DNA of 64,000 nt, from positions 68,066-132,065 of the forward strand of contig JAUSIS010000004.1 of NCBI GenBank assembly GCA_030647355.1, in the 5' to 3' direction. Within the stretch, counting starts at the first letter, position 1; each line of letters starts with the position of its first letter. The notes below the pieces were generated by a model. The model saw only the letters and a list, made by a program, of their open reading frames with translations. It did not search any database and was not told the DNA's origin. The translations under genes were made by a program, and so were the position numbers. Of the stretch, positions 1 to 64,000 are shown piece by piece. Source of the stretch: a bacterium. GTDB lineage: Bacteria; Patescibacteriota; UBA1384; VFKW01.

Positions 1-606
1 CTTCTAATATCCTTGACGATCTTAGTCGGCCTTGGTAAGAAAAAACTTATCGCTATCTTTGGTCTCAGCTATCTTCTCACAATTTTTACGACCTACTTTT
101 TGATCGGATTGGGATTGCTTCGCGCCTTCCACATGTTCGGCATCCATGGCTTTTTTGGTTATGTGGGAGGTGTAATTCTTATCCTTGCTGGAATTGTACA
201 TTTATTCCCAATGGCCTTAAGAAGAATTCCAGTTGCCGGTTGGCTAAATCGTTGCCATATCCCAACAAATATTAACCAGCACCTAGATAAAGGCGTATTT
301 ATTGCCGGTATTATTCTCGGCTTCCTCATTGGTCTTTGCACGATTCCTTGCGCCGGCGGAATTTACATTGGAGCAATTGCCTTACTTGCCACAAAAGCGA
401 ATTATTTAAGAGGGGTGCTAGGTATCTTTATTTTTAACCTCGGTTTTATTCTTCCGCTTTCCATCGTTTTCTTTGTGTCAACCAGAGAAGGAGTACTGAA
501 AAAGATTAGACGGTTCAACGCCCGGGTTGTTTCTTACAGTACATACGCTATGTCGGCGATCATGATTATTATGGGAGTAATCTTAATTCTAATTGCCAAT
601 CGCTAA
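1..606 (+). CDS. CcdA/DsbD-like transmembrane protein (cytochrome c biogenesis/thiol-disulfide transporter family), 5' partial
   Basis: The ORF is open to the left edge of the window. It is polytopic and hydrophobic, with a C-x-IPC-AGG motif in a TM segment like the second CcdA Cys motif. Confidence 0.4.
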   Translation, partial: LLISLTILVGLGKKKLIAIFGLSYLLTIFTTYFLIGLGLLRAFHMFGIHGFFGYVGGVILILAGIVHLFPMALRRIPVAGWLNRCHIPTNINQHLDKGVFIAGIILGFLIGLCTIPCAGGIYIGAIALLATKANYLRGVLGIFIFNLGFILPLSIVFFVSTREGVLKKIRRFNARVVSYSTYAMSAIMIIMGVILILIANR

Positions 607-617
607 GCAGGAGGGAT

Positions 618-1618
618 ATGAGAAAGGTTCGTTTTTTGTCTACAATTTTAATGACGGTGTTAATTTCGACACAAATCGGTACAGCTCAAGCTACCACAAT
701 AAACGACCTGCAGGCTAAGAAAAATATTGCTGCCCAGAAAGCTAATGAATTAGAGATGCAAGCCCAAAAGAAAGCATCCCAAGCGGATAGCCTATCAACT
801 ATGGTTGCCAAAATAGCTGCGGATATTTCCACGTTGGAGGCGAAAATCAGGCAAAACCAATCCAGCTTATCAAATACTCGGAAAAACATTAACCAAACAG
901 AAAAATTGATTGAAGAAAAGCAAGTAAGTCTTGAGGAAAGTCCAAACAAGAGTTAGAGGATAAGAAATCCGGCCTAGAAAAATATTATAACGAATTAGCT
1001 AACCTTAAAAAAGAACTGGAAATTCAAAACACCGGGCTTCAAGAGCAAAAATCCGGTCAGCAAAGGCTCCTATCGGATGCCACTGCTGAGATGAAAAGAT
1101 TGCAGAATCAAGCTGCCGAACAAAGCCGTATTGAGGATCAAGTGGAAGCACAAATCAAAGCCGAATTTGCCAGATTGACTAGTGGCGGAAGTTCAGGCAA
1201 GGTAACTGGTACCAAAGTTCAGGAAGGCGACATTATCGGCTATGAGGGTAGTACGGGTAATTCCAGTGGTGCGCATGTTCATTTCAAAGTAAGAGACAAC
1301 GGAACGGCTAAAAATCCCCGTAATTACTCAAGTCTCCTGCGCTGGCCTCTGGATAAATTTACTATTACCCAAGAATTTGGCTTGACTGAATACGCAAAGC
1401 AAAAAAGCGGCAATAGTTGCACCTATGGCGGAACCTGGCCCAATAATTGCGCCATTCATACCGGCATAGATGTCGCCGACTTACTGGGCGCTCCGGTGCA
1501 TGCCGCCGACGATGGAGATATCATTCTTGATAAATACTATGGAGGTTACGGTAATGCAGTCATAATCGATCATGGCGGCAATATCTATAGTCTTTACGGG
1601 CACATGTTAGCTAAGTAA
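618..1618 (+). pseudogene. M23/LytM family metallopeptidase with N-terminal signal and coiled-coil, apparent single-base frameshift near 935-950 (618..956 and 944..1618 are the same gene)
   Basis: The second frame reads without a stop from 935 (KQELEDKKSGLEKYYNELANLKKELEIQ...). It continues the coiled coil into the catalytic domain, which has HVHFKV (HxH) and IDHGG (Hx3D) M23 motifs. The first frame terminates at TAG 954-956. Confidence 0.55.
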
Positions 1619-1634
1619 AAAAGAAAGGAATAAT

Positions 1635-1850
1635 ATGAAAAAAAATTTAATCTATGTCACGGTAGCCGTTTGCGTGATAGTAGTCATTGTCCTATTCAAA
1701 GCTCAGCTAAAAAATAATTTAACCCTCCTGCTGTTACTAGCTTGTCCGCTTATGCATCTGGTAATGATGAAGGGGATGCACGGCGGCCATCGGACTGCTG
1801 AAAATAAAGATAGTAAAGAAGAGCAAAATAATACTAAATCCTGTCATTAA
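1635..1850 (+). CDS. small membrane protein with His/Met-rich C-terminal tail (HLVMMKGMHGGH)
   Basis: AAAGGAA RBS 5 nt before the ATG. One TM helix followed by a polar tail. Confidence 0.4.
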   Translation: MKKNLIYVTVAVCVIVVIVLFKAQLKNNLTLLLLLACPLMHLVMMKGMHGGHRTAENKDSKEEQNNTKSCH

Positions 1851-1870
1851 GAATTAAGAATATAGAACTA

Positions 1871-2512
1871 ATGAATATTGGCAATGATTCAGGTTATGGA
1901 TTATGGTGGCTAGCTGCAATTAATACAGCCATATTTATTATATTTGCTTTAAGTTTCACTCGCCCTAAAACAAAACACGAATGGCGTTCCTTTGGCACCT
2001 TTTCCGCTTTTATCGTAGCTCTATTTACTGAGATGTATGGCTTTCCTTTAACTATATATCTTCTCTCTGGATGGCTCATCAAGCGCTTTCCTCGACTCGA
2101 TCTCTATTCGCACAATAACGGTCACCTTTGGGAAACATTATTCGGCCTCAAAGGTGACCCCCATATGAATATCATTCATATTATAAGTATCCTAGTTATT
2201 GGCGGGGGATTCATGTTAATAATCAACTCGTGGCATGTGTTATACAGAGCTCAACGCGTTCACCAACTGGCCATTTCTGGACCTTACTCATATATCCGCC
2301 ATCCGCAATATCTTGGCTTTATCTTGATTATGCTGGGCTTCCTTCTACAATGGCCTACCTTACCCACTTTTATAATGTTCCCTATTCTTATCATTATTTA
2401 TACTCGTCTAGCCAAAAAGGAGGAGCAGGATTCGCTTCGTGAATTCGGCGATGAGTATCGAGATTATCTACGAAAGGTACCAGCCTTCTTACCTGATCGT
2501 AGCCACAGGTAG
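1871..2512 (+). CDS. isoprenylcysteine carboxyl methyltransferase (ICMT)/phospholipid methyltransferase family membrane protein
   Basis: IRHPQYLGFIL motif typical of the ICMT family. Multiple TM helices. Confidence 0.65.
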   Translation: MNIGNDSGYGLWWLAAINTAIFIIFALSFTRPKTKHEWRSFGTFSAFIVALFTEMYGFPLTIYLLSGWLIKRFPRLDLYSHNNGHLWETLFGLKGDPHMNIIHIISILVIGGGFMLIINSWHVLYRAQRVHQLAISGPYSYIRHPQYLGFILIMLGFLLQWPTLPTFIMFPILIIIYTRLAKKEEQDSLREFGDEYRDYLRKVPAFLPDRSHR

Positions 2513-2607
2513 AGATATTTAACAAAAGGGATAAATTGCTATTAATGCAAGACATTATTCTTTACTTGTGTGCAAAGTTGGCAATGTTATAATGATTATG
2601 AGGTAAG

Positions 2608-3717
2608 ATGTTTTTTATTGCCATAAAAAATCTATTTCAAGAAAAAACTAAATTAGCCATCAGTGTTGGCGGCGTCGCTTTTGCAGTACTTTTAATTATT
2701 ATTATCAACGGTGTCTATCAGGGCTTCAATGAAAAAATGGGCGCCTACCCCAAAAGCATCCCGGCCGACCTTTGGGTAGAGCAAAAAGGTGTCGGAGATA
2801 TGTACCATACGCTCTCTTTTTTACCCGATAATTTAGAATGGCAGTTTCTTAATATCGATGGCGTGCAAAGCGCAGATAAATATCTCGGCAAACAAGTAAT
2901 GTTTGATTTAAAAGGCAAAGATCAAACTCTCTTTATCGTCGGCATAGATAATAGCGGTGCGACCAAGCCATATAAAATGGTGGAAGGCAGTTGGCAAAAC
3001 TTACAGAATGGTCAAATAATTATCGACAAAACGATGGCCAAAGAGGCAAAGCTGAACATTGGCGATACTTTCGATATGAACGGCCAGACTTTAGAAGTCA
3101 GAGGTATTGCAAGTGGCGGAAATGTCATCTCTTTCAAATACGCTTATGTGACTTATGACCAGGCAAAAAACATGTTTAACTTAGGCGACAAAGTAAACTT
3201 TTATCTTCTAAAATTAAAATCAGGGAGCGATGTTTCGCAAGTAAAATCCGACATCGAAAGTAACATTCCTGAAGTTAAAGTTTTGACAAAAGACCAATTC
3301 GTCGATACCTCCCGTAAGGTGGTTACGGAAAGCTTCCTGCCGATTATTGCCGTCTTGGTTGCAATCGGTCTTCTTGTTGGCACCGCCGTAATCGGGCTGA
3401 CGACTTACTCGGCAACGATAGAAAAATCTCGTGAGTATGGAGTCATGAAGGCAATCGGACTGTCCAATAGCCAATTATCAAAAACGGTGATTATCCAATC
3501 CCTTGTTTCCGGCATCATAGGATATATTGTGGGTGCCATTCTTGCCTATGTTATCGGTTTTCTGTCGGAAAGTATCGTTTCCTCCTTTGTGACACAAATC
3601 CGCCCGATTGATTTACTTTGGGTTTTTGGGGCAACTATATTGATGTCCTTAATCGGAGCTTATATACCGATGAAACGAATTTCTTCTATTGATCCGGCTG
3701 AAGTATTTAAAAGTTAG
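2608..3717 (+). CDS. ABC transporter permease, FtsX/MacB-like
   Basis: N-terminal TM, a large periplasmic domain and a C-terminal 3-TM FtsX-like region. Followed by an ATPase gene. sigma70-like promoter and RBS upstream. Confidence 0.75.
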   Translation: MFFIAIKNLFQEKTKLAISVGGVAFAVLLIIIINGVYQGFNEKMGAYPKSIPADLWVEQKGVGDMYHTLSFLPDNLEWQFLNIDGVQSADKYLGKQVMFDLKGKDQTLFIVGIDNSGATKPYKMVEGSWQNLQNGQIIIDKTMAKEAKLNIGDTFDMNGQTLEVRGIASGGNVISFKYAYVTYDQAKNMFNLGDKVNFYLLKLKSGSDVSQVKSDIESNIPEVKVLTKDQFVDTSRKVVTESFLPIIAVLVAIGLLVGTAVIGLTTYSATIEKSREYGVMKAIGLSNSQLSKTVIIQSLVSGIIGYIVGAILAYVIGFLSESIVSSFVTQIRPIDLLWVFGATILMSLIGAYIPMKRISSIDPAEVFKS

Positions 3718-3724
3718 AGGAACT

Positions 3725-4444
3725 ATGGCGATATTGGAGATAAAAAATTTAACCAAAACTTACGGCTCCGGTCATACTAAAGTTAAGGCCGTTGATAACG
3801 TGTCACTCGAAGTAAACGAAGGCGAGATTGTTTTAATTATGGGCCCGAGTGGTTCCGGCAAGACTACCCTCATCACTATGGCCGGCGCTCTGCTTAAACC
3901 AACCTCTGGCGATATATTTTTGAAAGGTCAGGATATCAGCAAGCTCTCGGAAAAACAATTGCCCAAGGTTCGTCTACAGGAGTTGGGTTTTGTTTTTCAA
4001 TCCTTTAACCTGCTTGCCTCTTTGACCGCACAGGAAAATGTAGCTATCCCGCTGATAGCGGCTGGCCATAAAAAGAGTAAAGCCTTATTAAAGGCCAAGG
4101 AAGCCTTAGAAAAATTGAGTTTGGGAGATCGTCTCAATAACCTGCCCCGGAACTTATCCGGTGGTGAAAAGCAAAGGGTGTCAGTTGCTCGTGCCTTGGT
4201 CAATGATCCCGGTATTATTCTAGCAGATGAACCAACGGCTAACCTCGATTCGAAGACCGGCCATGAAGTGATGGAATTGTTGTGTTCTGTTGGGTGCCAA
4301 GAGAAGAAAGCGGTCGTAATAGTCAGCCATGATGGACGCTTAAAAGATATCGCCAATCGAGTCATCTGGTTTGAAGACGGCAGAATAACGAAAATCGAAG
4401 ACGGAAAGCATAACCAGATGTGCAATCACATAGTACATGGATAA
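3725..4444 (+). CDS. ABC transporter ATP-binding protein (MacB/LolD-like)
   Basis: Walker A GPSGSGKTT, signature LSGGEKQRVSVARAL and Walker B ILADEPTANLD. ATG at 3725 just after the permease stop. Confidence 0.85.
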   Translation: MAILEIKNLTKTYGSGHTKVKAVDNVSLEVNEGEIVLIMGPSGSGKTTLITMAGALLKPTSGDIFLKGQDISKLSEKQLPKVRLQELGFVFQSFNLLASLTAQENVAIPLIAAGHKKSKALLKAKEALEKLSLGDRLNNLPRNLSGGEKQRVSVARALVNDPGIILADEPTANLDSKTGHEVMELLCSVGCQEKKAVVIVSHDGRLKDIANRVIWFEDGRITKIEDGKHNQMCNHIVHG

Positions 4445-4476
4445 TTTTTTTATTATAATGATTTGAGGAGGTTTGT

Positions 4477-4617
4477 ATGATGGGTATGAATTCCAATATG
4501 ATGACGGGCGGTCTGGGAGGATCTATGATGTTTTTCGGGTGGATCCTCTATATTCTGGTTGTGGTGGTTCTCGCCTTAGGCGCCGCCGCCCTCTGGAAAT
4601 ATATCAATAAAAATTAG
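4477..4617 (+). CDS. 46-aa Met-rich membrane peptide (MMGMNSNMMTGGLGGSMM + TM)
   Basis: GAGGAGG RBS upstream. Single TM helix. Confidence 0.35.
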   Translation: MMGMNSNMMTGGLGGSMMFFGWILYILVVVVLALGAAALWKYINKN

Positions 4618-4697
4618 GAGTATAGCCACATGATTGCCACTAAGATTTTCGTTAAAATCCACAGGTCGATAGATAAAAGATAGTTGGGAGGAAATAA

Positions 4698-5027
4698 ATG
4701 AACAGCACAAAAGTTGTGATCATTGCTGTCGCAGCATTGATCATCGGTGGTCTAGCTGGATTTTACCTTACGGGAAACGCTGGGTTTTCTAAGGGATATA
4801 TGCAGCAAACCGGCTCCATGATGAAGGACAACGGATCCAAAATGATGGAGGGCGGTAAAATGATGATGCAAAACGGTAAAATGATGCAGGAAAAAGGGAC
4901 TGCAACTAACGATACCGAGATGATGCAAAACGGTAAAGAGATGGAAGAAGAAGGTCAGATGATGAATGATAAGGGCAGCGAGATGACGGGACGAGGCAGC
5001 GGTATGATGGATATGATGAATCAGTAG
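4698..5027 (+). CDS. Met-rich repeat protein (repeated MMQNGK/MMxxGK motifs) with N-terminal TM anchor, candidate Cu(I)-binding protein
   Basis: GGGAGG RBS 8 nt upstream. About 25% Met with tandem MMQNGKxM repeats. Lies immediately upstream of the heavy-metal ATPase. Confidence 0.6.
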   Translation: MNSTKVVIIAVAALIIGGLAGFYLTGNAGFSKGYMQQTGSMMKDNGSKMMEGGKMMMQNGKMMQEKGTATNDTEMMQNGKEMEEEGQMMNDKGSEMTGRGSGMMDMMNQ

Positions 5028-5096
5028 TGTAAACTTCCGTCTTTGGTATAGATATTAAATCCTTCTAGACATATAATATGTTTGGGAGGATTTTTA

Positions 5097-7481
5097 GTGA
5101 TATACAACAACAAACAAAGAAAACATTGTACCTGCGAAGAAAGTTGTCTTTGCTGCCAAGCGGAAGAACTAACAGTATCTAGCGGCAGTGACATAGAGGC
5201 GAAGCAATATGAGTATAATTTATCTCATAAACTAAAGCATGCAAGACATGACCATGAGGCAATGGCTATGGAAGGCCATGAGATGAAGCTCTACGAGTGT
5301 CCAGAATGCGGCTTGCAGTTTGAAGACGAGAAATGGGCAAAAAGGTGCGAGGAATGGTGTAAAAAACATCATAGCTGCAATCTAGAGATTACAAGCCACG
5401 CTGTAGATAAAAATAAAATAAATCAACCGAATCATCTTGAACATACCGGCCATGACATGTCCAAGATGAGCCACATGGACCATGAAGCGGCCATGATCAA
5501 TCCCATGATGGCCAAAGAAATGGAAGAGGATATGCGCCGCCGTTTTTGGATTGCTTTCATTCTGACTATCCCTATCTTCCTTCTGTCCCCTGTCGGCACA
5601 TTTTTACTAAAAATAAGTCTCCCAAACTCATTCCCAACCAATTGGATTCTTTTTATACTCTCAACCCCTGTGGTTTTCTGGTCGGGCTCTATCTTTATAA
5701 TAGGGACCTATTATTCTTTGAAAAACAAAAAACTTAACATGTCGGTGCTTATTGCCACCGGCGTTTTGACTTCTTATATATTCAGCGTCTATCTGACTAT
5801 AATCGGCAGCTCGGACGTTTTCTATGAAGCGGCAGCCATGCTGGTTACCTTTGTGCTCTTCGGCCACTGGATGGAAATGCGTTCCCGCCGTGGTACTTCA
5901 GATTCTTTGCGCGCCCTCTTTGATCTTGTTCCTCCCAAAGCCAATATTATCCGAGATGGCAAAGAAATTAGTATTCCGAGTGCCGAAATAATGGGAGGTA
6001 ATATTGTCATCCTTCGCCCAGGGGATAAAATACCTGTTGACGGTGATGTCACGGAAGGTGAAACTTCCATCGATGAATCGCTTGTCACCGGCGAATCTAT
6101 TCCTGTTACCAAAAAGATCGGAGATAAAGTAATCGGCGGATCGGTTAATCAAACCGGAAGCGTTCAGTATAGAGCAACTAAGGTCGGCTCGGATACTGTC
6201 CTTGCCCAAATTATTAAACTGGTCGAAACCGCCCAGAATTCCAAAGCGCCCGGTCAACGCATTGCCGATCGAGCTGCTGCCTGGTTGGTCATTCTAGCTA
6301 TAGGTGCCGGCATAGCTACATTTCTTGGTTGGTATGTTATTGCTGGAGTTACTCTACTTACCGCTTTAACCTTTGCCGTATCAGCTGTTGTGATCGCTTG
6401 TCCTGATGCCTTAGGATTAGCGACTCCCACTGCCGTAGCTGTTGGTACCGGTATTGGTGCCAAACATAATATCCTAATAAAAGACGCCGCCACACTGGAA
6501 AACACTTCTCGGTTACAAGTTATTGTACTGGACAAAACCGGCACCTTAACCCTCGGCAAACCGAAAGTTACCGATATTATTCCAGCTAAAGGTTCGACCA
6601 TCTACGAGATATTGAGTCTGACTGCATCAGGTGAAGCTAAGTCCGGCCATCCCTTAAGCCAAGCTGTAATAGAGGAAACCAAAAAGCGAAATATTTCCTA
6701 CGAGGAAAAAGTTGAAAAGTTTTCTTCTCTTGCCGGTTTAGGTATAGAAGCCGTAGTTGGAGGTAAACATATTTTAGTTGGGACAATTAGATTAATGAAT
6801 GAGCAGAAAATTGATATTCAACCGGTTGAGGCAGATATTGAGCGATTACTTAATGAAGGCAAGACTTTAATGATCCTTGCCATTGACGGAAAAGTAGCCG
6901 GCGTTGTTGCCGCCGCTGATGTCTTACGCCCCACCGCAAAAAGCGCAATTAGCAAGCTAAAGGAAATGGGACTCGAGACGGCCATGATTACAGGTGATAA
7001 CAGAAAAACTGCCGAAGCAATCGGTAAACAGCTTGGCATCGATCGTATATTTGCCGAAGTACTTCCTCGAGATAAGGCAGATTATGTTAAGAAATTACAA
7101 GGTGAGGGAAAATTTGTCGCTATGGTCGGAGATGGTATCAATGATGCTCCCGCACTAGCACAGGCCGATATCGGCATTGCTATTGGAGCCGGCACGGATG
7201 TAGCAATTGAAACCGGAAATATCGTACTTATGAAATCTGACCCTTATGATATTGTGAGGGCTATGCAGTTAAGCCGGGCAACTGTCGGTAAGATGAAGCA
7301 AAATCTCTTTTGGGCATCAATCTATAACATTCTTGCCATCCCTGTAGCTGCCGGCGTTTTTTATACTTCTCTCGGGATATCCTTAAGACCGGAAATCTCC
7401 GCTCTACTAATGTCAGCATCTTCGATTATAGTGGCCACCAACGCGGTGCTTCTAAAAAGAGTGGAACCCAAGCTCAAATGA
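5097..7481 (+). CDS. heavy-metal translocating P1B-type ATPase with Cys/His/Met-rich N-terminus (no classical MxCxxC HMA domain)
   Basis: DKTGTLT, GDGINDAP and TGES motifs. The TM6 motif reads CPD. GTG start at 5097 with GGAGGA RBS; the ORF track uses TTG at 5082. Confidence 0.9.
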   Translation: MIYNNKQRKHCTCEESCLCCQAEELTVSSGSDIEAKQYEYNLSHKLKHARHDHEAMAMEGHEMKLYECPECGLQFEDEKWAKRCEEWCKKHHSCNLEITSHAVDKNKINQPNHLEHTGHDMSKMSHMDHEAAMINPMMAKEMEEDMRRRFWIAFILTIPIFLLSPVGTFLLKISLPNSFPTNWILFILSTPVVFWSGSIFIIGTYYSLKNKKLNMSVLIATGVLTSYIFSVYLTIIGSSDVFYEAAAMLVTFVLFGHWMEMRSRRGTSDSLRALFDLVPPKANIIRDGKEISIPSAEIMGGNIVILRPGDKIPVDGDVTEGETSIDESLVTGESIPVTKKIGDKVIGGSVNQTGSVQYRATKVGSDTVLAQIIKLVETAQNSKAPGQRIADRAAAWLVILAIGAGIATFLGWYVIAGVTLLTALTFAVSAVVIACPDALGLATPTAVAVGTGIGAKHNILIKDAATLENTSRLQVIVLDKTGTLTLGKPKVTDIIPAKGSTIYEILSLTASGEAKSGHPLSQAVIEETKKRNISYEEKVEKFSSLAGLGIEAVVGGKHILVGTIRLMNEQKIDIQPVEADIERLLNEGKTLMILAIDGKVAGVVAAADVLRPTAKSAISKLKEMGLETAMITGDNRKTAEAIGKQLGIDRIFAEVLPRDKADYVKKLQGEGKFVAMVGDGINDAPALAQADIGIAIGAGTDVAIETGNIVLMKSDPYDIVRAMQLSRATVGKMKQNLFWASIYNILAIPVAAGVFYTSLGISLRPEISALLMSASSIIVATNAVLLKRVEPKLK

Positions 7482-7537
7482 TTGTGGAATAATTTAAGTA
7501 AGCCGCAACTTAGATCTTGGCTAAATACATCTCAAAT

Positions 7538-8551
7538 TTAATTGCCCTTATCGTCGAGGACTAGATTTGTGGGTTTTTGAGAAATGTAGGACTGGATATT
7601 TTCCAAGGTTGTCGAAAGAATGCGCATGAGCGCCTCCTGAGAGTTAAAAGCATTATGTGGGGTTACTATAACCTTGTCGTTTTTTATCAAGATGTTATTG
7701 GCGATATCAAGCAGGAGGCATTTTTTGGGAAATTGCTTGGAGAGGATTTGACGTTCTTCTTTGATATTACATTCCTCTTCCAGCACATCCAAACCAGCGC
7801 CGGCCAATTTTCCATCGTCCAAGGCATGAACAAGTGCTTCTGTGTCAATCAGGCCGCCACGGGAGGTATTGATCAAGTAAGCGCCTTTTTTCATAAGGTC
7901 GATTCTTTCTTTATTTATGAAATGATGAGTTTGTTGATTATCTGGCAGATGTAGTGAAATTATATCTGAGTTCTTTAGTAAATCCTCGATCGTTACGTAT
8001 TTTAGCCCGTAACGCTTAGTTAATTCTTCGTCTCGTTTGAGGTCGTAACCTAAAATATCCATTTCAAAACCATGGGCCATCCGTACAACATGCTTACCAA
8101 TATGACCTGTTCCAACTAGCCCCAGTGTTTTGCCTTTCAAGTCAAAGCCGCGCAAGTCATCCAAAGAAAAATCTCCCCGACGCACTTTCTCTACGGACGA
8201 GATGATCCGCCTTGAAAGTGTTAAAATCAAGGCAAAACAATGTTCGGCAACAGTGTTTTCGCCGTAGGTTGGCACATTAGAAACAATGATATTTTTTTCC
8301 TTGCAGAGATTAAGATCAATGTGATCAAAACCAGTTGAACGAGTAGCGATAAATTTCAGGTTCGGAATTTTAGCTAAAAGAGGTTCGTTGATTTTTGAAT
8401 AAATGAATGTTGAAAGGACTTCTACTTCTGACAAATTCTCATTAAAATCTACCGTCAAGGGAATGTCAAAGAAGCTAAGATCATGGCCAACGAGTTCTTT
8501 GCTGATAAAATCCTCTTCCCAATTCTCGAGCTCAAAAAAAGCAATTTTCAT
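7538..8551 (-). CDS. D-isomer-specific 2-hydroxyacid dehydrogenase (NAD-binding, D-LDH/PGDH family)
   Basis: GLVGTGHIGKHV Rossmann motif and family-wide similarity. AGGAGGG RBS 5 nt before the ATG at 8551. The longer track ORF has no RBS. Confidence 0.8.
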   Translation of the reverse strand: MKIAFFELENWEEDFISKELVGHDLSFFDIPLTVDFNENLSEVEVLSTFIYSKINEPLLAKIPNLKFIATRSTGFDHIDLNLCKEKNIIVSNVPTYGENTVAEHCFALILTLSRRIISSVEKVRRGDFSLDDLRGFDLKGKTLGLVGTGHIGKHVVRMAHGFEMDILGYDLKRDEELTKRYGLKYVTIEDLLKNSDIISLHLPDNQQTHHFINKERIDLMKKGAYLINTSRGGLIDTEALVHALDDGKLAGAGLDVLEEECNIKEERQILSKQFPKKCLLLDIANNILIKNDKVIVTPHNAFNSQEALMRILSTTLENIQSYISQKPTNLVLDDKGN

Positions 8552-8856
8552 GACCCTCCTATTATTTAGATTAATTATACCATAGTCGAATTTGAGCAAG
8601 CCGTACACAAACTGACTCCCAGTTGGTTTAGTACTTAGATAAGGTTAAATGGCATATTCCGCTTCTGGGACAAAATGCGACGAACCAAGCGGGAGTTGGA
8701 ATTGACTTTTATCCTAAGATGTGATAAAGTATATAAACGCGTGTCAAATTGTTCTATGGATTTCCAAGTAATTAATTTTATTTTGATGTTCTGTACAGCA
8801 ATGCATCCGTTAAATAAAATTAATTATTCTGTGCTTCGAGCACAAGGAAAGACAAT

Positions 8857-10086
8857 ATGTATAATAATGTAATGCCGAGACCCCACAGGGGGCTAAGAAA
8901 CCGTGGGAAAACTTCTTCTCTAAGCAGCTCTCCCTTTTATTCTTCAAACGCAAATCGGGGAAGAAATAACTCAAGGCGACAAAGCGGTGAGAAAATTGAT
9001 ATCTCGAGATTTATTCAAAAAGCCTCGGATCAAACCAATGCAGTCGCAGAAGAAATCGTAAATTCTTTTGCTGATTTTGGATTTGTTTCGGAACTGGAGA
9101 GAAATTTAAAGGTTAAAAATTATTCTATTCCAACTCCAATCCAAGACCAATCAATCAATCATATTTTGGAAGGGCGGGATATAATCGCCTTAGCCAATAC
9201 CGGCACCGGTAAAACCGGCGCATTCTTACTGCCGATGATAAACAAAGCTTTCAAAGACAATGACCAAAAGGTTTTAATTATCACACCTACACGAGAATTA
9301 GCTTTGCAGATTGCAGATGAATTTCATTGCTTCTCATTTGGGATGAGGATTTTTTCCGCCTTATGCATCGGTGGTACACCGATCGGTAAGCAAATAGCAA
9401 ATTTGAGACGAAATCCGCAATTTGTAATCGGAACACCCGGAAGGTTGCAAGATTTACATAAAAGAAACTTAATTAATTACAATCAATTTCAAAATATCGT
9501 GCTGGATGAAGTAGATCGCATGTTAGATATGGGTTTTATCAGCGAAATTAGAGATATTTTGAGCCAATTTCCTAAAGTTCGACAATCGTTGTTTTTCTCA
9601 GCGACTATGCCCCCAAAAATTAGAGCTCTTGCTGAAGAATTTTTGCAATATCCCATCACGGTTTCCATCAATGCCGGGAAAACAGCCCAAAATGTTGAGC
9701 AGGATATTATAAGAGTGGGTGAGGGTGAAAAATTTGACAAGCTCCAAAATATATTGTCCCAGCCGGATTTCCAAAAAGTGCTCATCTTCAGCGAAACCAA
9801 GCACGGCGTGGAAAAATTGAAAACAAATCTGGTAAATAGCGGTTTCAGCGCTGAATCTATCCATGGTGATAAGCGCCAAGGACAAAGACAGCGCGCCTTA
9901 AATCAGTTCAAAAACAATGAAGTTACTATCCTTGTAGCAACGGACGTTGCGGCTCGCGGACTTGATATTAAAGATATTTCTCACGTAATCAATTACACAA
10001 TTCCCGAGACTTATGACGATTATATACACAGAATTGGAAGAACCGGCCGCGCTAACAAAACTGGCATAGCTCTGACCTTTGTCTAA
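8857..10086 (+). CDS. DEAD-box ATP-dependent RNA helicase (DEVD variant of motif II) with Arg/Ser-rich N-terminal extension
   Basis: ANTGTGKT, DEVD, SAT and HRIGRTGR motifs. RBS AAGGAAAG. A roughly 150-nt 5' leader follows a TTGACT promoter. Confidence 0.85.
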   Translation: MYNNVMPRPHRGLRNRGKTSSLSSSPFYSSNANRGRNNSRRQSGEKIDISRFIQKASDQTNAVAEEIVNSFADFGFVSELERNLKVKNYSIPTPIQDQSINHILEGRDIIALANTGTGKTGAFLLPMINKAFKDNDQKVLIITPTRELALQIADEFHCFSFGMRIFSALCIGGTPIGKQIANLRRNPQFVIGTPGRLQDLHKRNLINYNQFQNIVLDEVDRMLDMGFISEIRDILSQFPKVRQSLFFSATMPPKIRALAEEFLQYPITVSINAGKTAQNVEQDIIRVGEGEKFDKLQNILSQPDFQKVLIFSETKHGVEKLKTNLVNSGFSAESIHGDKRQGQRQRALNQFKNNEVTILVATDVAARGLDIKDISHVINYTIPETYDDYIHRIGRTGRANKTGIALTFV

Positions 10087-10100
10087 TTCTCTCGCCATTT

Positions 10101-10134
10101 AAAATAACGGGCATACAAGCCCGTTATTTTAAAA
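10101..10134 (+). terminator. rho-independent terminator (12-bp perfect stem AAAATAACGGGC/GCCCGTTATTTT plus T-run)
   Basis: Perfect inverted repeat directly after the helicase stop. Confidence 0.6.
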
Positions 10135-10477
10135 TTGGCTCCTCCTTTCGGTTCAGTACAAGGATATAAGGTAAAAGTAGTGTTTTGTCCGACTGCCGGG
10201 GGCAAAAATGATACACAATGATACACTATATAAAAAAGGGATGTACCGTTTTTGAGAACAAACCGAACAAAAAACGGACTATTCTAAGACTATGGGAAAG
10301 ATAAATGCTGTTCTATTCAATAATTCCTTTTTCTCGCAAGAATTGGTCAGGGTCCTCGATATCGTGATCTAGAAGGAGTGTAAAACAGTAGCCAAGAGCT
10401 TCTTCGAACTCCATATTTTCAAGTTCCGCACAGTCCTCTTCTGATAGAGTTTCCCGACAAGCTTTTGCCAAGTCTGC

Positions 10478-10834
10478 TTAAGTCGGCTCAGTTTCTGATT
10501 GCGACTCAGTGGCTAAATCACCCAGGTCATCGGGAAATAGAATAAACGTTTGTCCCTCACTGACATTTTCGAAATCCTCGGTTACCACCGTCCCCTCTGC
10601 GTTCACATACTCAATATATCCTAGGATTTCTTGGCCTTCGGGATCAATGACAATGGCTTGATTGTTCGCAGAAGATCTTTCTATAGGCTCTTGTCTAGCT
10701 CGAAACCATTGTAGATCATCAAATCGGAAATCAATTGGATCTATCTCGCCAGCCTCTCTTCTCCTAGCTAGCTCTTGAACAGGATCTACCTTAGCTTCGT
10801 TTACTTCATGTTCTTCATGGTCTTCGAGTCCCAT
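10478..10834 (-). CDS. acidic hypothetical protein (118 aa)
   Basis: GGGAGGAA RBS 4 nt before the ATG at 10834. The upstream ATG in the track ORF overlaps the divergent gene and lacks an RBS. The ORF continues in frame past its TAA stop (see findings). Confidence 0.45.
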   Translation of the reverse strand: MGLEDHEEHEVNEAKVDPVQELARRREAGEIDPIDFRFDDLQWFRARQEPIERSSANNQAIVIDPEGQEILGYIEYVNAEGTVVTEDFENVSEGQTFILFPDDLGDLATESQSETEPT

Positions 10835-10948
10835 AGCTTCCTCCCTTACCTTACTTAGCCCTAGTCTATCACTTTTGAGTTTTAATTTCATTACTTGAGA
10901 TTTCTGATAGAGATTGAATAAAAGGAGTTTTGTCGGTAAGATAAGAAT

Positions 10949-11581
10949 ATGAAGACTTCGTGTTGGGAAAAATATTACGGTAAGATGCCGCTTGATCAAA
11001 TTCCATGGCAAAGAACCCGAGCCGATTGGTTTAAGCACTCGGTTGATTCGGGCGTTGTTAAGGGAAAAACCGCCTTAGACTTGGGATGTGGAACGGGTAA
11101 AAAAAGTATTTATTTGGCTCAAAACGGATTTGAAAAAGTGATCGGGGTAGATATCTCCCCGAGTGCGATAAAATACGCAAAGGAAAACGCGAATAAAGAT
11201 AAAACCAAAAATAATACTGAATTTTTTGTTCATGACGTTACAAACCTTGCTTTTTTAGGAGATCAAAAGTTTGATTTTATACTGGACTGGGCCGTTCTAC
11301 ATTGCATAGAAGAAGATAAAAGAGAAGATTATATCAGCCAAATAGTTGAGCACAGCAATAAAGAAAGTTTATTTATGCTCAGGGTATTCAGTGATTCTAA
11401 TACCGGCAAAGATTATTTTATCGACACGATTGACGAAGAAACTAGCAAGGTATCATTATTTAATAGAGATTTGATAGATAAGCTTTTTGTTGATTATTTT
11501 ACAATCATTGAGCACAACCGTAGCCAACCGAGAACCAAAGATAACTTATGCTTTATCGAATTTTTAATGCGGAAAAAATGA
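10949..11581 (+). CDS. class I SAM-dependent methyltransferase (TehB/TPMT-like)
   Basis: Motif I LDLGCGTGKKSIYLAQNGF. Acidic motif II VIGVDIS. Confidence 0.7.
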   Translation: MKTSCWEKYYGKMPLDQIPWQRTRADWFKHSVDSGVVKGKTALDLGCGTGKKSIYLAQNGFEKVIGVDISPSAIKYAKENANKDKTKNNTEFFVHDVTNLAFLGDQKFDFILDWAVLHCIEEDKREDYISQIVEHSNKESLFMLRVFSDSNTGKDYFIDTIDEETSKVSLFNRDLIDKLFVDYFTIIEHNRSQPRTKDNLCFIEFLMRKK

Positions 11582-11591
11582 GAATTAAGCA

Positions 11592-12131
11592 ATGAAATAT
11601 AAAGGAATAATACTAACAATTTTTGGGGTATTGGCTGCTGTGTTGCTTGCCAAACAGCCTGGTTTTCATGATTTTATTACCTCGCTTTCCGTGCTGGGGT
11701 ATCTGGGGGCAGTATTGGTTGGAGTATTTTTTGTCTCTACCTTCACGGTGGCCACTGCTATTGTCGCTCTATTTTACCTTGCCCAAGTGCAAAATCCGTT
11801 CCTTATTGCTCTTGCGGCAGGCTTCGGTGCCTTGCTTGGCGATCTTTTAATATTTCGCTTTGTCAGAGATACTCTTTGCGAAGAGCTGGGCTCGCTAATT
11901 AATAAAATTCCCTATTTTAGAAAAAGACATTTAGCTAAACTTATTCATAACAAACATCTTGCCTGGTTCTTACCGGCTCTCGGCGCCATGATCATCGCCT
12001 CACCCTTTCCAGACGAAATAGGCATTTCCCTAATGGGGATAGCTAAAGTAAGTCCCGCTCGTTTTGCCCTGATTAGTTATTGTTTAAATTCCTTTGGGAT
12101 ATTAGCCCTATTATTAATAGCCGGATATTAA
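11592..12131 (+). CDS. polytopic membrane protein, function unknown
   Basis: 4-5 predicted TM helices. Tightly follows the methyltransferase gene. Confidence 0.5.
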   Translation: MKYKGIILTIFGVLAAVLLAKQPGFHDFITSLSVLGYLGAVLVGVFFVSTFTVATAIVALFYLAQVQNPFLIALAAGFGALLGDLLIFRFVRDTLCEELGSLINKIPYFRKRHLAKLIHNKHLAWFLPALGAMIIASPFPDEIGISLMGIAKVSPARFALISYCLNSFGILALLLIAGY

Positions 12132-12452
12132 CTCTCTATATAAAGCTTTCTATCCTTCAGGTAAATAGTCGTCTTAAGCCAAACCGCAAAGACGAAAGTT
12201 GAAATCCGAGACTACGCCAAGTATGTACTCAAAAACGGCACCCGAGAAGAAAAACGAGAACTACTGAGTTGCCTAAAGACCAAATTATACCTTAAGGGAC
12301 AAAAGGTTTATTCGATGGATTAAAGGCTGGTTCGAGTCCGATTCCCGTCAAGCCGAAATAACAAAAAAGAGCGCCTTTTCAGCGTTCCTCTTTGTTTTGG
12401 GCGAACCTGCAAACCTTGACGGGGGTCGGTCGCCAGGAACCCAAAGTCCTTG

Positions 12453-12524
12453 CTCCGGCGGCTGGATTCGAACCAGCAACATGCTGCTTAACAGGCAGCC
12501 GCTCTACCGTTGAGCTACACCGGA
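12453..12524 (-). tRNA. tRNA-Asn (anticodon GUU)
   Basis: Cloverleaf by hand. Acceptor UCCGGUG/CGCCGGA, D stem GCUC/GAGC, anticodon stem GCUGC/GCAGC with loop CUGUUAA, T arm GCUGG-UUCGAAU-CCAGC. U1-A72 as in E. coli tRNA-Asn. Confidence 0.85.
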
Positions 12525-12654
12525 ATATTGATTAACAAAAATATTGTACCATTTTTTACTAACCCTGTAAATAATATGCACAGCAGCCATTTGGCAAATA
12601 TCTATAAATTTAGTATGATTTAGTTAGATTGTTATTTCTCGTATCGGGAGGGGT

Positions 12655-13233
12655 ATGTCTCGTAAACCTAATATTAAGATTGGGGTATCGGGTTCGGCAA
12701 TAAATAATTGCGCTCCCGGCGCTTACAAGAAAGCGACAGAGATTGGTAGGGCGATAGCCAGAAACGGCGCTGTTTGTGTAACCGGTGATACAACCGGAGT
12801 GCCACTCTATGCCGCCAGAGGGTCGCACAGAGCCGGCGGTATCACTGTTGGTGTTTCTCCGGCCCATAGCCAAGAAGATCATGAGAGGCATTATCATCTC
12901 CCCTTAAATGATATGGATCTGGTTATTTATACCGGCTTTGCTTATTCTGGAAGAAATCTACTTTTTATACGCGCCTGCGATGCAGTTATTTTCATTTGCG
13001 GCCGGATTGGTACTCTAAACGAGTTTACTATTGCTTTTGAAGATAAGAAACCGATTGGTATTTTGACTAAGACGGGTGGGATTATTGAAGAAATAGAGCA
13101 AATTTTAGAAGTTTCGCATCGCGGTCGGCGGAAAATAGTTTTTGATGAAAATCCGGTTAAGTTAGTTGAACGATTGATTGATCTGGTAAGCGAAGAGCAT
13201 AGACATCACTACCACTCAAGGCAAGGAGAATGA
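12655..13233 (+). CDS. LOG/TIGR00725-family Rossmann-fold protein (SLOG-type)
   Basis: GRIGTLNEF (GGxGTxxE-like) motif. Typical length. 4-nt overlap with the downstream RNase gene. Confidence 0.6.
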   Translation: MSRKPNIKIGVSGSAINNCAPGAYKKATEIGRAIARNGAVCVTGDTTGVPLYAARGSHRAGGITVGVSPAHSQEDHERHYHLPLNDMDLVIYTGFAYSGRNLLFIRACDAVIFICGRIGTLNEFTIAFEDKKPIGILTKTGGIIEEIEQILEVSHRGRRKIVFDENPVKLVERLIDLVSEEHRHHYHSRQGE

Positions 13234-14606
13234 TGGATCTGAAATTTTATGGTGCCGTACAAGAGGTAACCGGCTCTAATATTTTAGTTGAAGCCAGTAA
13301 CACACGTCTTTTGGTGGATTGCGGTGTTTTTCAGGGCAGAAAGATGATAGAGGATAGAAATTATGAACCATTTCCTTATGATGCTCACTCAATAAAAGTA
13401 GTTCTTCTGACACATGCCCACCTTGATCACTGCGGCAGATTGCCGAAACTCTACCATGCGGGATTTAGAGGAAAAATTTTTGCAACAGCGGCGACACTCG
13501 ATCTGACTTTAATGTCTCTTAACGATAGTGCGGATATCATTGAGGAAGAGGCACTAGAAAACGGGCGTTTGCCATATTATACAAAAGATGACGTAGCAAA
13601 TCTGACTTCCTTATTCCAGCCAGTCGAGTATGATCAGACGATTGAAGTATTACCTGGTATCAAAGCTTGTTTTCGCGAAGCAGGGCACATCCTTGGCTCG
13701 GCGAGTATTGAATTATTCGCTGACGGGGAAAAAATAGTTTTCTCTGGAGATTTGGGTAACCATCCTGTGCCGATTCTACGCCCGCCGGCTACGATAGATT
13801 CGGCTGATTATGTTGTTATGGAATCTACTTATGGACATGATTTCCATGGCGATCTATCCAGCAGGCGCAAGTATCTACAGGATGCAGTTGACTATATAAT
13901 TAAACACCGAGGGGTATTGATGATCCCTGCTTTTGCCATTCAGAGGACACAAGAAATATTATACGAGTTAGATACTTTAATCGAGGAAGGTAAGATACCG
14001 GCTGATATTCCAATATATGTTGACAGCCCGCTGGCAATCGAGGCAACGGAAATTTTTAGTAAATATCCAAATTATTATAACGATCAAGCAAAAAAGATAA
14101 TCAGGTCGGGTGATGATTTTTTACATTTTAAGTCGTTGAAATTTACACCCAAGGTAGAAGATTCTAAAGCAATTAACTTTGTTGACCCGCCAAAAATTGT
14201 GATTGCAGGAAGCGGAATGATAACTGCCGGACGAATTACCCATCATATAAGGCGATATATATCAGATGAGAGAAATTATTTACTGATAGTAGGTTTTCAA
14301 GTCGCGGGAACAATGGGGCGGAGATTGATGGATGGAGAGAAACAGATAGGAATTTTTCATGAAAAACATATAGTACGGGCGAAAGTCGAAGTCGCCACCT
14401 GCTTTTCTGCTCATGCTGACCAAAAACAGCTCATAGAGTGGCTCTCAAATATTAAGGGTGTGAAAAAAGTGTATCTCAATCATGGAGAGAAAGAAAATAT
14501 CGAAGCACTCTCGGTAGTTGTTCAAAAGCAGCTTAATTTGACTACGGAAATCCCTCAGATGCCAATGACAAAACCAACACCGCCACAGGTAGTGGCAACA
14601 GCATAA
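13230..14606 (+). CDS. MBL-fold metallo-hydrolase, beta-CASP ribonuclease (RNase J/CPSF-like)
   Basis: HAHLDHCGRLP motif. MBL motifs plus a beta-CASP and RNA-specificity C-terminal region. Confidence 0.8.
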   Translation: MMDLKFYGAVQEVTGSNILVEASNTRLLVDCGVFQGRKMIEDRNYEPFPYDAHSIKVVLLTHAHLDHCGRLPKLYHAGFRGKIFATAATLDLTLMSLNDSADIIEEEALENGRLPYYTKDDVANLTSLFQPVEYDQTIEVLPGIKACFREAGHILGSASIELFADGEKIVFSGDLGNHPVPILRPPATIDSADYVVMESTYGHDFHGDLSSRRKYLQDAVDYIIKHRGVLMIPAFAIQRTQEILYELDTLIEEGKIPADIPIYVDSPLAIEATEIFSKYPNYYNDQAKKIIRSGDDFLHFKSLKFTPKVEDSKAINFVDPPKIVIAGSGMITAGRITHHIRRYISDERNYLLIVGFQVAGTMGRRLMDGEKQIGIFHEKHIVRAKVEVATCFSAHADQKQLIEWLSNIKGVKKVYLNHGEKENIEALSVVVQKQLNLTTEIPQMPMTKPTPPQVVATA

Positions 14607-14782
14607 ATTTGCTCTAACTTATTTAGTATGAGGGGTTATTTTTTTGTATTTGCTGACTTGAAATATACTCTGGGGTAGTATATTGTGGAAAGAGGAGAGT
14701 ATATTGGGGGACAATTTCCAGTAAATCCAAATTACCAATTTCAAATGTCAAAATTTAAAGTTAATTATGTTTGGGAGTAAAT

Positions 14783-15025
14783 ATGGAAGAACGGCAACAA
14801 AAAATTGTCAATCGGCTGCATCGAATTGAAGGCCAAGCCAGAGGAATTGAAAATATGATTCGAGAGCAGAGGGATATTAAGCAAATCGTTCAGCAGCTAG
14901 AGGCGATGCGGTCAGCTACTAACCAGATCATTAGCTATTTAATCGAGAACCGGTTTTGTTCCAAAGATTCTACATTGAGTTCAGACGATATTGCCTACCT
15001 CCGCCGCTTTATCAAGCGTCTTTAG
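14783..15025 (+). CDS. CsoR/RcnR/FrmR-family (DUF156) metal-sensing transcriptional repressor
   Basis: LHRIEGQARGIENMI N-terminal helix signature of the family. GGGAG RBS before the ATG at 14783. Only one Cys, so the ligand set is noncanonical. Confidence 0.65.
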   Translation: MEERQQKIVNRLHRIEGQARGIENMIREQRDIKQIVQQLEAMRSATNQIISYLIENRFCSKDSTLSSDDIAYLRRFIKRL

Positions 15026-15230
15026 GTGGATGAGAGGAGTTCTTTCCCATGCGATCACCAAGGGCTACTAAAAACGTACCTATTACCAACAAGTATAAAC
15101 CAACTATAGGGTCGTTTTGGAAAGGATATGGTGCGAATTCTCCCATAAGAAGCGGAGCGATCATCATGGGGACTCCTAATATTAGACCAACTGCTCCTAT
15201 ACCCTTCAAAATTAACATACAAATTCTCAT
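15012..15230 (-). CDS. small 2-TM membrane protein downstream of the L,D-transpeptidase gene
   Basis: GGGGAGGG RBS. Two hydrophobic helices. Same strand, 22 nt after the upstream gene. Confidence 0.35.
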   Translation of the reverse strand: MRICMLILKGIGAVGLILGVPMMIAPLLMGEFAPYPFQNDPIVGLYLLVIGTFLVALGDRMGKNSSHPPKDA

Positions 15231-15251
15231 ATACCCTCCCCATTTGAATTA

Positions 15252-16817
15252 TTATTTATGGATATAAACCGGGATGCCGACTTCTGCCCAATTATAGACT
15301 TCTTGAGCAGGTCCTACTGATAATCTCACACATCCATGAGACACTGCATAGCCGATGTCGCCAATGCCTTCTTTATAACCAGTCCTCATATCGACTGGCA
15401 GTTCATGGATACCTTGCCAAGCGCCTGTGCGATCTTGGGCGAAAGCCATCCACCACGGCATTATCCACGGAAATGATTTTGGTTTCGGCGCCTTATTTTT
15501 AATTTTAAAGACGCCTTCACGTGTTGGAGTCGACCGTTTGCCAGAGGAAATTCTAAATTCCTTTACTTTATTTTGCCCCTCCCAAAGATACATAGTTTGA
15601 TTGGATAAATTCATCTCAATATACTTGCCCGGATACATGCCGGGTGTAAAGGGTGGTGCCATTGTTTTTGTGGCGAATGGTTTGGTGTCAACTTGCATCG
15701 CGATAGTGCGATTTTCAGAAAAAGCGTTGGCTGACGGAATAGCTATTGATTGGTCGAGTATTGAATTATTAGGGCTATTATTACTTGCCTGCGTAGGTGT
15801 TGGAGTGAAAATGGCTAAGATATCGCTCGCGAGTTTGGTTCTGGCTAGAGACCTTCCATCTTTGCCCTCTTGCATAATACTGCCATCAATGGAGGAAATT
15901 CTTTTCTCAACCGGTTTAATATCTATTTTTTTGGCAATTGATGTTATGTCTTTAGTGACTGCCGCTTGATCAATACTGGGTGTAACTGTACCCGCTTTGG
16001 TTTCAAATTTTAACCATTTTATCATTCGATTTGCTGAAAAAGTATATTTTTTATCTTCAAAAACCAAATATATCGGGCTTTTGATCATTCCTTCAGCTTG
16101 GGTTTTTATAGCTCCTAGATCGGCTTCCTTATTCGAGGGCTCTAAACTTGATGCCTGAAAGGTCAGATGAAGTTCTTTCCAATTACTATCCAGTGCTTTT
16201 TGATTAAGACTGCTATAGAGCATTTTTTCCAAGACAATTTTATCAATTCCCACGCCGTATTCTTCTTTATTTATTACCAGCTGGTCCCCAGATACTGCTA
16301 TAGACGCATCTACTGGATTTTTATTTACTTCTCCAAGAATTTGAGAAAGATTGGAGTTAATTTTTTCTTTTTGGATAGTTAATATGGCAGGTTTTATAGT
16401 CTTTTTCTGGGTAATAATATCCCGAGCTAAGTATAAACCATCTTTAATAATGCTGCGGTTTCTCTGATTTTGAAATGTATCATTTAACACTTCACGCCAT
16501 TGGAAACTAATTCCCAGCTGTTCAAAATTAAAAGTATATTCTTTATCAGCCAGGGTAAGAAATAACTTTTTTTGGTCATCGGAGCCGAATTTCTTTTGTA
16601 GAATCTCTTTGGCTTGGGCTAATTCCATCCTTGACACGTCAACACCAGCAACGACTGTGTTGGGGAAAAAACGAGTTTTAAAATAATAGGCATAGGCTAC
16701 CGGGAAACTAGACAATACTAAAAGGAAAACCGAAATTAGTATGCCGGCAGTTATTTTTACATAATGCATTGTATTGGTTTGTTTTGCTTTTGAACTCACA
16801 ACTTTGCGACCCTCCAA
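15252..16817 (-). CDS. L,D-transpeptidase (YkuD/ErfK catalytic domain) with N-terminal TM anchor and large extracellular region
   Basis: C-terminal SHGCVRLS catalytic motif (His/Cys). Confidence 0.8.
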   Translation of the reverse strand: MEGRKVVSSKAKQTNTMHYVKITAGILISVFLLVLSSFPVAYAYYFKTRFFPNTVVAGVDVSRMELAQAKEILQKKFGSDDQKKLFLTLADKEYTFNFEQLGISFQWREVLNDTFQNQRNRSIIKDGLYLARDIITQKKTIKPAILTIQKEKINSNLSQILGEVNKNPVDASIAVSGDQLVINKEEYGVGIDKIVLEKMLYSSLNQKALDSNWKELHLTFQASSLEPSNKEADLGAIKTQAEGMIKSPIYLVFEDKKYTFSANRMIKWLKFETKAGTVTPSIDQAAVTKDITSIAKKIDIKPVEKRISSIDGSIMQEGKDGRSLARTKLASDILAIFTPTPTQASNNSPNNSILDQSIAIPSANAFSENRTIAMQVDTKPFATKTMAPPFTPGMYPGKYIEMNLSNQTMYLWEGQNKVKEFRISSGKRSTPTREGVFKIKNKAPKPKSFPWIMPWWMAFAQDRTGAWQGIHELPVDMRTGYKEGIGDIGYAVSHGCVRLSVGPAQEVYNWAEVGIPVYIHK

Positions 16818-17047
16818 TAGCTCTTTTTGTATTGTATGGTTTTTTTAAGTTCATCGCAAGTTTAATTCCTCTAGCAAAAAGTACAGGTTTATGTTAAAAT
16901 AATAGGCGTAAAAACGATAGACTTTGGGCGTGTAGTCCCGATGTCCCGACATCAAGTCGGGTATGCGGGATCCCGATCGGCAAAGCCGCATCGGGACTCG
17001 AGGGATAAGCGCTTCGAATATATTCGGAATAAAATAGTGTCCTATGT

Positions 17048-17119
17048 GGGCGTATAGCTCAATGGTAGAGCAACGCTCTTATAAGGCGTCGGTTCCAGGT
17101 TCGAATCCTGGTACGCCCA
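17048..17119 (+). tRNA. tRNA-Ile (anticodon UAU)
   Basis: Acceptor GGGCGUA/UACGCCC, D stem GCUC/GAGC, anticodon stem ACGCU/GGCGU with loop CUUAUAA, T arm CCAGG-UUCGAAU-CCUGG. Confidence 0.8.
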
Positions 17120-17308
17120 CATAGAACGTTCATTGCCGAATATCTGCGCCTAGCGAAGCGGCGCTAGATAAGGAAGATGTCGATGGTCCGAATCCATCCA
17201 CGCCCACTAATTTAAGGAAGATGTCTATAAAGAGATCAGACAGGGAACCCTTTAGGCTTGACAAGGGCTGTTTTTTGTGTTACAATATTATAATTTCAAG
17301 GAGTGGAA

Positions 17309-17881
17309 ATGCGGATCAAAAACATAAAAATCAATATAAAGAAAAGTCAAATAAGAAATATTAAGCGATGGTCTCTGACAGCTTTTGCGATTTCGCTTTT
17401 GTTAACTAGTTTATTTGTTCTCAATGCTTTTGCCAAAACTGAAACTCAAAGTTCAATAATCCTTAAGATGACAAATAAAGAGCGAGCTAGCCGTTCGTTG
17501 GAACCGCTTAGTGAAAATAGGATTTTAGAGAGAGCTGCTTATGCCAAAGCCAGAGATATGTTTGATAACCAGTATTTTGATCATATTTCGCCTCAAGGCA
17601 GAACGCCGTGGTATTTTATCAATGAAGCCGGCTATGATTATGCTTATGCAGGTGAAAATTTGGCGATTGATTTTGATGACATTACTTCTATCCAAACTGC
17701 CTGGATGAATAGTCCTTCTCACAGGGAAAATATTCTTAATTCCAGTTTTAAAGATTTAGGTGTGGTTTCTGTGACCGATCTATATAAAGGTAAGACTACT
17801 ACTATAACTGTGGAGATGTTTGGTAGGACAATGTTTGATACAGTAATTGACAAATTTCTATTGAGTTTTAGTAAAACTTGA
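17309..17881 (+). CDS. CAP (SCP/PR-1/YkwD-like) domain secreted protein
   Basis: GENLA and SPSHRENIL motifs. Signal/TM N-terminus. AAGGAG RBS 5 nt before the ATG at 17309. Confidence 0.75.
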   Translation: MRIKNIKINIKKSQIRNIKRWSLTAFAISLLLTSLFVLNAFAKTETQSSIILKMTNKERASRSLEPLSENRILERAAYAKARDMFDNQYFDHISPQGRTPWYFINEAGYDYAYAGENLAIDFDDITSIQTAWMNSPSHRENILNSSFKDLGVVSVTDLYKGKTTTITVEMFGRTMFDTVIDKFLLSFSKT

Positions 17882-18074
17882 CAATAAGCTAATCCATTAT
17901 AATATTGTCTTAGCTATGGTGTCTCTGTCTTAGAGTTTTATCTAGGGCAATTATTATTTGCACTATGGTTCAAAAATAAATACAAAAACTTGCGGAGGGG
18001 CAGGCATTGTTTGCTGTTAAAATAAACGCTTCGTCCGCAAATATTAAATATATAGGTATACAGGAGGTTAATAA

Positions 18075-19898
18075 ATGACCAAATTAAGACGAGTCTTTAT
18101 CCGATTTTCAATTTTAGCAATAGTAGTGCAATCGGTAATGGTCGGTATATTACTCAGACCTAACGCTGTCCATGCAGCAGAGAGTTTAATAACCAGCTAC
18201 ACGATGACTAATACATATATCTCACCGAACAGTGATGGAATCCAGGACAGTACAGAAATTGACTTATTGTTCTCGCGGAGCGTTAAAGTTACGATGGATA
18301 TTCTTGATTCGACAGACCTGGTGACGGCACATATCTATGATTCCAATGGAGTTAAAGATCCTCAACCAAAGAATTGGTACGGCAGATATAGTAAGGAGGC
18401 AACCGGTCCGATTGTTCCTGACGAACAGTATACAGTACGGATTGTATTAAAGGATATTGTTACAGATGAAATATTGGAAACCGACACGTCGAAGAAAGTA
18501 ATCGTTGATACAGTAGCCCCCACTGCAGTGGTTGATTATTCGGTAACTGATCCAACGAATGATCCGGTTGCGGCAACCATTACGCCCAGTGAGGCATTAC
18601 AAACACCAGTCGAACTCTCATATATATTCACTGAAAATGGTGCCTATACTTTTCTTTTTTCCGACTTAGCCGGTAATCCAGGAAGTGTAATTGCCAATGT
18701 GGCTAATATCAGAATGACCGCTATATTAGCTCTGATCAGCACACCAACCGCTCCAGTAATGGAATTTACGGAAACATTATATTCAGAAGATACGCATCAG
18801 CCATTATCAGATCAATTTAACTCTAGCAATCTGTCAGCAGAGGACTATTTCGAGGCAAATGGTGTAATGATTAATGCTTTTTCCTATGATCCAATAGCTA
18901 AAACGCTCTTATTCTCATTAACACAGCCAGCGGTAGGCGCTACAATCAGTTTCAAAGATGCCCCAGGAAAGGGAGTAACAGATCATGTAGGAAATCGCTA
19001 TGAGCCACAGATAGGTCGGTTTAACGGCACCATGTGGGTATTGAGCGATGGAAGCGATAACACTGCACCAACTGCTTTTATCCAATATTCAACAACCGAG
19101 CCAACAAACCAGGACGTAGTAGCAACTCTTGTTGCCAGTGAACCATTAATACCAAACACTGAATTGACGCATATTTTCTCATCGAATGGTTCATTCACTT
19201 TTATCATTTCAGATTTATCCGGAAATGTCAGTCTGATTGAAGCAGTGGTTAATAACATTGACAAGACACCCCCTGCTCTGCCCGTGATTTCCAGTCTGAA
19301 ACTGGTAGAGGGAAGTGTTGGCCTTAAATTCACTTATTCACTGGATACAGTAAAGGTTCTGATAGAAGTTTCTAAAACTCCCCTGTTTTCAGAAATCGAG
19401 AGAAGTGTAATCCAGCAACCACCAACCGGAGACTATAGTCTCAATGACTTGACCTCGGGCGTCAATTATTATTTCCGTATTACCGCTTATGATACTGCTG
19501 GCAATATATCTTCTTCTCTTAATGGGCAACTGGCAATTCCTGCTGAATTACTAAACGTTGTGGAAGATACTACTGCTCAGGCAACGGTAACCCAGACAAA
19601 TGAAGCATCGTATCGGTTTATACCGCTTGCCGAAGCTGCCGAGCCGGAACCGGAGGTGAAACCATCAACAAAAACCGAAGGAAAAAAAGGTGAGATAAAG
19701 AGTGTGGAAGACAAGAAAGAACCAAAGGGAAGAAAAGGGCGCGATATTCTGTTTATTGTGGCATTGCTAGCTATAGCAGGAGTTGCATACTATGGTTACA
19801 AAAAATTACCGGAATCAGACGAGGTAGTAGAATCTTCTAAAGGACCCTTGGATAAAAAAACCGGAAGGAAAGTAAAATCCTCAAAGAAAAAAGGATAA
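18075..19898 (+). CDS. cell-surface protein with two about 55-aa internal repeats, FN3/Ig-like domain, C-terminal TM anchor and Lys-rich tail
   Basis: Signal peptide. Repeats VVDYSVTDPTNDPVAATITPSE... and FIQYSTTEPTNQDVVATLVASE.... C-terminal ILFIVALLAIAGVAYYGYKK anchor. Confidence 0.7.
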   Translation: MTKLRRVFIRFSILAIVVQSVMVGILLRPNAVHAAESLITSYTMTNTYISPNSDGIQDSTEIDLLFSRSVKVTMDILDSTDLVTAHIYDSNGVKDPQPKNWYGRYSKEATGPIVPDEQYTVRIVLKDIVTDEILETDTSKKVIVDTVAPTAVVDYSVTDPTNDPVAATITPSEALQTPVELSYIFTENGAYTFLFSDLAGNPGSVIANVANIRMTAILALISTPTAPVMEFTETLYSEDTHQPLSDQFNSSNLSAEDYFEANGVMINAFSYDPIAKTLLFSLTQPAVGATISFKDAPGKGVTDHVGNRYEPQIGRFNGTMWVLSDGSDNTAPTAFIQYSTTEPTNQDVVATLVASEPLIPNTELTHIFSSNGSFTFIISDLSGNVSLIEAVVNNIDKTPPALPVISSLKLVEGSVGLKFTYSLDTVKVLIEVSKTPLFSEIERSVIQQPPTGDYSLNDLTSGVNYYFRITAYDTAGNISSSLNGQLAIPAELLNVVEDTTAQATVTQTNEASYRFIPLAEAAEPEPEVKPSTKTEGKKGEIKSVEDKKEPKGRKGRDILFIVALLAIAGVAYYGYKKLPESDEVVESSKGPLDKKTGRKVKSSKKKG

Positions 19899-19910
19899 AG
19901 TAATCCACAA

Positions 19911-19938
19911 AAAACCCTTGAGACTCGAGGGTTTTTTG
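19911..19938 (+). terminator. rho-independent terminator (CCCTTG-AGACT-CGAGGG plus T6)
   Basis: Stem-loop followed by TTTTTT, directly after the surface-protein gene. Confidence 0.6.
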
Positions 19939-19983
19939 TTAGTGAAATTTAGTGATGTATAATTGTTATAGTTAGGACCTAAT

Positions 19984-20406
19984 ATGCAAGAATCTTCTAG
20001 ATTCCAATTTTTCAGCCAAAAATTCTTTAGTATATTAATGTTGGCTTTTTGTATCTATTTTATCTACTTGATAGGTAATTTAATATGGAAAAATTATCAT
20101 GTTGACCAAAAAATTAATCAGATGGAAAAAGAAGATTTAATTTTGAGATTAGAAAATCAAAGTGTAAATGATTATCTCGAATATTATAAAAGTAAAACTT
20201 ATCAAGAATTGGAGTTAAGACGGCGATTACTTCTGAAGGCGCCGGGGGAGACAGTTGTTCTTTTACCAATCAGGCAAAACTCTGACCGATCAATGAATAT
20301 TTCTCAGCAAAAATCGTTAATCGAATCTAATAAACAAAAAAATATTTTGCCAAATTATTATAAATGGTGGCTTTTGATAACTAAAGGGAGAACTTCGATT
20401 GATTGA
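19984..20406 (+). CDS. septum formation initiator family (DivIC/FtsB-like) protein
   Basis: N-terminal TM, coiled coil, then ...LLLKAPGETVVLLP resembling the DivIC PGE.V motif. Confidence 0.45.
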   Translation: MQESSRFQFFSQKFFSILMLAFCIYFIYLIGNLIWKNYHVDQKINQMEKEDLILRLENQSVNDYLEYYKSKTYQELELRRRLLLKAPGETVVLLPIRQNSDRSMNISQQKSLIESNKQKNILPNYYKWWLLITKGRTSID

Positions 20407-20414
20407 GAAAATTG

Positions 20415-20488
20415 TGGCTGCGAGTGGATTCGAACCACTGACCTAAGGCTTATGAGTCCTTCGCTCTAACCGACTGAGCTACGCAGCC
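20415..20488 (-). tRNA. tRNA-Met, elongator (anticodon CAU)
   Basis: Minus-strand cloverleaf GGCUGCGUAGCUCAGUCGGUUAGAGC... with loop CUCAUAA. G1-C72 pair. Close match to the elongator tRNA-Met pattern. Confidence 0.8.
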
Positions 20489-20497
20489 GTTGCTTAG

Positions 20498-20568
20498 TTG
20501 CGGGGGCAGGAATCGAACCTGCTTCTCATGGTTATGAGCCACGTGGGGTACCATTCCCCCACCCCGCA
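20498..20568 (-). tRNA. tRNA-fMet-like initiator (anticodon CAU), U1-A72
   Basis: Acceptor UGCGGGG/CCCCGCA plus A, resembling the initiator acceptor CGCGGGG...CCCCGCAA. D stem GGGG/CCCC. Loop CUCAUAA. Two G-C pairs at the base of the anticodon stem. Confidence 0.7.
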
Positions 20569-20623
20569 AAGATATAGTACCAGAAATGAACTTATTAGTC
20601 AATCGAGACTGACGTATTAGATA

Positions 20624-20652
20624 TTGCTGGATAACCAGATACGTGGTATAAT
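20624..20652 (+). promoter_or_regulatory. sigma70-like promoter for ftsH (TTGCTG -17- TGGTATAAT extended -10)
   Basis: Spacing is 17 nt. About 17 nt precede the ftsH RBS. Confidence 0.35.
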
Positions 20653-20668
20653 CCAATTTGGAGGTCAG

Positions 20669-22477
20669 ATGAAAAACATACCTTATATTATTATAATTTT
20701 GATTATCGCTTCGGCGGTTTGGGGATTAGCTGGTTATCAAAAAAATCAGGAAGTTAAAAACGTTCCTATTTCTCAAATTTCTCGAGATGTTAAGAACCAT
20801 CAAGTTAAAGAAATTAATGTAGAGGGCAGTCGTGTAATTGCGACTCTCAAAAATAATAAAAAAGAAGCGGCGTACAAAGAAGAAGGGGCAGAGATCCAGA
20901 TATATGGGATTAATCCTAATGACGTGACTGTCAATGTTAAGAATCCGAACAGCGGAGGGGCATTGATGAGTTTCCTATATTTGGGACTGCCAATTATATT
21001 GTTCGTTGTACTCTTCTATATAATGTTCAGACAAGCTCGGTCGGGAAATACGCAGGCAATGTCCTTTGGTAAAAGTACCGCTCGATTATTCAGCGGTAGT
21101 AAACAGGTTACATTTAATGACATAGCCGGTTTAATTGAGCCCAAACAAGAGCTTCTAGAGATCGTGGAATTCCTGAAGCAACCGGATAAGTTTCATAAGT
21201 TGGGAGCCGAGATTCCTAAGGGGGTATTGCTTTTCGGTCCGGCGGGAGTTGGTAAAACACTACTTGCCAAAGCCGTGGCAGGAGAAGCCGGCGTACCTTT
21301 TTACAGTCTTTCAGCTTCGGAATTTGTAGAGATGTTCGTTGGAGTGGGAGCTTCTCGGGTGCGCGATTTGTTCCAGAAAGCCAAGCGTAATGCTCCTTGT
21401 GTGATCTTTATTGATGAACTTGATGCAATTGGAAGACAGCGAGGTACTGGTCTGGGGGGAAGCCATGACGAGCGCGAACAGACACTTAACCAAATCTTAG
21501 TTGAGATGGATGGGTTTGAAACAGATTCCCGGGTTATAGTTTTGGCCGCTACTAACCGACCGGATGTTTTGGATCCGGCACTGCTTAGACCCGGCCGTTT
21601 CGACCGTAAAGTGGTCCTTGATCTTCCTGATGTTAAAGAGAGGGAGGCGATACTAATAGTTCATGGCCGAAACAAACCTTTAGCTAAAGCTGTAGATCTT
21701 AAGAAAATTGCTCAAGCCACACCCGGATTGTCCGGCGCTGATCTTAAGAATATTATGAACGAAGCGGCTATCTTAGCGGCTCAATCGAATGAGAAAGAAA
21801 TTAGGCAAAGTGATTTGGATAGTTCTATTGAGAAGACAGTGCTGGGGCCTGAGCGTAAATCGCATGTGATGAACCAGGAAGAGAAAAAGATAGCGGCGTA
21901 TCATGAAGCAGGCCATGCGGTTGTGGGACGATTTCTGCCGAATACCGATCCAATCCATAAAGTTTCCGTAGTATCGCGGGGTATGGCGCTTGGCTACACT
22001 TGGAGTTTACCAACCGAGGATAAACGTTTATACTCCAAGAGTAAATTTGAAGATGAAATTGCCCAATTACTGGGCGGACGCGCCAGTGAAGAGACATTTT
22101 TCAAGGAGATAACTACCGGAGCACAAAACGATGTTAAACGAGCTACCAAGATCGCTAGAGAAATGGTGACAATTTACGGTATGAGCGATGTCGGGCCGAT
22201 TTCTTTGGGTGATCGCGATGAATTGGTCTTTCTGGGTCGGGAGCTAGGAGAGCACAAGAATTATTCCGAACAACTCTCGGCTTCAGTTGATAGGGCAATT
22301 ATTAAATTCATGGAAGACGGTGAATTAAAAGCCAAAGATGTGATCAGTAAACACAGAGTCATTTTAGAAAATCTCGCTAAGCATTTGGTCGAGAAAGAGA
22401 CTATTGAGGGCGAGGAGCTGGAGAAAATATTTACTAATGGCGGTAAGGGTAAAACAGCATTGAAACCTACTGGATAA
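20669..22477 (+). CDS. ftsH: ATP-dependent zinc metalloprotease FtsH
   Basis: N-terminal 2-TM region. AAA+ Walker A GPAGVGKT and Walker [19 protein letters not shown] zinc motif. GGAGG RBS 4 nt before the ATG at 20669. Confidence 0.95.
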
Positions 22478-22485
22478 GACAAATA

Positions 22486-22512
22486 ACGGGCAGGGAGCGA
22501 AGCCCGTTTTTT
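22486..22512 (+). terminator. rho-independent terminator after ftsH (ACGGGC...GCCCGT plus T-run)
   Basis: Stem-loop followed by TTTTTTG. Confidence 0.6.
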
Positions 22513-22589
22513 GTTGCCTAATAAATGGTATGATGTAAGTAGAAGAGATAGACGAGATATTAGAGACGGGAAAAGTGAAGGGGTAATAA

Positions 22590-23582
22590 ATGAAAAATAA
22601 AAAATATGCCTTTACATTAATTGAAATGTTGATAGTAATCTCCATTATTGGGATTTTGGCAACTTTGGTGCTCATTGGTCTTCGGTCAACCAGAAGTAAA
22701 GCGCGCGATGTTCAGCGTAAAGCCGATGTAACCAGTATAGCAAAATGCCTCGGTACATACGCTTATGAAAACAATAATCAAGGACAGAGAAGTCCTGGTG
22801 AATTGATAACGAGTAACTCGAGAATTGGCAAGCTCTTGATAGATAAGTGCGGTTCAAAACTGCCGGAAAATTTAGGTATGTCTGGAACCGATGGGTATTT
22901 TTATTCCTCTGTCGGAGGAAAAACATATCGGCTTTGCGGGAAACTGTTTCCAGAGAGAACCTATTATTGCGGAAAAGAAAATTTGGAAACAGGGGAAGAT
23001 CTGCACTTCTATAAAGAAATGGCGGATATAAATCCGGCAATACCTACTGACGAAGAGCGCTGGCAGATGGTGCAAGAAGATGCTATTTATATACTTGGGG
23101 TTGCAAAACAGGTTGGCGATATTAGATATGTAAATGATAATGTTGCTAGTGTGGATGGTAGCCCACCTGACTGGTGGCCAGCGGATCAGTTATGGCCATA
23201 TATGCCATTTGTTGATGATACTTATGAATTAAATAGTGATGGTTCGCTAAAAAATGACGGCAAGTTAAAATATGATTGGGATATGTGGTATGCAGGTCCT
23301 CCTTGGACACCGATAATTAGAGTTTCGCTCAGAAGACAGGCGGAGGCCGGAGATGATACGACTATTGCTTACTACGGTTTTATGGGTAACGGCAAAGCCA
23401 TGCCTTACACATGCAATGCGGTAGATTTTAATGACGAATTAAATTCAGGGTACTGCCGCGCATATGGAGACATTACTAAGTTGGATGAATTTTTCTCTAA
23501 GAGTGCTATGCTAGACGAGACTCAATTCCCTCGTATTCCAAAGGATAATACCGGTAGTCAAACGGTTGAGCTTTGGCCATAA
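22590..23582 (+). CDS. prepilin-type N-terminal cleavage/methylation domain protein (type IV pilin/pseudopilin-like) with large C-terminal domain
   Basis: MKNKKYA/FTLIEMLIVISIIGILA class III signal motif. Ala rather than Gly precedes the Phe. Confidence 0.7.
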   Translation: MKNKKYAFTLIEMLIVISIIGILATLVLIGLRSTRSKARDVQRKADVTSIAKCLGTYAYENNNQGQRSPGELITSNSRIGKLLIDKCGSKLPENLGMSGTDGYFYSSVGGKTYRLCGKLFPERTYYCGKENLETGEDLHFYKEMADINPAIPTDEERWQMVQEDAIYILGVAKQVGDIRYVNDNVASVDGSPPDWWPADQLWPYMPFVDDTYELNSDGSLKNDGKLKYDWDMWYAGPPWTPIIRVSLRRQAEAGDDTTIAYYGFMGNGKAMPYTCNAVDFNDELNSGYCRAYGDITKLDEFFSKSAMLDETQFPRIPKDNTGSQTVELWP

Positions 23583-23641
23583 TTAGTTAATTCTAAAGCC
23601 CTACTCTTAACAAAAAGCTCTCGATAGTATACCATAGAGTT

Positions 23642-25216
23642 ATGATAAAACTGATCAGGAATCTTTCACAGGGCAGAAATAGTCTTAAAGTGGCTTCGAT
23701 AATATTAATAATTACTTTATTTCTAAGTAATGTCCTCGGCGTTCTGCGTAATTACTTTATTAGCCATAACTTACCTGTTCAGTCTACAGATATATATTAT
23801 GCGGCTTTTCGCATACCCGATCTTGTTTTGAATTTAATGATTTTGGGGGCTGTTTCTTCGGCACTCATGCCGGTTTTTAATGGTTACCTGCAGAAAGATG
23901 ATAAGAAGGGGGCTTGGCATGTAGCTAATTCTATAATTACTTTAGCGCTTATTATTCTCACATCATCTATAGTTATTCTATTTTTTTTGATGCCCTATAT
24001 TATACATTTGATAGTCCCGCATTTCGGTCCAGAGGAAACGCGGCAAACTATTAAGATAGCTCGGATCTTACTGCTCTCACCACTACTTTTTGGAATATCA
24101 TATCTATTTAGCGGAATTCTGAATTCTTTTCAAAGATTTTTTGCTCCGGCAGTTGCTCCCCTAATATACAATGCCTCGATCATTGTCGGGGCGGGAGTGT
24201 TGGCGCCTTTATTTCCACTGGGAGATTCGCGACAAATCATTTTGCTAGCTTCTTCGGTTATTTTTGGGGCATTTTTACATATGCTAATCCAATTGCCTGC
24301 AATGCGCCATGTCGGTTTTCATTTTCATTGGATTGCGGATTATAAAAACAAGGCAGTGCGGCAGATCGGTAAATTGATGATTCCTCGTACAATTGGTTTA
24401 GGTTCCAACCAAATAATGTTTACTGTTTTCACTGCTCTTGCCTCGGCGACCCGGGGACATATCAGTTATTTTTCTTATGCTAATGATATACAAACAATGC
24501 CATCGGTTGTTTTTGGACTATCGTTTGCAACAGCAGTCTTTCCTTCTCTTTCAACTGCTTTCCATCAAGAAGACGATTCCAAATTTACCTATTATCTATC
24601 AAAAACTATGAAGTTGGTAATTGCGCTTTTAATCCCACTATCGGCTCTTTTTATTTTACTTAGAGTGGGAATAGTGCAAGCCCTTTTGGGGTTCAGTCTG
24701 CATGATTCAAAGGTGACAGCTGATACCTTAGCTTTATTTTCAATATCGCTGGTCTTTTCCGGGTTAATACCACTTTTAGCTCGGGCTTTCTTTGCAATGG
24801 AAAATACTGTTACCCCTACCATAATCAGCGTAATTTCAAGCATTAGTTCGATTGTTGTGGCTTATCTCCTCAGATCTCATGGAGCCCCTGGTTTGGCTTT
24901 AGCATTTTCCTTTGGTTCTATTTTGAATGCAAGTTTATTGTATGTTACATTGCGCCGGAAATACAAAGGAATTAATGAAAGGAAGTTGATTCTCTTTACC
25001 TTAAAAGTTGTATTAATGGTGATCATTATGAGTTTGGTAGTTCAAGCATTCAAAGGGGCAACAAGCGATTGGTTTAATGTAAAGGATACCCGATTGGGAA
25101 TGTTCGCTCAAGTGATTATCTGCGGAGGAGTCGGGGCGGTATTGTACATAATGATGGCGCAGATTTTCAAGGTTCAAGAGGTACAAGCTTTATGGAGACG
25201 GGGCGGGAAAAACTAA
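23642..25216 (+). CDS. murJ: lipid II flippase MurJ (MviN)
   Basis: 14-TM protein. N-terminal FRIPDLVLNLMILGAVSSALMPVF signature of MurJ. Confidence 0.85.
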   Translation: MIKLIRNLSQGRNSLKVASIILIITLFLSNVLGVLRNYFISHNLPVQSTDIYYAAFRIPDLVLNLMILGAVSSALMPVFNGYLQKDDKKGAWHVANSIITLALIILTSSIVILFFLMPYIIHLIVPHFGPEETRQTIKIARILLLSPLLFGISYLFSGILNSFQRFFAPAVAPLIYNASIIVGAGVLAPLFPLGDSRQIILLASSVIFGAFLHMLIQLPAMRHVGFHFHWIADYKNKAVRQIGKLMIPRTIGLGSNQIMFTVFTALASATRGHISYFSYANDIQTMPSVVFGLSFATAVFPSLSTAFHQEDDSKFTYYLSKTMKLVIALLIPLSALFILLRVGIVQALLGFSLHDSKVTADTLALFSISLVFSGLIPLLARAFFAMENTVTPTIISVISSISSIVVAYLLRSHGAPGLALAFSFGSILNASLLYVTLRRKYKGINERKLILFTLKVVLMVIIMSLVVQAFKGATSDWFNVKDTRLGMFAQVIICGGVGAVLYIMMAQIFKVQEVQALWRRGGKN

Positions 25217-25779
25217 AAGACGAAAAGGGATTCTATGGTTCATTGGATAAAAATAATTCAAGGTCTTCTTGTAGCTGTCAGAGTTTGTTAATCATATTTT
25301 TAGTACTATTTATTCTAACTACCGGGCTTAGTTATTTTGGAATGAAAAAATTAAAGACGGTCAAACCCTCCATTTTTTCTTTGAATATTCTTTCACATAA
25401 AAATGCTGACAGAAGCGAACAAAAAATTAAAATCTATCAGTCCGATTTACAATCAAAGATATCCGGATCGATTGGAAGTCTTATTCCCCTTTCAGATAAA
25501 AAAATTCTTATAAAGCCCAATGGGATTATTCTCGAAGGCACGCCACTGGGCTCAAAAAATAGATTATCTTTCATTGCCGAACCAAAGGTTAAAAACCAAA
25601 AAATTGTTTTAGAAAATGTACGTTTAGTAGATGTAAAACAAAAATCGTTTCTATCACCGTTTCCTTTTATATATACAAATATAGCAAAAGGGGTAGCTTC
25701 AGCTATTAATCAAACTGTAAGATTTAGGGTTTCAGATGTCGAGTTGAAAGAAGAGGAGATGATACTTACTGTTTATTGA
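25192..25779 (+). CDS. hypothetical membrane-anchored protein
   Basis: ORF overlaps the murJ end. One TM then a soluble domain. The exact start is uncertain. Confidence 0.4.
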   Translation: METGREKLKDEKGFYGSLDKNNSRSSCSCQSLLIIFLVLFILTTGLSYFGMKKLKTVKPSIFSLNILSHKNADRSEQKIKIYQSDLQSKISGSIGSLIPLSDKKILIKPNGIILEGTPLGSKNRLSFIAEPKVKNQKIVLENVRLVDVKQKSFLSPFPFIYTNIAKGVASAINQTVRFRVSDVELKEEEMILTVY

Positions 25780-25790
25780 GTAACTTTAAC

Positions 25791-28337
25791 CTACTTAACT
25801 CCTATTGTACTGATAATTAATCCGGCGCTCAAAAGTAAAATCAGACCAATAATGGCACCAATAATAATCTCTTTTGCAGACGAAGCTTTTTGCGCATCTC
25901 CGGCACTAGCTATATATGTATAACCACCATAAATAATCATCAGGATGGCCGAAATAGAGGCAATGACAATCAAGAGATTGTAAATATCTTGCATATATTC
26001 CTTTAGATCGGTTGCGCAGTATTTCAAAGTAAATTTGCCGTTTGTGTCTCTAACTGGCATTGGTACGCCGAGCTGAATCTGTCCACTACTGCAAGTGCTA
26101 CTGCCGACAATTGCGCCGCCGCCTGTTCCGGCAGGGTTAGGGGTAACATTTACAACAACCGATTTACTAGCGGCCGGGTCGGGAGGTGCGCTAACTGCTC
26201 TAGAAATTGAAGCTACATGAAAAGATAAAAGTTTCTTGAGGATAGTATTCCAGCTTAGATTGGGATCATAGTTATCACCACCGCCGCTCGTTCCACTAAG
26301 ACTGGCATCAATGGGAATGTCCTCGATATAAGCATCTACGCGATATTTATACTGCCCTTCGCCTTCTACTTGGTCAGAAAAAGTAGTATCTGTAGTCTGA
26401 CCGATCAAGATGTCATTGCGGTAAACATAATATTTTTTAGCACTACAAATTGCATTCCAAGACAGCTTGACTTGATTGCCTTCAACAGTTACCGCGCTGT
26501 CGAAATCGTTGATGGTTGCACTGGTAGTCTCTTCTTTGGCGGCCTCTATAGCTTCTTGGGCTTTTTTGGCCTTGAGATCAACCATCTGCATAATACAGAT
26601 CATTTTCGAATCAGCTTTCTTCTCTCCTACATTAATTTCGTATTTTGCTTGATCGCTCCATTTCCATTTATTTTGCTTATCTTTAGTAAATGTTTTGACC
26701 TGCACCGTATGTTTGCAGGACTTAGTCAGGGCAGCTTTTGTATCCCAAATATAGTGATAGGTATATTTATCGGCGGGAATTTTTCTCAAGCCGTGGTCAC
26801 TCATTAGGATTTTGGGGACCAGGGTACCATCGCAGTCGGTTATCCATAACATTAATTCATCGTCTTTGTGGTCCGTGAATTCAACATTTATCATCACGGC
26901 ATCACCGCGATCAATTAGAGTCGGGGAAGTTATTCTAGTTTGTCCTTTAATTTTCCCTGGCTCATCTACAAAATCATCAATACTTTCGCTAGTAGATTTT
27001 TCAATTGTTACATCCTGCTGTTTTAAGCTAATAATATCGTTGCTAGCGCAACTATTGCTTGATGGTTGGTTACTTAAGAAGCTGATAATTTTAATCTTAT
27101 AGTCCTTGGTTAGTTCAGTTGTGGGTAGGACATAATCATAGGTCCCTTGGCAATTTCCATTAGTGCATGCGGGATTGAAAACAGCATAAAAGCCATTTTT
27201 TGCTCCGATAGTATCCGGAGAATTAATCAGTTTACAAACATTATTTTGCCTAAGATCAAGCGTCGAATCAGGTGCAGTTAAAGCAATGAACAGACTTTTG
27301 GCTTTCTCATTTTTTACTTGATATTTAATATTAAGTTTTTCTTTTTCTTGGATGAGTTGCGGATAAGTAGCAACGCTCCACGTATCTGGGGAGTTAGGTG
27401 TTTCGCCACTTCCAGAATCGGGTTTTATTCCTTGTTTAACTTTTTCTAATAAAGTCATCGTGACATTATAATAATTTTCATAATTGTTATCATAATAGAG
27501 GCAAAAGGTAAGATTAGTTAAATCGTTGGCTGCTTTTACCGGTTCTACTTTCCTTGAGCGTAACTCACATTTGGCATTATTGGGATCATTGTTCGTCCAA
27601 GCATAGTCTGTTGTCTCTACTAGTCCTAGGGTTGATTCCAGGTATTTACTGCCGCCGCGGAGGATATTAAGCATGATACTATTCTGCGAGGTACCTTTAC
27701 CTTTCAGTTTTAGTATTTCGACTACTTTATCAGCAATATTTCGCATCTCAATATAACTCCAGGTGCCAGTATCTTGTATATCAACTTCACCATGCAGAGC
27801 AATACCCGGAAGACGAAGCGCCAGGTTATCTACAATGCCTTCCTCGAACGGGTAGGCATCAAATTTGAGACCAGTAGCATAAGCGTGAAGTAATTCATGA
27901 GCAACTAATTGATATGATTCTTCCCTGGTAAAAGTAAAATTATCCCATGAATAACCAATCTCGGAACGATCACGATCCCAACAACCAGACGATGCACCCC
28001 CCCCGCCACACATTTCGGTCACTTCTTCGAGAGTCATTATCTTAATTTTGGATATATTTGTTTTGCCGGCAAAATCAGAGATGTCTTTTTTTAATATCCG
28101 GTAAGCTTCTTCGACAATTGATTGCGGATAATTTTTTTGGCAGATGGCAGACTGACTGTCTTCTTGGCAGAAAGCAGATATTTCTCGTTGGGCTCTTCCC
28201 GAGGTGGTAATACTGCTGTAGTTTGCTTTAACCGAACTACTTTTAAGAGTAAGGATGGTAAAAAAAGTGAAAGCCAAGATAAAGGCAACAATAACTGATG
28301 CTATAAGATATTTGTTTTGTATTTTTCTAACCTTCAT
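25791..28337 (-). CDS. large secreted protein with HExxH (HELLH) zincin-like motif, FN3/Ig-like region and C-terminal double-TM anchor
   Basis: N-terminal signal and TM. LVAHELLHAYATG motif. C-terminal ILMIIYGGYTYIASAGDAQK...GLILLLSAGLIIS hydrophobic pair. Confidence 0.7.
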   Translation of the reverse strand: MKVRKIQNKYLIASVIVAFILAFTFFTILTLKSSSVKANYSSITTSGRAQREISAFCQEDSQSAICQKNYPQSIVEEAYRILKKDISDFAGKTNISKIKIMTLEEVTEMCGGGGASSGCWDRDRSEIGYSWDNFTFTREESYQLVAHELLHAYATGLKFDAYPFEEGIVDNLALRLPGIALHGEVDIQDTGTWSYIEMRNIADKVVEILKLKGKGTSQNSIMLNILRGGSKYLESTLGLVETTDYAWTNNDPNNAKCELRSRKVEPVKAANDLTNLTFCLYYDNNYENYYNVTMTLLEKVKQGIKPDSGSGETPNSPDTWSVATYPQLIQEKEKLNIKYQVKNEKAKSLFIALTAPDSTLDLRQNNVCKLINSPDTIGAKNGFYAVFNPACTNGNCQGTYDYVLPTTELTKDYKIKIISFLSNQPSSNSCASNDIISLKQQDVTIEKSTSESIDDFVDEPGKIKGQTRITSPTLIDRGDAVMINVEFTDHKDDELMLWITDCDGTLVPKILMSDHGLRKIPADKYTYHYIWDTKAALTKSCKHTVQVKTFTKDKQNKWKWSDQAKYEINVGEKKADSKMICIMQMVDLKAKKAQEAIEAAKEETTSATINDFDSAVTVEGNQVKLSWNAICSAKKYYVYRNDILIGQTTDTTFSDQVEGEGQYKYRVDAYIEDIPIDASLSGTSGGGDNYDPNLSWNTILKKLLSFHVASISRAVSAPPDPAASKSVVVNVTPNPAGTGGGAIVGSSTCSSGQIQLGVPMPVRDTNGKFTLKYCATDLKEYMQDIYNLLIVIASISAILMIIYGGYTYIASAGDAQKASSAKEIIIGAIIGLILLLSAGLIISTIGVK

Positions 28338-28344
28338 ATTCCCT

Positions 28345-29505
28345 TCAATCCATATTAATAGCTATCAGTTGAGGTTTTGGTTTATTGGTGGAAAAAATTA
28401 TCTTATCTTTTTCAATCAGCAGAAAAATTGGTTGGTCAATCATAGAAGGTTTATATAGATAGTCTTTAATATTTGTAGTGCTATTATATTTAGTTATCTT
28501 TGGAATAAAGTTAGTTTTTGATAAATAGATTAAATTATTGCCACCCCAGGCAAACATATCTTGGCTGATTTGCCCTAAATCCTTTCTGGTATCATCAGTG
28601 GTAGATACGACAGTTAGGCGAGGATAATCGTCTTTGGTCTGGGTAAATGCCAACCAATTATTATCCGACCATTTTGCTCGGGAGATCTTGTCGTTGAGTT
28701 TTTTTAATGTTGCATTATCGGTCAACTGAATTATCTCCAACTCGTTGCCGCCGATTGCAAGCAACTTCTTATCAGGAGAGATAGCTAAAGCACTAGGCGA
28801 AACAACATCTTTGATTTTCACTGGGTTTGTAAAATCTATCGGACTTTTATATAGCGAGGTGGCGCTGGTATAATAAATCTCATCCTCCCCAGTAAATGTC
28901 AAAGTAGTAATCCCATTGGCTGAATATATCTTTTTAGTTAAGAGATCGAGAGTCAAAGTGTTATCAGGACTAATGAAGCTAACCTTGGTTGCACTGGGAG
29001 ACCAAATAATTTGTAGTTGTTCTTTTTTCGCTTTAATATCCAGCTCGGGCGAGATGGTTTCGGCTGGTATTTGGTCAATTTGGTCTTTGGAATAGTAGGC
29101 GGGTATTTTTTGAATCACTTTCCGGCTAGAATTATAGTAGTAAATATAATCGCCTTGCAGGGAAAATGCAGGAGTGGAAAAATTATTTTTATCTATATAG
29201 TTCACTAGATAATAATCTTTCAGTTCTGGCTGAGACGAGAGTGTTTGGAATGCTTTTATATGATAATTTCCATTTTGGGTTAGAAACCCATCTTTATAAA
29301 TTTTTGCTTGATAATATCCAGGTTTCAATTTTATTCTGGCGGGAAAAGAAGAGTAAACCTTTTGATTTAAATAGACTTTTGCCCCGGCAGTCTGGGGGGA
29401 GATAATAAGTAAGCCCTTGTAAATAAAAAAATAGAAAAGAAGCAAGATTACAAGAATCAATAGGATAATGGAACCTAATATTACTACGAGTCTTTTTCTA
29501 TCCAA
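28345..29505 (-). CDS. membrane-anchored TolB-like beta-propeller repeat protein
   Basis: AGGAGGGG RBS then a TTG start at 29505. The longer track ORF would overlap divergent lepA. Repeated WSP(D/S) propeller-like motifs. Confidence 0.6.
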   Translation of the reverse strand: MDRKRLVVILGSIILLILVILLLFYFFIYKGLLIISPQTAGAKVYLNQKVYSSFPARIKLKPGYYQAKIYKDGFLTQNGNYHIKAFQTLSSQPELKDYYLVNYIDKNNFSTPAFSLQGDYIYYYNSSRKVIQKIPAYYSKDQIDQIPAETISPELDIKAKKEQLQIIWSPSATKVSFISPDNTLTLDLLTKKIYSANGITTLTFTGEDEIYYTSATSLYKSPIDFTNPVKIKDVVSPSALAISPDKKLLAIGGNELEIIQLTDNATLKKLNDKISRAKWSDNNWLAFTQTKDDYPRLTVVSTTDDTRKDLGQISQDMFAWGGNNLIYLSKTNFIPKITKYNSTTNIKDYLYKPSMIDQPIFLLIEKDKIIFSTNKPKPQLIAINMD

Positions 29506-29616
29506 GTACCCCTCCTGAAGAGCTTTGATATATCTAATATATAATAAATGACACACAATGTAAAATACAGGGCTATAAGTCTGGAAAATAAGGGGGAAAT
29601 CTGTTAAAATAATTCT

Positions 29617-31353
29617 ATGGAAAATATCAGAAATTTCGTTATTATTGCCCATATTGATCATGGTAAGTCAACTTTAGCCGATCGCCTACTGGAAGCGACC
29701 GGTTGTATTCCTTATGGGCAAAATAAAACCCAGGTTTTGGATACGATGGATTTAGAACGGGAGCGAGGAATTACCATCAAACTCCAACCTGCCCATATGG
29801 CCTATAAATTGAATGGAAAACAGTATTCTTTGAACCTAATTGACACTCCCGGGCATGTTGATTTCGCTTATGAAGTAAATAGATCACTGGCTGCCTGCGA
29901 AGGGGCTTTACTGGTTGTTGATGCCTCCCAGGGGATTCAGGCACAGACAATTGCCAATCTTAATCTTGCGCGAAAATATAATCTTAAGATAATTCCAGTA
30001 ATAAACAAGATTGATTTGCCGAATGCCGAGCCGGAAAGGGTGACAAGAGAAATATGCAATCTACTAAAAGTTAACGCATCTGAGATTATCCTGGCCAGTG
30101 CGAAGACTGGAGAAGGAGTAGATTTAATCCTGAAAGCTATTATTGATCGCATCCCAGCGCCAGCGACAGATTCTCTGAAACCTCTGCGGGCATTAGTATT
30201 TGATTCTTTTTATGATTCCTATCGGGGGGTGGTGGCATATGTTAGAATTGTTGATGGCTCATTAAATAGTCGAGAGAAAATCAAGCTGATGGCTTCCGGT
30301 ACTGTAGCGGAATCGGAAGAGATCGGTACTGTTTGTCTGGGATATAAAAAGAAAGGGGATTTGAGTTCGGGTGAAATCGGATATATAGTCACTGGTCTTA
30401 AAGATGTAGGTATGTGTAGAGTCGGGGATACTATCACTTCGGTATCCCATTTTGCATCTGAATCATTATCCGGCTACTTAGAACCCCAACCGATGGTATA
30501 TGCCGCTATTTTTACTCAAAATGGCGAGGCGGCTAATCTTCGCGATGCTCTTAGTAAACTAAAGCTGAACGATGCTTCTTTGGTGTACGAGCCGACAAAT
30601 TCAGATGCATTCGGTTATGGATTTAGAGGCGGATTTTTGGGACTTCTACACATGGAAATTGTCAAAGAAAGGCTGGAGCGAGAGTATAATCTAGATCTAA
30701 TCGTCACGACACCTTCGGTAGCTTATAAAACTAGTAAGATCGGTTCTACTTTACAATATGAAGAGCCATGGGTTGAATTGGAAATTATTACTCCACAGCA
30801 ATATGTCGGCTCGGTTATGGAATTGGCTCAGAGTCGGCGAGGGATATATAAAACTATGGAATATCTTGCTGATCGCGTAATAGTTTGTTATGAAGCCCCA
30901 CTGGCAGGATTAATAATTGATTTCTATGATCAATTGAAATCAGTATCACAAGGATATGCATCACTGGCTTATCTGTTAACCGGTTATCGAGTGGGTGATT
31001 TGGTTAAAATGGATATGATGATTGCAGGAGATAAGATAGATGTTCTATCCCAGATTGTTCCGAGAGGCGAGTTGATGGCAAGAGCGCAAAGCCTCACAAA
31101 AAAGTTGAAAGAATTAATCCCCCATCAAATGTTTGAGATATCTATTCAAGCGGTGATTAATGGAAAGGTTATTGCTCGGGAGAGTATTCCAGCAATGCGC
31201 AAAGATGTCACTGCCAAACTTTATGGCGGTGATGTTACAAGAAAAAATAAGTTACTTGATAAGCAGAAAAAAGGAAAAAAGAAGATGAAGAGGCTGGGAC
31301 GGATTGATATACCTTCGGAAGTTTTTATTAATTTACTGAAAACTACCGATTAA
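29617..31353 (+). CDS. lepA: elongation factor 4 (LepA)
   Basis: AHIDHGKST G1 motif, DTPGHVDF and NKID motifs. LepA-specific C-terminal domain. Lys-rich tail. Confidence 0.95.
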   Translation: MENIRNFVIIAHIDHGKSTLADRLLEATGCIPYGQNKTQVLDTMDLERERGITIKLQPAHMAYKLNGKQYSLNLIDTPGHVDFAYEVNRSLAACEGALLVVDASQGIQAQTIANLNLARKYNLKIIPVINKIDLPNAEPERVTREICNLLKVNASEIILASAKTGEGVDLILKAIIDRIPAPATDSLKPLRALVFDSFYDSYRGVVAYVRIVDGSLNSREKIKLMASGTVAESEEIGTVCLGYKKKGDLSSGEIGYIVTGLKDVGMCRVGDTITSVSHFASESLSGYLEPQPMVYAAIFTQNGEAANLRDALSKLKLNDASLVYEPTNSDAFGYGFRGGFLGLLHMEIVKERLEREYNLDLIVTTPSVAYKTSKIGSTLQYEEPWVELEIITPQQYVGSVMELAQSRRGIYKTMEYLADRVIVCYEAPLAGLIIDFYDQLKSVSQGYASLAYLLTGYRVGDLVKMDMMIAGDKIDVLSQIVPRGELMARAQSLTKKLKELIPHQMFEISIQAVINGKVIARESIPAMRKDVTAKLYGGDVTRKNKLLDKQKKGKKKMKRLGRIDIPSEVFINLLKTTD

Positions 31354-31400
31354 GTTGGAGGGAAGAACGTTGTAATGTATAATCTGCATGTGAGAATTAA

Positions 31401-31916
31401 ATGAATATCCATAGACCATTTTCATTTTATATTGCACTCCTGGCAACTCTAGCCACTACCGCGAAAGTTTATGCTGTCTGTCCATTGTGTACTGTAGCGG
31501 TAGCGGGCGGTGTTGTTTTGGCGGAAAAATACGGGGTTGATAATACTATTACAGGAGTTTGGATTGGCGGTTTGACAGTTTCTCTGATTGCTTGGACTAT
31601 TAATTGGCTAAACGGACGTAAAATACATTTTCCAGCGATGGAGAGTTTAGTTTCGTTGGCTTATTTTTTAATAATCCCCGTGCCTTTGTTTTGGAAGGAT
31701 TTAATCGGAAATCCGGATAAAACATTATGGGGAATTGATAAGTTGCTTTTAGGAATGATTGTTGGATCGGTTGTTTTTTATCTTACAGTTCAAGCGTATG
31801 AATATTTAAAGGCAAAAAATAAAGGCAAGGCATATTTTCCTTTCCAAAGGGTAGTGATGCCAATAGGGGTTTTGGCATTGTTTAGCATTGCCTTTTATTT
31901 TTTGACGAAAGGATAA
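31401..31916 (+). CDS. hypothetical membrane protein (CPLC motif after signal sequence)
   Basis: 4 TM helices. Contiguous with the next gene. Confidence 0.5.
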   Translation: MNIHRPFSFYIALLATLATTAKVYAVCPLCTVAVAGGVVLAEKYGVDNTITGVWIGGLTVSLIAWTINWLNGRKIHFPAMESLVSLAYFLIIPVPLFWKDLIGNPDKTLWGIDKLLLGMIVGSVVFYLTVQAYEYLKAKNKGKAYFPFQRVVMPIGVLALFSIAFYFLTKG

Positions 31917-31917
31917 T

Positions 31918-32439
31918 ATGAAAAAAGTAGACTTGGAAAAATTCATTAAGAAAATCGAAGCCAGTAAGGATGGGAAGTTAGACCTCTCTTCGGATGAGGA
32001 TTTATCAATTGCAATTATGAATTTAGTTTCAATTGAGGAGCATTTTTTCTTTACTGGAGCAAAAACGGGCAAGTCTGATTACTTTGATTTGCTTAGTCAG
32101 ACTCGGCAAATACGTACTGAATTGTTAAAAAAAATCATCACTGACTATGAGGGAGAGGTGTGGTGTATTTCTAAGCATCTGCTGGCGGCCTCAATGCGGC
32201 TTATGGAAGTGGGAACCAAACAGCAGGCAAAGGGCAATAAGAAAGAAGCTCAAGAGATGTTTGAGAAGGCATTTAATTTATATTCTTTATTTTGGGGAAT
32301 TAATTTGAAAGTATTGGATGTATCCGATATTAAAAAAATTGATGATAATCAGCTAAATAAAAAAGATACGAAAAAAAATAGTTATATGGCGCGATTAGGC
32401 GAGCTGGTTAAGAGAGCGATAGATTGCTGTATTGAGTAG
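31918..32439 (+). CDS. hypothetical cytoplasmic protein
   Basis: The ORF starts 2 nt after the previous stop. No recognizable motif. Confidence 0.5.
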   Translation: MKKVDLEKFIKKIEASKDGKLDLSSDEDLSIAIMNLVSIEEHFFFTGAKTGKSDYFDLLSQTRQIRTELLKKIITDYEGEVWCISKHLLAASMRLMEVGTKQQAKGNKKEAQEMFEKAFNLYSLFWGINLKVLDVSDIKKIDDNQLNKKDTKKNSYMARLGELVKRAIDCCIE

Positions 32440-32445
32440 TGTATT

Positions 32446-34095
32446 CTACAGTATTTGGTACAACGGGTAAAATAGAATAATAATAATTACTATAAAGATA
32501 ACGGAAAAGAGCGGTAGAAAGAGGAGTTTTCGATTATCGGCAGAGCGGATATTATTTGACGAATATCCTCTTTTTATAAATTCATCGAATAGCTCTTGAT
32601 CTTCCGGTTTGATAATTTTTGTCCGCCAGAAAATTGCAGCAATAGCCAGTCCTATAATACTGAAAGAATTGAACAAACCTAACACTCCAAACATTAGATA
32701 ATCTTTTAAGTTCACCACTTGTCGGTGGAATACTATTTTTCCGCTTACCAAACCTGAAATAAAGGAAGCTATTAGAAGCAGCAGAATACCTACCAGCCAG
32801 AAAAAACGATAGATGAAGAAAGCAAAATTAGTTTTTGCTGGTACACCTTGATCAATCCACAGATCCTGGGTTAGTAGTTTGGAGGGAGCATTGATTTTTA
32901 TCAATGTATAGTCAATGGAGGACTTATTTTCGCCTGAGAAGTTAGCTATTTCACTATCTGGATAGGTTTGTCTAAAATATTCTGTTGTTGTGTAGTTTTC
33001 AATATCAGCATAAACATCGGGTTTAACTTTGCCAATGATTCGGATTTCAGCAGGCACATATTTACTTTCATAAATACTGGTTGGCACTAGAGGAAAGTAA
33101 ATCCTATTGGTTGGGAAACTAATCGAAACAGCGGGGGTTTGTTTAGTTTCATAGGGATATAATGAACCTGATGGTTTGGTGATTTCTGATACAATTTTCT
33201 CATCTTTTTTAATCTCTTCTATTAAAGCGTTTTTCTTTTCTAAATGAGAATCTAGGTATTCATCATATACTTGCGCTTTGTAATAACCATCCGAGCTAAA
33301 AGGGGGTTGTGTAAAATCCGACTGTTGGGACAGATAAGAGGCGATCTTTTCCAGAAGTAGAGGATGGGTATAGTAATTAGAGAATATTAGATTGACTGCA
33401 TTAATGATATTGGTTTTTTGGGCAGATTCGCTGGGAGGATCTATCCACGAGACAACAAAGGAGTATTCCTTGCCGATATAATTACCTAAAGTAGGAATGG
33501 TTTTGTCTTCGACATTAATCCCCTTCTCTTTCAGATATTTATAGAGACCGACAGCACTTTTAGCAGTTAAGACTTCCGAAGTCACTCCATTTTTCTCCAA
33601 ATGTTCGTAAACATCAACTTTATTGGCTGAGCTACTGGTAGTACCTGCATCGAGCATTATTCCTTTTCGAGGCCCGACTTCACCAGCCATGGGACTAGTT
33701 AACCATCCTAAAAATGGGATCGGATAAATTTGCGTGCCGGCAAGAAATAAGGCGGTATTACGCAGATTGCTCTTTGCCTGTTCCACAACATCTTCACCGC
33801 TCAATGATGGCATGTTGGATGCAACATCTATAACCACTTTTTGGGGATTAGCCGGAACAGGAAAAATCCAGACCCCACCTTTATCCAGATTGCCTTCATT
33901 GACATCAATTGCTAGAAGCATTTTTTGAATATTATTTTTGTAATCAATAAGGACATATTGACCTTTTTCCTCCCCATATCGCCAGTCGTCGCCATATGGC
34001 CGGATGATCATGCCATCAGCAGAAGCCGACCTGGGGAAAAATCCTAACAGTATCGTTGCTAAAAAGAAAATGGTCAATACTTTTTTATAAATCAT
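32446..34095 (-). CDS. secreted protein with signal peptide and C-terminal multi-TM anchor, function unknown
   Basis: Signal ...RSASADG. The C-terminal 120 aa has three hydrophobic helices. Lies directly downstream of the PEP-utilizer cluster on the same strand. Confidence 0.6.
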   Translation of the reverse strand: MIYKKVLTIFFLATILLGFFPRSASADGMIIRPYGDDWRYGEEKGQYVLIDYKNNIQKMLLAIDVNEGNLDKGGVWIFPVPANPQKVVIDVASNMPSLSGEDVVEQAKSNLRNTALFLAGTQIYPIPFLGWLTSPMAGEVGPRKGIMLDAGTTSSSANKVDVYEHLEKNGVTSEVLTAKSAVGLYKYLKEKGINVEDKTIPTLGNYIGKEYSFVVSWIDPPSESAQKTNIINAVNLIFSNYYTHPLLLEKIASYLSQQSDFTQPPFSSDGYYKAQVYDEYLDSHLEKKNALIEEIKKDEKIVSEITKPSGSLYPYETKQTPAVSISFPTNRIYFPLVPTSIYESKYVPAEIRIIGKVKPDVYADIENYTTTEYFRQTYPDSEIANFSGENKSSIDYTLIKINAPSKLLTQDLWIDQGVPAKTNFAFFIYRFFWLVGILLLLIASFISGLVSGKIVFHRQVVNLKDYLMFGVLGLFNSFSIIGLAIAAIFWRTKIIKPEDQELFDEFIKRGYSSNNIRSADNRKLLFLPLFSVIFIVIIIILFYPLYQIL

Positions 34096-34146
34096 AGTTC
34101 CTCCTTTTGCTATTTATTATATAATTACCTAACCCTATAAAGCAAA

Positions 34147-35094
34147 TTAAGATGACAAAGTAGTGATGGGCCTGGATTGCAGAATATAGTATTTGCCTTT
34201 TTCGAAAGCCCATTCGATGTCTTGGGGGAATTTATAATGTTCTTCAATTTTTTTAAAAATCTTAGCCAGCTCAATAATATGGTGATCAGATATTTTTTGT
34301 TTTTCTTGCTTTTCGGTTTCGACTGTTACTTCTTTGGTGCCCGACTTGCCAACTTTAACTATCATCATTTCTTGAGAAGAAACATATTTTTCGATGAAAT
34401 CTAGTTTTTCTTTGTCAATAATATAAGTGTCGGGAGTTATTTTGCCACCAACAATTGCTTCGCCTAAGCCATAGCCGGCTTCTATGACCATTTGATTTTT
34501 GTCCTCGGTGACCGGGTGGACAGTAAAGCAAATGCCGGATACTTCCGATTGAATCATTTTCTGGATGACTACTGCTACAGAAACGGCAGTGGTATTTAAG
34601 CCCTTTTCAAATCGGTAGAAGATTGCTCGAGGAGTAAATAACGAAGACCAGCAGAGTTTGACTTTTCCCAATAAATCGTCTTTAGTGGTATTTAAGTAAC
34701 TTTCTAATTCCCCTGCCCATGAGGCATCAGCGGCATCTTCGGCTGTCGCAGAGGATCGGACAGCGACATACTGGGCGTCAAGGGATTTGAAGGCTTCTTC
34801 CACCTCCCCTTGGATGTCTTTGGGGAATTCGGTATTGAGAATCATGGCCCTAATTTTCGCCGAAGCGCCATCCACAGAATTCACGTCCTTATGGTCTACT
34901 TTAGATAGAATTGCATCAATATCGGCTTTGAGCAAGCATTCTTCAAGAAATTTATCAAAACCGCTCGCCAATACTACAAAGCCGGGGGGAACTGGAATTC
35001 CCGCTTGTGTCATTTCGCCTAAACTAGCTCCCTTGCCGCCAGCAATATCCGTGTTTTCTTTGGTAAGATGGGAAAAGTGTTTGATAAATTCCAT
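34147..35094 (-). CDS. stand-alone PPDK_N/PEP-synthase-type ATP-grasp nucleotide-binding domain protein (pyruvate phosphate dikinase PEP/pyruvate-binding N-terminal domain family)
   Basis: IAGGKGASLGEM, GIPVPPGFVV, VRSSATAEDA, SWAGELESYLN, DIEWAF and YILQSRPIT are all hallmark PPDK_N motifs. Its 315 aa equals the ATP-grasp module of rifampin phosphotransferase. Confidence 0.85.
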   Translation of the reverse strand: MEFIKHFSHLTKENTDIAGGKGASLGEMTQAGIPVPPGFVVLASGFDKFLEECLLKADIDAILSKVDHKDVNSVDGASAKIRAMILNTEFPKDIQGEVEEAFKSLDAQYVAVRSSATAEDAADASWAGELESYLNTTKDDLLGKVKLCWSSLFTPRAIFYRFEKGLNTTAVSVAVVIQKMIQSEVSGICFTVHPVTEDKNQMVIEAGYGLGEAIVGGKITPDTYIIDKEKLDFIEKYVSSQEMMIVKVGKSGTKEVTVETEKQEKQKISDHHIIELAKIFKKIEEHYKFPQDIEWAFEKGKYYILQSRPITTLSS

Positions 35095-35106
35095 TGAGGC
35101 TTCTTT

Positions 35107-36399
35107 CTAAGACCTATTGATTATTTTTACTACGCCTTTATTAGCATCAACTTCTACCAGATCCCCGTCTTTAAGAACCTTGGTGGCGATTTTTGTTCCC
35201 ACAATGCAAGGCTTATGCATTTCCCTAGCTACAATTGCGGCGTGGCAGGTTATGCCTCCTTCATCGGTTACAAATGATGCCGCCCTGTTCATAGCTGAAA
35301 TAAAGGAGGGGAATGTCATTTGCGTTACTAGTATATCTCCAACCTCTACTTTATTTAGCTCCGGAACATCTCTAACTATCTTGACGACTCCCCTCTTAGT
35401 GCCAGGATATGCTATTGCTCCTCTTACTTCTTCCTTTTCAGAAACTGTTTCATCTTCAATAATGGGATCGTTTTGAAATAGCACATCGCCATCTAAATAC
35501 ACAAAAGTGGAAAATGGCTCGTACCTTTCTGTATGTCCAACAAGAAAACTCTTCGCTCGGAAATAAATCATCTCCTGTAATTCGATATTATTCCTAGTCG
35601 CCATTTCTTGGATGATGGGTCTTGCTAGGAAAAGCAGCCAATAAAAAACATCCGTTCTTTCAGTTCTAAAGAAAACTAACTCTTGAACCTCGTTGAACAA
35701 ATCTTGTAGTTCTTTCGGGATTTCTATATTGGCTCGGTCTTGTTCTGGAGCAAGTTCAGTTCTCATTTTTTTGATTTCTTCGGCGGTAAATGGGCTAGTA
35801 AACGCAAATCTTGGTTTTAACCAACCATACTGGCTAGCAATCTCTTCATCAGAAGCATTACTTCTCATTAATTCCTTAAATTTAGCATAGGCATTTTTCT
35901 TTTTAGGGAAACCAGCGTCGCCGACAAATTTATCAATATCGCCCTTTATATACTTAGGTACTTCTTGTTTAATTACTCTGTTATAATAAGATTCAACTCC
36001 ATGTGCAAGCCAAATATAAGTACAGACTGTTTTTAATATTTCATATATAGTTGCAAATTTATGATCGATTTTGTCAGATGAAATTAATAATGATTTAATT
36101 TTTTTACCGCTGACCTCTCTAAAATTCTCTAAATCATTACTTATATCAGTCATTCTGTGATTGCGTAGATATTTTTCAACTTGGGCGTCCATTTCCTCCA
36201 TTAATTCATTATTCAAATACCAACTGCCTTTTTGAGCAAATTGAGTGCGAAGTTCAACCCCATCAATTCCAATTTTCTCAAAGCTCTCCGGCCTACTAGA
36301 ATCTTCAAATAGGGAAAAAACGAAAGCGTGAAACGGCCGCTCTAGCCACCTTTCCCATTTCATACCCTGAACTTTAGTTATAATCCCTTTGGAATCCAT
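35107..36399 (-). CDS. PEP-utilizing-enzyme swivel phosphohistidine domain protein, paralog 4 (about 330-aa unique N-terminal domain plus about 95-aa C-terminal His domain)
   Basis: C-terminus GVVKIVRD...GDILVTQMTFPSFISAMNRAASFVTDEGGITCHAAIVAREMHKPCIVGT...DGDLVEVDANKGVVKI (PEP-utilizers mobile domain with catalytic His). Confidence 0.8.
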   Translation of the reverse strand: MDSKGIITKVQGMKWERWLERPFHAFVFSLFEDSSRPESFEKIGIDGVELRTQFAQKGSWYLNNELMEEMDAQVEKYLRNHRMTDISNDLENFREVSGKKIKSLLISSDKIDHKFATIYEILKTVCTYIWLAHGVESYYNRVIKQEVPKYIKGDIDKFVGDAGFPKKKNAYAKFKELMRSNASDEEIASQYGWLKPRFAFTSPFTAEEIKKMRTELAPEQDRANIEIPKELQDLFNEVQELVFFRTERTDVFYWLLFLARPIIQEMATRNNIELQEMIYFRAKSFLVGHTERYEPFSTFVYLDGDVLFQNDPIIEDETVSEKEEVRGAIAYPGTKRGVVKIVRDVPELNKVEVGDILVTQMTFPSFISAMNRAASFVTDEGGITCHAAIVAREMHKPCIVGTKIATKVLKDGDLVEVDANKGVVKIINRS

Positions 36400-36425
36400 C
36401 TGTACTCTTTAATCGCTGATTATTT

Positions 36426-37538
36426 CTATTCTTTATTTATTTCTGCTTTTAGATCTTCACTCTGTTTAATGATGTCTTTCAGAATATCTTCAGTAACAAT
36501 AATTTCACTGCCATCTTCAAATGCTAACCTTTCAGGTAAAGTCATTTTAATAATTTTCTCTTTACCATCATCAGTAATGGTAAATTTGAAACCTTCCGCT
36601 TCTTTGAAACCAGCTTTGACCTTTTCGCATAGTTCGTCGCGGGCTTCAGCGCCTTTTGTCATTCCTACAACTTTCAGCATGAACGATTCCCCCACCGAAG
36701 CGTGAGTTCCAAAAATTCTGCGGAAATTATAAGAACCATCCTTACTAATTGATGAATATTGCTCAGGATTGCTTTTAACAAACCGGTTTAGCTCGCTGCT
36801 CGTTTCAGTATAGCCAAGCAAGATATCAGCTACATTAGCAGCAAGCATAGAATAACTCATCGCGTCTTTGTCGTGCTCATCAAGAGCCATTTGATCACTT
36901 TCATTAACAAACCACGGCATTAAATTGCCAGCGGCAAAGACCTCATTTTCTTTCTTAGCAACCGGACCGGCATCGGCTTGAAAATCCAAACGATCATCAC
37001 TTTCAATCCAATCAATTCCCTCGAAATCGTAACGTATAGTAAATTTCTCCTCAAGTCCTTCAAGAGAAAGTCCATCTATTTTCCCTGCCAAAGTTTTTTC
37101 AGCTTCATTTAATTCTTCCTTAGCCAATAATTTAGTAAGCAGCGCATCAATCTCTTCCGTGCTGGCGCCTAATTCCTGCATTATTTCTTGTGAAAGGGCG
37201 GTAATCCCAGCGGTTTCCCGAGCCCTAACACGCGGAGAGCCTTTTGCCATTACCTCAGTCATCTCTCCCATTTTAATGGCTTTATCAAGAGCCTGAGTTT
37301 TACCCAGAGTATTTAGATGGACTTTGTAATCCTCCGGACCGCGGACTTGCGATTCTTTTTTACCATGGCGTGTCAAATCTATCTCCACTACCGTTGTTAT
37401 ACCTTCAGATTCTCCTGCTTCAGTGTTTGTTTCATTTTCATGTAGCTCTGGCCAGCCAGTGGATCGGCCGGCTTCTGTATCTTCTTCGGTCTCATGTTCT
37501 TCACTTTGTTCAAATCTAGGGAATATTTCCTCAGGCAT
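36426..37538 (-). CDS. acidic protein with histidine-phosphatase (PGM branch)-like RHG motif
   Basis: IDLTRHGKKESQ near the N-terminus. Downstream SPRVRARET and FGTHASVGE (second His). GGAGG RBS before the ATG at 37538; the track used an upstream TTG. Confidence 0.5.
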   Translation of the reverse strand: MPEEIFPRFEQSEEHETEEDTEAGRSTGWPELHENETNTEAGESEGITTVVEIDLTRHGKKESQVRGPEDYKVHLNTLGKTQALDKAIKMGEMTEVMAKGSPRVRARETAGITALSQEIMQELGASTEEIDALLTKLLAKEELNEAEKTLAGKIDGLSLEGLEEKFTIRYDFEGIDWIESDDRLDFQADAGPVAKKENEVFAAGNLMPWFVNESDQMALDEHDKDAMSYSMLAANVADILLGYTETSSELNRFVKSNPEQYSSISKDGSYNFRRIFGTHASVGESFMLKVVGMTKGAEARDELCEKVKAGFKEAEGFKFTITDDGKEKIIKMTLPERLAFEDGSEIIVTEDILKDIIKQSEDLKAEINKE

Positions 37539-37555
37539 CATTACCTCCAAAATAA

Positions 37556-38605
37556 TTATTTAACTATTTTTACTATACCATCATTAGCATTAACTTCCAC
37601 CGTATCACCGTCTTTTAATACTTGAGTCGCAATTTGGGTACCGACAATACAGGGTTTTTTCATTTCGCGGGCAGTTATTGAAGCATGTGACAATAATCCG
37701 CCGGAATCAGTAATAAATGCGGCGGATTTGCTCATGAGTGGTAGGAATTCCGGTCGCGTCATACCGGTAACTAAAATATCGCCGGTTTGAAAATCTCTAA
37801 TTTCACCGGGATCATTCACAATTCTAACCCGGCCTTTTGCAAAACCCTTATAAGCGATTATTCCTTTAATGATATCCTCGCTTTCCGGTTTAGTTATTTG
37901 GTCAAGCATTTTTTGGGCTTTTTCTTTGGTGAAAATTTCACATTCACCATTTTGATACCATAGCAAAGTTAGCGAAACTCTTTCTTCGAGAATTTGTTTT
38001 TCCGGCAGGTGATTGATTTGCAAATAATTTTCCAGTTCAGAATAAGTCAGGCAATTAATAATCTTATTTGAGTAATCCTTTTCTTTGGCAATAACATATA
38101 AAAATTTCTGGACCAATTGCTCAAATTCCATATAGACGCTCTCCGTGTATAAACGAGCCCTCTCAAAGTCGTCTAATAACTTTTCTAATAACCCTGCTGG
38201 TAAATAATCTATTGAGCGTTTAATGGCAAAATTCACAGCCACATGATCAAAAAATGCTCCTTTCAATTCAATAAAGTCATTATAGTCAATGTTCTCTTGA
38301 GGAGCTAATTTTATCATCAAAGCATTTATTCGATCGGTTTCGGAAATCAATTGATCAGACCATTTTGTAGCAACCAGATTGTCATCAATAATCTGCCTAG
38401 CTAAGTAATGTCCATAATCATTGAGGTCTTTTTCGAGAAAGAAATTCGTGCTAACACCATCCTCGTATGTTAGGATACTGATATTTATTTTTTTTCCTAG
38501 TTTTTGTTCAAACACTTGAGAATAAAGTTTGCCGTCGAGAGAATCGAAGACTAAGCCGACATTAACAACCCAATTCTTGACCCAAATTCCTTTTGGTATG
38601 TCCAT
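37556..38605 (-). CDS. PEP-utilizing-enzyme swivel phosphohistidine domain protein, paralog 3 (about 250-aa unique N-terminal domain)
   Basis: C-terminus GRVRIVND...GDILVTGMTRPEFLPLMSKSAAFITDSGGLLSHASITAREMKKPCIVGT...DGDTVEVNANDGIVKI. GGAG RBS before the ATG at 38605 (MDIPKG...). Confidence 0.8.
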   Translation of the reverse strand: MDIPKGIWVKNWVVNVGLVFDSLDGKLYSQVFEQKLGKKINISILTYEDGVSTNFFLEKDLNDYGHYLARQIIDDNLVATKWSDQLISETDRINALMIKLAPQENIDYNDFIELKGAFFDHVAVNFAIKRSIDYLPAGLLEKLLDDFERARLYTESVYMEFEQLVQKFLYVIAKEKDYSNKIINCLTYSELENYLQINHLPEKQILEERVSLTLLWYQNGECEIFTKEKAQKMLDQITKPESEDIIKGIIAYKGFAKGRVRIVNDPGEIRDFQTGDILVTGMTRPEFLPLMSKSAAFITDSGGLLSHASITAREMKKPCIVGTQIATQVLKDGDTVEVNANDGIVKIVK

Positions 38606-38623
38606 TTTTTCTCCAGCCAACAT

Positions 38624-40084
38624 TTATTTGATTATTTTTATAATACCATTATCGGCATCAACTTCTACTAAATCGCCGTCATGTAAAACTTGGGTAGCTA
38701 TTTTAGTTCCAATAATGCAGGGTTTCTTCATTTCCCGTGAAACGATAGCGGCGTGACAGAGAATTCCTCCTTCGTCCGTGATAAAAGCGGCGGCTTTCTC
38801 CAGGGCAGGAATAAAATTGGGGAAAGTCATAACCACCACAAGAATATCCCCATGTTTGACCTTTATTAAATCATCTCCATTATGAACTATTACTACCCTG
38901 CCCTTAGTCTGGCCTTGATACGCGACATTACCCTTAATCTCATTAATTTTGTCGGTATTTTCTTTTGAAAAAATCTCTTTGATTTTTCTTTGCCAAGTGG
39001 GGCCAGACATAATAATATATTTGTCTTCAAGTAGAACGTTCGCGAAAAAAGTCTTTCTATTAGTGAATTCCTCTTGTGTAATGGGTAAACGGCCGGTTTT
39101 AGCAGCTTCGGTAACTTCCGAATAAACCAGGTAGACGATATCATCCTCATGGATACCAATGCGTTTAGCGACCTCTTGTAATAAATGACGGGCCTGATGT
39201 TCGGAACGATAGATGATATCTGTGCGCCAAGTACGCAGATACGCATATTCCTGGGCAAGGTGAATCAAATTAAATAAAGTCGTTCTGGGTTTGAGGGACA
39301 ATTCTTTTAGTAGGGCTTGGGTTTCCACGGCCTTTTCTTTCTTTAGCTTGCCAAGGCGATTGAGTTCGTCGGCAGGATTCTTGCCTTGACGAAATAATTC
39401 TTCGATTCGAGCTTCGATATCTTGTTTCTTCCATTCCCTTTGCCACCAATAGCCACGAGTTCCAACCCAGGCAAATTGCTTAAGATGTTCTTCTAATAAG
39501 GAGGGGTACTTTTTCAAGTTATAAGAAGCAGCTAATTTGTAAAGCGATCTCTCTTCGTGTAAGTGATTATTTTCCTTTGTTGGGTAAGTTAGTACTGCAA
39601 GCCAAGATTGTTTTTGGGCATCGGCTGCAGAAGGTAAGAGATTAAGGATTATTTGGGATAGAGGTTTGGCTATGAGGGGCATTGGCGATAAAAAGCAGTA
39701 AGCACAAAGACACTCTTTGAAATAATTTTCCAGTATCTTAACTAATTTAGTTTGTTTCATTTTGGAAAAGTTTATTCTTTCTAAACTTGATCCGGTTTTG
39801 TCCAAAGTTTTGACATGGTGTAGTAGCTGGTTACGAAATTGGATAAGTAAGTCGACACCACGTTTTTCAAAAAGATTCCTTAGCGCTTCCATGTCTTCGG
39901 CTGAATGGTAAAAATTCCCATCACCAGTGCGGAGCGCATAATGAAAACGATAGTTTATGCCGCTAGCTTTGGGGAAGTAAGGATGAGAGCCATCGCTAAT
40001 CGACCAGTGGAGGGGAGCTTCCTTGCGATTAACAAGATACTGCCAGTTAATTTTTTTGATATCTGAAATAATTTGGTCATCCAT
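38624..40084 (-). CDS. PEP-utilizing-enzyme swivel phosphohistidine domain protein, paralog 2 (about 390-aa unique N-terminal domain)
   Basis: C-terminus GRVVIVHN...GDILVVVMTFPNFIPALEKAAAFITDEGGILCHAAIVSREMKKPCIIGT...DGDLVEVDADNGIIKI. AAGGAGG RBS. The ATG overlaps the paralog-1 stop by 8 nt, consistent with translational coupling. Confidence 0.8.
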   Translation of the reverse strand: MDDQIISDIKKINWQYLVNRKEAPLHWSISDGSHPYFPKASGINYRFHYALRTGDGNFYHSAEDMEALRNLFEKRGVDLLIQFRNQLLHHVKTLDKTGSSLERINFSKMKQTKLVKILENYFKECLCAYCFLSPMPLIAKPLSQIILNLLPSAADAQKQSWLAVLTYPTKENNHLHEERSLYKLAASYNLKKYPSLLEEHLKQFAWVGTRGYWWQREWKKQDIEARIEELFRQGKNPADELNRLGKLKKEKAVETQALLKELSLKPRTTLFNLIHLAQEYAYLRTWRTDIIYRSEHQARHLLQEVAKRIGIHEDDIVYLVYSEVTEAAKTGRLPITQEEFTNRKTFFANVLLEDKYIIMSGPTWQRKIKEIFSKENTDKINEIKGNVAYQGQTKGRVVIVHNGDDLIKVKHGDILVVVMTFPNFIPALEKAAAFITDEGGILCHAAIVSREMKKPCIIGTKIATQVLHDGDLVEVDADNGIIKIIK

Positions 40085-41453
40085 CAATCCTCCTTACAAT
40101 ACCCTCATTCGCATCAACTTCCACTAAATCACCATCCTGTAAAATCTGGGTTGCGTATTTTGTTCCAACGATACAGGGGATTTTTAATTCTCTTGCAACT
40201 ATTGCCGCGTGGGAGGTAATACCTCCGACATCCGTTACAAAAGCGGCAGCTCTTTTCATCGCCGGAAGTAACTGTGGGCTAGTAGCACTAGAAACAAGTA
40301 TATCCCCTTCGTTTACTTTATCATTATGCTGAGGGCCAAAGACTAATTTAACTTTTCCTCTGACTATGCCCGGATGAGCCACTTGTCCTTTTAACGCTTC
40401 GTCTTTTAAGATTTCTTCTTTGGCAAAATGGGTATTAACGAATTCCAGGGCAACCTTACCTATCCTTACTTCATAAAGTTCACTATCTGTGGGAATATAC
40501 ACTGCACGCTCATATCGTTCCTCAATATTTTCTGGAAAAGTGATTTTACCGTTTATGATTTCAACAAGTTCATTTGAATAGAGTGCTTCAATGTACTTAG
40601 AATCTACTCCCCATTGTTTACCCAAGCTGTCTACTAATTTATTCATAACTACATAGAGAAACTGGCGGACATCGGCTCTTAACGCCTTCGTAAATATTAT
40701 ATCTTGGGAAATTACAAAGATAGTCTTCTCTTGATCAGATAGTGATAACTCCTTTTCTAACTCAACGGAAAAAATTTTATGTTCAGGTGGATTACTGTTT
40801 TTAATCTTTGCTGAATCATCGTTATTTAATCCTCTGCCAATATAACCTTGGCCCAACCAGAAGTATTCTCTTAACAGTTGATCATCGTCTTTATGTCCTT
40901 CTCTAATATCATCATAGGCTTGTTGAGTCAGGCTTTTTTCATAAGGCGTTCCCAAAACACTTGTGTAAATATGGACAGGATAACTTAAATTTTTCCTTTT
41001 CATTACTATTTCTAGCAACCGATCTGTAATTCCACCATAAAAGTCAGCAAAAGCGATGACTGCTCCATGTAAACCGCATTCTGCTTGAAGAAAATGGATT
41101 TTTTCTAAAGCTTGGGATATTTCATTGTTTTTCATAGACCCAGTAATCGGAAAAAGTTCGCGCGCGTAGGATTGCATATCATCGGTGATGGAAATGGTTT
41201 TTTCTTTTAACATTTTTAGTAGCGAGGGGTTGTTTATGATTGAATCGGCGCATCGATAAATGAAAGGGGCGGCACTTTCTTGTTCTATGCAATAATTAAT
41301 AGTCCTGCCGTTAATCACCTCTAAGTAAGAATCGGGTGCGAGAATGCCTATTTGGTCTTGCATTCTTTTATCGTTAATGCCAAACCACATCATTTCTAAC
41401 GATAAAAGAGAAGTATCGATATCTTGATTACCGCGAATATATTTTTTAGTCAT
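40077..41453 (-). CDS. PEP-utilizing-enzyme swivel phosphohistidine domain protein, paralog 1 (about 360-aa unique N-terminal domain)
   Basis: C-terminus GKVKLVFGP...GDILVSSATSPQLLPAMKRAAAFVTDVGGITSHAAIVARELKIPCIVGT...DGDLVEVDANEGIVRRI. GGAGG RBS 5 nt upstream. Confidence 0.8.
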   Translation of the reverse strand: MTKKYIRGNQDIDTSLLSLEMMWFGINDKRMQDQIGILAPDSYLEVINGRTINYCIEQESAAPFIYRCADSIINNPSLLKMLKEKTISITDDMQSYARELFPITGSMKNNEISQALEKIHFLQAECGLHGAVIAFADFYGGITDRLLEIVMKRKNLSYPVHIYTSVLGTPYEKSLTQQAYDDIREGHKDDDQLLREYFWLGQGYIGRGLNNDDSAKIKNSNPPEHKIFSVELEKELSLSDQEKTIFVISQDIIFTKALRADVRQFLYVVMNKLVDSLGKQWGVDSKYIEALYSNELVEIINGKITFPENIEERYERAVYIPTDSELYEVRIGKVALEFVNTHFAKEEILKDEALKGQVAHPGIVRGKVKLVFGPQHNDKVNEGDILVSSATSPQLLPAMKRAAAFVTDVGGITSHAAIVARELKIPCIVGTKYATQILQDGDLVEVDANEGIVRRIDG

Positions 41454-41714
41454 TTAACCTCCAATATTTATTCGGATTTTTTCACGGATAATTCCCCATA
41501 ATCTAACCACGTCATCGGCTAAGTAATTCATTTGCACGTAGCCTTTGTCTGTAATGAAAGTAAATTCATTATAGCTGAAGCCTAGTTTCTCTTTTATCCT
41601 AAAACCACTCGAGGCACAAGCGCATATATATATTGAAACTCCACTACCAGCTTGGGTATACCACTTCTTTTTGGCAAGTTTTTTAAAAAATTCTAAATTG
41701 TTGTTTTGACTCAT
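41454..41714 (-). CDS. small hypothetical protein (86 aa, ICACASSGF motif), first gene of the PEP-utilizer operon
   Basis: AGGGAAA RBS. Its stop abuts the paralog-1 start codon. Confidence 0.5.
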   Translation of the reverse strand: MSQNNNLEFFKKLAKKKWYTQAGSGVSIYICACASSGFRIKEKLGFSYNEFTFITDKGYVQMNYLADDVVRLWGIIREKIRINIGG

Positions 41715-41823
41715 TTATTTCCCTGTTTTGCGCCTTAATTATAGTCCAAAATTAACCTTATTACAAGGCAAAAAGCACTGAACCGCTAATTTAGAGAATA
41801 AGTTAGCGCAAGCAGATAAAATA

Positions 41824-42432
41824 TTATATACCCGATTGAGTGTCCACCATGGGATTTTCTTTCATTTTCTGTAAAATCGCCGTTTTTAACAGCTCAGCAT
41901 GTTCCTTTTTTAAACCTGGAATAATGACCTTGTTTCCGCTAAAGCCGATGCCGCCAGAGCGTTGTTGCTGTTTGACTTGCTGTGCACCTAATTTTCCTCC
42001 ACCTTGAGCATTCTCAATCACGAGGCAAGATAAGTTGAAGATTCTATCTAAAAGTCCTTGCTTGACGAAAGTATTCTGGATCACTCCATATAGTATATGC
42101 CTTTCCTGCTTGGAAATAATGCCTTGCTTCAGTACGAAATACTGAGGTTCGAGCTTATAGGTAAAATATTTTCTGCGAAGTATCAGGCCGATTAAACTTG
42201 ATGGCCAGACAATAATCGCTAAGATTATCCCGAAAATATCACTAGCGTAAGCTACTACCCAAAGAAGCATCAGCAGGAAGATCACAATGAAATTCTCCCA
42301 TATCCAGCCTCTTTGGATTGGATATACAGTCTGGTCAATTTGATCTGCCAGTTGTCCAGTGGGTATCTGAGAAGAAGGGTTAACGGGTTCTACTGATGGC
42401 ATATTTTGCGCAATATTTTGTGGCTGATCCAT
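41824..42432 (-). CDS. bPH_2 (DUF304, YdbS/YdbT-like) membrane protein
   Basis: Two N-terminal TM helices followed by a PH-like domain (ISKQERHILYGVIQNTFVKQGLLDRIFNLSCLVIE). Confidence 0.65.
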   Translation of the reverse strand: MDQPQNIAQNMPSVEPVNPSSQIPTGQLADQIDQTVYPIQRGWIWENFIVIFLLMLLWVVAYASDIFGIILAIIVWPSSLIGLILRRKYFTYKLEPQYFVLKQGIISKQERHILYGVIQNTFVKQGLLDRIFNLSCLVIENAQGGGKLGAQQVKQQQRSGGIGFSGNKVIIPGLKKEHAELLKTAILQKMKENPMVDTQSGI

Positions 42433-43016
42433 TATTGCCCCCCAGTTGATTTATTTGGCTCACCTACCGGAATTGCGGGGGCCTGCGTGTGAGCTCTTTG
42501 CCTATTAATTTTTTCACTAACCGTGTTGAGAAGTAGAGTTCTCAGACCTTCGGCCGCTTCCTTTTCCAAACCATCAATATGCGCTTGCATGCCGGAAGAC
42601 ACCGTGGCGCTTGACAGATGCACATCGTAAAGGCCGAATATCCTATCTAGGATATCTTGATCCATATAGACATCCTGAACCCTTTCGTAAGGGATAGTGA
42701 TTTCCCTTGGGGTAATTGGGCCTTTTTTGATGATTATATAATCGGGACTTAGCTCATAGTAGTAAGTAGCAAAATACCAGCGTTGATACAAATAGTTGGG
42801 TAGTATGCTTATGATTGCTAAAACGATGAAACTGATAATTGAAATAGTTATAATAGTTGAGACATTAGAACCATCCCCAGCGGCAATTGCAATAATAACC
42901 CCGGCCACAATAAATAGTACGATTAAGCAACCGCATGAGCCAGCAATAGCTTTTTTTGTTATCTTTTTGAAACTGAGCGGATATTTTTCCCTTGTGGGAC
43001 TCATATTTAATTGCAT
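42432..43016 (-). CDS. bPH_2 (DUF304, YdbS-like) membrane protein
   Basis: 2 TM helices, then IPYERVQDVYMDQDILDRIFGLYDVHLSSAT, typical of bacterial PH domains. Paired with the downstream bPH_2 gene. Confidence 0.6.
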   Translation of the reverse strand: MQLNMSPTREKYPLSFKKITKKAIAGSCGCLIVLFIVAGVIIAIAAGDGSNVSTIITISIISFIVLAIISILPNYLYQRWYFATYYYELSPDYIIIKKGPITPREITIPYERVQDVYMDQDILDRIFGLYDVHLSSATVSSGMQAHIDGLEKEAAEGLRTLLLNTVSEKINRQRAHTQAPAIPVGEPNKSTGGQ

Positions 43017-43113
43017 AGATTACTCCCTTTGTTATTACAATCTAATAATCTCATATTTTCTCAATACTTTCAAACCAGGTTGTATTTTGAGTAGCTAGCA
43101 AGCCTTTGGCGTA

Positions 43114-46100
43114 TTACTTAATAGTGATAGTATTTTCGCCAGAGATTGTCAGATCGGCAGTGTTTTTACCAGACATTAAAGTTGCCGCCTCTGCCTTAAA
43201 AGTGCCTTTGCTTACTACACGCGCCTTGTAGTTAATGGTTTTCTGGGATTTATCATTAAACAACATAAACTTAACTTCCTGTCCATCAACTTGGAATGGT
43301 CTAGCTATACCTTCTTTAGTATACATTTCCAACCCGGTAAATAATTTCAATCCAGATGGAAGATAATCTTCTATTATATAGATTGAATCATTTTTGTTGG
43401 GTACGGTAGCGGATAGTTGTATCTCTATTACATCTCCCTCGTTAAAAGTGGAAGCCGGCGAACCATTTTTAAGATACTTTCGGGTAAGGGTTAGCTTTTT
43501 ATTTAACTGAGCGCTTGATGGTTTTTGATAAATTGAATAGGTGCTGATTAGGCCAATATTACCTTTTATGTTACTGAACTTTATTTGTTTTACTTGCTGG
43601 GATGTTAAGGATAAGCTGGAGCTTTTCCCAGGATCGAGAATTGTAGTTGTTACTTTACCATTCAATTCGTAGCCGTAACTCGCCTGCTCGGCTGGTTTGC
43701 TGGAAAGTGCTCTTGCTATTAAAGCTTTTTCCATAACCAGAAGGTCATCAGTCAAATTGTAACTTCGAATAAATCGACGAAGGCTGGGTGCTTCGGCGGT
43801 ATTTAATTCAGTAGCGACTATCGCACTATCGGCTGATAATTTAATCTGTTTATTTTCATTTTCTTCTTTAGCTTTAATAAATTTTCCTGACTGGACTAGG
43901 TTGGGAACAATTTTACTAGTATAAACTTCTCTGGCTCCCTCAAAATCGCCCAATTTTATTAAACCTAGGGCTGTATAATTCGCTTGGAGTAAAGTTAGAT
44001 CAATTTTTTTCATTGTTTGAAGTTTATCTAGGAAAGGTTGATCGAGAGAAGCCAATCCGTATAATGCCATAGCCCTTCGATCAGTATCAGTTTTAGCATC
44101 AGTCAAAGATTTAGTCAGATAATTAATAACCTTCACCCTGTCAACGTCAGCACCTAAATCAACCAGCTTGGCGGTTAGTTCAAGATTGTCACCGCCGTAC
44201 GGCAGGAGAGCAATACCGCCATTTTCCCGTTGGTAGTTGTTGATACTAGTAAAAGGTGAAATGTTATCTTGCTGAAAAGCACTCTTTAGCAAATCACTAG
44301 CAACGTTTCGAGTGACTATTTGATCGGAGCGTTCACCGGTTTGATAATAGAGTCCATTAAGATAATAGAGAGCCTCGCCTTTACCCTGATCAACAAACAC
44401 GAGTTTAGTTCTGCCGTTTGGATCTATATCGAACTCATTTAATTTATCTGTTAATTCGTAATAGTTTTGTTTGGTCACACTGTAATAACTTTTTACCACT
44501 TCTATTTTTTTGAGTAATCGGTCTACATTCTCACCATTTTGTGCTGTGACAATGATATTGTGTTTTCCAACGGGTAATTTCCCGAGCTTGATGTAGACAT
44601 TGCCATTTTGATCAGCACCGATGTTCTTTTCATTAACCTTAAGACTACCTGCGGTAGCGGAAAACTTGGTTTGGCTGTCGGTCGCGCCAAAGGCACGCAT
44701 TTTCAGGGTAACTTGGTCGCCTTCTAAATAAGTTTGATTCAAAGTTGCATCTACAATAAGCGGTTTTGTCACAGTAATCAGCGACTCGTCCTGTCCAGCA
44801 TATAAATCTTGGGAAACGGCATAGGCGGATGCCCTAAAAGATGTAATATTATCGGGTAATTTAAATTCGATATGGGCTTTTCCATTATTATCTGTTTCGA
44901 TGGTTCCCCAATATGCCAAATCAATAATTTCCGATCTAAGTTCATCTCCACCACCACCGCCTTTACCGCCGTCCTGGCTCAATAGACTTTTGTGAGAGGA
45001 ACGTGATGTGAAGTTTGCGTAAATGTATCGATAAATTGAATTCAATATGTCATCTTTATAATATTCTCTGGTAACAGAATTCAAGGCATCGTCGATTATT
45101 CCCAAATTTAGTTGGGCTTTTTTTCCTTGACCATTTGGATCTTTTACTTGGATATCCAGCTTAACAACTTCCCTAGGTTTATATTTCTCTTTATCACTTT
45201 TTACACTAATGGTCAGCTTCTTTTCGTTTTGATCAAATACCAAGTTAACGATATTTGATTGATAAAGGTATTGATTATCGAACCATACTCCGGCAACTGA
45301 TACATTTGGCACATCATTTTGGGTGAAAGTTCGGCTATATTGTGGCCGTGAAGACGCTTGGTAGCTTACTAAGCCATTTTGAGCCGAGAAGAATAAGTAG
45401 CTACTTTCTGCAGGTAAAACGCGCGAATTATGCTTTAATTTAAGCAGGGTTGATTCGCCGACTTTATATTTCTTGGAAGACCCTTCAATGCTATCTTCAG
45501 TGTCTTCAAGCTTGAGGAAATCGTCGGTGTAATTAGAGTTCAGACTCTGACGATAATATACTTGATCTTCAGTGACTCGTCCGGTTTTATCAGAGGTAGA
45601 TAGAATTATTTTATAGTTTTTGTTTTTATCAAGATCATTTAGATCGTATATGGCTCGGCCATCACTTTTTGTTGTTACTGAGAATTCTTTAATTTTGTGT
45701 TCAACTGTTGAATAATTATACCTTACTTCCATAAGTTTGGTAATTGGATTATAAACTTCCCCCCCTGGAGTTTTTACGTCTTCCTGCCAATAAATTGTTC
45801 CATTTATTTTTTGGTCAGGGACAGCGGAGCCTAAATAATTAGTTTTATCAAGGACGACGTTGTTAGCTTCAATTTTTAACTTATCTTTTTCTGCATCAGC
45901 TGTTAATAGGACGGAAGACTGGAAGACATATATATAGGTATAATCATTAATGTCACTTTCCTCAGCATTTACTGGTGAGACCTCTATAGAGTATAAATGG
46001 GGATAGTTTTCCTTATCTGTATAAACGGGTTTTAAAGCAAAATTAGCTTCTCCGTTGGAATTTGTTTTGGCCACACCGGTAAGGTCGGAGGTGCCGTAGC

Positions 46101-47928
46101 TACCGCTACCACGATATTTAATGTCTGTGTTGGGAACGGGTGTCCCGTCAAATAGCTCGGCTTTTACTGTAAAATTAACCACATCGCCAGAATAGATTGC
46201 TTCTTTATTAGGGGTTGTTTTTAGTTTATAGGCCGGTTTTACATAGGTCGCTACGCTTATCACAGATGTAGCGATGCACTTGTCTGAGACGCAAAGATTT
46301 AGGTAATAATTTCCTGGAGCGAGATCTTGAAATTCAAGTGAGTCGCCAAAGGTCCCATAATTGCTAATCTGAAGGTTTTTTTGGTAAAATGGACGTTCGG
46401 TATTATAGCTACCAAGTTCCATCTTGACATTTGTAACCGGAATACCAGTTCTATCTTTCAATACCCCCCAGAAGTTAACCTTGTCAGTTTTTTTATAGAT
46501 TGGGCGATCTACCGCAATAAAGGAATTGTATTTATATGAATTATTAACTCTGCTATAGCCGACAATTTTTTCCGAAGGGATTAATAAAGGTACAGTTTCG
46601 CCAGTATCGGCACACAGAAATGTATAACCCGACTGGCCGCTCACTTCCAATTCAGCTTTTATTTTGTTGGGGGTTTCAAATAATAAAATGCCCTTTTCAT
46701 CAGTTTTACCGATTTGATCACCGCCCAGTAGACTAAAAGTCTTGCCGGTCAGGGGTTTTTTGGTTGATAAATCATTCAACCAAACTAAACTTTTTGTCGG
46801 ACTAAGACTTAAGAAGCTAATCGTTTTGGTGGATTGAAGCACGGCGCCGCTTATCGAATTGCCTAATTGGCCAATAAGTAAGTAGTACGCGTTAGGTAAT
46901 GGATTTGTTAATTCAATATACTCACTTGATCCCTTGCTGATAACAGGGAGAGATAATTCAGATAGTTTATTGGAATTATATTTGGCTAATTTCGTTGAAT
47001 CAACAGAAACATAATAACTCCAAGACCGTTTGCCTATTAGATCATTGTAGGCTTCGGAGAATTTAATGGGGTCGGTAAATTTATAGAGAGATAGTTTTAC
47101 TGTTTTGCCCACCGATGACTCAGCTGATACTTCCAGGAGGGGTTTTTCAGTCAGATTCACCTCATAGAAATCCTGGTTAAAATTAAAATCTCGCCTAGTC
47201 TCTTCGAGCGGTTCGGTAAAGAACTCTGTCGAATAGTCTTCCATTAATTCTTCATTGGTTTCTTTAACTTTCAGACCTTTTAATAATGAAACCTTATAGA
47301 TCTTCGAATTTTCCATTTGAGATTGTTGGGGTTTGACTATTATCGACTTCCCATTTTCTTCTACTGCAAAATTAATGGGGGGTTCAAATTTTATAAATTT
47401 CGATGGATTATCAAATCCTTCTCTATTGGTTGTAAATTCTATAACCGTATTCTTCTTTACATAAGTCGCCTTTTCGGCTGGAATTGAGGAAATTACTTGA
47501 AATGGAGCTCGGACTTGATAGGCCCATGAATAGTCGCGATCCAACCCATCATTTCCTTTTAGGGAAAACTTATACACTTCATTTTCGTCTAGAGGTTCGG
47601 AAAATTTGATAAGAACTTCGTTGGAAGCCCTTTTACTTATTTCATAATCAATTGGTGGTTCAATATTTAAGTTTTTTCTTATACTGTTAATATTGATGGA
47701 TGTCTGGGAGGCGAGCAATATTTCACTATCCTTTTCCATACCAAAAGTGTTTGTTTTTAATGGTTTTAACGAAAGATTGGCAATAACAGTCTTGGTGAAT
47801 AGAGGTGTTGATCCGGGCGAACGATTAAGTAGACCGTATCCTGCATAAATTAGAGAAATTCCTAGGATTATCGCCAAGCCAATATAGTATCGCTTATGAT
47901 CAAGAATAAAGTTGAGTTTTTTAAACAT
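43114..47928 (-). CDS. alpha-2-macroglobulin family protein (bacterial A2M-like, 1604 aa, multiple MG/Ig-like domains), N-terminally membrane anchored
   Basis: Size and domain periodicity match. Conserved A2M segment RSEIIDLAYWGTIETDNNGKAHIEFKLPDNITSFRASAYAVS (like R..F.ETW.W...TD..G...F..PD..T.W). No CxEQ thioester motif found. GGAGG RBS. Confidence 0.75.
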   Translation of the reverse strand: MFKKLNFILDHKRYYIGLAIILGISLIYAGYGLLNRSPGSTPLFTKTVIANLSLKPLKTNTFGMEKDSEILLASQTSININSIRKNLNIEPPIDYEISKRASNEVLIKFSEPLDENEVYKFSLKGNDGLDRDYSWAYQVRAPFQVISSIPAEKATYVKKNTVIEFTTNREGFDNPSKFIKFEPPINFAVEENGKSIIVKPQQSQMENSKIYKVSLLKGLKVKETNEELMEDYSTEFFTEPLEETRRDFNFNQDFYEVNLTEKPLLEVSAESSVGKTVKLSLYKFTDPIKFSEAYNDLIGKRSWSYYVSVDSTKLAKYNSNKLSELSLPVISKGSSEYIELTNPLPNAYYLLIGQLGNSISGAVLQSTKTISFLSLSPTKSLVWLNDLSTKKPLTGKTFSLLGGDQIGKTDEKGILLFETPNKIKAELEVSGQSGYTFLCADTGETVPLLIPSEKIVGYSRVNNSYKYNSFIAVDRPIYKKTDKVNFWGVLKDRTGIPVTNVKMELGSYNTERPFYQKNLQISNYGTFGDSLEFQDLAPGNYYLNLCVSDKCIATSVISVATYVKPAYKLKTTPNKEAIYSGDVVNFTVKAELFDGTPVPNTDIKYRGSGSYGTSDLTGVAKTNSNGEANFALKPVYTDKENYPHLYSIEVSPVNAEESDINDYTYIYVFQSSVLLTADAEKDKLKIEANNVVLDKTNYLGSAVPDQKINGTIYWQEDVKTPGGEVYNPITKLMEVRYNYSTVEHKIKEFSVTTKSDGRAIYDLNDLDKNKNYKIILSTSDKTGRVTEDQVYYRQSLNSNYTDDFLKLEDTEDSIEGSSKKYKVGESTLLKLKHNSRVLPAESSYLFFSAQNGLVSYQASSRPQYSRTFTQNDVPNVSVAGVWFDNQYLYQSNIVNLVFDQNEKKLTISVKSDKEKYKPREVVKLDIQVKDPNGQGKKAQLNLGIIDDALNSVTREYYKDDILNSIYRYIYANFTSRSSHKSLLSQDGGKGGGGGDELRSEIIDLAYWGTIETDNNGKAHIEFKLPDNITSFRASAYAVSQDLYAGQDESLITVTKPLIVDATLNQTYLEGDQVTLKMRAFGATDSQTKFSATAGSLKVNEKNIGADQNGNVYIKLGKLPVGKHNIIVTAQNGENVDRLLKKIEVVKSYYSVTKQNYYELTDKLNEFDIDPNGRTKLVFVDQGKGEALYYLNGLYYQTGERSDQIVTRNVASDLLKSAFQQDNISPFTSINNYQRENGGIALLPYGGDNLELTAKLVDLGADVDRVKVINYLTKSLTDAKTDTDRRAMALYGLASLDQPFLDKLQTMKKIDLTLLQANYTALGLIKLGDFEGAREVYTSKIVPNLVQSGKFIKAKEENENKQIKLSADSAIVATELNTAEAPSLRRFIRSYNLTDDLLVMEKALIARALSSKPAEQASYGYELNGKVTTTILDPGKSSSLSLTSQQVKQIKFSNIKGNIGLISTYSIYQKPSSAQLNKKLTLTRKYLKNGSPASTFNEGDVIEIQLSATVPNKNDSIYIIEDYLPSGLKLFTGLEMYTKEGIARPFQVDGQEVKFMLFNDKSQKTINYKARVVSKGTFKAEAATLMSGKNTADLTISGENTITIK

Positions 47929-47991
47929 AACCCCTCCCCTTTAATGATAGTATAAAATCAATTACAAAGCTATTGTTTGAGTTTTAAATGG

Positions 47992-48074
47992 TGCTCGGGA
48001 GAGGACTTGAACCTCCATGGGTTTTACCCCACTAGCTCCTAAGGCTAGCGCGTCTACCATTTCGCCACCCGAGC
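47992..48074 (-). tRNA. tRNA-Leu (anticodon UAG), long variable arm
   Basis: Acceptor GCUCGGG/CCCGAGC. D arm GCG-AAAUGGUAGA-CGC. Anticodon stem CUAGC/GCUAG with loop CUUAGGA. 15-nt variable arm. T arm GGAGG-UUCAAGU-CCUCU. Confidence 0.85.
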
Positions 48075-48565
48075 ATAATAAAACATTTTACAATATTTTG
48101 GGGCTTTTGTAAACTCCAATTTCCCTTTTGCTGCTGTTAATATTCTACTTTTTAGTAACCTGGACTAAAGCAAAAAGTAAAAAACCAGCGCCAAATCCGA
48201 TAAAAATGCCTGCAGGAATGTTATCGAAAAGAAATCCATTCATTATGCTTAAAGCTTCTCTCTATTTTACCATATTTTTCTCATTTTTTTGTATACAAGA
48301 AGGGCGATGGATAAATTGGAGGAGAAATAGCACTAACTCCTGATGATATCGAAGGATAATGAACTTATTGGTATCAAATGCCGGATAACCTCAGGGGAAA
48401 TGTATGTAAAGGAGAAAAACAAGGTTTTAGGTGCAAAATTTTTAGTAAGCACGACGCGGGGGTTGTTAATTTGTGGTTGGTTTCTGGAAATTGCATTGCA
48501 TAATTTTTTATTTCATTTATAATATAATTGTAAGTCGAATAAATTAATTAATTAGGAGCTCACAA

Positions 48566-48826
48566 ATGGACGAAAAAAGAATATATGTCGGCAACATTCC
48601 ATACGATTACGACGATAATAAGTTGAAAGATCTCTTTGCGGAATATGGGGAAGTAACCGAGGTAAGGGTTATTATAGACAAAGCTTCCGGCCGGTCGAAA
48701 GGGTTTGGATTTGTGGCAATGCAAGATAAAGAGATGGCTGATAAAGCAGTAAAAGAATTAAATGGCAAGGAAATTGACGGGCGAGCAATAGTAGTGAATA
48801 TTGCCCGACCAATGACGCCACGTTAA
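48566..48826 (+). CDS. RRM-domain RNA-binding protein (Rbp-like, 86 aa)
   Basis: RNP-2 IYVGNI and RNP-1 KGFGFVAM. AGGAG RBS. Confidence 0.85.
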   Translation: MDEKRIYVGNIPYDYDDNKLKDLFAEYGEVTEVRVIIDKASGRSKGFGFVAMQDKEMADKAVKELNGKEIDGRAIVVNIARPMTPR

Positions 48827-48853
48827 ATAATCTGATTCAAAAAGATAAAAGCT

Positions 48854-48881
48854 AAATAGGCATTCTGGTGAATGCCTATTT
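48854..48881. terminator. bidirectional terminator hairpin (perfect 12-bp stem AAATAGGCATTC/GAATGCCTATTT, loop TGGT)
   Basis: Sits between the convergent RRM (+) and ZIP (-) genes. A U-rich tail is on the minus-strand side. Confidence 0.55.
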
Positions 48882-48956
48882 AGGTACTGAGAAATATTTG
48901 AGCACTGGTTTATGGTTTACGGTTAATCTCGAGTTGAAGGGGTTTGAAAAGTGTGA

Positions 48957-49676
48957 TTATACCAGTTGTGTTACAAAGTAGATAAATATGACGCCAATAA
49001 TAGTCATAGCAATGGTTTTATAGGAAGAATCCTTGCTGTGAGCTTCGGGTAGTACATCTCCTAAGCTAATATATAGTAGTGAGCCGGCAAAGAATCCGAG
49101 ATATAGAACGAGCCAAGGATTGGAAAATTTAAATAAGAGCGTCGATAATGCACCTAATACAGGCGCAATTGCATCCAAGAATATCATGATTAAAGTCTTT
49201 CTTCTATTATTTCTACTGGCGAGCATAAGCGAACCGGTATTTAAACCATCAGCAAAATCATGGCCAATTACCGCGATGGCAATTACTACTCCAACACCGG
49301 GAGAGATTTGAAAACCCAAACCAATGCCAACGCCATCTAAAAATGAATGGGCGATTAGAGCAAGAGCCGAAAGGATACCGACTGACGGGTGTTTGTGTTC
49401 TTTATAACTGCCTTCCTGGCTGCCATGTATAAGCAAGGCCTTTTCTGCAATATGCAAGAGAAGAAGACCAACAACAAAAGCGAGCATGGGCAACATAATA
49501 TCAATATGATTTTGCTCGACTAATTCAAATATCTCGGGAAGAATATCGAAAGCAACTAAACCGATGATTACCCCAGCAGTGAAACCTAAAATAATATTGA
49601 GGCGATGTTTATATTTTATACTAGTCAATCCCCCAAGGAGTGTTGATAGAAATGTGAGAGCTGCGGCAATAATCAT
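48957..49676 (-). CDS. ZIP family metal (Zn/Fe) transporter, ZupT-like
   Basis: 8 TM helices. HSFLDGVGIGLGF and GHDFADGL motifs in TM4 and TM5. Confidence 0.8.
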   Translation of the reverse strand: MIIAAALTFLSTLLGGLTSIKYKHRLNIILGFTAGVIIGLVAFDILPEIFELVEQNHIDIMLPMLAFVVGLLLLHIAEKALLIHGSQEGSYKEHKHPSVGILSALALIAHSFLDGVGIGLGFQISPGVGVVIAIAVIGHDFADGLNTGSLMLASRNNRRKTLIMIFLDAIAPVLGALSTLLFKFSNPWLVLYLGFFAGSLLYISLGDVLPEAHSKDSSYKTIAMTIIGVIFIYFVTQLV

Positions 49677-49871
49677 ATATACATTTTAGCACATTTACTA
49701 TTTTACCTTCAAGGGAGATATTGGATAAAACGATCATTTTTTTAGATAACCTTATATCAAAAAAGTTATGTTGACATAATTACTAAAATTGAATTTTTTG
49801 AAGTAAAATAAACGACATAACGTTGAAATGCAGGTTAAATTCATGTATTATTCAATCAGCTTAGGAAAACG

Positions 49872-52304
49872 ATGATTGAAGAATTACCAAAAAATTACGA
49901 CTCTCAAGCGAGGGAGAAATACTGGCAAGATTTTTGGGATGAGAAAAATATTTTCAAGTTTGACCAAGACAAAGATGGGGAGATTTTTTCTATTGATACG
50001 CCGCCGCCTTATGTGTCAGCCGCTCATTTACATGTCGGTCATGCAATGAGCTATACGCAGGCAGAATTTGTGGTGCGATATAAAAGAATGATGGGTTATA
50101 ATGTTTTTTATCCGATGGGATTTGATGATAATGGACTGCCAACCGAGCGTTTCGTGGAAAAAAAATACAAAATTGATAAATCCAAGATTTCTAAAAAAGA
50201 ATTTATAGAACTGTGCTTGAAAGAAACAAAAGAAGGCGGCGAGACATATAAAAAATTCTGGAAGCGGCTAGGGATAAGCGTGGATTGGTCATTACTTTAC
50301 AGTACTATTGACGAGCGTTGTCAGAGAACCGCTCAGAGATCATTTATTGATCTTTATAATAAGGGTCTGATTGAGCGCAAAGAAGAACCGGTGATTTGGT
50401 GTCCTGAATGTCAGACTGCCCTATCGCAATCGGATCTGGAAGATTTAGAGCAGAAAACATATCTAAATTACATCAATTTCCAATTTGAGGACGGTAAAAC
50501 GGCACCGATTGCCACAACTCGACCGGAATTATTGCCAGCATGCGTTGCATTATATGCTAACCCGAAAGATGAAAGATATGAAAAGTATATCGGTAAAAAA
50601 GCAATTGTCCCAATATTTAATTACGAAGTACCAGTTATAGCTGATGAGAAAGTTGATATGGATTTCGGAACAGGGCTGATGATGGTTTGTACATTTGGCG
50701 ACACAGAAGATATTGAAAGATGGAAGAGTGATAAATTGATGACAAGAATAGCGATTGATAAAACCGGGTGTTTGACTTCGGTCGCCGGTGAATTTTCAGG
50801 TCTTTCAATTAAAAAAGGGCGGGAGGCAATACTGCAAACTCTGAAAGAGAAACTTCTACTTATAAAGCAAGAGGATATAGAAAATGTCTGTAATGTGCAT
50901 GAGAGATGCGGAACAATTTCGGAATTTATTATTACGCCACAGTGGTTCATTAAAGTAGTAGATCATAAAAAAGACTGGATTAAACGGGGTAATGAGTTGA
51001 AGTGGTTCCCCAAGTTTATGAAGGTGAAGTATGACGCTTGGGTAGAGGGATTGAAATGGGACTGGTGTATTTCCAGACAAAGATATTATGGAGTACCATT
51101 CCCTGTCTGGTATTGCGACAAGTGTAAGAAAGTTATTCTGCCAGAGGATAAAGATTTGCCGGTTGATCCGACAACAGATTCATGTTTGAAAGTGTGCGAC
51201 TGCGGTACTAAAGATTTAAAACCGGAAATTGACGTGATGGATACTTGGATGACATCATCTTTGACTCCACTTATTAATGCTTCCTGGAAATATCCAAAAG
51301 AGAAAAGCCTGATGGATAAGATTTATCCGATGAATTTGAGAGTCCAGGCATTTGAAATTATTCGAACGTGGCTATTTTACACAATAGTGAAATCGCATTA
51401 CCACACAGATACCCTGCCCTGGAATGATGTGATGATTTCCGGCTGGGGCTTGGATGAGAAGGGTAGAAAGATAAGTAAGTCGCTAGGTAATTTTATCGAC
51501 CCCGAGACAATTATCGAACAATATTCAGCCGATGCTCTGCGTTTTTGGTCAGCCGAATCTACTTTGGGACAGAATCTTCGCTACAACGAGGAGGAAGTAA
51601 AAGTCGGTAAGAGAACTATCACCAAACTTTGGAATGCATCTAAGCTTGTAATAAGTCATTTGCAAGACTACCAGCATAACCTGGCAATACCGAGGGAGCT
51701 TGAGATTGAGGATAAATGGATCCTTAGCGAGCTAGAAAAATCACTCACTTTGTACCATAAACATTTTAGTCATTACGAATATGCCAAAGCCAAGGATGCC
51801 ATTAATACTTTCTTTTGGGATAGATTCTGCGATTATTATCTAGAATTAGTGAAATACAGACTATATGGAGATGATATTAGCGCTGAATCTAAACTTTCTG
51901 CTCAATGGACGCTGTATACCGCACTGCTAGCGATTTTAAAGATGTTCGCACCAATCATGCCCTTTATTTCTGAAGAGATATATCAGCTTTACTTCAAAGG
52001 GCAGGAGAAACTAGAAAGCATCCATATTAGTCAACTGCCAACCGCTGATGAGAGATTACGAAGCGATAAAGCAATTGAAGAGTTTGAAGATATTTTAAGA
52101 ATAGTCCAAGAGGTAAGGAAGTATAAAGCAAACAAAAATTACTCAATAAAAAAAGAGCTTAAAGAATTGGTGGTGGAAATGCCCGCCGAAAAACTTAGGG
52201 AATACGAAAAATTATTGAAAGCGGTTTTATCTTTTGGAAAAATTACTGCCGGGAAGGGCAATCTGGATCTGGGGGAAGATATTAAGATCTCAATAATAGA
52301 ATAG
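49872..52304 (+). CDS. valS: class I aminoacyl-tRNA synthetase, most consistent with valine--tRNA ligase (compact 810-aa form)
   Basis: N-terminal ELPKNYDSQAREKYWQDFWDE (ValRS-like). PPPYVSAAHLHVGHAMSY (HIGH). CP1 editing region. KISKS (KMSKS). Assignment to ValRS over IleRS or LeuRS rests on the N-terminus only. Confidence 0.65.
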   Translation: MIEELPKNYDSQAREKYWQDFWDEKNIFKFDQDKDGEIFSIDTPPPYVSAAHLHVGHAMSYTQAEFVVRYKRMMGYNVFYPMGFDDNGLPTERFVEKKYKIDKSKISKKEFIELCLKETKEGGETYKKFWKRLGISVDWSLLYSTIDERCQRTAQRSFIDLYNKGLIERKEEPVIWCPECQTALSQSDLEDLEQKTYLNYINFQFEDGKTAPIATTRPELLPACVALYANPKDERYEKYIGKKAIVPIFNYEVPVIADEKVDMDFGTGLMMVCTFGDTEDIERWKSDKLMTRIAIDKTGCLTSVAGEFSGLSIKKGREAILQTLKEKLLLIKQEDIENVCNVHERCGTISEFIITPQWFIKVVDHKKDWIKRGNELKWFPKFMKVKYDAWVEGLKWDWCISRQRYYGVPFPVWYCDKCKKVILPEDKDLPVDPTTDSCLKVCDCGTKDLKPEIDVMDTWMTSSLTPLINASWKYPKEKSLMDKIYPMNLRVQAFEIIRTWLFYTIVKSHYHTDTLPWNDVMISGWGLDEKGRKISKSLGNFIDPETIIEQYSADALRFWSAESTLGQNLRYNEEEVKVGKRTITKLWNASKLVISHLQDYQHNLAIPRELEIEDKWILSELEKSLTLYHKHFSHYEYAKAKDAINTFFWDRFCDYYLELVKYRLYGDDISAESKLSAQWTLYTALLAILKMFAPIMPFISEEIYQLYFKGQEKLESIHISQLPTADERLRSDKAIEEFEDILRIVQEVRKYKANKNYSIKKELKELVVEMPAEKLREYEKLLKAVLSFGKITAGKGNLDLGEDIKISIIE

Positions 52305-52333
52305 ATTATTCACTAGAAGGAATAAAAGCTTGA

Positions 52334-52368
52334 CTGGTGAGATTATAATTCACTAGAGCACCAGTTTT
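52334..52368 (+). terminator. putative terminator after valS (CTGGTG...CACCAG plus TTTT)
   Basis: 6-bp stem with a 19-nt loop, then a T-run. Weak. Confidence 0.35.
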
Positions 52369-52621
52369 AGATTCAGCCAAATAGGCCGCCGCGGATATAG
52401 CCAAAAATCATCAATAAAATGAATGGGGTAGTGAAAAGTAATCTTTTGAGTATAATTCCCTCCTTGATTGTATGATAATGGATTATCGTGACCACCGTAA
52501 TCCCAATAAGACTTTGGAACGTTTGATCGCACAAGTCCTTTCAATAAAGGATAAACTTGTAATTCATAGGTGACAATTCTAATATAGAAGAGGATCGGTT
52601 CTTTGAAGTGAATGAGGGGAC

Positions 52622-54148
52622 TTGATGAAGCATTTCTCAAATATTTTTAAAGTAACGACAATCGGGATTTTGTTTTTTGTTGTGTTGGTTGTTTTTTTTA
52701 GCGCTGGGAAGTTTTTGGAGCCATTTCTTTTTGGCAGAGAGAAAACTGAAGTTGCCCAAGTAAAACCTCAAAAAACTATAAAGGCAAATATAGAGCCGAC
52801 CGCCACCTCCCATATTGGTGAAGAGATTAAGGCAAATACAAACCAGCCGCCGGCAAAACCTCGAGCCAGCGCAATTAAATCTAGCTCGATTGCCGGAAAA
52901 ACAGTTAGCAACTCGAACGGAAACAGAACGGTAATAGTGGCCGAAGGTAATGTATCGACAGACGAGATGCAGTCAATCGGTCAATCGGGTCCAAGTGGCA
53001 GTGATCCTTATTCTATTAAGTTTATTGACGAGACAGGTCGAAACGGAGGGTTAGAAAAATCACTGAAAGATTATTTGAATAATAAATTGAAATGGGGAGC
53101 GGAGATATCGCATCTTTATGGGATTAAATTGCTGGATGCCGGAGATACTGGCTGGGCAGGACAATATGCCGGTTCTTATACTATTGCGAGCAATGGAGAA
53201 GTAAGTAATGCGTTCGGTTGGATTAATTTGAACATTTATTATTATAAAAGTAGTCCTTATCTTTCTGATTATATGAAGCTGGTTTTATCCCATGAATATG
53301 GTCATCACTATACATTGTATTACAAATGGACTAAGTGGAAGCTGCTCTCCGGGACAAGGTTCCCAGATAATTATTATGCAGTTCGCCCACTGGGAAAGAC
53401 CTCGACTACTTTTGATTATTCTTTAGGATGGGAGAACTGTGATGCCGAGATAATTGCGGAAGATTATGCATATATTTACTCCGGATATGGTTTACAAGCC
53501 ATGAGCGGTAAATACGGTTTTCCCGCACTTCCCGCAACAACAACATGGTTAACAGACGGATTAGTTAATGGTCGGCAGGAAACAGACTCGCCACCGAATG
53601 TAGTTATTACTTCCCCGAGTAATGGAGTAAATCTAAGCGGGACAGTAAATATTATAGCTGAAGCAAGCGATGATAAGAAGGTTGCGCGAGTAGTTTTCTA
53701 TGTAGGGGGTGAGGTAGTTGCTGAGAATTCGACAACACCATATATCGCCTCTTTTAATACCTTAAGATTTGCTAATGGTTCCCATATTCTTAAAGCAATA
53801 GCATATGATGAAGCCGGGCAAACGAATCAGAATACTATCACAGTTACTTTTGAGAATATACAGCCTGATCTGGAAAAACCCAATGTGCAAATCATCGAGC
53901 CGGCAAGCGATCCATATAGTTGGATAGGACAAGATTTACGGATAGAAGCTTCAGCCAGTGACAATATTCAAGTAATTAGATTGGAAATCTATATTAATGA
54001 CTATAAAGTAGCTACGGAAGATAACAATATAATTATAAGGATCTGGCCGTTTGACAATGCTCCTGCCGGTACATATGTTTTAAAAATTAAGGCCTATGAT
54101 GCGGCCGGTAATTATAATGAAAAATCTCTAGTGATTAATAAATCATAG
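52622..54148 (+). CDS. secreted HExxH (HEYGHH) putative zinc metallopeptidase with C-terminal bacterial Ig-like domains, N-terminal TM anchor
   Basis: LVLSHEYGHHYTLYY motif. C-terminal repeated Big-like segments (VNLSGTVNIIAEASDDKKVARVVFYVGG... and IRLEIYIND...). Confidence 0.7.
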   Translation: MMKHFSNIFKVTTIGILFFVVLVVFFSAGKFLEPFLFGREKTEVAQVKPQKTIKANIEPTATSHIGEEIKANTNQPPAKPRASAIKSSSIAGKTVSNSNGNRTVIVAEGNVSTDEMQSIGQSGPSGSDPYSIKFIDETGRNGGLEKSLKDYLNNKLKWGAEISHLYGIKLLDAGDTGWAGQYAGSYTIASNGEVSNAFGWINLNIYYYKSSPYLSDYMKLVLSHEYGHHYTLYYKWTKWKLLSGTRFPDNYYAVRPLGKTSTTFDYSLGWENCDAEIIAEDYAYIYSGYGLQAMSGKYGFPALPATTTWLTDGLVNGRQETDSPPNVVITSPSNGVNLSGTVNIIAEASDDKKVARVVFYVGGEVVAENSTTPYIASFNTLRFANGSHILKAIAYDEAGQTNQNTITVTFENIQPDLEKPNVQIIEPASDPYSWIGQDLRIEASASDNIQVIRLEIYINDYKVATEDNNIIIRIWPFDNAPAGTYVLKIKAYDAAGNYNEKSLVINKS

Positions 54149-54209
54149 GATTTAGGATGCCTTGTTAATTATTTAATGTAAAGTGCTATGATAATGACAA
54201 GGATTAATT

Positions 54210-54677
54210 ATGGATGAGAAACTAATAAATCTAAAAGCGCCGGCATTTACTCTGCCGTCGAGTGAAAAGAAACCAATCTCTTCGAGAGATTACAGAGGTA
54301 AATTGCTTGTTGTTTTTTTCTACGAGAAGGATGGTACAAGCAGTTCTATTCTTGAAACTGAAGCGTTCAAAGATAAGTATTGGGAATTGGTTGATGAAAA
54401 CGCGGCGGTATTGGGGATCAGTAATGATGCTATGAAAAGCCACCATCGTTTCATTGAAACGCACGATTTGCCATATCCCCTTTTGAGCGATATGAAGCAT
54501 GAAGTAGCGGAAAATTATGGAGTCTGGCTGCAAAAAACAATGTACGGAAAACAGCATTGGGGAATGGAGCAAGTCACTTTTGTTATTGATAAAGATCAAA
54601 TTATACGGGGGATTCTCCGCAATTTAAAACCGCATGAGCATGTGGAAAAGTCATTAGAGATAATAAAAGATTTGTAA
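54210..54677 (+). CDS. AhpC/TSA (Bcp-like peroxiredoxin) family homolog lacking all cysteines
   Basis: Clear Bcp-like architecture (APAFTLP...LLVVFFYEKD...VLGISND...YPLLSD...GVW...TFVIDKD). The TPGCT peroxidatic Cys motif is replaced by TSSSI. There are zero Cys in 155 aa. Confidence 0.65.
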   Translation: MDEKLINLKAPAFTLPSSEKKPISSRDYRGKLLVVFFYEKDGTSSSILETEAFKDKYWELVDENAAVLGISNDAMKSHHRFIETHDLPYPLLSDMKHEVAENYGVWLQKTMYGKQHWGMEQVTFVIDKDQIIRGILRNLKPHEHVEKSLEIIKDL

Positions 54678-54678
54678 C

Positions 54679-55827
54679 TTATTTTTGAGCTTCAAAATAT
54701 TTCGCATATTGACTGATACTTTTCAAAAGTGAGTATTTGTTTTTGGCAATCAAAAAGGAGTTGTGGCCGAACTCTTTGGTTTTCTGTGGATTGTTGCGCA
54801 GAAAATCCACTTTAGCAATCATTTGAATGAGGTTTTGGGCAATAAAGCCATTTTTGCCGGTTTCGACGCAGTCTTCCGCTAAACCGATCGGGAATGAAAT
54901 GATTGGCATACTACTTGCCATAGCTTGGATTACCGGAAGAGTACGAGTTTCGTAGCGGGCGGTTTGCACATAGATATCACCGCGATGAAATAGGTGTTTT
55001 ATATGCTCGGATGTGGGATTTTCCACAATAATCGCTCCCCTCTTTTGAAAAAGCCGTTTGTATGCGGGATCATTGGTGCTAAGAATGACCAGTTTTTGTA
55101 GTTCACGTATACGCTGAAAGGTTTCCATAATTCGATCCACCCCTTGAGCCAGGAAGTCAGATAGACCATGGTGGAGATCGGCATAATAGATTAGTAATGG
55201 TTTAGTTCTGTCTATTTCGCTAAATAGCCCGTCACATTGACTACATGGCTCTTGATTTGTGAACCAATCCTCTTCCACTCCGTAGGGAATCACGGTGATT
55301 CTTTGCGGTTCGATATCATAATAACGAATTAAATCCTCTTTGGCGTTTCGATTAGGGACGACGAGGGAGAATTTTGTGCGGCAAATTGTTTCCTGCGCTT
55401 CTTTAATAATTCGGTAGTACTCTTCCTTAACATTTTCAAAATTGATACCGACGGATTTTGCTTCCTCAAGATTCTTTTTTAGAGCTATTACCTCTTCCCC
55501 ATATTCAGGACGATCTATTATCCTTTTGAGGGCTTCAGCGACATAGGTGACATTGACGACATGGCGAGAGGGACTCTCTAGAAAGGGTAAGCTATTCATT
55601 GGGGATCCGTAGATTAAGTCTGATTTGGATATCTCCTGCCAGAATTTGGATAGAGAAAAGGCGCGGCAGATAGGCCCTAAGAAATCCAGTTTTTCCCACC
55701 CCTCGGTGACCGGTTCAAATAGGTTAACAGAATAACCTTGCTGTGAAAGAGGCGCAACGAGATTTCGATGAAATTGGTTATAATCGGCGCCATCAACGGC
55801 AGATTCCTGCAACAGAGCAAGACGCAC
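54679..55827 (-). CDS. glycosyltransferase family 4 (GT-B, group 1)
   Basis: C-terminal GT1 domain with the E-x7-E region (...RYETRTLPVIQAMASSMPIISFPIGLAEDCVE...). Confidence 0.8.
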   Translation of the reverse strand: MRLALLQESAVDGADYNQFHRNLVAPLSQQGYSVNLFEPVTEGWEKLDFLGPICRAFSLSKFWQEISKSDLIYGSPMNSLPFLESPSRHVVNVTYVAEALKRIIDRPEYGEEVIALKKNLEEAKSVGINFENVKEEYYRIIKEAQETICRTKFSLVVPNRNAKEDLIRYYDIEPQRITVIPYGVEEDWFTNQEPCSQCDGLFSEIDRTKPLLIYYADLHHGLSDFLAQGVDRIMETFQRIRELQKLVILSTNDPAYKRLFQKRGAIIVENPTSEHIKHLFHRGDIYVQTARYETRTLPVIQAMASSMPIISFPIGLAEDCVETGKNGFIAQNLIQMIAKVDFLRNNPQKTKEFGHNSFLIAKNKYSLLKSISQYAKYFEAQK

Positions 55828-55855
55828 TTTTTCTCCTTAATTTTGTATTAAAGAA

Positions 55856-56944
55856 TTATTTCAATAAATAATCTTTTAACCGACTACTGTCTTCGTGTTT
55901 TTTTAATTTTTGCAGAGCTTTGGCTTCAATTTGTCGAATTCTTTCGCGCGTGACACCAAATTCTTTACCTACTTCTTCCAGAGTATGCGTTTTGCCGTCT
56001 TCCAGACCAAAACGCATCTTTAAAATACGCTGTTCCCGTGGAGAGAGATAGTGAAGAAATTCGGTAATGTGACCTTTTAACAGCTGATAGATAGCCGATT
56101 CTTCCGGCGAGAGACTGTCTTTATCTTCGAGAAAATCACCCAGACGAGAATCTTCCTCTTCACCGACAGGCGCTTCAAGAGATACAGTTTCCTGTGAAAT
56201 TTTTAGTATATTTTCGACTTTATCAACTTCAATACCCATCTCGGCGGCGATTTCCTCGGGCAGGGGTTCTCGGCCGAGATCCTGAACAAGCTGGCGCTGG
56301 ACACGAATCAGTCGGTTGATAGTTTCCACCATATGGACAGGAATACGGATAGTTCTTGCCTGATCGGCGATAGCGCGCGTGATGGCTTGCCGTATCCACC
56401 AGGTTGCATAAGTGGAAAATTTATAACCTTTATGATAATCAAATTTTTCAACTGCCCTGAGCAGACCAGTATTTCCTTCCTGAATCAAATCGAGTAAGGA
56501 CAAACCTCGTCCAATGTATTTTTTGGCGATAGAAACGACGAGGCGCAGATTGGCTTCGGCAAGGCGCTTCTTGGCAGTTTCGTCGCCTTGAGCAATCCTT
56601 TTAGCTAGCCGGATTTCATCTTCAGAATTGAGAAGCGAAATGCGGCCAATTTCGCGCAAATACATTCTCACCGAGTCATCGGATATATCGGAGGTTTCGG
56701 CGACTTTTTCTTTTTCTTGGCCCGGCAGTTCCAGAAGCCGTTTAGGTTCGCGAATTTCAATGCCTTGACGATTTAAATATTCATAACAAGCATCAACAAT
56801 CGGGACATCTTCTTCGGCACTGGGCATAGCTTGCTCTATTTCCTGATAAGTAACAAAACCATGGGCTTTGCCTTTTTTGATAAGAGTTTCAATTGGTTCG
56901 GGAAATTCTATTTCCGGTTCTGCTTTGATAATTTTCTTGGTCAT
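55856..56944 (-). CDS. rpoD: RNA polymerase sigma-70 factor RpoD/SigA
   Basis: Regions 1.2 to 4.2. Region 2.4 [28 protein letters not shown]. Region 4.2 [23 protein letters not shown]. Immediately follows dnaG. Confidence 0.95.
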
Positions 56945-58726
56945 TTAATTACCTCCTGGTTTTTGAAGAAAGGTCTGTAGGTCTTGAAGTAACTGCTTAA
57001 CTTTTGTTCTATCGCCTGAATCTTCGGCATTAGCGATCGCTGTGGCAAAATCCATCTTGCGATTCTCGTAATAATTTGTCTTTAGATGATCTATTGCCTG
57101 ATTGATATCCGATCGAATAGAGTCAAGGTCGTCAGGTGCGTCTAACTCGTTAGAAGGGTTGAGAGACGCATTCAATATTTTATCAATAATTAAAGTGTCA
57201 GTCTCATTTAATTGACTGCGAAGGTATGAGACTAATTTTTTGGTTTCTATATTAGATTCAGATTGATTATACCATATCTTAACCTCTTTGACAATTGGCT
57301 TATATTGCAATGAAAAATAATTTTCATTCAGCTTAGATATAAGTTTTCGGGCGGCTTTCGGATTATTCAAGAAGTGTCCAATTGCTTGTGACTCTATATC
57401 TAATTTTTCTCGGGCGGGATGTGAAGGTTGAGATGAGGGTTTGGAGACCGATTGTGATGGAGAAGATGACATGGATTGGTTTAAAATTTCTCTGGGAATG
57501 CCAAGACGGTATAGTTTGTCTAAATAGTGAGTTTTTTCTATTTGGTCGGGGATTTTGTTTATGATCGGTAGGAGACGGGAGGCAATTTGTTTTTTTTGGG
57601 TGCCATTTAGAGTAGCCGAGTCGGTATCATATATAGAGAAAGCGCGGTTGATATGCCATTCAATTGCCGGAATGGCTGATTTGACGATTTTCGGCCAAAG
57701 AGACGGTTCTTTTTCAATAATTTCTCCCGCATCTTTGAAATTTTCAGGAAAAACAATAACGTCTGTTATATAGTTTTCGGTTAACGCCATGTCTATCACT
57801 TTTTCAGTAGCTTTTTGACCGGCTTCGTCATTGTCAAAAGCTAAAATAAAACGCTGGGCGTAGCGGTACATTATCTTGAGATGGTCGAGAGTTAAAGCGG
57901 TACCCGAGGAGGCGACAGTATTTTGAATACCGGCTTGATGGGAAGAGACGACATCCATCTGTCCTTCGACGAAAATTACCGATTGATTTTGACGAAGAGC
58001 GATTTTGGCGTGGTTTAGACCATAGATTGCCCGGCTTTTGTGATAGAGAGAGGTTTCAGCAGTATTTAAATATTTTGGCCCGGATCCGTCGGGAAATTCG
58101 CGGCCGGTGAAAGCGATGACATTGCCCATAGCATCACAAATCGGGAACATTATGCGATTGACAAAACGATCCGGGCTACCGGCAGCCGAGATAGCTTGGA
58201 CGGAATAGCCCTTTTTGGTTAAGAAATCAGCTAAAGCGCGGTTGGAAGGAGCATAACCAAGCCGAAATTTCTTAATTGACTCATCGGTGATACAGCGTTT
58301 ATAGAGGTATTCTTTGGCTTTGCTACCAGATGGATGGTTGGTGAGAATCATCTGAAAATATTTAGCGGCTAAATCGTTTAGGGCAAGGAGTTGGTTTTTA
58401 TCATCTTTTGAGGCATGTTCTTGGGGATTGTAGGAGGTGAGGGCTAATTTCACGCCAGAGCGGTCGGCTAGAAATTTAATAGCTTCTGGGAAACTTAGTC
58501 CTTCCATTTTCATAATAAAAGTAAAAATATCACCGCCTTCGTTACAGCCGAAACATTTGTAGATCTGTTTTTCCGGGCTTACCATGAATGAACCGGTTCT
58601 TTCTTCGTGAAAAGGGCAGAGCGCTTTGTAGTTAGCACCCGCTTTTTTTAGCGTGACATAGTGGCTGATTAAATCAACAATTTCAATTCGACGGCGAATT
58701 TCGTCCAGTTCCTGCTCGGAGGCCAT
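56945..58726 (-). CDS. dnaG: DNA primase DnaG
   Basis: CHC2 zinc finger CPFHEERTGSFMVSPEKQIYKCFGC. RNA polymerase core and TOPRIM (EGQMDV, DND). Forms a dnaG-rpoD operon. Confidence 0.95.
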   Translation of the reverse strand: MASEQELDEIRRRIEIVDLISHYVTLKKAGANYKALCPFHEERTGSFMVSPEKQIYKCFGCNEGGDIFTFIMKMEGLSFPEAIKFLADRSGVKLALTSYNPQEHASKDDKNQLLALNDLAAKYFQMILTNHPSGSKAKEYLYKRCITDESIKKFRLGYAPSNRALADFLTKKGYSVQAISAAGSPDRFVNRIMFPICDAMGNVIAFTGREFPDGSGPKYLNTAETSLYHKSRAIYGLNHAKIALRQNQSVIFVEGQMDVVSSHQAGIQNTVASSGTALTLDHLKIMYRYAQRFILAFDNDEAGQKATEKVIDMALTENYITDVIVFPENFKDAGEIIEKEPSLWPKIVKSAIPAIEWHINRAFSIYDTDSATLNGTQKKQIASRLLPIINKIPDQIEKTHYLDKLYRLGIPREILNQSMSSSPSQSVSKPSSQPSHPAREKLDIESQAIGHFLNNPKAARKLISKLNENYFSLQYKPIVKEVKIWYNQSESNIETKKLVSYLRSQLNETDTLIIDKILNASLNPSNELDAPDDLDSIRSDINQAIDHLKTNYYENRKMDFATAIANAEDSGDRTKVKQLLQDLQTFLQKPGGN

Positions 58727-58797
58727 TTTTCTCCTTGAAAATTATCTCTGTTTCAGATATAATGTAACTATATTAATAGTAAAAGTCAAAGGATAAT

Positions 58798-59061
58798 ATG
58801 ATTATAAAGAAGAAAATTTGGACGGAATATTTCGAGAAGGTAGCAAGCGGAGAGAAGAAATTTGAGGTTCGCTTGGCTGATTTTGAAGTGAATGAAGGCG
58901 ACACTTTGGTTTTGGAGGAATGGGATCATAAAAAGAATAGGTATACCGGACGGCGGGTTGAAACAAAAGTTAGTTTTGTGGTAAAAACCAAGGAATTAAC
59001 ATTTTGGAATCAGGACGAAATTGATAAAAAGGGATATCAGATTATACAGATAGAGGTTTAA
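58798..59061 (+). CDS. small ASCH/PUA-like (DUF3850-like) protein
   Basis: 87 aa with an EVRLADFEVNEGDTLVLEE pattern similar to the ASCH-domain family. Low certainty. Confidence 0.45.
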   Translation: MIIKKKIWTEYFEKVASGEKKFEVRLADFEVNEGDTLVLEEWDHKKNRYTGRRVETKVSFVVKTKELTFWNQDEIDKKGYQIIQIEV

Positions 59062-59067
59062 TATTTG

Positions 59068-59157
59068 GGTGGGATCGCATAGCGGTCGAGTGCGCGGGCT
59101 TGGAAAGCTCGTAGGTCTGTGAGGGCCTCCAGGGTTCGAATCCCTGTCCCACCGCCA
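59068..59157 (+). tRNA. tRNA-Ser (anticodon GGA), CCA encoded
   Basis: Acceptor GGUGGGA/UCCCACC. Anticodon stem CGGGC/GCUCG with loop UUGGAAA. Long variable arm. T arm AGGG-UUCGAAU-CCCU. Terminal GCCA. Confidence 0.85.
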
Positions 59158-59176
59158 TTTAAAATAAAGGAGCTCT

Positions 59177-59503
59177 ATGGCCCAGTTTTTAACACCTACT
59201 CGAAGCAAAATTATTCTAGGTTTAGTCTTATTTTTAGTACTGCCTATTACTACAATTCCTATGTTTAAAGATCCATTCCAATGTGGTTTATATTCACCTA
59301 GCAAAGGATGTATGTATTATCATTGGTTACCTTTTGGAGGGATATATTTCATAACCGCTCTAATTTATGGTGGCAACCAGGCATTTATGATTACAAATAA
59401 TTACATCTATAAAGGTGGAGCTTTAATAATAGTATCTTATTTATTATCTTGTGCGGCCGTTTATATTTTTAAAAAATTATATCCTAAAAAAACCAGTAAT
59501 TAG
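59177..59503 (+). CDS. hypothetical membrane protein (3 TM)
   Basis: AGGAG RBS before the ATG. Hydrophobic. Confidence 0.5.
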   Translation: MAQFLTPTRSKIILGLVLFLVLPITTIPMFKDPFQCGLYSPSKGCMYYHWLPFGGIYFITALIYGGNQAFMITNNYIYKGGALIIVSYLLSCAAVYIFKKLYPKKTSN

Positions 59504-59508
59504 AAATA

Positions 59509-59536
59509 AAGGTTCTAGACCGACATGTCCCCGCCA
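59509..59536 (+). repeat. 27-nt intergenic repeat copy A (AAGGTTCTAGACCGACATGTCCCCGCCA)
   Basis: One of four near-identical copies (59509, 61714, 62949, 63652). All are on the plus strand, immediately 3' of a stop codon. Confidence 0.8.
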
Positions 59537-59608
59537 TGTGGTATTTGGTTCATGCTCTGCAATAATAGGAAACAAATTAGGTAAAACAGTATAATTGGGA
59601 GGTGAATT

Positions 59609-59680
59609 ATGGAGAATAAAATCAAACCAACCGGTTGTTGTGAGCCGTTTAACCCAGAACCATGGCAAGAAAAATTATAA
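59609..59680 (+). CDS. 23-aa peptide MENKIKPTGCCEPFNPEPWQEKL
   Basis: GGGAGG RBS 6 nt upstream. In frame with the downstream gene and separated from it only by a single TAA. Confidence 0.3.
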   Translation: MENKIKPTGCCEPFNPEPWQEKL

Positions 59681-59821
59681 ACTGAACAGGTCAGTATATA
59701 TTATGAAGAAGAAATAAGAATCATCAGGGAGGAAATTATTAAGGATAAAAAAATTATTAAAATTATAACCATAATTTTACTTATATTATCTGGAATAATA
59801 TTTATACTACCAGTTAATATA

Positions 59822-60211
59822 TTGCCGCGTTTTATATCAGAATTGGGGAGAATAATTTCTGATTATTTGAGTGGCTTTTCGCCATACGCATTAATTGCAA
59901 CAATATTAGTATTTAATTTCATTTTTTATTACCAAAAAGAGACGACGGAAAATAATCAAAGGTTGAAATCTATCTTAATCAACGTATTAAATAGTAATTT
60001 TATATGGCTTAGATTTGCCTTTAGCCTGGTCCTTACCAGCATTATCGGTTTAATATTAATGAACTATCAGCTCAACTATTATTATGGCATAATATTCTTC
60101 TACCTACTTCTTTCATTGGTAATGAAAACGCCGAATAACAAACAGAAAAATAAAATTGCGGAGAAAATTCTAGAAAATTCTGAGGTATACCGTCATCCGG
60201 AAAACAATTAA
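59822..60211 (+). CDS. hypothetical membrane protein (start uncertain; the reading frame is open upstream to 59681)
   Basis: TTG start in the track. An AGGGAGG RBS at 59726 precedes a hydrophobic in-frame extension with no ATG. Confidence 0.5.
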   Translation: MPRFISELGRIISDYLSGFSPYALIATILVFNFIFYYQKETTENNQRLKSILINVLNSNFIWLRFAFSLVLTSIIGLILMNYQLNYYYGIIFFYLLLSLVMKTPNNKQKNKIAEKILENSEVYRHPENN

Positions 60212-60233
60212 TATATGAAAGACCGGATATCTA

Positions 60234-60719
60234 ATGAATGAATTAATTTACTTGACTATATTTTCAATTCTAATTCTCGCTGGGGTGATAAGTTTTGTCT
60301 TATTAGTTTTCCCTAGTCATGTTTTTATTTTGATCATTACGCTTGTTTTTGGCTTTGTTGACCATTGGGTACATTTGAAAATATGGGAGTTGTTGGTGCT
60401 GGCTGGGTTGGCCGGAATTATGATTTTCGTTGATTATTTTTCGGGACTACTGGGGGCTAAATTTTTTGGCGCTAGTAGTAAATCACTGCTTTGGGGAGTC
60501 GTGGGATTATTTTTGGGAATATTTTTTTGGCCACCGATAGGAAGTTTAATTGGACTTTTTATCGGGGTATTTATCGCCGAGACGTATTATTTTAAAAAAA
60601 TCAAAAGTGCTGTTCGTGCTGCTTCCGGTTCACTCATCGGTGTTGTGCTCGGACTAATTATAAACATTATCTTGGGACTTGGATTTTTAGGACTCTTTAT
60701 ATGGTTCGGACTGAAGTGA
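60234..60719 (+). CDS. hypothetical polytopic membrane protein
   Basis: 4-5 TM helices. Gly-rich GxxxG packing motifs. Confidence 0.55.
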   Translation: MNELIYLTIFSILILAGVISFVLLVFPSHVFILIITLVFGFVDHWVHLKIWELLVLAGLAGIMIFVDYFSGLLGAKFFGASSKSLLWGVVGLFLGIFFWPPIGSLIGLFIGVFIAETYYFKKIKSAVRAASGSLIGVVLGLIINIILGLGFLGLFIWFGLK

Positions 60720-60802
60720 AAGTCATGGGAATAAAATAAGCCCCCGACGCGAAGTCTGAGGGCTTTTAAGTCAATTGGTCAGGGGTCAGGCTGGTCATAT
60801 TT

Positions 60803-61507
60803 TCAACTCTGGTGTATTCCGGCTTGTCTCAAGATATCCAGACCATGAATTGCATCTTTGTCACCGGGATTGAGCTCCAGAGTCTTCTCAAAACATATCA
60901 GAGCTTTACCCGGATCAAGTAAATCAAGACAGCATTGTCCTTTATTGAACCAGGCAATAGCATAGTCTGGTTTTTCCTGAATCGATCTTTCATATTCCAG
61001 AAGGGCGTCTTGCAGTCGGCCCAACTTAGAATACACAAACCCACGATTGTTGTACGCTTGGGCCAGATTCGGATTGAGCTGAACAGCCTTGTTGTAGAAC
61101 GCGAGCGCTCCTTCAAGTGCTTCCTTACTATCTGGGGCTGATCTGGTTTGTACTTGGACGCCGAATTCGTTGCATTCGACGGCATCCAAATATTCATCCA
61201 ATTCCGGATATCTCGATCCGGATTCGGATTCAACGATGATCGCGAGTCGCTTGGTCATAGTATCGTCGGGGCTAAGTTTCAAAACCTCAACGTAAGCCCT
61301 AAGTGACTCTTCCAATTTACCGAGAGAGTATAGGCAGCTGGCCTTAGAATACCAAGCATTGGTATTTTCAGGATCCAGCTCGATTGCTTTGTTCAGCAAT
61401 TCAAGTGCTTCGTCGAACTTGTTTTGCCCGCAAAGGACGCAAGCTTGCTCGTTAAGTGTAAAGGCTTCTTGTTGTGGATTCATCATTTGTTTCCCTCCGT
61501 TGCTCAC
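60803..61507 (-). CDS. tetratricopeptide (TPR) repeat protein
   Basis: 6 or more 34-aa repeats with the W/LG/Y...A...F...A...P pattern. Confidence 0.8.
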   Translation of the reverse strand: MSNGGKQMMNPQQEAFTLNEQACVLCGQNKFDEALELLNKAIELDPENTNAWYSKASCLYSLGKLEESLRAYVEVLKLSPDDTMTKRLAIIVESESGSRYPELDEYLDAVECNEFGVQVQTRSAPDSKEALEGALAFYNKAVQLNPNLAQAYNNRGFVYSKLGRLQDALLEYERSIQEKPDYAIAWFNKGQCCLDLLDPGKALICFEKTLELNPGDKDAIHGLDILRQAGIHQS

Positions 61508-61654
61508 CTACAAGCACTATCGTAAATGATGGCTTTGGTGGCTGTATTCAAGAGCATTACCCTTGAAGCAACCACTAAAGCGTTTGTTAAATTACGGCCT
61601 AATTATAGTTCAAAACAGGTTAAAAGTCAATAAAAATGCGGCACTATCCCATAC

Positions 61655-61930
61655 ATGCTTTGTACTGTCCCATTTTGTCCCACTATAGGGTATAATGTTC
61701 TTAGAAATGGGACAAAGGTTCTAGACCGACATGTCCCGCCAATTGGGGATAAGATAAAATTGCTTAGAAATAAGTAGGGAATAACGCAGGACGAATTGGC
61801 GAGAAAATCCGATCTTTCCTATACAACGCTGACCAAAATTGAAACAAATGTCATCACTAAGCCCTTTATCCAAACTGTTATGAAGATAGCAACAGGATTA
61901 GAAATTGGTATTGATGATTTAATGAGGTAA
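61655..61930 (+). pseudogene. XRE-family HTH transcriptional regulator interrupted by in-frame TAG (61775-61777) and with a probable G-run frameshift at its start
   Basis: ...PIGDKIKLLRNK*GITQDELARKSDLSYTTLTKIE... is a canonical HTH_XRE helix1-3 pattern split by TAG. With one extra G in GGGG (61745-48), the ATG at 61731 would give MSRQLGDKIKLLRNK. Confidence 0.5.
61714..61741 (+). repeat. 27-nt repeat copy B (AAGGTTCTAGACCGACATGTCCCGCCA)
   Basis: See copy A. Lies inside the 5' region of the XRE pseudogene. Confidence 0.8.
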
Positions 61931-61932
61931 GT

Positions 61933-62937
61933 ATGGAATTGGATAACAATCAAGAAATAAATGATCCTTCACGTAAAAAATCTTTCCTAAAAAAACATTG
62001 GTGGATAGGGCTTACTTTGATGGTTGTTACGATCTTTGCAGGGCTTGTGATAACGAAAATGGTCGCAAAAAAACAGAACCAAAAATCGATACCAGACATT
62101 GCGTACTCGCCAGCGTCTATTCCGACCATTCCCTCAACTAGCGCATCTGCGCTTACCTCGCCACCAACCAGTATGGATGGGATTAATACTCATACGGAAC
62201 TGTATAGTGGTACTGGTGCTGATCAAAATCTAATTACACTTGGCCCCAAAGTTGATGATTATTCAGTATCGACACCCTATACAGGCAAGCAGGGATTTGA
62301 ATTTGAACTTGCCAGTAAAACGCCATTACTTGCACCCATTGATATGACACTGATAGGTTTTCAAAATAATAGTGTCAAAGAAGGAACTGGGGCAGACGGG
62401 ACAAAGTACACACCTTTTAATGATATAGTATTATATTTTGAGTCTACCAGTCCTGATTGGCCAGGCGTGGTCATAAAGTTGTATCATTTATATAGCTCAC
62501 CTCTACTTACTGGGCACTATCAAAATTCAGATTGCGGTGATGTTCAAAGGGGCACTGATGATGCCCAAGTCGAAGGACACCTTTTCTTTGCATATGATGA
62601 CTACACGGTTTCGTCACAAAATAACGCAGAAGCTTGCCAAGCTCTCATCGGACGCAAGGTAAAGCGAGGGGAGCTGATTGGATATGCAGGCAATGTGGGC
62701 GAGCACTCCTTTGCTTCATTCTGTTTCAAGGTGCCGGATAAATCAATAAGTCCGATCGTTAAAAAAGGGAACCGAAATCTGCATTGGGTTCAGCCTGCCT
62801 CATTTTTCTATTGGAAAAGCTATAGCCCCGATGCGGATTTCCCCAGTGGAGTTCTCGCCTACCCCTTTGAAATTGACGGATATCATCTTCCTGCCGAACA
62901 ACGCGATGCAAATTTCAAGTACACTTCGAAGAAATAA
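61933..62937 (+). CDS. membrane-anchored protein with degenerate M23/LytM domain (catalytic His residues lost)
   Basis: RGELIGYAGNVGEHSFASFCFKV aligns to GDIIGYEGSTGNSSGAHVHFKV of the M23 gene at 1091, but HxH becomes SFASF. N-terminal TM and Ser/Thr/Pro linker. Confidence 0.6.
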   Translation: MELDNNQEINDPSRKKSFLKKHWWIGLTLMVVTIFAGLVITKMVAKKQNQKSIPDIAYSPASIPTIPSTSASALTSPPTSMDGINTHTELYSGTGADQNLITLGPKVDDYSVSTPYTGKQGFEFELASKTPLLAPIDMTLIGFQNNSVKEGTGADGTKYTPFNDIVLYFESTSPDWPGVVIKLYHLYSSPLLTGHYQNSDCGDVQRGTDDAQVEGHLFFAYDDYTVSSQNNAEACQALIGRKVKRGELIGYAGNVGEHSFASFCFKVPDKSISPIVKKGNRNLHWVQPASFFYWKSYSPDADFPSGVLAYPFEIDGYHLPAEQRDANFKYTSKK

Positions 62938-62948
62938 TATTGACATAA

Positions 62949-62975
62949 AAGGTTCCAGACCCAGCTGTCCCGCCA
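62949..62975 (+). repeat. 27-nt repeat copy C (AAGGTTCCAGACCCAGCTGTCCCGCCA; ATG becomes CTG)
   Basis: See copy A. Confidence 0.75.
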
Positions 62976-63060
62976 TTCGACTCGCTTTGCTCGCTCATGG
63001 TCTTCGACCAGAGAGCAAACGAGGCGAATGCCCTGAGTTTATCGAAGGGCTGAAAATGAT

Positions 63061-63312
63061 ATGAATTATTTTACATACATTATTCTTTGCGACAATAATA
63101 AATATTATATCGGTCATTCATCTGATGTTGATCGGAGATTTGAACGACATTTCCACAAAAACGGTGCAAAATTTACTGCCCAAAATGTACCGGTGAAGAT
63201 TTTATGGAAACAAGAATTTAATACCGAAATCGAAGCGATTAGACGAGAAAAACAAATTAAGGGTTGGAATAGAGCTAAGAAAGAGAATTTAATTAAAGGA
63301 GTTTGGCAATGA
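63061..63312 (+). CDS. GIY-YIG nuclease superfamily protein (stand-alone, YhbQ/UPF0213-like)
   Basis: YFTYIILCDNNKYYIGHSSDVDRRFERH contains GIY...YIG and the conserved Arg/His. Confidence 0.75.
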   Translation: MNYFTYIILCDNNKYYIGHSSDVDRRFERHFHKNGAKFTAQNVPVKILWKQEFNTEIEAIRREKQIKGWNRAKKENLIKGVWQ

Positions 63313-63653
63313 AGCAATTTGTAAAAATTTATGTTTTTGTCCCAAAATCTCATATTGATAAAATCCGTTCGTCCTTGGGAGAAGCCGGTATTGGCAAAAT
63401 GGGAAACTATGATTATTGTTCTTTTGTTTCGGAAGGAAAAGGATATTTTCGACCCCTAAACGGAGCAAATCCGGCTATTGGAACTGTTGGAAAAGTTGAA
63501 GAAGTAGAAGAAGTCAAGTTAGAATTCGTTTGTTTGGAGTCGGAAATTGAGAAAGTGATGGATGTTATCAAAAAACATCATCCATATGAAGAAGTTGCCT
63601 TGGATGTGATTCCATTATTGGATTTGCCAAGTATCAATAACCCAAAACAATAA
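63303..63653 (+). CDS. conserved hypothetical small protein (beta-alpha-beta, possibly PII-like/NIF3-insert-like fold)
   Basis: 116 aa. Overlaps the GIY-YIG stop by 10 nt. The fold assignment is by pattern recollection only. Confidence 0.45.
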   Translation: MAMKQFVKIYVFVPKSHIDKIRSSLGEAGIGKMGNYDYCSFVSEGKGYFRPLNGANPAIGTVGKVEEVEEVKLEFVCLESEIEKVMDVIKKHHPYEEVALDVIPLLDLPSINNPKQ

Positions 63654-63678
63654 GTTCTAGACCCACATGTCCCGCCAG
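63652..63678 (+). repeat. 27-nt repeat copy D (AAGTTCTAGACCCACATGTCCCGCCA)
   Basis: See copy A. Its ATG opens a 21-aa ORF MSRQLGNVFVGSPSARARQPK. Confidence 0.75.
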
Positions 63679-63793
63679 TTAGGAAATGTCTTTGTTGGCT
63701 CGCCCTCTGCGAGGGCTCGCCAGCCCAAATGAGAAGAAAATTGGAATTTTTTGTCCACTCGTGACAAATATAATTTAGGAGTATAATAAAATT

Positions 63794-64000
63794 ATGAACA
63801 AATACATTCGACAAGCTCAATATAAAAAAGCCATGCCTACCGGCAGACAGGGATTTTCAAAACTCATCTTGGTAATTGTTATAGGGTTAGCACTTGTCAT
63901 TGCCGGAGGCATTTTTTGGTATTCTCGGCATTCGGTTCAAAAATCGTCGTCTAGCAAAACACCTTCAATTACGACCGATGTCTCATCCCTATCCGACGCT
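63794..64000 (+). CDS. membrane-anchored hypothetical protein, 3' partial (runs off the window)
   Basis: ATG after a promoter-like GTGACA...TATAAT and GGAG. N-terminal TM LILVIVIGLALVIAGGIFWY. No stop before the window end. Confidence 0.4.
   Translation, partial: MNKYIRQAQYKKAMPTGRQGFSKLILVIVIGLALVIAGGIFWYSRHSVQKSSSSKTPSITTDVSSLSDA

Follow-up and report, generated by a model that had tools for sequence, protein, structure and literature searches.

Comparison with orthologous loci shows that the two tRNA-like pieces enclosing a complete tRNA-Ile(UAU) gene in the region analysed here are the in-place ends of the ancestral tRNA-Ile(UAU) gene of the clade. The locus is best read from its sequence as the scar of a gene replacement, and not as a split or exotic tRNA. 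The resident tRNA gene was probably replaced in place, and recently, by inserted DNA that brought its own copy of tRNA-Ile(UAU). The features of the locus are listed below, numbered within the window (the whole stretch of 64,000 nucleotides that was analysed); type N denotes the allele of the outer pieces and type I that of the inner tRNA.

16888–16900, plus strand: promoter-like element TTTATGTTAAAAT (extended −10), presumed to act as a promoter, 25 nt upstream of the 5′ relic
16926–16935, plus strand: 5′ relic, type-N nt 1–10 (acceptor 5′ strand, U8, A9 and G10), in place after the conserved promoter-like element
16936–16996, plus strand: GC-rich (62% GC) hairpin block of 61 nt, directly after G10, with repeats of TCCCGAT and its complement
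16997–17015, plus strand: candidate decayed remnant of type-N nt 11–30, CTCGAGGGATAAGCGCTTC against CTCAGCGGTTAGAGCGCTTC, by a weak local alignment
17015–17026, no strand assigned: palindrome CGAATATATTCG, the right part of which pairs with CCGAATAT at 17136–17143
17042–17047, plus strand: CTATGT, 5′ arm of a 6-bp extension of the inner acceptor stem (partner ACATAG, 17119–17124)
17048–17119, plus strand: complete tRNA-Ile(UAU) gene of allele type I, without an encoded CCA (ARAGORN; Rfam RF00005, 76.6 bits, E = 3.9e-17)
17120–17167, plus strand: right part of the insert, by sequence a spacer, CCGAATAT (17136–17143) and the hairpin CTAGCG-AAGCGG-CGCTAG (17150–17167)
17168–17206, plus strand: 3′ relic, beginning at the second anticodon base and taking in the 3′ anticodon stem, the variable loop, the T arm (loop TCCGAAT) and the 3′ acceptor strand up to the discriminator A
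17213–17228, plus strand: third partial type-N copy, nt 36–51, TAAGGAAGATGTCtAT (15/16 identical), containing the second copy of a 13-nt repeat
17258–17286, plus strand: promoter of the CAP-domain gene (TTGACA, 17 nt, TACAAT), with 11/12 consensus matches, present in all syntenic loci

Relic ends of a resident tRNA gene

The locus lies between a minus-strand L,D-transpeptidase (YkuD) gene and a plus-strand gene for a CAP-domain protein, in a region of approximately 40% GC that looks like an ordinary Patescibacteria-type chromosome. The neighbours, which encode YkuD, the CAP protein, a beta-CASP nuclease, a SLOG-domain protein, DivIC and FtsH, are all housekeeping genes syntenic with those of relatives. 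The comparison set was made up of syntenic loci (YkuD, tRNA-Ile(UAU), CAP) from seven related Patescibacteria genomes, found through homologues of both flanking proteins. Their YkuD proteins are 40–54% identical to that of the window; the closest YkuD relative, P0008, known here as a protein, is 62% identical. A tRNA-Ile(UAU) gene sits between the YkuD and CAP genes in all seven relatives, and the nested arrangement occurs in none of them. Two wider scans were also made. A genome-collection scan with a tRNA-Ile(UAU) pattern, used for comparison, returned 17 loci, none of them from a close relative and none nested, and a metagenome scan with a degenerate pattern, which also caught tRNA-Ile(GAU) genes of other phyla, returned 51 loci, none from the lineage of the window, and served as a control only.

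The tRNA at this site in one relative, L018, is GGGCGTGTAGCTCAGCGGTTAGAGCGCTTCTCTTATAAGGAAGATGTCGATGGTCCGAATCCATCCACGCCCA. This allele, type N, has the composition GGGCGTGTAG-CTCAGCGGTTAGAGCGCTTCTCTT-ATAAGGAAGATGTCGATGGTCCGAATCCATCCACGCCCA in L018, L019 and L020, being the same in L019 as in L018 and carrying two T-loop differences in L020. It is the sole copy at the L018 site, and L019 and L020 have an extra partial copy upstream. A third allele, M, is found in L024 and L025. On a rough neighbour-joining tree of YkuD, type N occupies the deepest branch (L020) as well as inner branches (L019 and L018), and is therefore likely to be the ancestral allele.

The outer pieces of the window match this resident tRNA, at the same site, without a mismatch. 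The 5′ piece, GGGCGTGTAG (16926–16935, plus strand), is identical to nt 1–10 of type N at 10/10 positions (L018, L019 and L020), and the 3′ piece (17168–17206, plus strand) is identical to nt 35–73 at 39/39 positions (L018 and L019). Type-N nt 11–34 are absent from the window, and 232 nt (16936–17167) stand in their stead. The flanks are orthologous on both sides. Upstream, the promoter-like element aligns with tatgNtaaaat in L024, L025, L018, L019, L083 and L080, where it precedes the first tRNA 5′ end by 17–50 nt, and a strict consensus promoter scan did not call TTTATGTTAAAAT. Downstream, the 3′ relic runs directly into the orthologous spacer and then into the CAP-gene promoter, which lies outside the scar and forms its right-hand limit.

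The original prediction had placed the tRNA-Ile(UAU) gene between two outer tRNA-like pieces and had noted that the outer acceptor strands are complementary to each other and not to the genuine tRNA, and both points hold. Within the 3′ piece, GATGG-TCCGAAT-CCATC-CACGCCC-A (17182–17206) comprises the T arm, the 3′ acceptor strand and the discriminator A; its acceptor strand (17199–17205) pairs perfectly with the upstream GGGCGTG, not with the GGGCGTA of the inner tRNA, which has A7-U66. The outer strands pair because the pieces are the two ends of one former tRNA. The changes in the T stem that had been called compensatory are present, but they arise from comparing two different alleles. Likewise, the C at position 55, where an invariant U had been expected, is real but no sign of decay, as C55 is the usual state of the T loop in the intact type-N tRNAs of L018 and L019. 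Among the explanations that had been offered, a pseudo-tRNA disrupted by the tRNA-Ile(UAU) unit is the one that the orthologous intergenic regions bear out.

Further type-N sequence lies just downstream. The 13-nt direct repeat TAAGGAAGATGTC, at 17169 and 17213 (44 nt apart), belongs to type N, and its second copy falls in the third partial copy listed above; the spacer around 17213 is orthologous to those of L083 and L019, both of which contain a decayed look-alike of that copy.

The relic ends differ from type N at 0 of 49 nt, whereas from genome to genome the neighbouring proteins share only about 50% identity. Such perfection argues that the event was recent on the scale of the clade; judged from sequence, it could reflect either a recent event or continuing constraint or selection.

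These pieces might in principle be the halves of a split or intron-containing tRNA, to be joined after removal of the 232-nt insert, a reading that draws on the complementary acceptor strands and the intact T arm only. It is effectively already refuted. Joined, 16926–16935 and 17168–17206 amount to 49 nt without the 3′ strand of the D arm or the 5′ strand of the anticodon stem, and the two breaks, one behind nt 10 and the other ahead of nt 35, do not correspond to a single intron site. A relaxed covariance search of 16780–17320, at E up to 10, found no second tRNA, intron or other Rfam family; the outer pieces matched neither RF00005 at that level nor any ARAGORN tRNA, nt 11–34 being absent. 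No group I intron (RF00028) or other ribozyme was matched in the same interval at E up to 10, and the RF00028 model recovered a real group I intron in L019 at 86.9 bits. With no nested relative either, the suggestion of a split tRNA falls away. A tmRNA was also rejected, as ARAGORN reports none and the outer stem has G3-C70 where tmRNA has G3:U70, and large RNAs of the GOLLD/ROOL type were considered and rejected through the ARAGORN and Rfam searches.

The inner tRNA and the surrounding insert

The inner tRNA satisfies the canonical model, scoring 76.6 bits against a threshold of 29 over model positions 1–71 with anticodon UAU, and is internally consistent, with A7-U66 and its own matching acceptor, anticodon and T stems. 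It is presumably the working gene. AUA is read by tRNA-Ile(UAU) in bacteria without lysidine synthetase (PMC3575796). The target genome was covered over the 64 kb of the window, and an intact type-N copy may lie elsewhere in it. Nucleotides 8–43 of the inner tRNA are identical to those of the syntenic tRNA in L083–L085; the molecule also resembles the tRNA of the outgroup L080, and its nt 21–48 (anticodon arm and variable loop) match L006 and L007. On the YkuD neighbour-joining tree L083, which carries type I, is the sister of L018, which carries type N, and this placement indicates a second, clean replacement. At least two replacements of type N have thus likely occurred, a clean one in L083 and one in the window that left the old ends behind.

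The inner tRNA is framed by pairings of its own. The extension of its acceptor stem is a perfect 6 bp, compared with 0–1 bp on the five other tRNAs of the window and on the tRNA-Ile genes of six relatives, and an 8-bp pairing between ATATTCGG (17020–17027) and CCGAATAT (17136–17143) appears in the minimum-energy folds. The palindrome CGAATATATTCG (17015–17026), the CTAGCG hairpin (17150–17167) and the 13-nt repeat were all found as predicted. The description of the region as highly structured applies to the whole (16920–17215, −125.9 kcal/mol, z = −6.4) and to the hairpin block (16934–16998, −38.1 kcal/mol, z = −5.9, with 0 of 200 shuffles equally stable), but not to the right flank (17121–17206), which, CTAGCG hairpin included, folds no better than shuffles (z = −0.56). 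A 10-bp stem enclosing two hairpins had also been proposed. The pair exists, between AGTCCCGATG (16934–16943) and CATCGGGACT, although its 3′ strand lies one base later (16989–16998), and the minimum-energy fold of the block consists of two adjacent hairpin domains, to which the enclosing stem is an alternative.

In the fold of the whole region the outer acceptor stem closes the structure and the outer T arm is kept. This geometry would suit a functional nested RNA, in which the outer acceptor and T arm form a tRNA-like minihelix that either sets the ends of a transcript of about 280 nt or controls maturation of the inner tRNA; the conservation of the relic ends (49/49) and the combination of the unique 6-bp extension with the 8-bp outer pairing would agree with it. 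Such a function is nevertheless very improbable. The outer pairing is automatic for pieces that once formed the ends of a single tRNA, the outer RNA would be severed when the inner tRNA was processed, and the nested RNA matches no Rfam family. With the arrangement present in 0 of 7 syntenic relatives, covariation and conservation lend it no support, and neither the nested form nor the hairpin block has, in those seven loci or in any fetched sequence, a homologue of the kind that marks a conserved structured non-coding RNA. The earlier proposal of processing or regulatory structures thus gains nothing from the comparison, and the outer pairing is more plausibly a by-product of common origin.

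The origin of the non-tRNA parts of the insert was sought by similarity. They have no match in the rest of the window, in the 80-odd fetched loci, in phage GenBank or in IMG/VR. BLAST of the insert against phage GenBank gave only generic similarity to the tRNA itself, and scans of viral contigs gave either nothing or chance matches in coding genes (a helicase-like ORF in L086; a GC-rich phage gene in L087 and L088). The hairpin block occurs only once in the window and is absent from every fetched locus. An assembly chimera or artefact was ruled out, as the same intergenic sequence recurs in L023, a Logan assembly made independently from another run.

Candidate histories of the locus

In the preferred reading, in-place replacement, DNA carrying its own tRNA-Ile(UAU) would have entered the resident gene and destroyed type N; the host would then have depended on the incoming copy, and the remaining incoming DNA would later have been deleted. 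At present, a single transcript from the conserved promoter near 16900 would extend across the 5′ relic, the hairpins, the inner tRNA and the 3′ relic; RNase P, 3′ processing and CCA addition would release the inner tRNA only, to decode AUA, and the relic ends and hairpins would be discarded as leader and trailer.

Entry could have occurred by site-specific recombination at the anticodon-loop/variable-loop core TAAGGAAGATGTC, through a small element targeting the D arm after nt 10, or by illegitimate recombination. The first of these touches on the possibility, raised before, that the outer pieces are att-site remnants, for which the start of the 3′ piece in the anticodon loop and the repetition of part of it speak, whereas an integrase and the body of an element are missing. 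No integrase, phage or transposase gene was found near the locus, and no recombinase adjoins an att site as in an integrase-mediated island. Copies of the core lie at the right junction (17169) and at 17213, with no clear copy at the left junction.

Other findings also count against the preferred reading. No donor or element was matched to the non-tRNA parts of the insert in the databases searched, and decay has been uneven, the perfect ends standing beside a degenerate possible remnant of nt 11–30. The unevenness would fit better if the 5′ piece came from an older upstream pseudo-copy, such as those of L019, L020 and L024. A doubtful but possible tandem history takes this course: the 5′ piece would derive from an old pseudo 5′ half and the 3′ piece from the real type-N gene, that is, from different copies. 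The ancestor would have resembled L019, L020 or L024, with the promoter, a pseudo 5′ half with hairpins after G10, a spacer and the real type-N gene; the type-I unit would have replaced the spacer and nt 1–34 of the real gene, leaving an outer complementarity that is inherited and not functional.

Several observations accord with such an ancestry. L019 and L020 have a pseudo 5′ half right behind the promoter, and L024 plus L079, through their contig ends, show the same order. In the L019 pseudo-copy a hairpin of 21 nt is inserted immediately after G10, the point at which the 61-nt block of the window begins. The stretch 16997–17015 resembles type-N nt 11–30, with 76–204 of 5,000 shuffles scoring as high, depending on the scoring scheme; it starts right at the end of the hairpin block, as in the L019 pseudo-copy, and a tandem origin accounts for so degenerate a stretch beside a perfect 3′ relic. 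Other comparisons tell against it. The left part of the window is not significantly similar to the L019 and L020 pseudo-copies with the conserved TACAAGATACAT...AGCGTAACAAGAGAAG hairpin (about one-third of shuffles score as high), nor is 17121–17167 to type-N nt 1–34 (approximately 10–25% of shuffles as high), and the first 10 nt are still perfect.

Other tRNA-Ile(UAU) loci contain short duplications of a related kind. Exact upstream copies of the tRNA’s own first 10–13 nt occur at 5 of 24 tRNA-Ile(UAU) loci (L003, L006, L007, L019 and L020), and were found at none of the 38 other predicted tRNAs of the same loci and at none of 34 tRNA-Ile(GAU) loci of other phyla. Behind the prefix copy L006, L007 and L019 have two GC-rich hairpins, like the window. 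In L003 the copy precedes an ORF for a GIY-YIG nuclease (Pfam E = 1.4e-17), which lies within an 11-bp inverted repeat and before the full tRNA-Ile(UAU); the L003 junction, GTAG|TCCC, shares its 4 nt with the junction of the window. The window encodes a GIY-YIG protein as well, at 63061–63312. No 3′ relics were found downstream in these five loci.

An unlikely account of these loci is that a small selfish element specific to tRNA-Ile(UAU) inserts after nt 10–12, behind the promoter, and restores or replaces the tRNA 3′ of itself, its autonomous form carrying a GIY-YIG nuclease gene and the window representing a decayed, ORF-less copy that brought a whole tRNA. By the same improbable account, the tRNA-Ile(UAU) genes of Patescibacteria would be the specific target of a family of such insertions. 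Its members would carry either a copy of the tRNA 5′ end or a whole replacement tRNA, so that the host keeps decoding AUA, and would be transcribed from the strong tRNA promoter. L003 would exemplify the autonomous form, and the window, L006, L007 and L019 would be hairpin-only remnants. The window would also be a captured intermediate of allele replacement, a process completed in L083, with its clean type I beside type N in the sister L018.

In favour of a small element are the restriction of exact prefix copies to tRNA-Ile(UAU) among the tRNAs checked, the GC-rich hairpins that follow each copy, and the ORF and shared junction in L003; T4 SegB provides a precedent for a GIY-YIG nuclease that drives inheritance of a tRNA gene region (PMC2330249). 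Against it, no GIY-YIG ORF, other ORF or nuclease remnant is present in 16936–17167, where L003 has its cassette in an analogous position, and the hairpin blocks of the different loci share no sequence similarity. The other loci keep the resident-allele tRNA after the insert and have no 3′ relic, and the window differs on both counts. The sample is moreover small and was selected through tRNA-Ile(UAU), and we know of no mechanism by which a GIY-YIG enzyme would produce duplications of 10–12 bp. If the prefix copies and the L003 nuclease do share one mechanism, it would be the mirror image of the classical tRNA-targeting islands, with insertion on the 5′ side and use of the tRNA promoter.

Replacement in place, the preferred reading, carries a lesson for annotation: a tRNA-like pair of acceptor and T arm can be the ends of a dead gene, and an odd T loop such as that with C55 can be normal for a lineage.

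Comparison with known systems

The split tRNAs of Nanoarchaeum equitans and the permuted tRNAs of Cyanidioschyzon have halves that add up to a full cloverleaf, an archaeal-type splicing endonuclease joining them at a bulge-helix-bulge motif. The window resembles these archaeal and red-algal genes in that 5′ and 3′ portions of a tRNA stand apart in the DNA, but it lacks 24 nt of the molecule and the organism is bacterial.

Insertions in structural RNA genes, some with homing endonuclease genes, are tolerated within the same radiation, as the insertion sequences of CPR rRNA genes attest (PMC11270868); there, however, the rRNA is functional after their removal, whereas the tRNA gene of the window lost essential parts and was replaced. 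With T4 SegB (PMC2330249), a GIY-YIG gene in or beside tRNA genes that promotes inheritance of the tRNA region, the L003 arrangement is comparable, but the insert of the window has no ORF, SegB homing makes no nested tRNA fragments, and the Patescibacteria nucleases are known from sequence.

A closer parallel is the tRNA-dependent lysogeny of mycobacteriophages (Guerrero-Bustamante and Hatfull 2024, PMC10865867), in which the resident tRNA gene is destroyed and not rebuilt. In the window, too, the resident gene is destroyed, type N having lost nt 11–34, and the insert supplies a complete tRNA-Ile(UAU); short shared sequence is involved in both cases (approximately 10 bp there, the 13-nt repeated core here). 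After an event of the lysogeny type the host cannot do without the incoming tRNA, and the remainder of the element is free to be lost. The differences are that the phage system comprises a full prophage with a tyrosine integrase and a demonstrated mechanism, whereas the window, known from sequence, has a 232-nt insert with no phage genes, integrase or repressor and no recombinase, and its core is not seen at the left junction.

The displaced tRNA fragments left behind when islands and prophages insert into tRNA genes (Islander, PMC4383910; prokaryotic fragments, PMC9897764) are alike in that a partial copy of a tRNA gene adjoins a working tRNA of the same identity. The 3′ fragment of the window starts in the anticodon loop, the classical crossover location, and the tRNA-Ile(GAU) loci of actinobacteria (for example L033, L037 and L051) include textbook 3′-half att fragments that start at the same position. 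In those systems, however, the functional gene is chimeric, with its 5′ part from the host and its 3′ part from the element, and the displaced piece is a 3′ fragment alone, which lies kilobases off beside an integrase. In the window the working tRNA belongs to another allele altogether, both old ends persist around it within 281 nt, and neither integrase nor island is present. What sets the locus apart from displaced fragments and tRNA-dependent lysogeny, the nearest known systems, is the combination of both old ends flanking the new gene, a whole other allele, an insert of 232 nt and no recombinase. Read in this way, the locus records the replacement in place of an essential single-copy tRNA gene by another allele, with the old ends unmutated, and together with the clean replacement in L083 it suggests that tRNA-Ile(UAU) alleles turn over by insertion, and not by point mutation, in these reduced genomes.

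Alleles of tRNA-Ile(UAU)

Intact type-N tRNA-Ile(UAU) genes of two non-sister genomes, which lie at the syntenic site in the relatives L018 (3752–3825) and L019 (3607–3680), carry the T-loop TCCGAAT, the same T-loop as in the window's tRNA relic (17187–17193). At position 55, which is U (pseudouridine) in almost every tRNA, this sequence has C. The T-loop of L020, a third syntenic relative, is TTCAAAT. A further allele, type M, occurs at two loci:

L025 1095–1169, type M tRNA-Ile(UAU) in a syntenic relative
L079 1–68, type M tRNA-Ile(UAU)

Types M and N agree at nucleotides 1–15 and in their T and acceptor stems, and differ in D loop and anticodon stem. Relative to type N, type M has retained ends and an exchanged middle, the same pattern as in the window relic.

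Copies of the tRNA 5' end upstream of intact genes

Partial copies of tRNA-Ile(UAU) precede the intact gene at several loci, the longer ones (nucleotides 1–36) lying between promoter and gene, in the following regions:

L019 3681–3830, minus strand, copy of nucleotides 1–36
L020 3688–3825, minus strand, copy of nucleotides 1–36
L024 1–45, minus strand, copy of nucleotides 1–36
L006 3405–3492, 12-nt exact copy of the 5' end, CGGCCCGTAGCT
L007 about 1162–1260, minus strand, 12-nt exact copy of the 5' end, CGGCCCGTAGCT

In L019 and L020, which align with a score of 105 (shuffle mean, 25), a conserved segment, TACAAGATACAT...AGCGTAACAAGAGAAG, comes after the copy, and the 3' part of this segment pairs with the copied anticodon-stem strand. 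The contig end of L024 falls inside this segment, and L079, from the same sample, begins within the full tRNA. The shorter copies in L006 and L007 lie 88–98 nt 5' of the tRNA-Ile(UAU) gene, overlap the upstream ORF's stop codon and are followed by two GC-rich hairpins.

GIY-YIG reading frames near tRNA genes

At another tRNA-Ile(UAU) locus, L003 (450–760, minus strand), an insert of ~290 nt lies between two copies of GGGGCACGTAG, an 11-nt direct repeat that corresponds to tRNA nucleotides −1 to 10. The insert, located immediately 3' of the tRNA promoter and followed by the full tRNA, is an 83-aa GIY-YIG ORF (Pfam E = 1.4e-17) with the arms of an inverted repeat, TCCCTCACACA/TGTGTGAGGG, on either side.

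The window also holds an 83-aa GIY-YIG ORF (63061–63312, plus strand; Pfam E = 3.3e-19), preceded by ~90 nt of GC-rich sequence (62960–63050). A 20–48-nt element of this stretch (…GCTCGCTCATGGTCTTCGACCA…) recurs at two places in L007 (E = 9e-6 and 4e-4), directly downstream of a tRNA-Val and a tRNA-Ile, respectively. A Saccharibacteria MAG (L016) contains a pair of near-identical GIY-YIG cassettes (3200–3520 and 7560–7900, minus strand), each with a conserved ~100-nt leader, directly downstream of two different tRNA-Ser genes.

Gene neighbourhood and other tRNA-like features

In many Patescibacteria, the gene directly upstream of tRNA-Ile(UAU) looks, from its sequence, to have a C-terminus like that of FtsH (…KETIEREEFEKL…; loci L001, L005, L008, L009, L010 and L017), and tRNA-Val(GAC) often comes next after the tRNA. 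The window's clade differs, with ftsH (20624–22477 in the window) ~3.5 kb from tRNA-Ile(UAU).

An 89-nt 'tRNA-Pro(UGG)' called by ARAGORN at window 9303–9391 (plus strand) is a false positive: it falls within a reading frame (…TGKTGAFLLPM…TPTRELA…) that resembles a DEAD-box helicase, and the Rfam search returned no tRNA match there. L019 carries a group I intron near its contig end (8973–9234, plus strand; Rfam RF00028, 86.9 bits, E = 4e-21).

Metagenomic, actinobacteria-like contigs (L033, L037, L039, L044, L047, L049, L050, L052, L062 and L068, and L051 at 6029–6067 and 7593–7631) contain tRNA-Ile(GAU) 3' halves, which begin at the anticodon loop and are preceded by non-tRNA sequence. These 3' halves are classical att-type fragments. 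In L051, an intact tRNA-Ile(GAU) and a fragment are ~1.5 kb apart.

Follow-up and report, generated by a model that had tools for sequence, protein, structure and literature searches.

The 64-kb window (the whole stretch of DNA analysed here) carries four copies of a short repeat, AAAGGTTCYAGACCSASMTGTCCCGCCA, which is probably an att-type recombination junction that mimics the final ~27 nt of a tRNA gene, with small modules stacked at the 3′ end of a tRNA-Ser. The repeat is colinear with a tRNA 3′ end, related loci share a fixed breakpoint after GCCA, left and right halves of the junction are exchanged between loci, one module is present in one locus and absent from another, and tRNA-Ser genes have a matching orientation and position. 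Such arrays point to an undescribed site-specific insertion system in the Patescibacteria, a group of ultra-small bacteria.

All four copies are confined to 4.2 kb and share one orientation, starting at positions 59508, 61714, 62948 and 63650 of the forward strand. A search of the 64-kb window with the 27-mer, allowing up to three mismatches, returned four matches (59509, 61715, 62949 and 63651, all on the + strand) and none in the first 59 kb, while 100 shuffled sequences gave no match and half-motif searches found no copy beyond the four. This agrees with the original prediction, as does the presence of the palindromes TCTAGA and GACATGTC in the motif. The repeat unit is the 27-mer plus one more A at its 5′ side, and is 25–28 bases long. 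Copy A (AAAGGTTCTAGACCGACATGTCCCCGCCA, 59508–59536, +) has one extra C (GTCCCCGCCA), copy B (61714–61741, +) is the consensus copy, and copy C (62948–62975, +) is a CCAGACCCAGCTG variant whose 28-mer recurs unchanged in three other loci (L028, L029 and L030). Copy D (ATAAGTTCTAGACCCACATGTCCCGCCA, 63650–63677, +) overlaps the stop codon TAA of the preceding 116-aa ORF. The copies were expected to begin a few nucleotides after a stop codon; this applies to A, C and D (0–10 nt, with the stop 5 nt upstream of A and 10 nt upstream of C) but not to B, which is preceded by a promoter-like module.

It is highly improbable that the repeat is an artefact of assembly, or a generic REP- or MITE-like element dispersed between genes that lacks any specific role. 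It is short, GC-rich within an AT-rich genome, intergenic and present in many genomes, and another assembly of this organism is broken beside the array, at window position 58919. However, the four copies cluster in 4.2 kb while the remaining 59 kb has none, and they are co-oriented, are not palindromic and exchange partners at a fixed breakpoint. Assemblies made independently, from JGI, ENA, NCBI and Logan, show this architecture too, and at 28 nt the repeat would be shorter than the final k-mer suggested by the ‘k141’ contig names of some assemblies, both of which argue against an artefact.

The array is anchored by a tRNA-Ser(GGA) gene with an encoded CCA (…CCCTGTCCCACCGCCA; 59068–59157, +; ARAGORN, and Rfam tRNA at 50.3 bits). 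It begins just 3′ of this gene, which has the orientation of all four repeats. The repeat is colinear with tRNA positions of about 50–76, spanning the 3′ half of the T arm with the T-loop invariants, a 7-nt acceptor strand, G73 and CCA. G53, T54, T55, C56, A58, C61, C62, G73 and CCA are all kept, stem positions differ, and GGTTC through GCCA spans 25 nt in the repeat as in every listed tRNA-Ser. Because the repeat differs from the 3′ end of the resident tRNA-Ser (14/25 positions identical, with CCGCCA the only block in common), it does not constitute a direct repeat of the target gene in the classical sense. Copy B, together with an upstream GGGAC, forms a minihelix-like hairpin (-13 kcal/mol, z -2.97), but copy A gives no fold (z -0.67) and copies C and D likewise cannot fold, indicating that the conserved feature is sequence rather than structure.

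This bears on an alternative that we regard as unlikely, namely that the repeat acts at the RNA level as a transcribed tRNA-like minihelix read by RNase P, RNase Z, the CCA-adding enzyme and possibly SerRS. Such an element could separate the units of polycistronic transcripts, or it could be a tiny RNA gene that offers its own 3′ end as the integration target. In keeping with this, the versions of copy B, L026 and L002 with GGGAC fold as acceptor-plus-T-arm-like hairpins ending in GCCA (z -2.3 to -3.0), GGGAC also occurs in L033 and L037, and a -10-like box lies 4–25 nt 5′ of many copies. Within arrays, copies with a promoter tend to come first, at the left, and bare ones further right (L032, L035, L051, and B to C to D in the window), as expected if the bare copies were displaced 3′ ends of an RNA gene. 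A structured leader found after some copies (see below) has covarying stems, and its CAUGG can pair with GCCAU. However, the 5′ strand is missing from A, C, D and about half of all copies, which do not fold; the T stem has just 2–4 bp, a pyrimidine occupies position 57, and neither Rfam nor ARAGORN calls the repeat. The paired positions hardly vary, so the fold has no support from covariation. An RNA role would also leave half-site shuffling and the inverted copies in L040 unexplained.

The comparison with other genomes supports a recombination junction. The 25–28-mer is also present in about 16 independent Patescibacteria loci (GC 33–44%), retrieved by exact-match patterns in a sample biased toward conserved copies. 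Similarity among the loci ends right after GCCA in all ~16, and the left and right halves of the junction are exchanged between them. A tRNA-Ser lies upstream on the same strand as the repeat in the window, L002, L010, L029/30, L037 and L050. In L002 one 25-nt flank occurs twice, 1.8 kb apart, after tRNA-Ser(CGA) and after a repeat variant, and in L037 one 116-nt unit follows both tRNA-Ser and a repeat. A 468-nt unit, consisting of a 140-aa ORF with a repeat abutting its TGA, occurs in L032 but not in L035, and GCCA marks the breakpoint on either side. Together, the breakpoint, the exchange of halves and the L032/L035 difference support what had been put forward earlier as an alternative, a recombination site at cassette boundaries. 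To the right of the junction, sequence is not conserved save for two recurrent starts, those of the TTCGAC leader and of segment F, so no complete core site with two arms can be recognised. Segment F (GTTAGGAAATGTCTTTGTTGGCTCGCCCTCTGCGAGGGCTCGCC…AAATTGGAATTTTTTGTC; 63678–63755, +; 78 nt) follows copy D in the window, and in L040 homologous DNA follows both the real tRNA-Ser(GGA) end, as the DNA right after that gene, and an inverted pseudo-site (…GTTCGAATTTTTTCGAACGCACACCGCCA).

The window modules are small and varied. Module 1 (59158–59507, +) holds a 108-aa predicted membrane protein (59177–59503) with no Pfam family; its layout of tRNA-Ser, small membrane ORF and degenerate repeat is shared with L050, a locus whose DnaG is 60% identical. 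Module 2 (59537–61663) comprises small ORFs, a 129-aa ORF, a DUF456 protein (60234–60719, +) and a TPR protein (60803–61507, −). The promoter-like module 5′ of copy B (61664–61713, +) contains two direct TGTCCCA half-sites (61666–61672 and 61676–61682), a TATAAT (61691–61696) and an inverted GGGACA on the copy B side (61709–61714). Homologous modules with TGTCTCAT or TGTGCCAT half-sites lie 5′ of the repeat in L002, L026-28, L031, L032, L038 and L051. Module 3 consists of a 5′-truncated XRE/HTH_3 pseudogene (61742–61930, +; in-frame TAG at 61775–61777) and a 334-aa ORF (61933–62937, +) that has a TM segment at its N-terminus and matches no Pfam family.

The original prediction had, in one of its readings, taken the repeat for a conserved XRE 5′ end and proposed that repair of a G-run in copy B would yield the XRE N-terminus; neither claim held. 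The 71-aa XRE family has a different N-terminus, MKSQNNNETIGDKIK (MKSQNNNET), and intact XRE loci have no repeat upstream. In the window the gene is cut at the 3′ edge of the repeat (GCCA|ATTGGGGAT, in frame as IGD) and starts at the codon for family I10, its first ~9 codons being replaced by the repeat. From the base after GCCA the XRE frame is continuous, with no frameshift (IGDKIKLLRNK*GITQDELA...), and no repair is needed. A related proposal, that the repeat is the operator and translation-initiation region of an XRE regulator, with the other copies left behind by repeated XRE insertions, can be given very little credence. TGTCCC half-sites do recur around the -10 box of copy B and within the repeat, and XRE-like remnants lie 3′ of the repeat or a related pseudo-site at window copy B, L037 and L046. 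Against it, the ATG of the repeat and XRE are in different frames at copy B. The short ORFs opened by the internal ATG do exist, as had been claimed, but many copies have CTG or GTG as the NTG, and unrelated ORFs or sequence follow most copies elsewhere. The operator idea applies at most to copy B with its surrounding TGTCCC half-sites; no half-sites lie upstream of copies A, C and D, which it cannot explain.

Module 4 begins directly after copy C with a structured leader (TTCGAC…GCTCATGG…CGAATGCCCTGAG…TCGAAGGGC; 62976–63050, +) that has no Rfam match. Next come an 83-aa GIY-YIG nuclease-domain protein (63061–63312, +; Pfam PF01541, 3.3e-19) and a 116-aa ORF with a weak CutA1/P-II-like match (63303–63653, +). 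The leader directly follows the CCA of real tRNA-Ser genes (twice in L010, once in L054 and twice in L056) and also follows repeats (copy C, L032, L035, L038 and three times in L051). Leader and GIY-YIG gene together, as found after copy C, follow real tRNA-Ser ends in L054 and L056, with GIY-YIG homologues directly behind tRNA-Ser(GGA) and leader in L054/55 and L056/57. This association raises the possibility, in our view quite unlikely, that the small nuclease itself spreads modules through a homing-type cut at the ...CCGCCA of tRNA-Ser or its mimic, with leader, GIY-YIG gene, passenger gene and terminal repeat copied into the break. The 83-aa gene lies behind CCGCCA and the leader in the window, L037, L051, L054/55 and L056/57, and a second GIY-YIG type lies just 5′ of tRNA-Ser(GGA) in L049 and L054. 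The passenger gene varies by locus (116-aa ORF, 144-aa ORF or NUDIX), and gene-less 99-nt units of leader and AGTTCC repeat subtype resemble miniature derivatives. However, the protein is a catalytic domain only, with no DNA-binding domain able to read a ~28-bp site, and homing requires homology on both flanks, while the right flanks differ. Leader and nuclease are both absent from window modules 1–3, the L032 cassette and the L037 116-nt unit. In L056 no repeat lies within 5 kb of the tRNA-leader-GIY-YIG arrangement, which therefore resembles a resident neighbourhood more than an insert.

If the repeat is a recombination junction, modules of 0.1–2.2 kb would have been inserted successively at the 3′ end of tRNA-Ser(GGA). 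Each would have its first base right after ...CCGCCA and end in its own repeat copy, which would restore the ...CCGCCA target for the next insertion. The window would then consist of four stacked modules, tRNA|M1-A|M2-B|M3-C|M4-D|F, although the events may have run in the other direction, as deletions between repeats. A site-specific recombinase acting in trans may make the joints, with strand exchange in or beside CCGCCA. A tyrosine-recombinase regex and Pfam searches of 20 ORFs identified no recombinase gene in the window, and none adjoins the repeat in the fetched repeat-bearing loci, but large serine recombinases do occur beside tRNA-Ser in two fetched loci, L040, which has the related pseudo-site rather than the repeat, and L049. 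In L040 a 523-aa Resolvase+Recombinase+Zn_ribbon protein adjoins tRNA-Ser on the opposite strand, flanked by 87-nt, 100%-identical inverted repeats starting at CCGCCA, and XRE-NUDIX lies between the arms of a 114-nt inverted repeat that ends in the pseudo-site. In L049, a DnaG relative, a large serine recombinase of 452 aa is encoded about 400 nt past tRNA-Ser(GGA). A large serine recombinase of this kind would be the leading candidate enzyme, and the recombinase-free modules may be decayed or cis-mobilisable remnants.

Several known systems resemble this arrangement. ICESt1 and ICESt3 of Streptococcus thermophilus embody the same concept: integrative elements and CIMEs accrete at one att site, successive integrations into attL or attR giving tandem elements split by att repeats, with decayed members retaining att sites only. 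They differ in using tyrosine integrases, in att repeats identical to the target gene end, and in sizes of kilobases to tens of kilobases. SCC and pseudo-SCC composite islands of staphylococci likewise form repeat-bounded arrays, of 3–60 kb cassettes at the 3′ end of rlmH (orfX). Many lack recombinase genes, direct repeats with integration-site sequence mark the borders, and each insertion by a large serine recombinase regenerates the target; there, however, the target is the end of a protein-coding gene rather than a tRNA-like end. Acinetobacter pdif modules are XerC/D sites around small accessory modules in varying combinations, also 28 bp long, but these sites have an 11-6-11 dyad and alternate in orientation, whereas the window repeat lacks a dyad of this kind and its copies all run in the same direction. 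Integron cassette arrays (attI/attC, IntI) share short, mostly co-oriented modules of one to a few ORFs with the site after the stop, a promoter left of some arrays (here a class with TTGCCA-17-TACAAT) and some gene-less units. No IntI and no GTTRRRY core were found, and attC is a 57–141-nt imperfect palindrome conserved in structure, unlike a 28-nt repeat conserved in sequence of which three of the four window copies cannot fold. The earlier view that the repeat is neither CRISPR nor attC was correct.

A documented precedent with the architecture of the array is the ssrA-specific genomic islands of Dehalococcoides, several of which lie in tandem directly 3′ of a tRNA-like gene (McMurdie et al. 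2011, PMC3146451). Their short same-strand boundary repeats end with the 3′ end of the gene, a conserved element-derived motif without a match to the target gene lies just 5′ of the repeat, and integrase-less units are read as cis-mobilisable or fixed (PMC3146451). Where an integrase is present, a CcrB-like large serine recombinase adjoins attL on the reverse strand, a position matched by L040 and L049; CcrAB of SCC is discussed in the same study (PMC3146451). In Dehalococcoides, however, the repeat faithfully duplicates 20 bp of the ssrA 3′ end, and crossover falls in the T loop (PMC3146451), whereas the 25–28 nt in the window differ from the resident tRNA-Ser save for the T-loop invariants and CCGCCA. 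The window units are also far smaller (0.1–2.2 kb), none has an integration module, and here the host belongs to the Patescibacteria and the target is tRNA-Ser.

A search of the 64-kb window for the 27-mer, with up to three mismatches allowed, returned exactly four matches, all on the forward strand, at 59509, 61715, 62949 and 63651, and none of 100 shuffled controls contained a match. The four same-strand copies of the original prediction, and the absence of any copy from the first 59 kb, were thus upheld; the four-copy observation is real and non-random. Searching the window with either half of the motif gave no additional copy. Alignment and repeat finding defined a 28-nt unit, AAAGGTTCYAGACCSASMTGTCCCGCCA, with likeness stopping at its final A, and placed copy A at 59508-59536 (with one extra C), copy B at 61714-61741, copy C at 62948-62975 and copy D at 63650-63677, all on the forward strand. 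The claim that every copy begins just behind a stop codon holds for A, C and D, at distances of 5, 10 and 0 nt, but copy B is preceded by a promoter-like stretch. The four are direct and non-palindromic and fall within 4.2 kb, with none in the other 59 kb, and they share their strand with the tRNA-Ser(GGA) gene at 59068-59157.

The window has a GC content of ~40% and encodes a bacterial sigma-70 factor and a bacterial DnaG, and relatives of its DnaG, XRE and GIY-YIG proteins bear Patescibacteria names (for example Berkelbacteria, Roizmanbacteria and Parcubacteria). Among the DnaG homologues P0124, P0208, P0215, P0218, P0223 and P0227, several Patescibacteria proteins are ~960-990 aa long and contain intein or LAGLIDADG Pfam domains; the DnaG of the window (593 aa) has neither. 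A Logan assembly of the same organism, built from SRR13727527 and identical in sequence, has a contig (L039/L048) that ends at 58919, 150 nt before tRNA-Ser, which suggests strain variation or a locus that varies or resists assembly. Elsewhere in the window, six adjacent reverse-strand ORFs at 34147-41453 (the first at 34147-35094) include four of 355-487 aa that end in a PEP-utilising-enzyme mobile domain, their N-terminal parts being otherwise without assignment, and one with a weak histidine-phosphatase match only.

The repeat has the layout of a tRNA 3' end. From GGTTC to GCCA it measures 25 nt, as do all fetched tRNA-Ser genes, and it keeps the universally conserved T-arm bases G53, T54, T55, C56, A58, C61 and C62, followed by 3 + 7 variable or stem positions and then by G73 and CCA. 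Compared with the 3' end of the window's own tRNA-Ser, 14 of 25 positions are identical (only GGTTC, A58, C61-62 and CCGCCA being shared); because identity is no higher, the repeat is colinear with tRNA positions ~50-76 without being a copy of the local gene, whose 3' end is not the source of the boundary repeats. Six credible tRNA genes were found in the window, among which only tRNA-Ser(GGA) and tRNA-Leu(TAG) encode the 3' CCA. An 89-nt tRNA-Pro at 9303-9391, called by ARAGORN and not by the Rfam tRNA model, lies inside a DEAD-box helicase ORF (8857-10086) and is probably a false positive.

GGGAC(A) precedes copy B and the copies in L026, L027, L032, L033, L037 and L038, and gives copy B a 5' acceptor strand of 6 nt. 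In both copy B and the L026-type copy, a 6-bp stem closes around a small hairpin resembling a T arm and runs into GCCA (-13 to -14 kcal/mol, z -2.3 to -3.0), while copies A, C and D have no pairing partner upstream and no fold (z -0.3 to -0.8). No tRNA or tmRNA was called at the copies by ARAGORN and the Rfam tRNA model, and Rfam searches at gathering and permissive thresholds (window 58.5-64 kb; L002, L010 and L016) found no RNA family at the repeats. A tRNA gene or pseudogene was rejected, as only positions ~50-76 are present and the copies show neither a cloverleaf nor longer homology to any one tRNA. From the sequence, readings as a hammerhead-like or T-box-like element were also dropped (no fold, no Rfam match). 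A role as RNA, either as a minihelix processing signal or as a tiny RNA gene, would suit the promoter-bearing, foldable copies and their position at the left of the arrays, but it suits neither copies A, C and D nor the shuffling of halves at the junctions.

That the repeat is a recombination site at cassette boundaries, one of the possibilities raised in the original prediction, is supported by a fixed breakpoint at GCCA, by the exchange of halves across it and by the difference between two relatives, L032 and L035. In all repeat-bearing loci likeness ends directly after GCCA. Both relatives have a promoter module, a first repeat, a 99-nt gene-less unit ending in a second repeat and, farther along, a NUDIX gene; between the second repeat and the NUDIX leader, L032 contains 468 nt that L035 does not, comprising a 140-aa ORF whose TGA abuts a third repeat. 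A unit is thus found in one relative and missing from the other, its breakpoints lying at the repeats, and flanks change partners at a single constant position. In L037, a synteny relative (RpoD-DnaG-tRNA-Ser), one 116-nt unit lies directly after the CCGCCA of tRNA-Ser and recurs right behind the CCGCCA of a repeat 1.3 kb downstream, and L002 carries the same 25-nt flank twice, behind tRNA-Ser(CGA) and behind a variant of the repeat located 1.8 kb from it. Segment F, the 78 nt that adjoin copy D on its 3' side (63678-63755), is homologous to DNA directly behind tRNA-Ser(GGA) in L040, where F also occurs, inverted, behind a different pseudo-tRNA end (…AGTTCGAATTTTTTCGAACGCACACCGCCA). This pseudo-site, of the form …GTTCGAA…CGAACGCACACCGCCA, is followed by still other sequences in L040 and L046. 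A structured element starting with TTCGAC, here called the leader, follows immediately on the CCA of authentic tRNA-Ser genes in L054/55 and at two places each in L010 and L056; it likewise follows repeats directly at copy C of the window and in L032, L035, L038 and L051 (three times). Left halves (real tRNA-Ser end, repeat or pseudo-site) and right halves (F, leader or other) thus occur in many combinations at one fixed breakpoint, and we therefore interpret the pattern as the footprint of site-specific recombination; neither a regulatory motif nor a dispersed repeat would be expected to swap halves in this way. The fixed breakpoint with exchange of partners, together with the clustering, direct orientation and non-palindromic sequence of the four copies within the 64 kb, also led us to reject a REP/BIME dispersed repeat or an artefact. 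In L040 (5780-5830 and 7100-7160) and L046 (1600-1737), from AT-rich genomes, the pseudo-site is accompanied by a GC-rich repeat family (…GGGCGGGCGGAAGGGGGG…GGGGGGAATTCCGCCCGCC…).

The leader is conserved over ~75-105 nt (TTCGAC…GCTCATGG…CGAATGCCCTGAG…TCGAAGGGC), shows compensatory changes in the second hairpin and the long first stem, and is absent from Rfam; its CAUGG can pair with the preceding GCCAU. It starts exactly behind CCA in the window (62976-63050), L010 (3800-3902, 4590-4682 (-)), L051 (4055-5075), L054 (1275-1382) and L056 (1726-1830, 4900-5000), and an 83-aa GIY-YIG gene usually lies 3' of it. This tight linkage of tRNA-Ser or repeat, leader and GIY-YIG would fit a homing element driven by GIY-YIG, but the protein consists of a catalytic domain alone, most modules have no GIY-YIG gene, and L056 has the arrangement without any repeat. 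A second small GIY-YIG type (86-88 aa) sits immediately upstream of tRNA-Ser(GGA) in L049 (9527-9793; tRNA 9317-9401) and L054 (943-1203; tRNA 1189-1278), so that in some genomes this tRNA is flanked by two GIY-YIG genes.

The repeat had also been read as the conserved 5' end of an XRE gene. This is contradicted by the XRE family, a highly conserved 71-aa protein that starts MKSQNNNETIGDKIK, and by the gene behind copy B, which lacks ~9 codons at its start and is broken off precisely at the 3' edge of the repeat. The G-run correction said to restore an XRE N-terminus in copy B fails as well, since the XRE frame reads uncorrected from the base after GCCA: the DNA there starts ATTGGGGATAAG and translates as IGDKIKLLRNK*GITQDELA…, with a CAG-to-TAG change and in a frame different from that of the repeat's ATG. 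In intact XRE loci (L040-L045) the upstream sequence is free of the repeat, and many copies elsewhere have CTG or GTG as the repeat's NTG, with unrelated ORFs opening there. The annotation is corrected on two points: this XRE gene is a pseudogene with a truncated 5' end, and the short ORFs that begin MSRQ... are not genes. The reading of the repeat as an XRE operator was rejected on the family's true N-terminus, the repeat-free intact loci and the uncorrected frame. The XRE fragment may have been joined through short similarity, because the junction between copy B and XRE (GCCAATTGGGGAT), the start of F in L040 (GCCAATTGGGAAAT) and the intact XRE gene (ACAATTGGGGAT) resemble each other. The family of the pseudogene (61742-61930) retains ~80-85% identity across distant Patescibacteria (Roizmanbacteria, Berkelbacteria and Parcubacteria), which is unusually high conservation for a small regulator, and the XRE gene of L040 lies inside a recombinase-associated segment.

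Scans with exact patterns, run on JGI metagenomes and on one genome per species, located the repeat in MAGs of Patescibacteria and Saccharibacteria as well as in metagenome contigs of low GC (L002, L010, L016/36, L026-L033, L035, L037 and L038), along with single chance matches in high-GC genomes at about the expected number. Loci reached via proteins added L050, with a degenerate copy, and L051-53. The sample is small, at ~16 independent loci, and exact patterns bias it toward conserved copies. Two to three directly oriented copies are present in L031, L032, L033, L035, L037 and L051, and the tRNA within reach is always tRNA-Ser, upstream and on the same strand (window, L002, L010, L029/30, L037 and L050). 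Pattern scans of IMG/VR for the site as a phage attP gave chance matches only, one of them within a giant ORF, and scans of INPHARED phages and PLSDB plasmids gave nothing meaningful.

A nearby recombinase was sought in the window with a tyrosine-recombinase regex and with Pfam on 20 ORFs, a set that does not take in every small ORF, and none was found; the regex was also negative in L002, L010, L016 and L026-L039, and no recombinase lies beside the fetched repeat-bearing loci. Large serine recombinases adjoin tRNA-Ser(GGA) in two fetched loci, L040 and L049, which have the pseudo-site or no repeat. The L040 protein (523 aa; Resolvase, Recombinase and Zn-ribbon) is encoded on the strand opposite to tRNA-Ser(GGA) and is bracketed by 87-nt inverted repeats, 100% identical, that begin at CCGCCA (4125-4211 / 5644-5730). 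XRE-NUDIX in the same locus is bracketed by 114-nt inverted repeats (99%; 5725-5838 / 7102-7215) that end in the pseudo-site. Each arm ends or starts at a CCGCCA junction, and the two pairs look like invertible segments or nested insertions. L049 carries a 452-aa homologue ~400 nt beyond the tRNA, as well as a type I R-M island. The agent is likely a trans-acting site-specific recombinase, with a large serine recombinase as the leading candidate, because the position of the L040 and L049 enzymes matches that of the CcrB-like integrase in Dehalococcoides ssrA islands (PMC3146451). A tyrosine enzyme is a less favoured possibility: a junction of the repeat with F of the L040 type would have the sequence GACATGTCCC-GCCAATT-GGGAAATGTC, a 10-7-10 near-palindrome. 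The repeat with short leaders has outer arms GGTTCCAGACC / GGTCTCCGACC at ±15-25. Nothing comparable occurs with other right halves, so the putative dyad symmetry of the full junction is treated as a lead only.

On balance, the copies are most readily understood as att-type junctions that resemble the 3' end of a tRNA and delimit modules stacked behind tRNA-Ser. The window would accordingly be ordered as tRNA-Ser(GGA), module M1 with copy A, M2 with B, M3 with C, M4 with D, and F. M1 holds a 108-aa membrane protein. M2 comprises small ORFs, DUF456, an oppositely oriented TPR gene and the promoter module; M3 consists of the XRE pseudogene followed by a 334-aa ORF; and M4 contains the TTCGAC leader, GIY-YIG and a 116-aa ORF, the domains being assigned by Pfam. 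A wider reading, which we consider possible but rather unlikely, is that Patescibacteria have a tRNA-Ser-anchored, integron-like platform in which the ~28-bp site is both target and terminal site of tiny modules (down to 99 nt), the recombinase is encoded elsewhere, and modules land behind an outward promoter and are expressed. In its full form the site would be a promoter-driven 33-nt acceptor/T-arm minihelix ending in GCCA, the mover might be a large serine recombinase able to recognise the site by its tRNA-like shape, and new modules would be expressed by virtue of landing behind the outward-facing promoter.

Gene gain and loss in Patescibacteria (CPR), a group with tiny genomes, is little understood. 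A conserved, searchable 25-28-bp junction behind tRNA-Ser would mark accessory-gene hot spots in thousands of uncultured genomes, and the tRNA-Ser end, the repeat, the pseudo-site and the right halves F and TTCGAC would offer defined substrates for candidate recombinases from these organisms. Should the enzyme be a large serine recombinase with a compact tRNA-like site, it could be a source of new genome-engineering integrases.

Full-text literature searches on Patescibacteria GIY-YIG/tRNA, integrons/attC, intergenic tRNA-like repeats, and integrative elements/direct repeats yielded no description of the repeat. Xer dif/pdif sites (11-6-11, inner arms inverted) were rejected, as AAAGGTTCTAG / ACCGAC / ATGTCCCGCCA is without arm symmetry and the copies have no inverted repeat. 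The earlier view that the site is not an attC was confirmed: attC sites are imperfect palindromes of 57-141 nt (R''-L''/L'-R') with a GTTRRRY core, conserved in structure rather than sequence, whereas the site here is 28 nt long and conserved in sequence, does not fold in copies A, C and D, and has GTTCTAG, which misfits GTTRRRY. Also unlike integrons, no IntI-type tyrosine recombinase was found by regex (window, L002, L010, L016 and L026-L039) or by Pfam in the ORFs next to the array. The closer likeness is to the Dehalococcoides ssrA islands, where tandem units lie between 20-bp repeats of the 3' end of the tmRNA gene, with a conserved element-derived motif ahead of the repeat (PMC3146451). 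As in accretion of that type, the array starts at a tRNA 3' end with the repeats on the tRNA strand (window, L002, L010, L029/30, L037 and L050), but the repeats are not copies of the 3' end of the resident gene. The kind of system is thus already known, as tandem accretion at tRNA/tmRNA or rlmH ends; the variant, with a pseudo-tRNA site that does not come from the resident gene, cassette-sized modules and a site widespread in Patescibacteria, appears to be undescribed.
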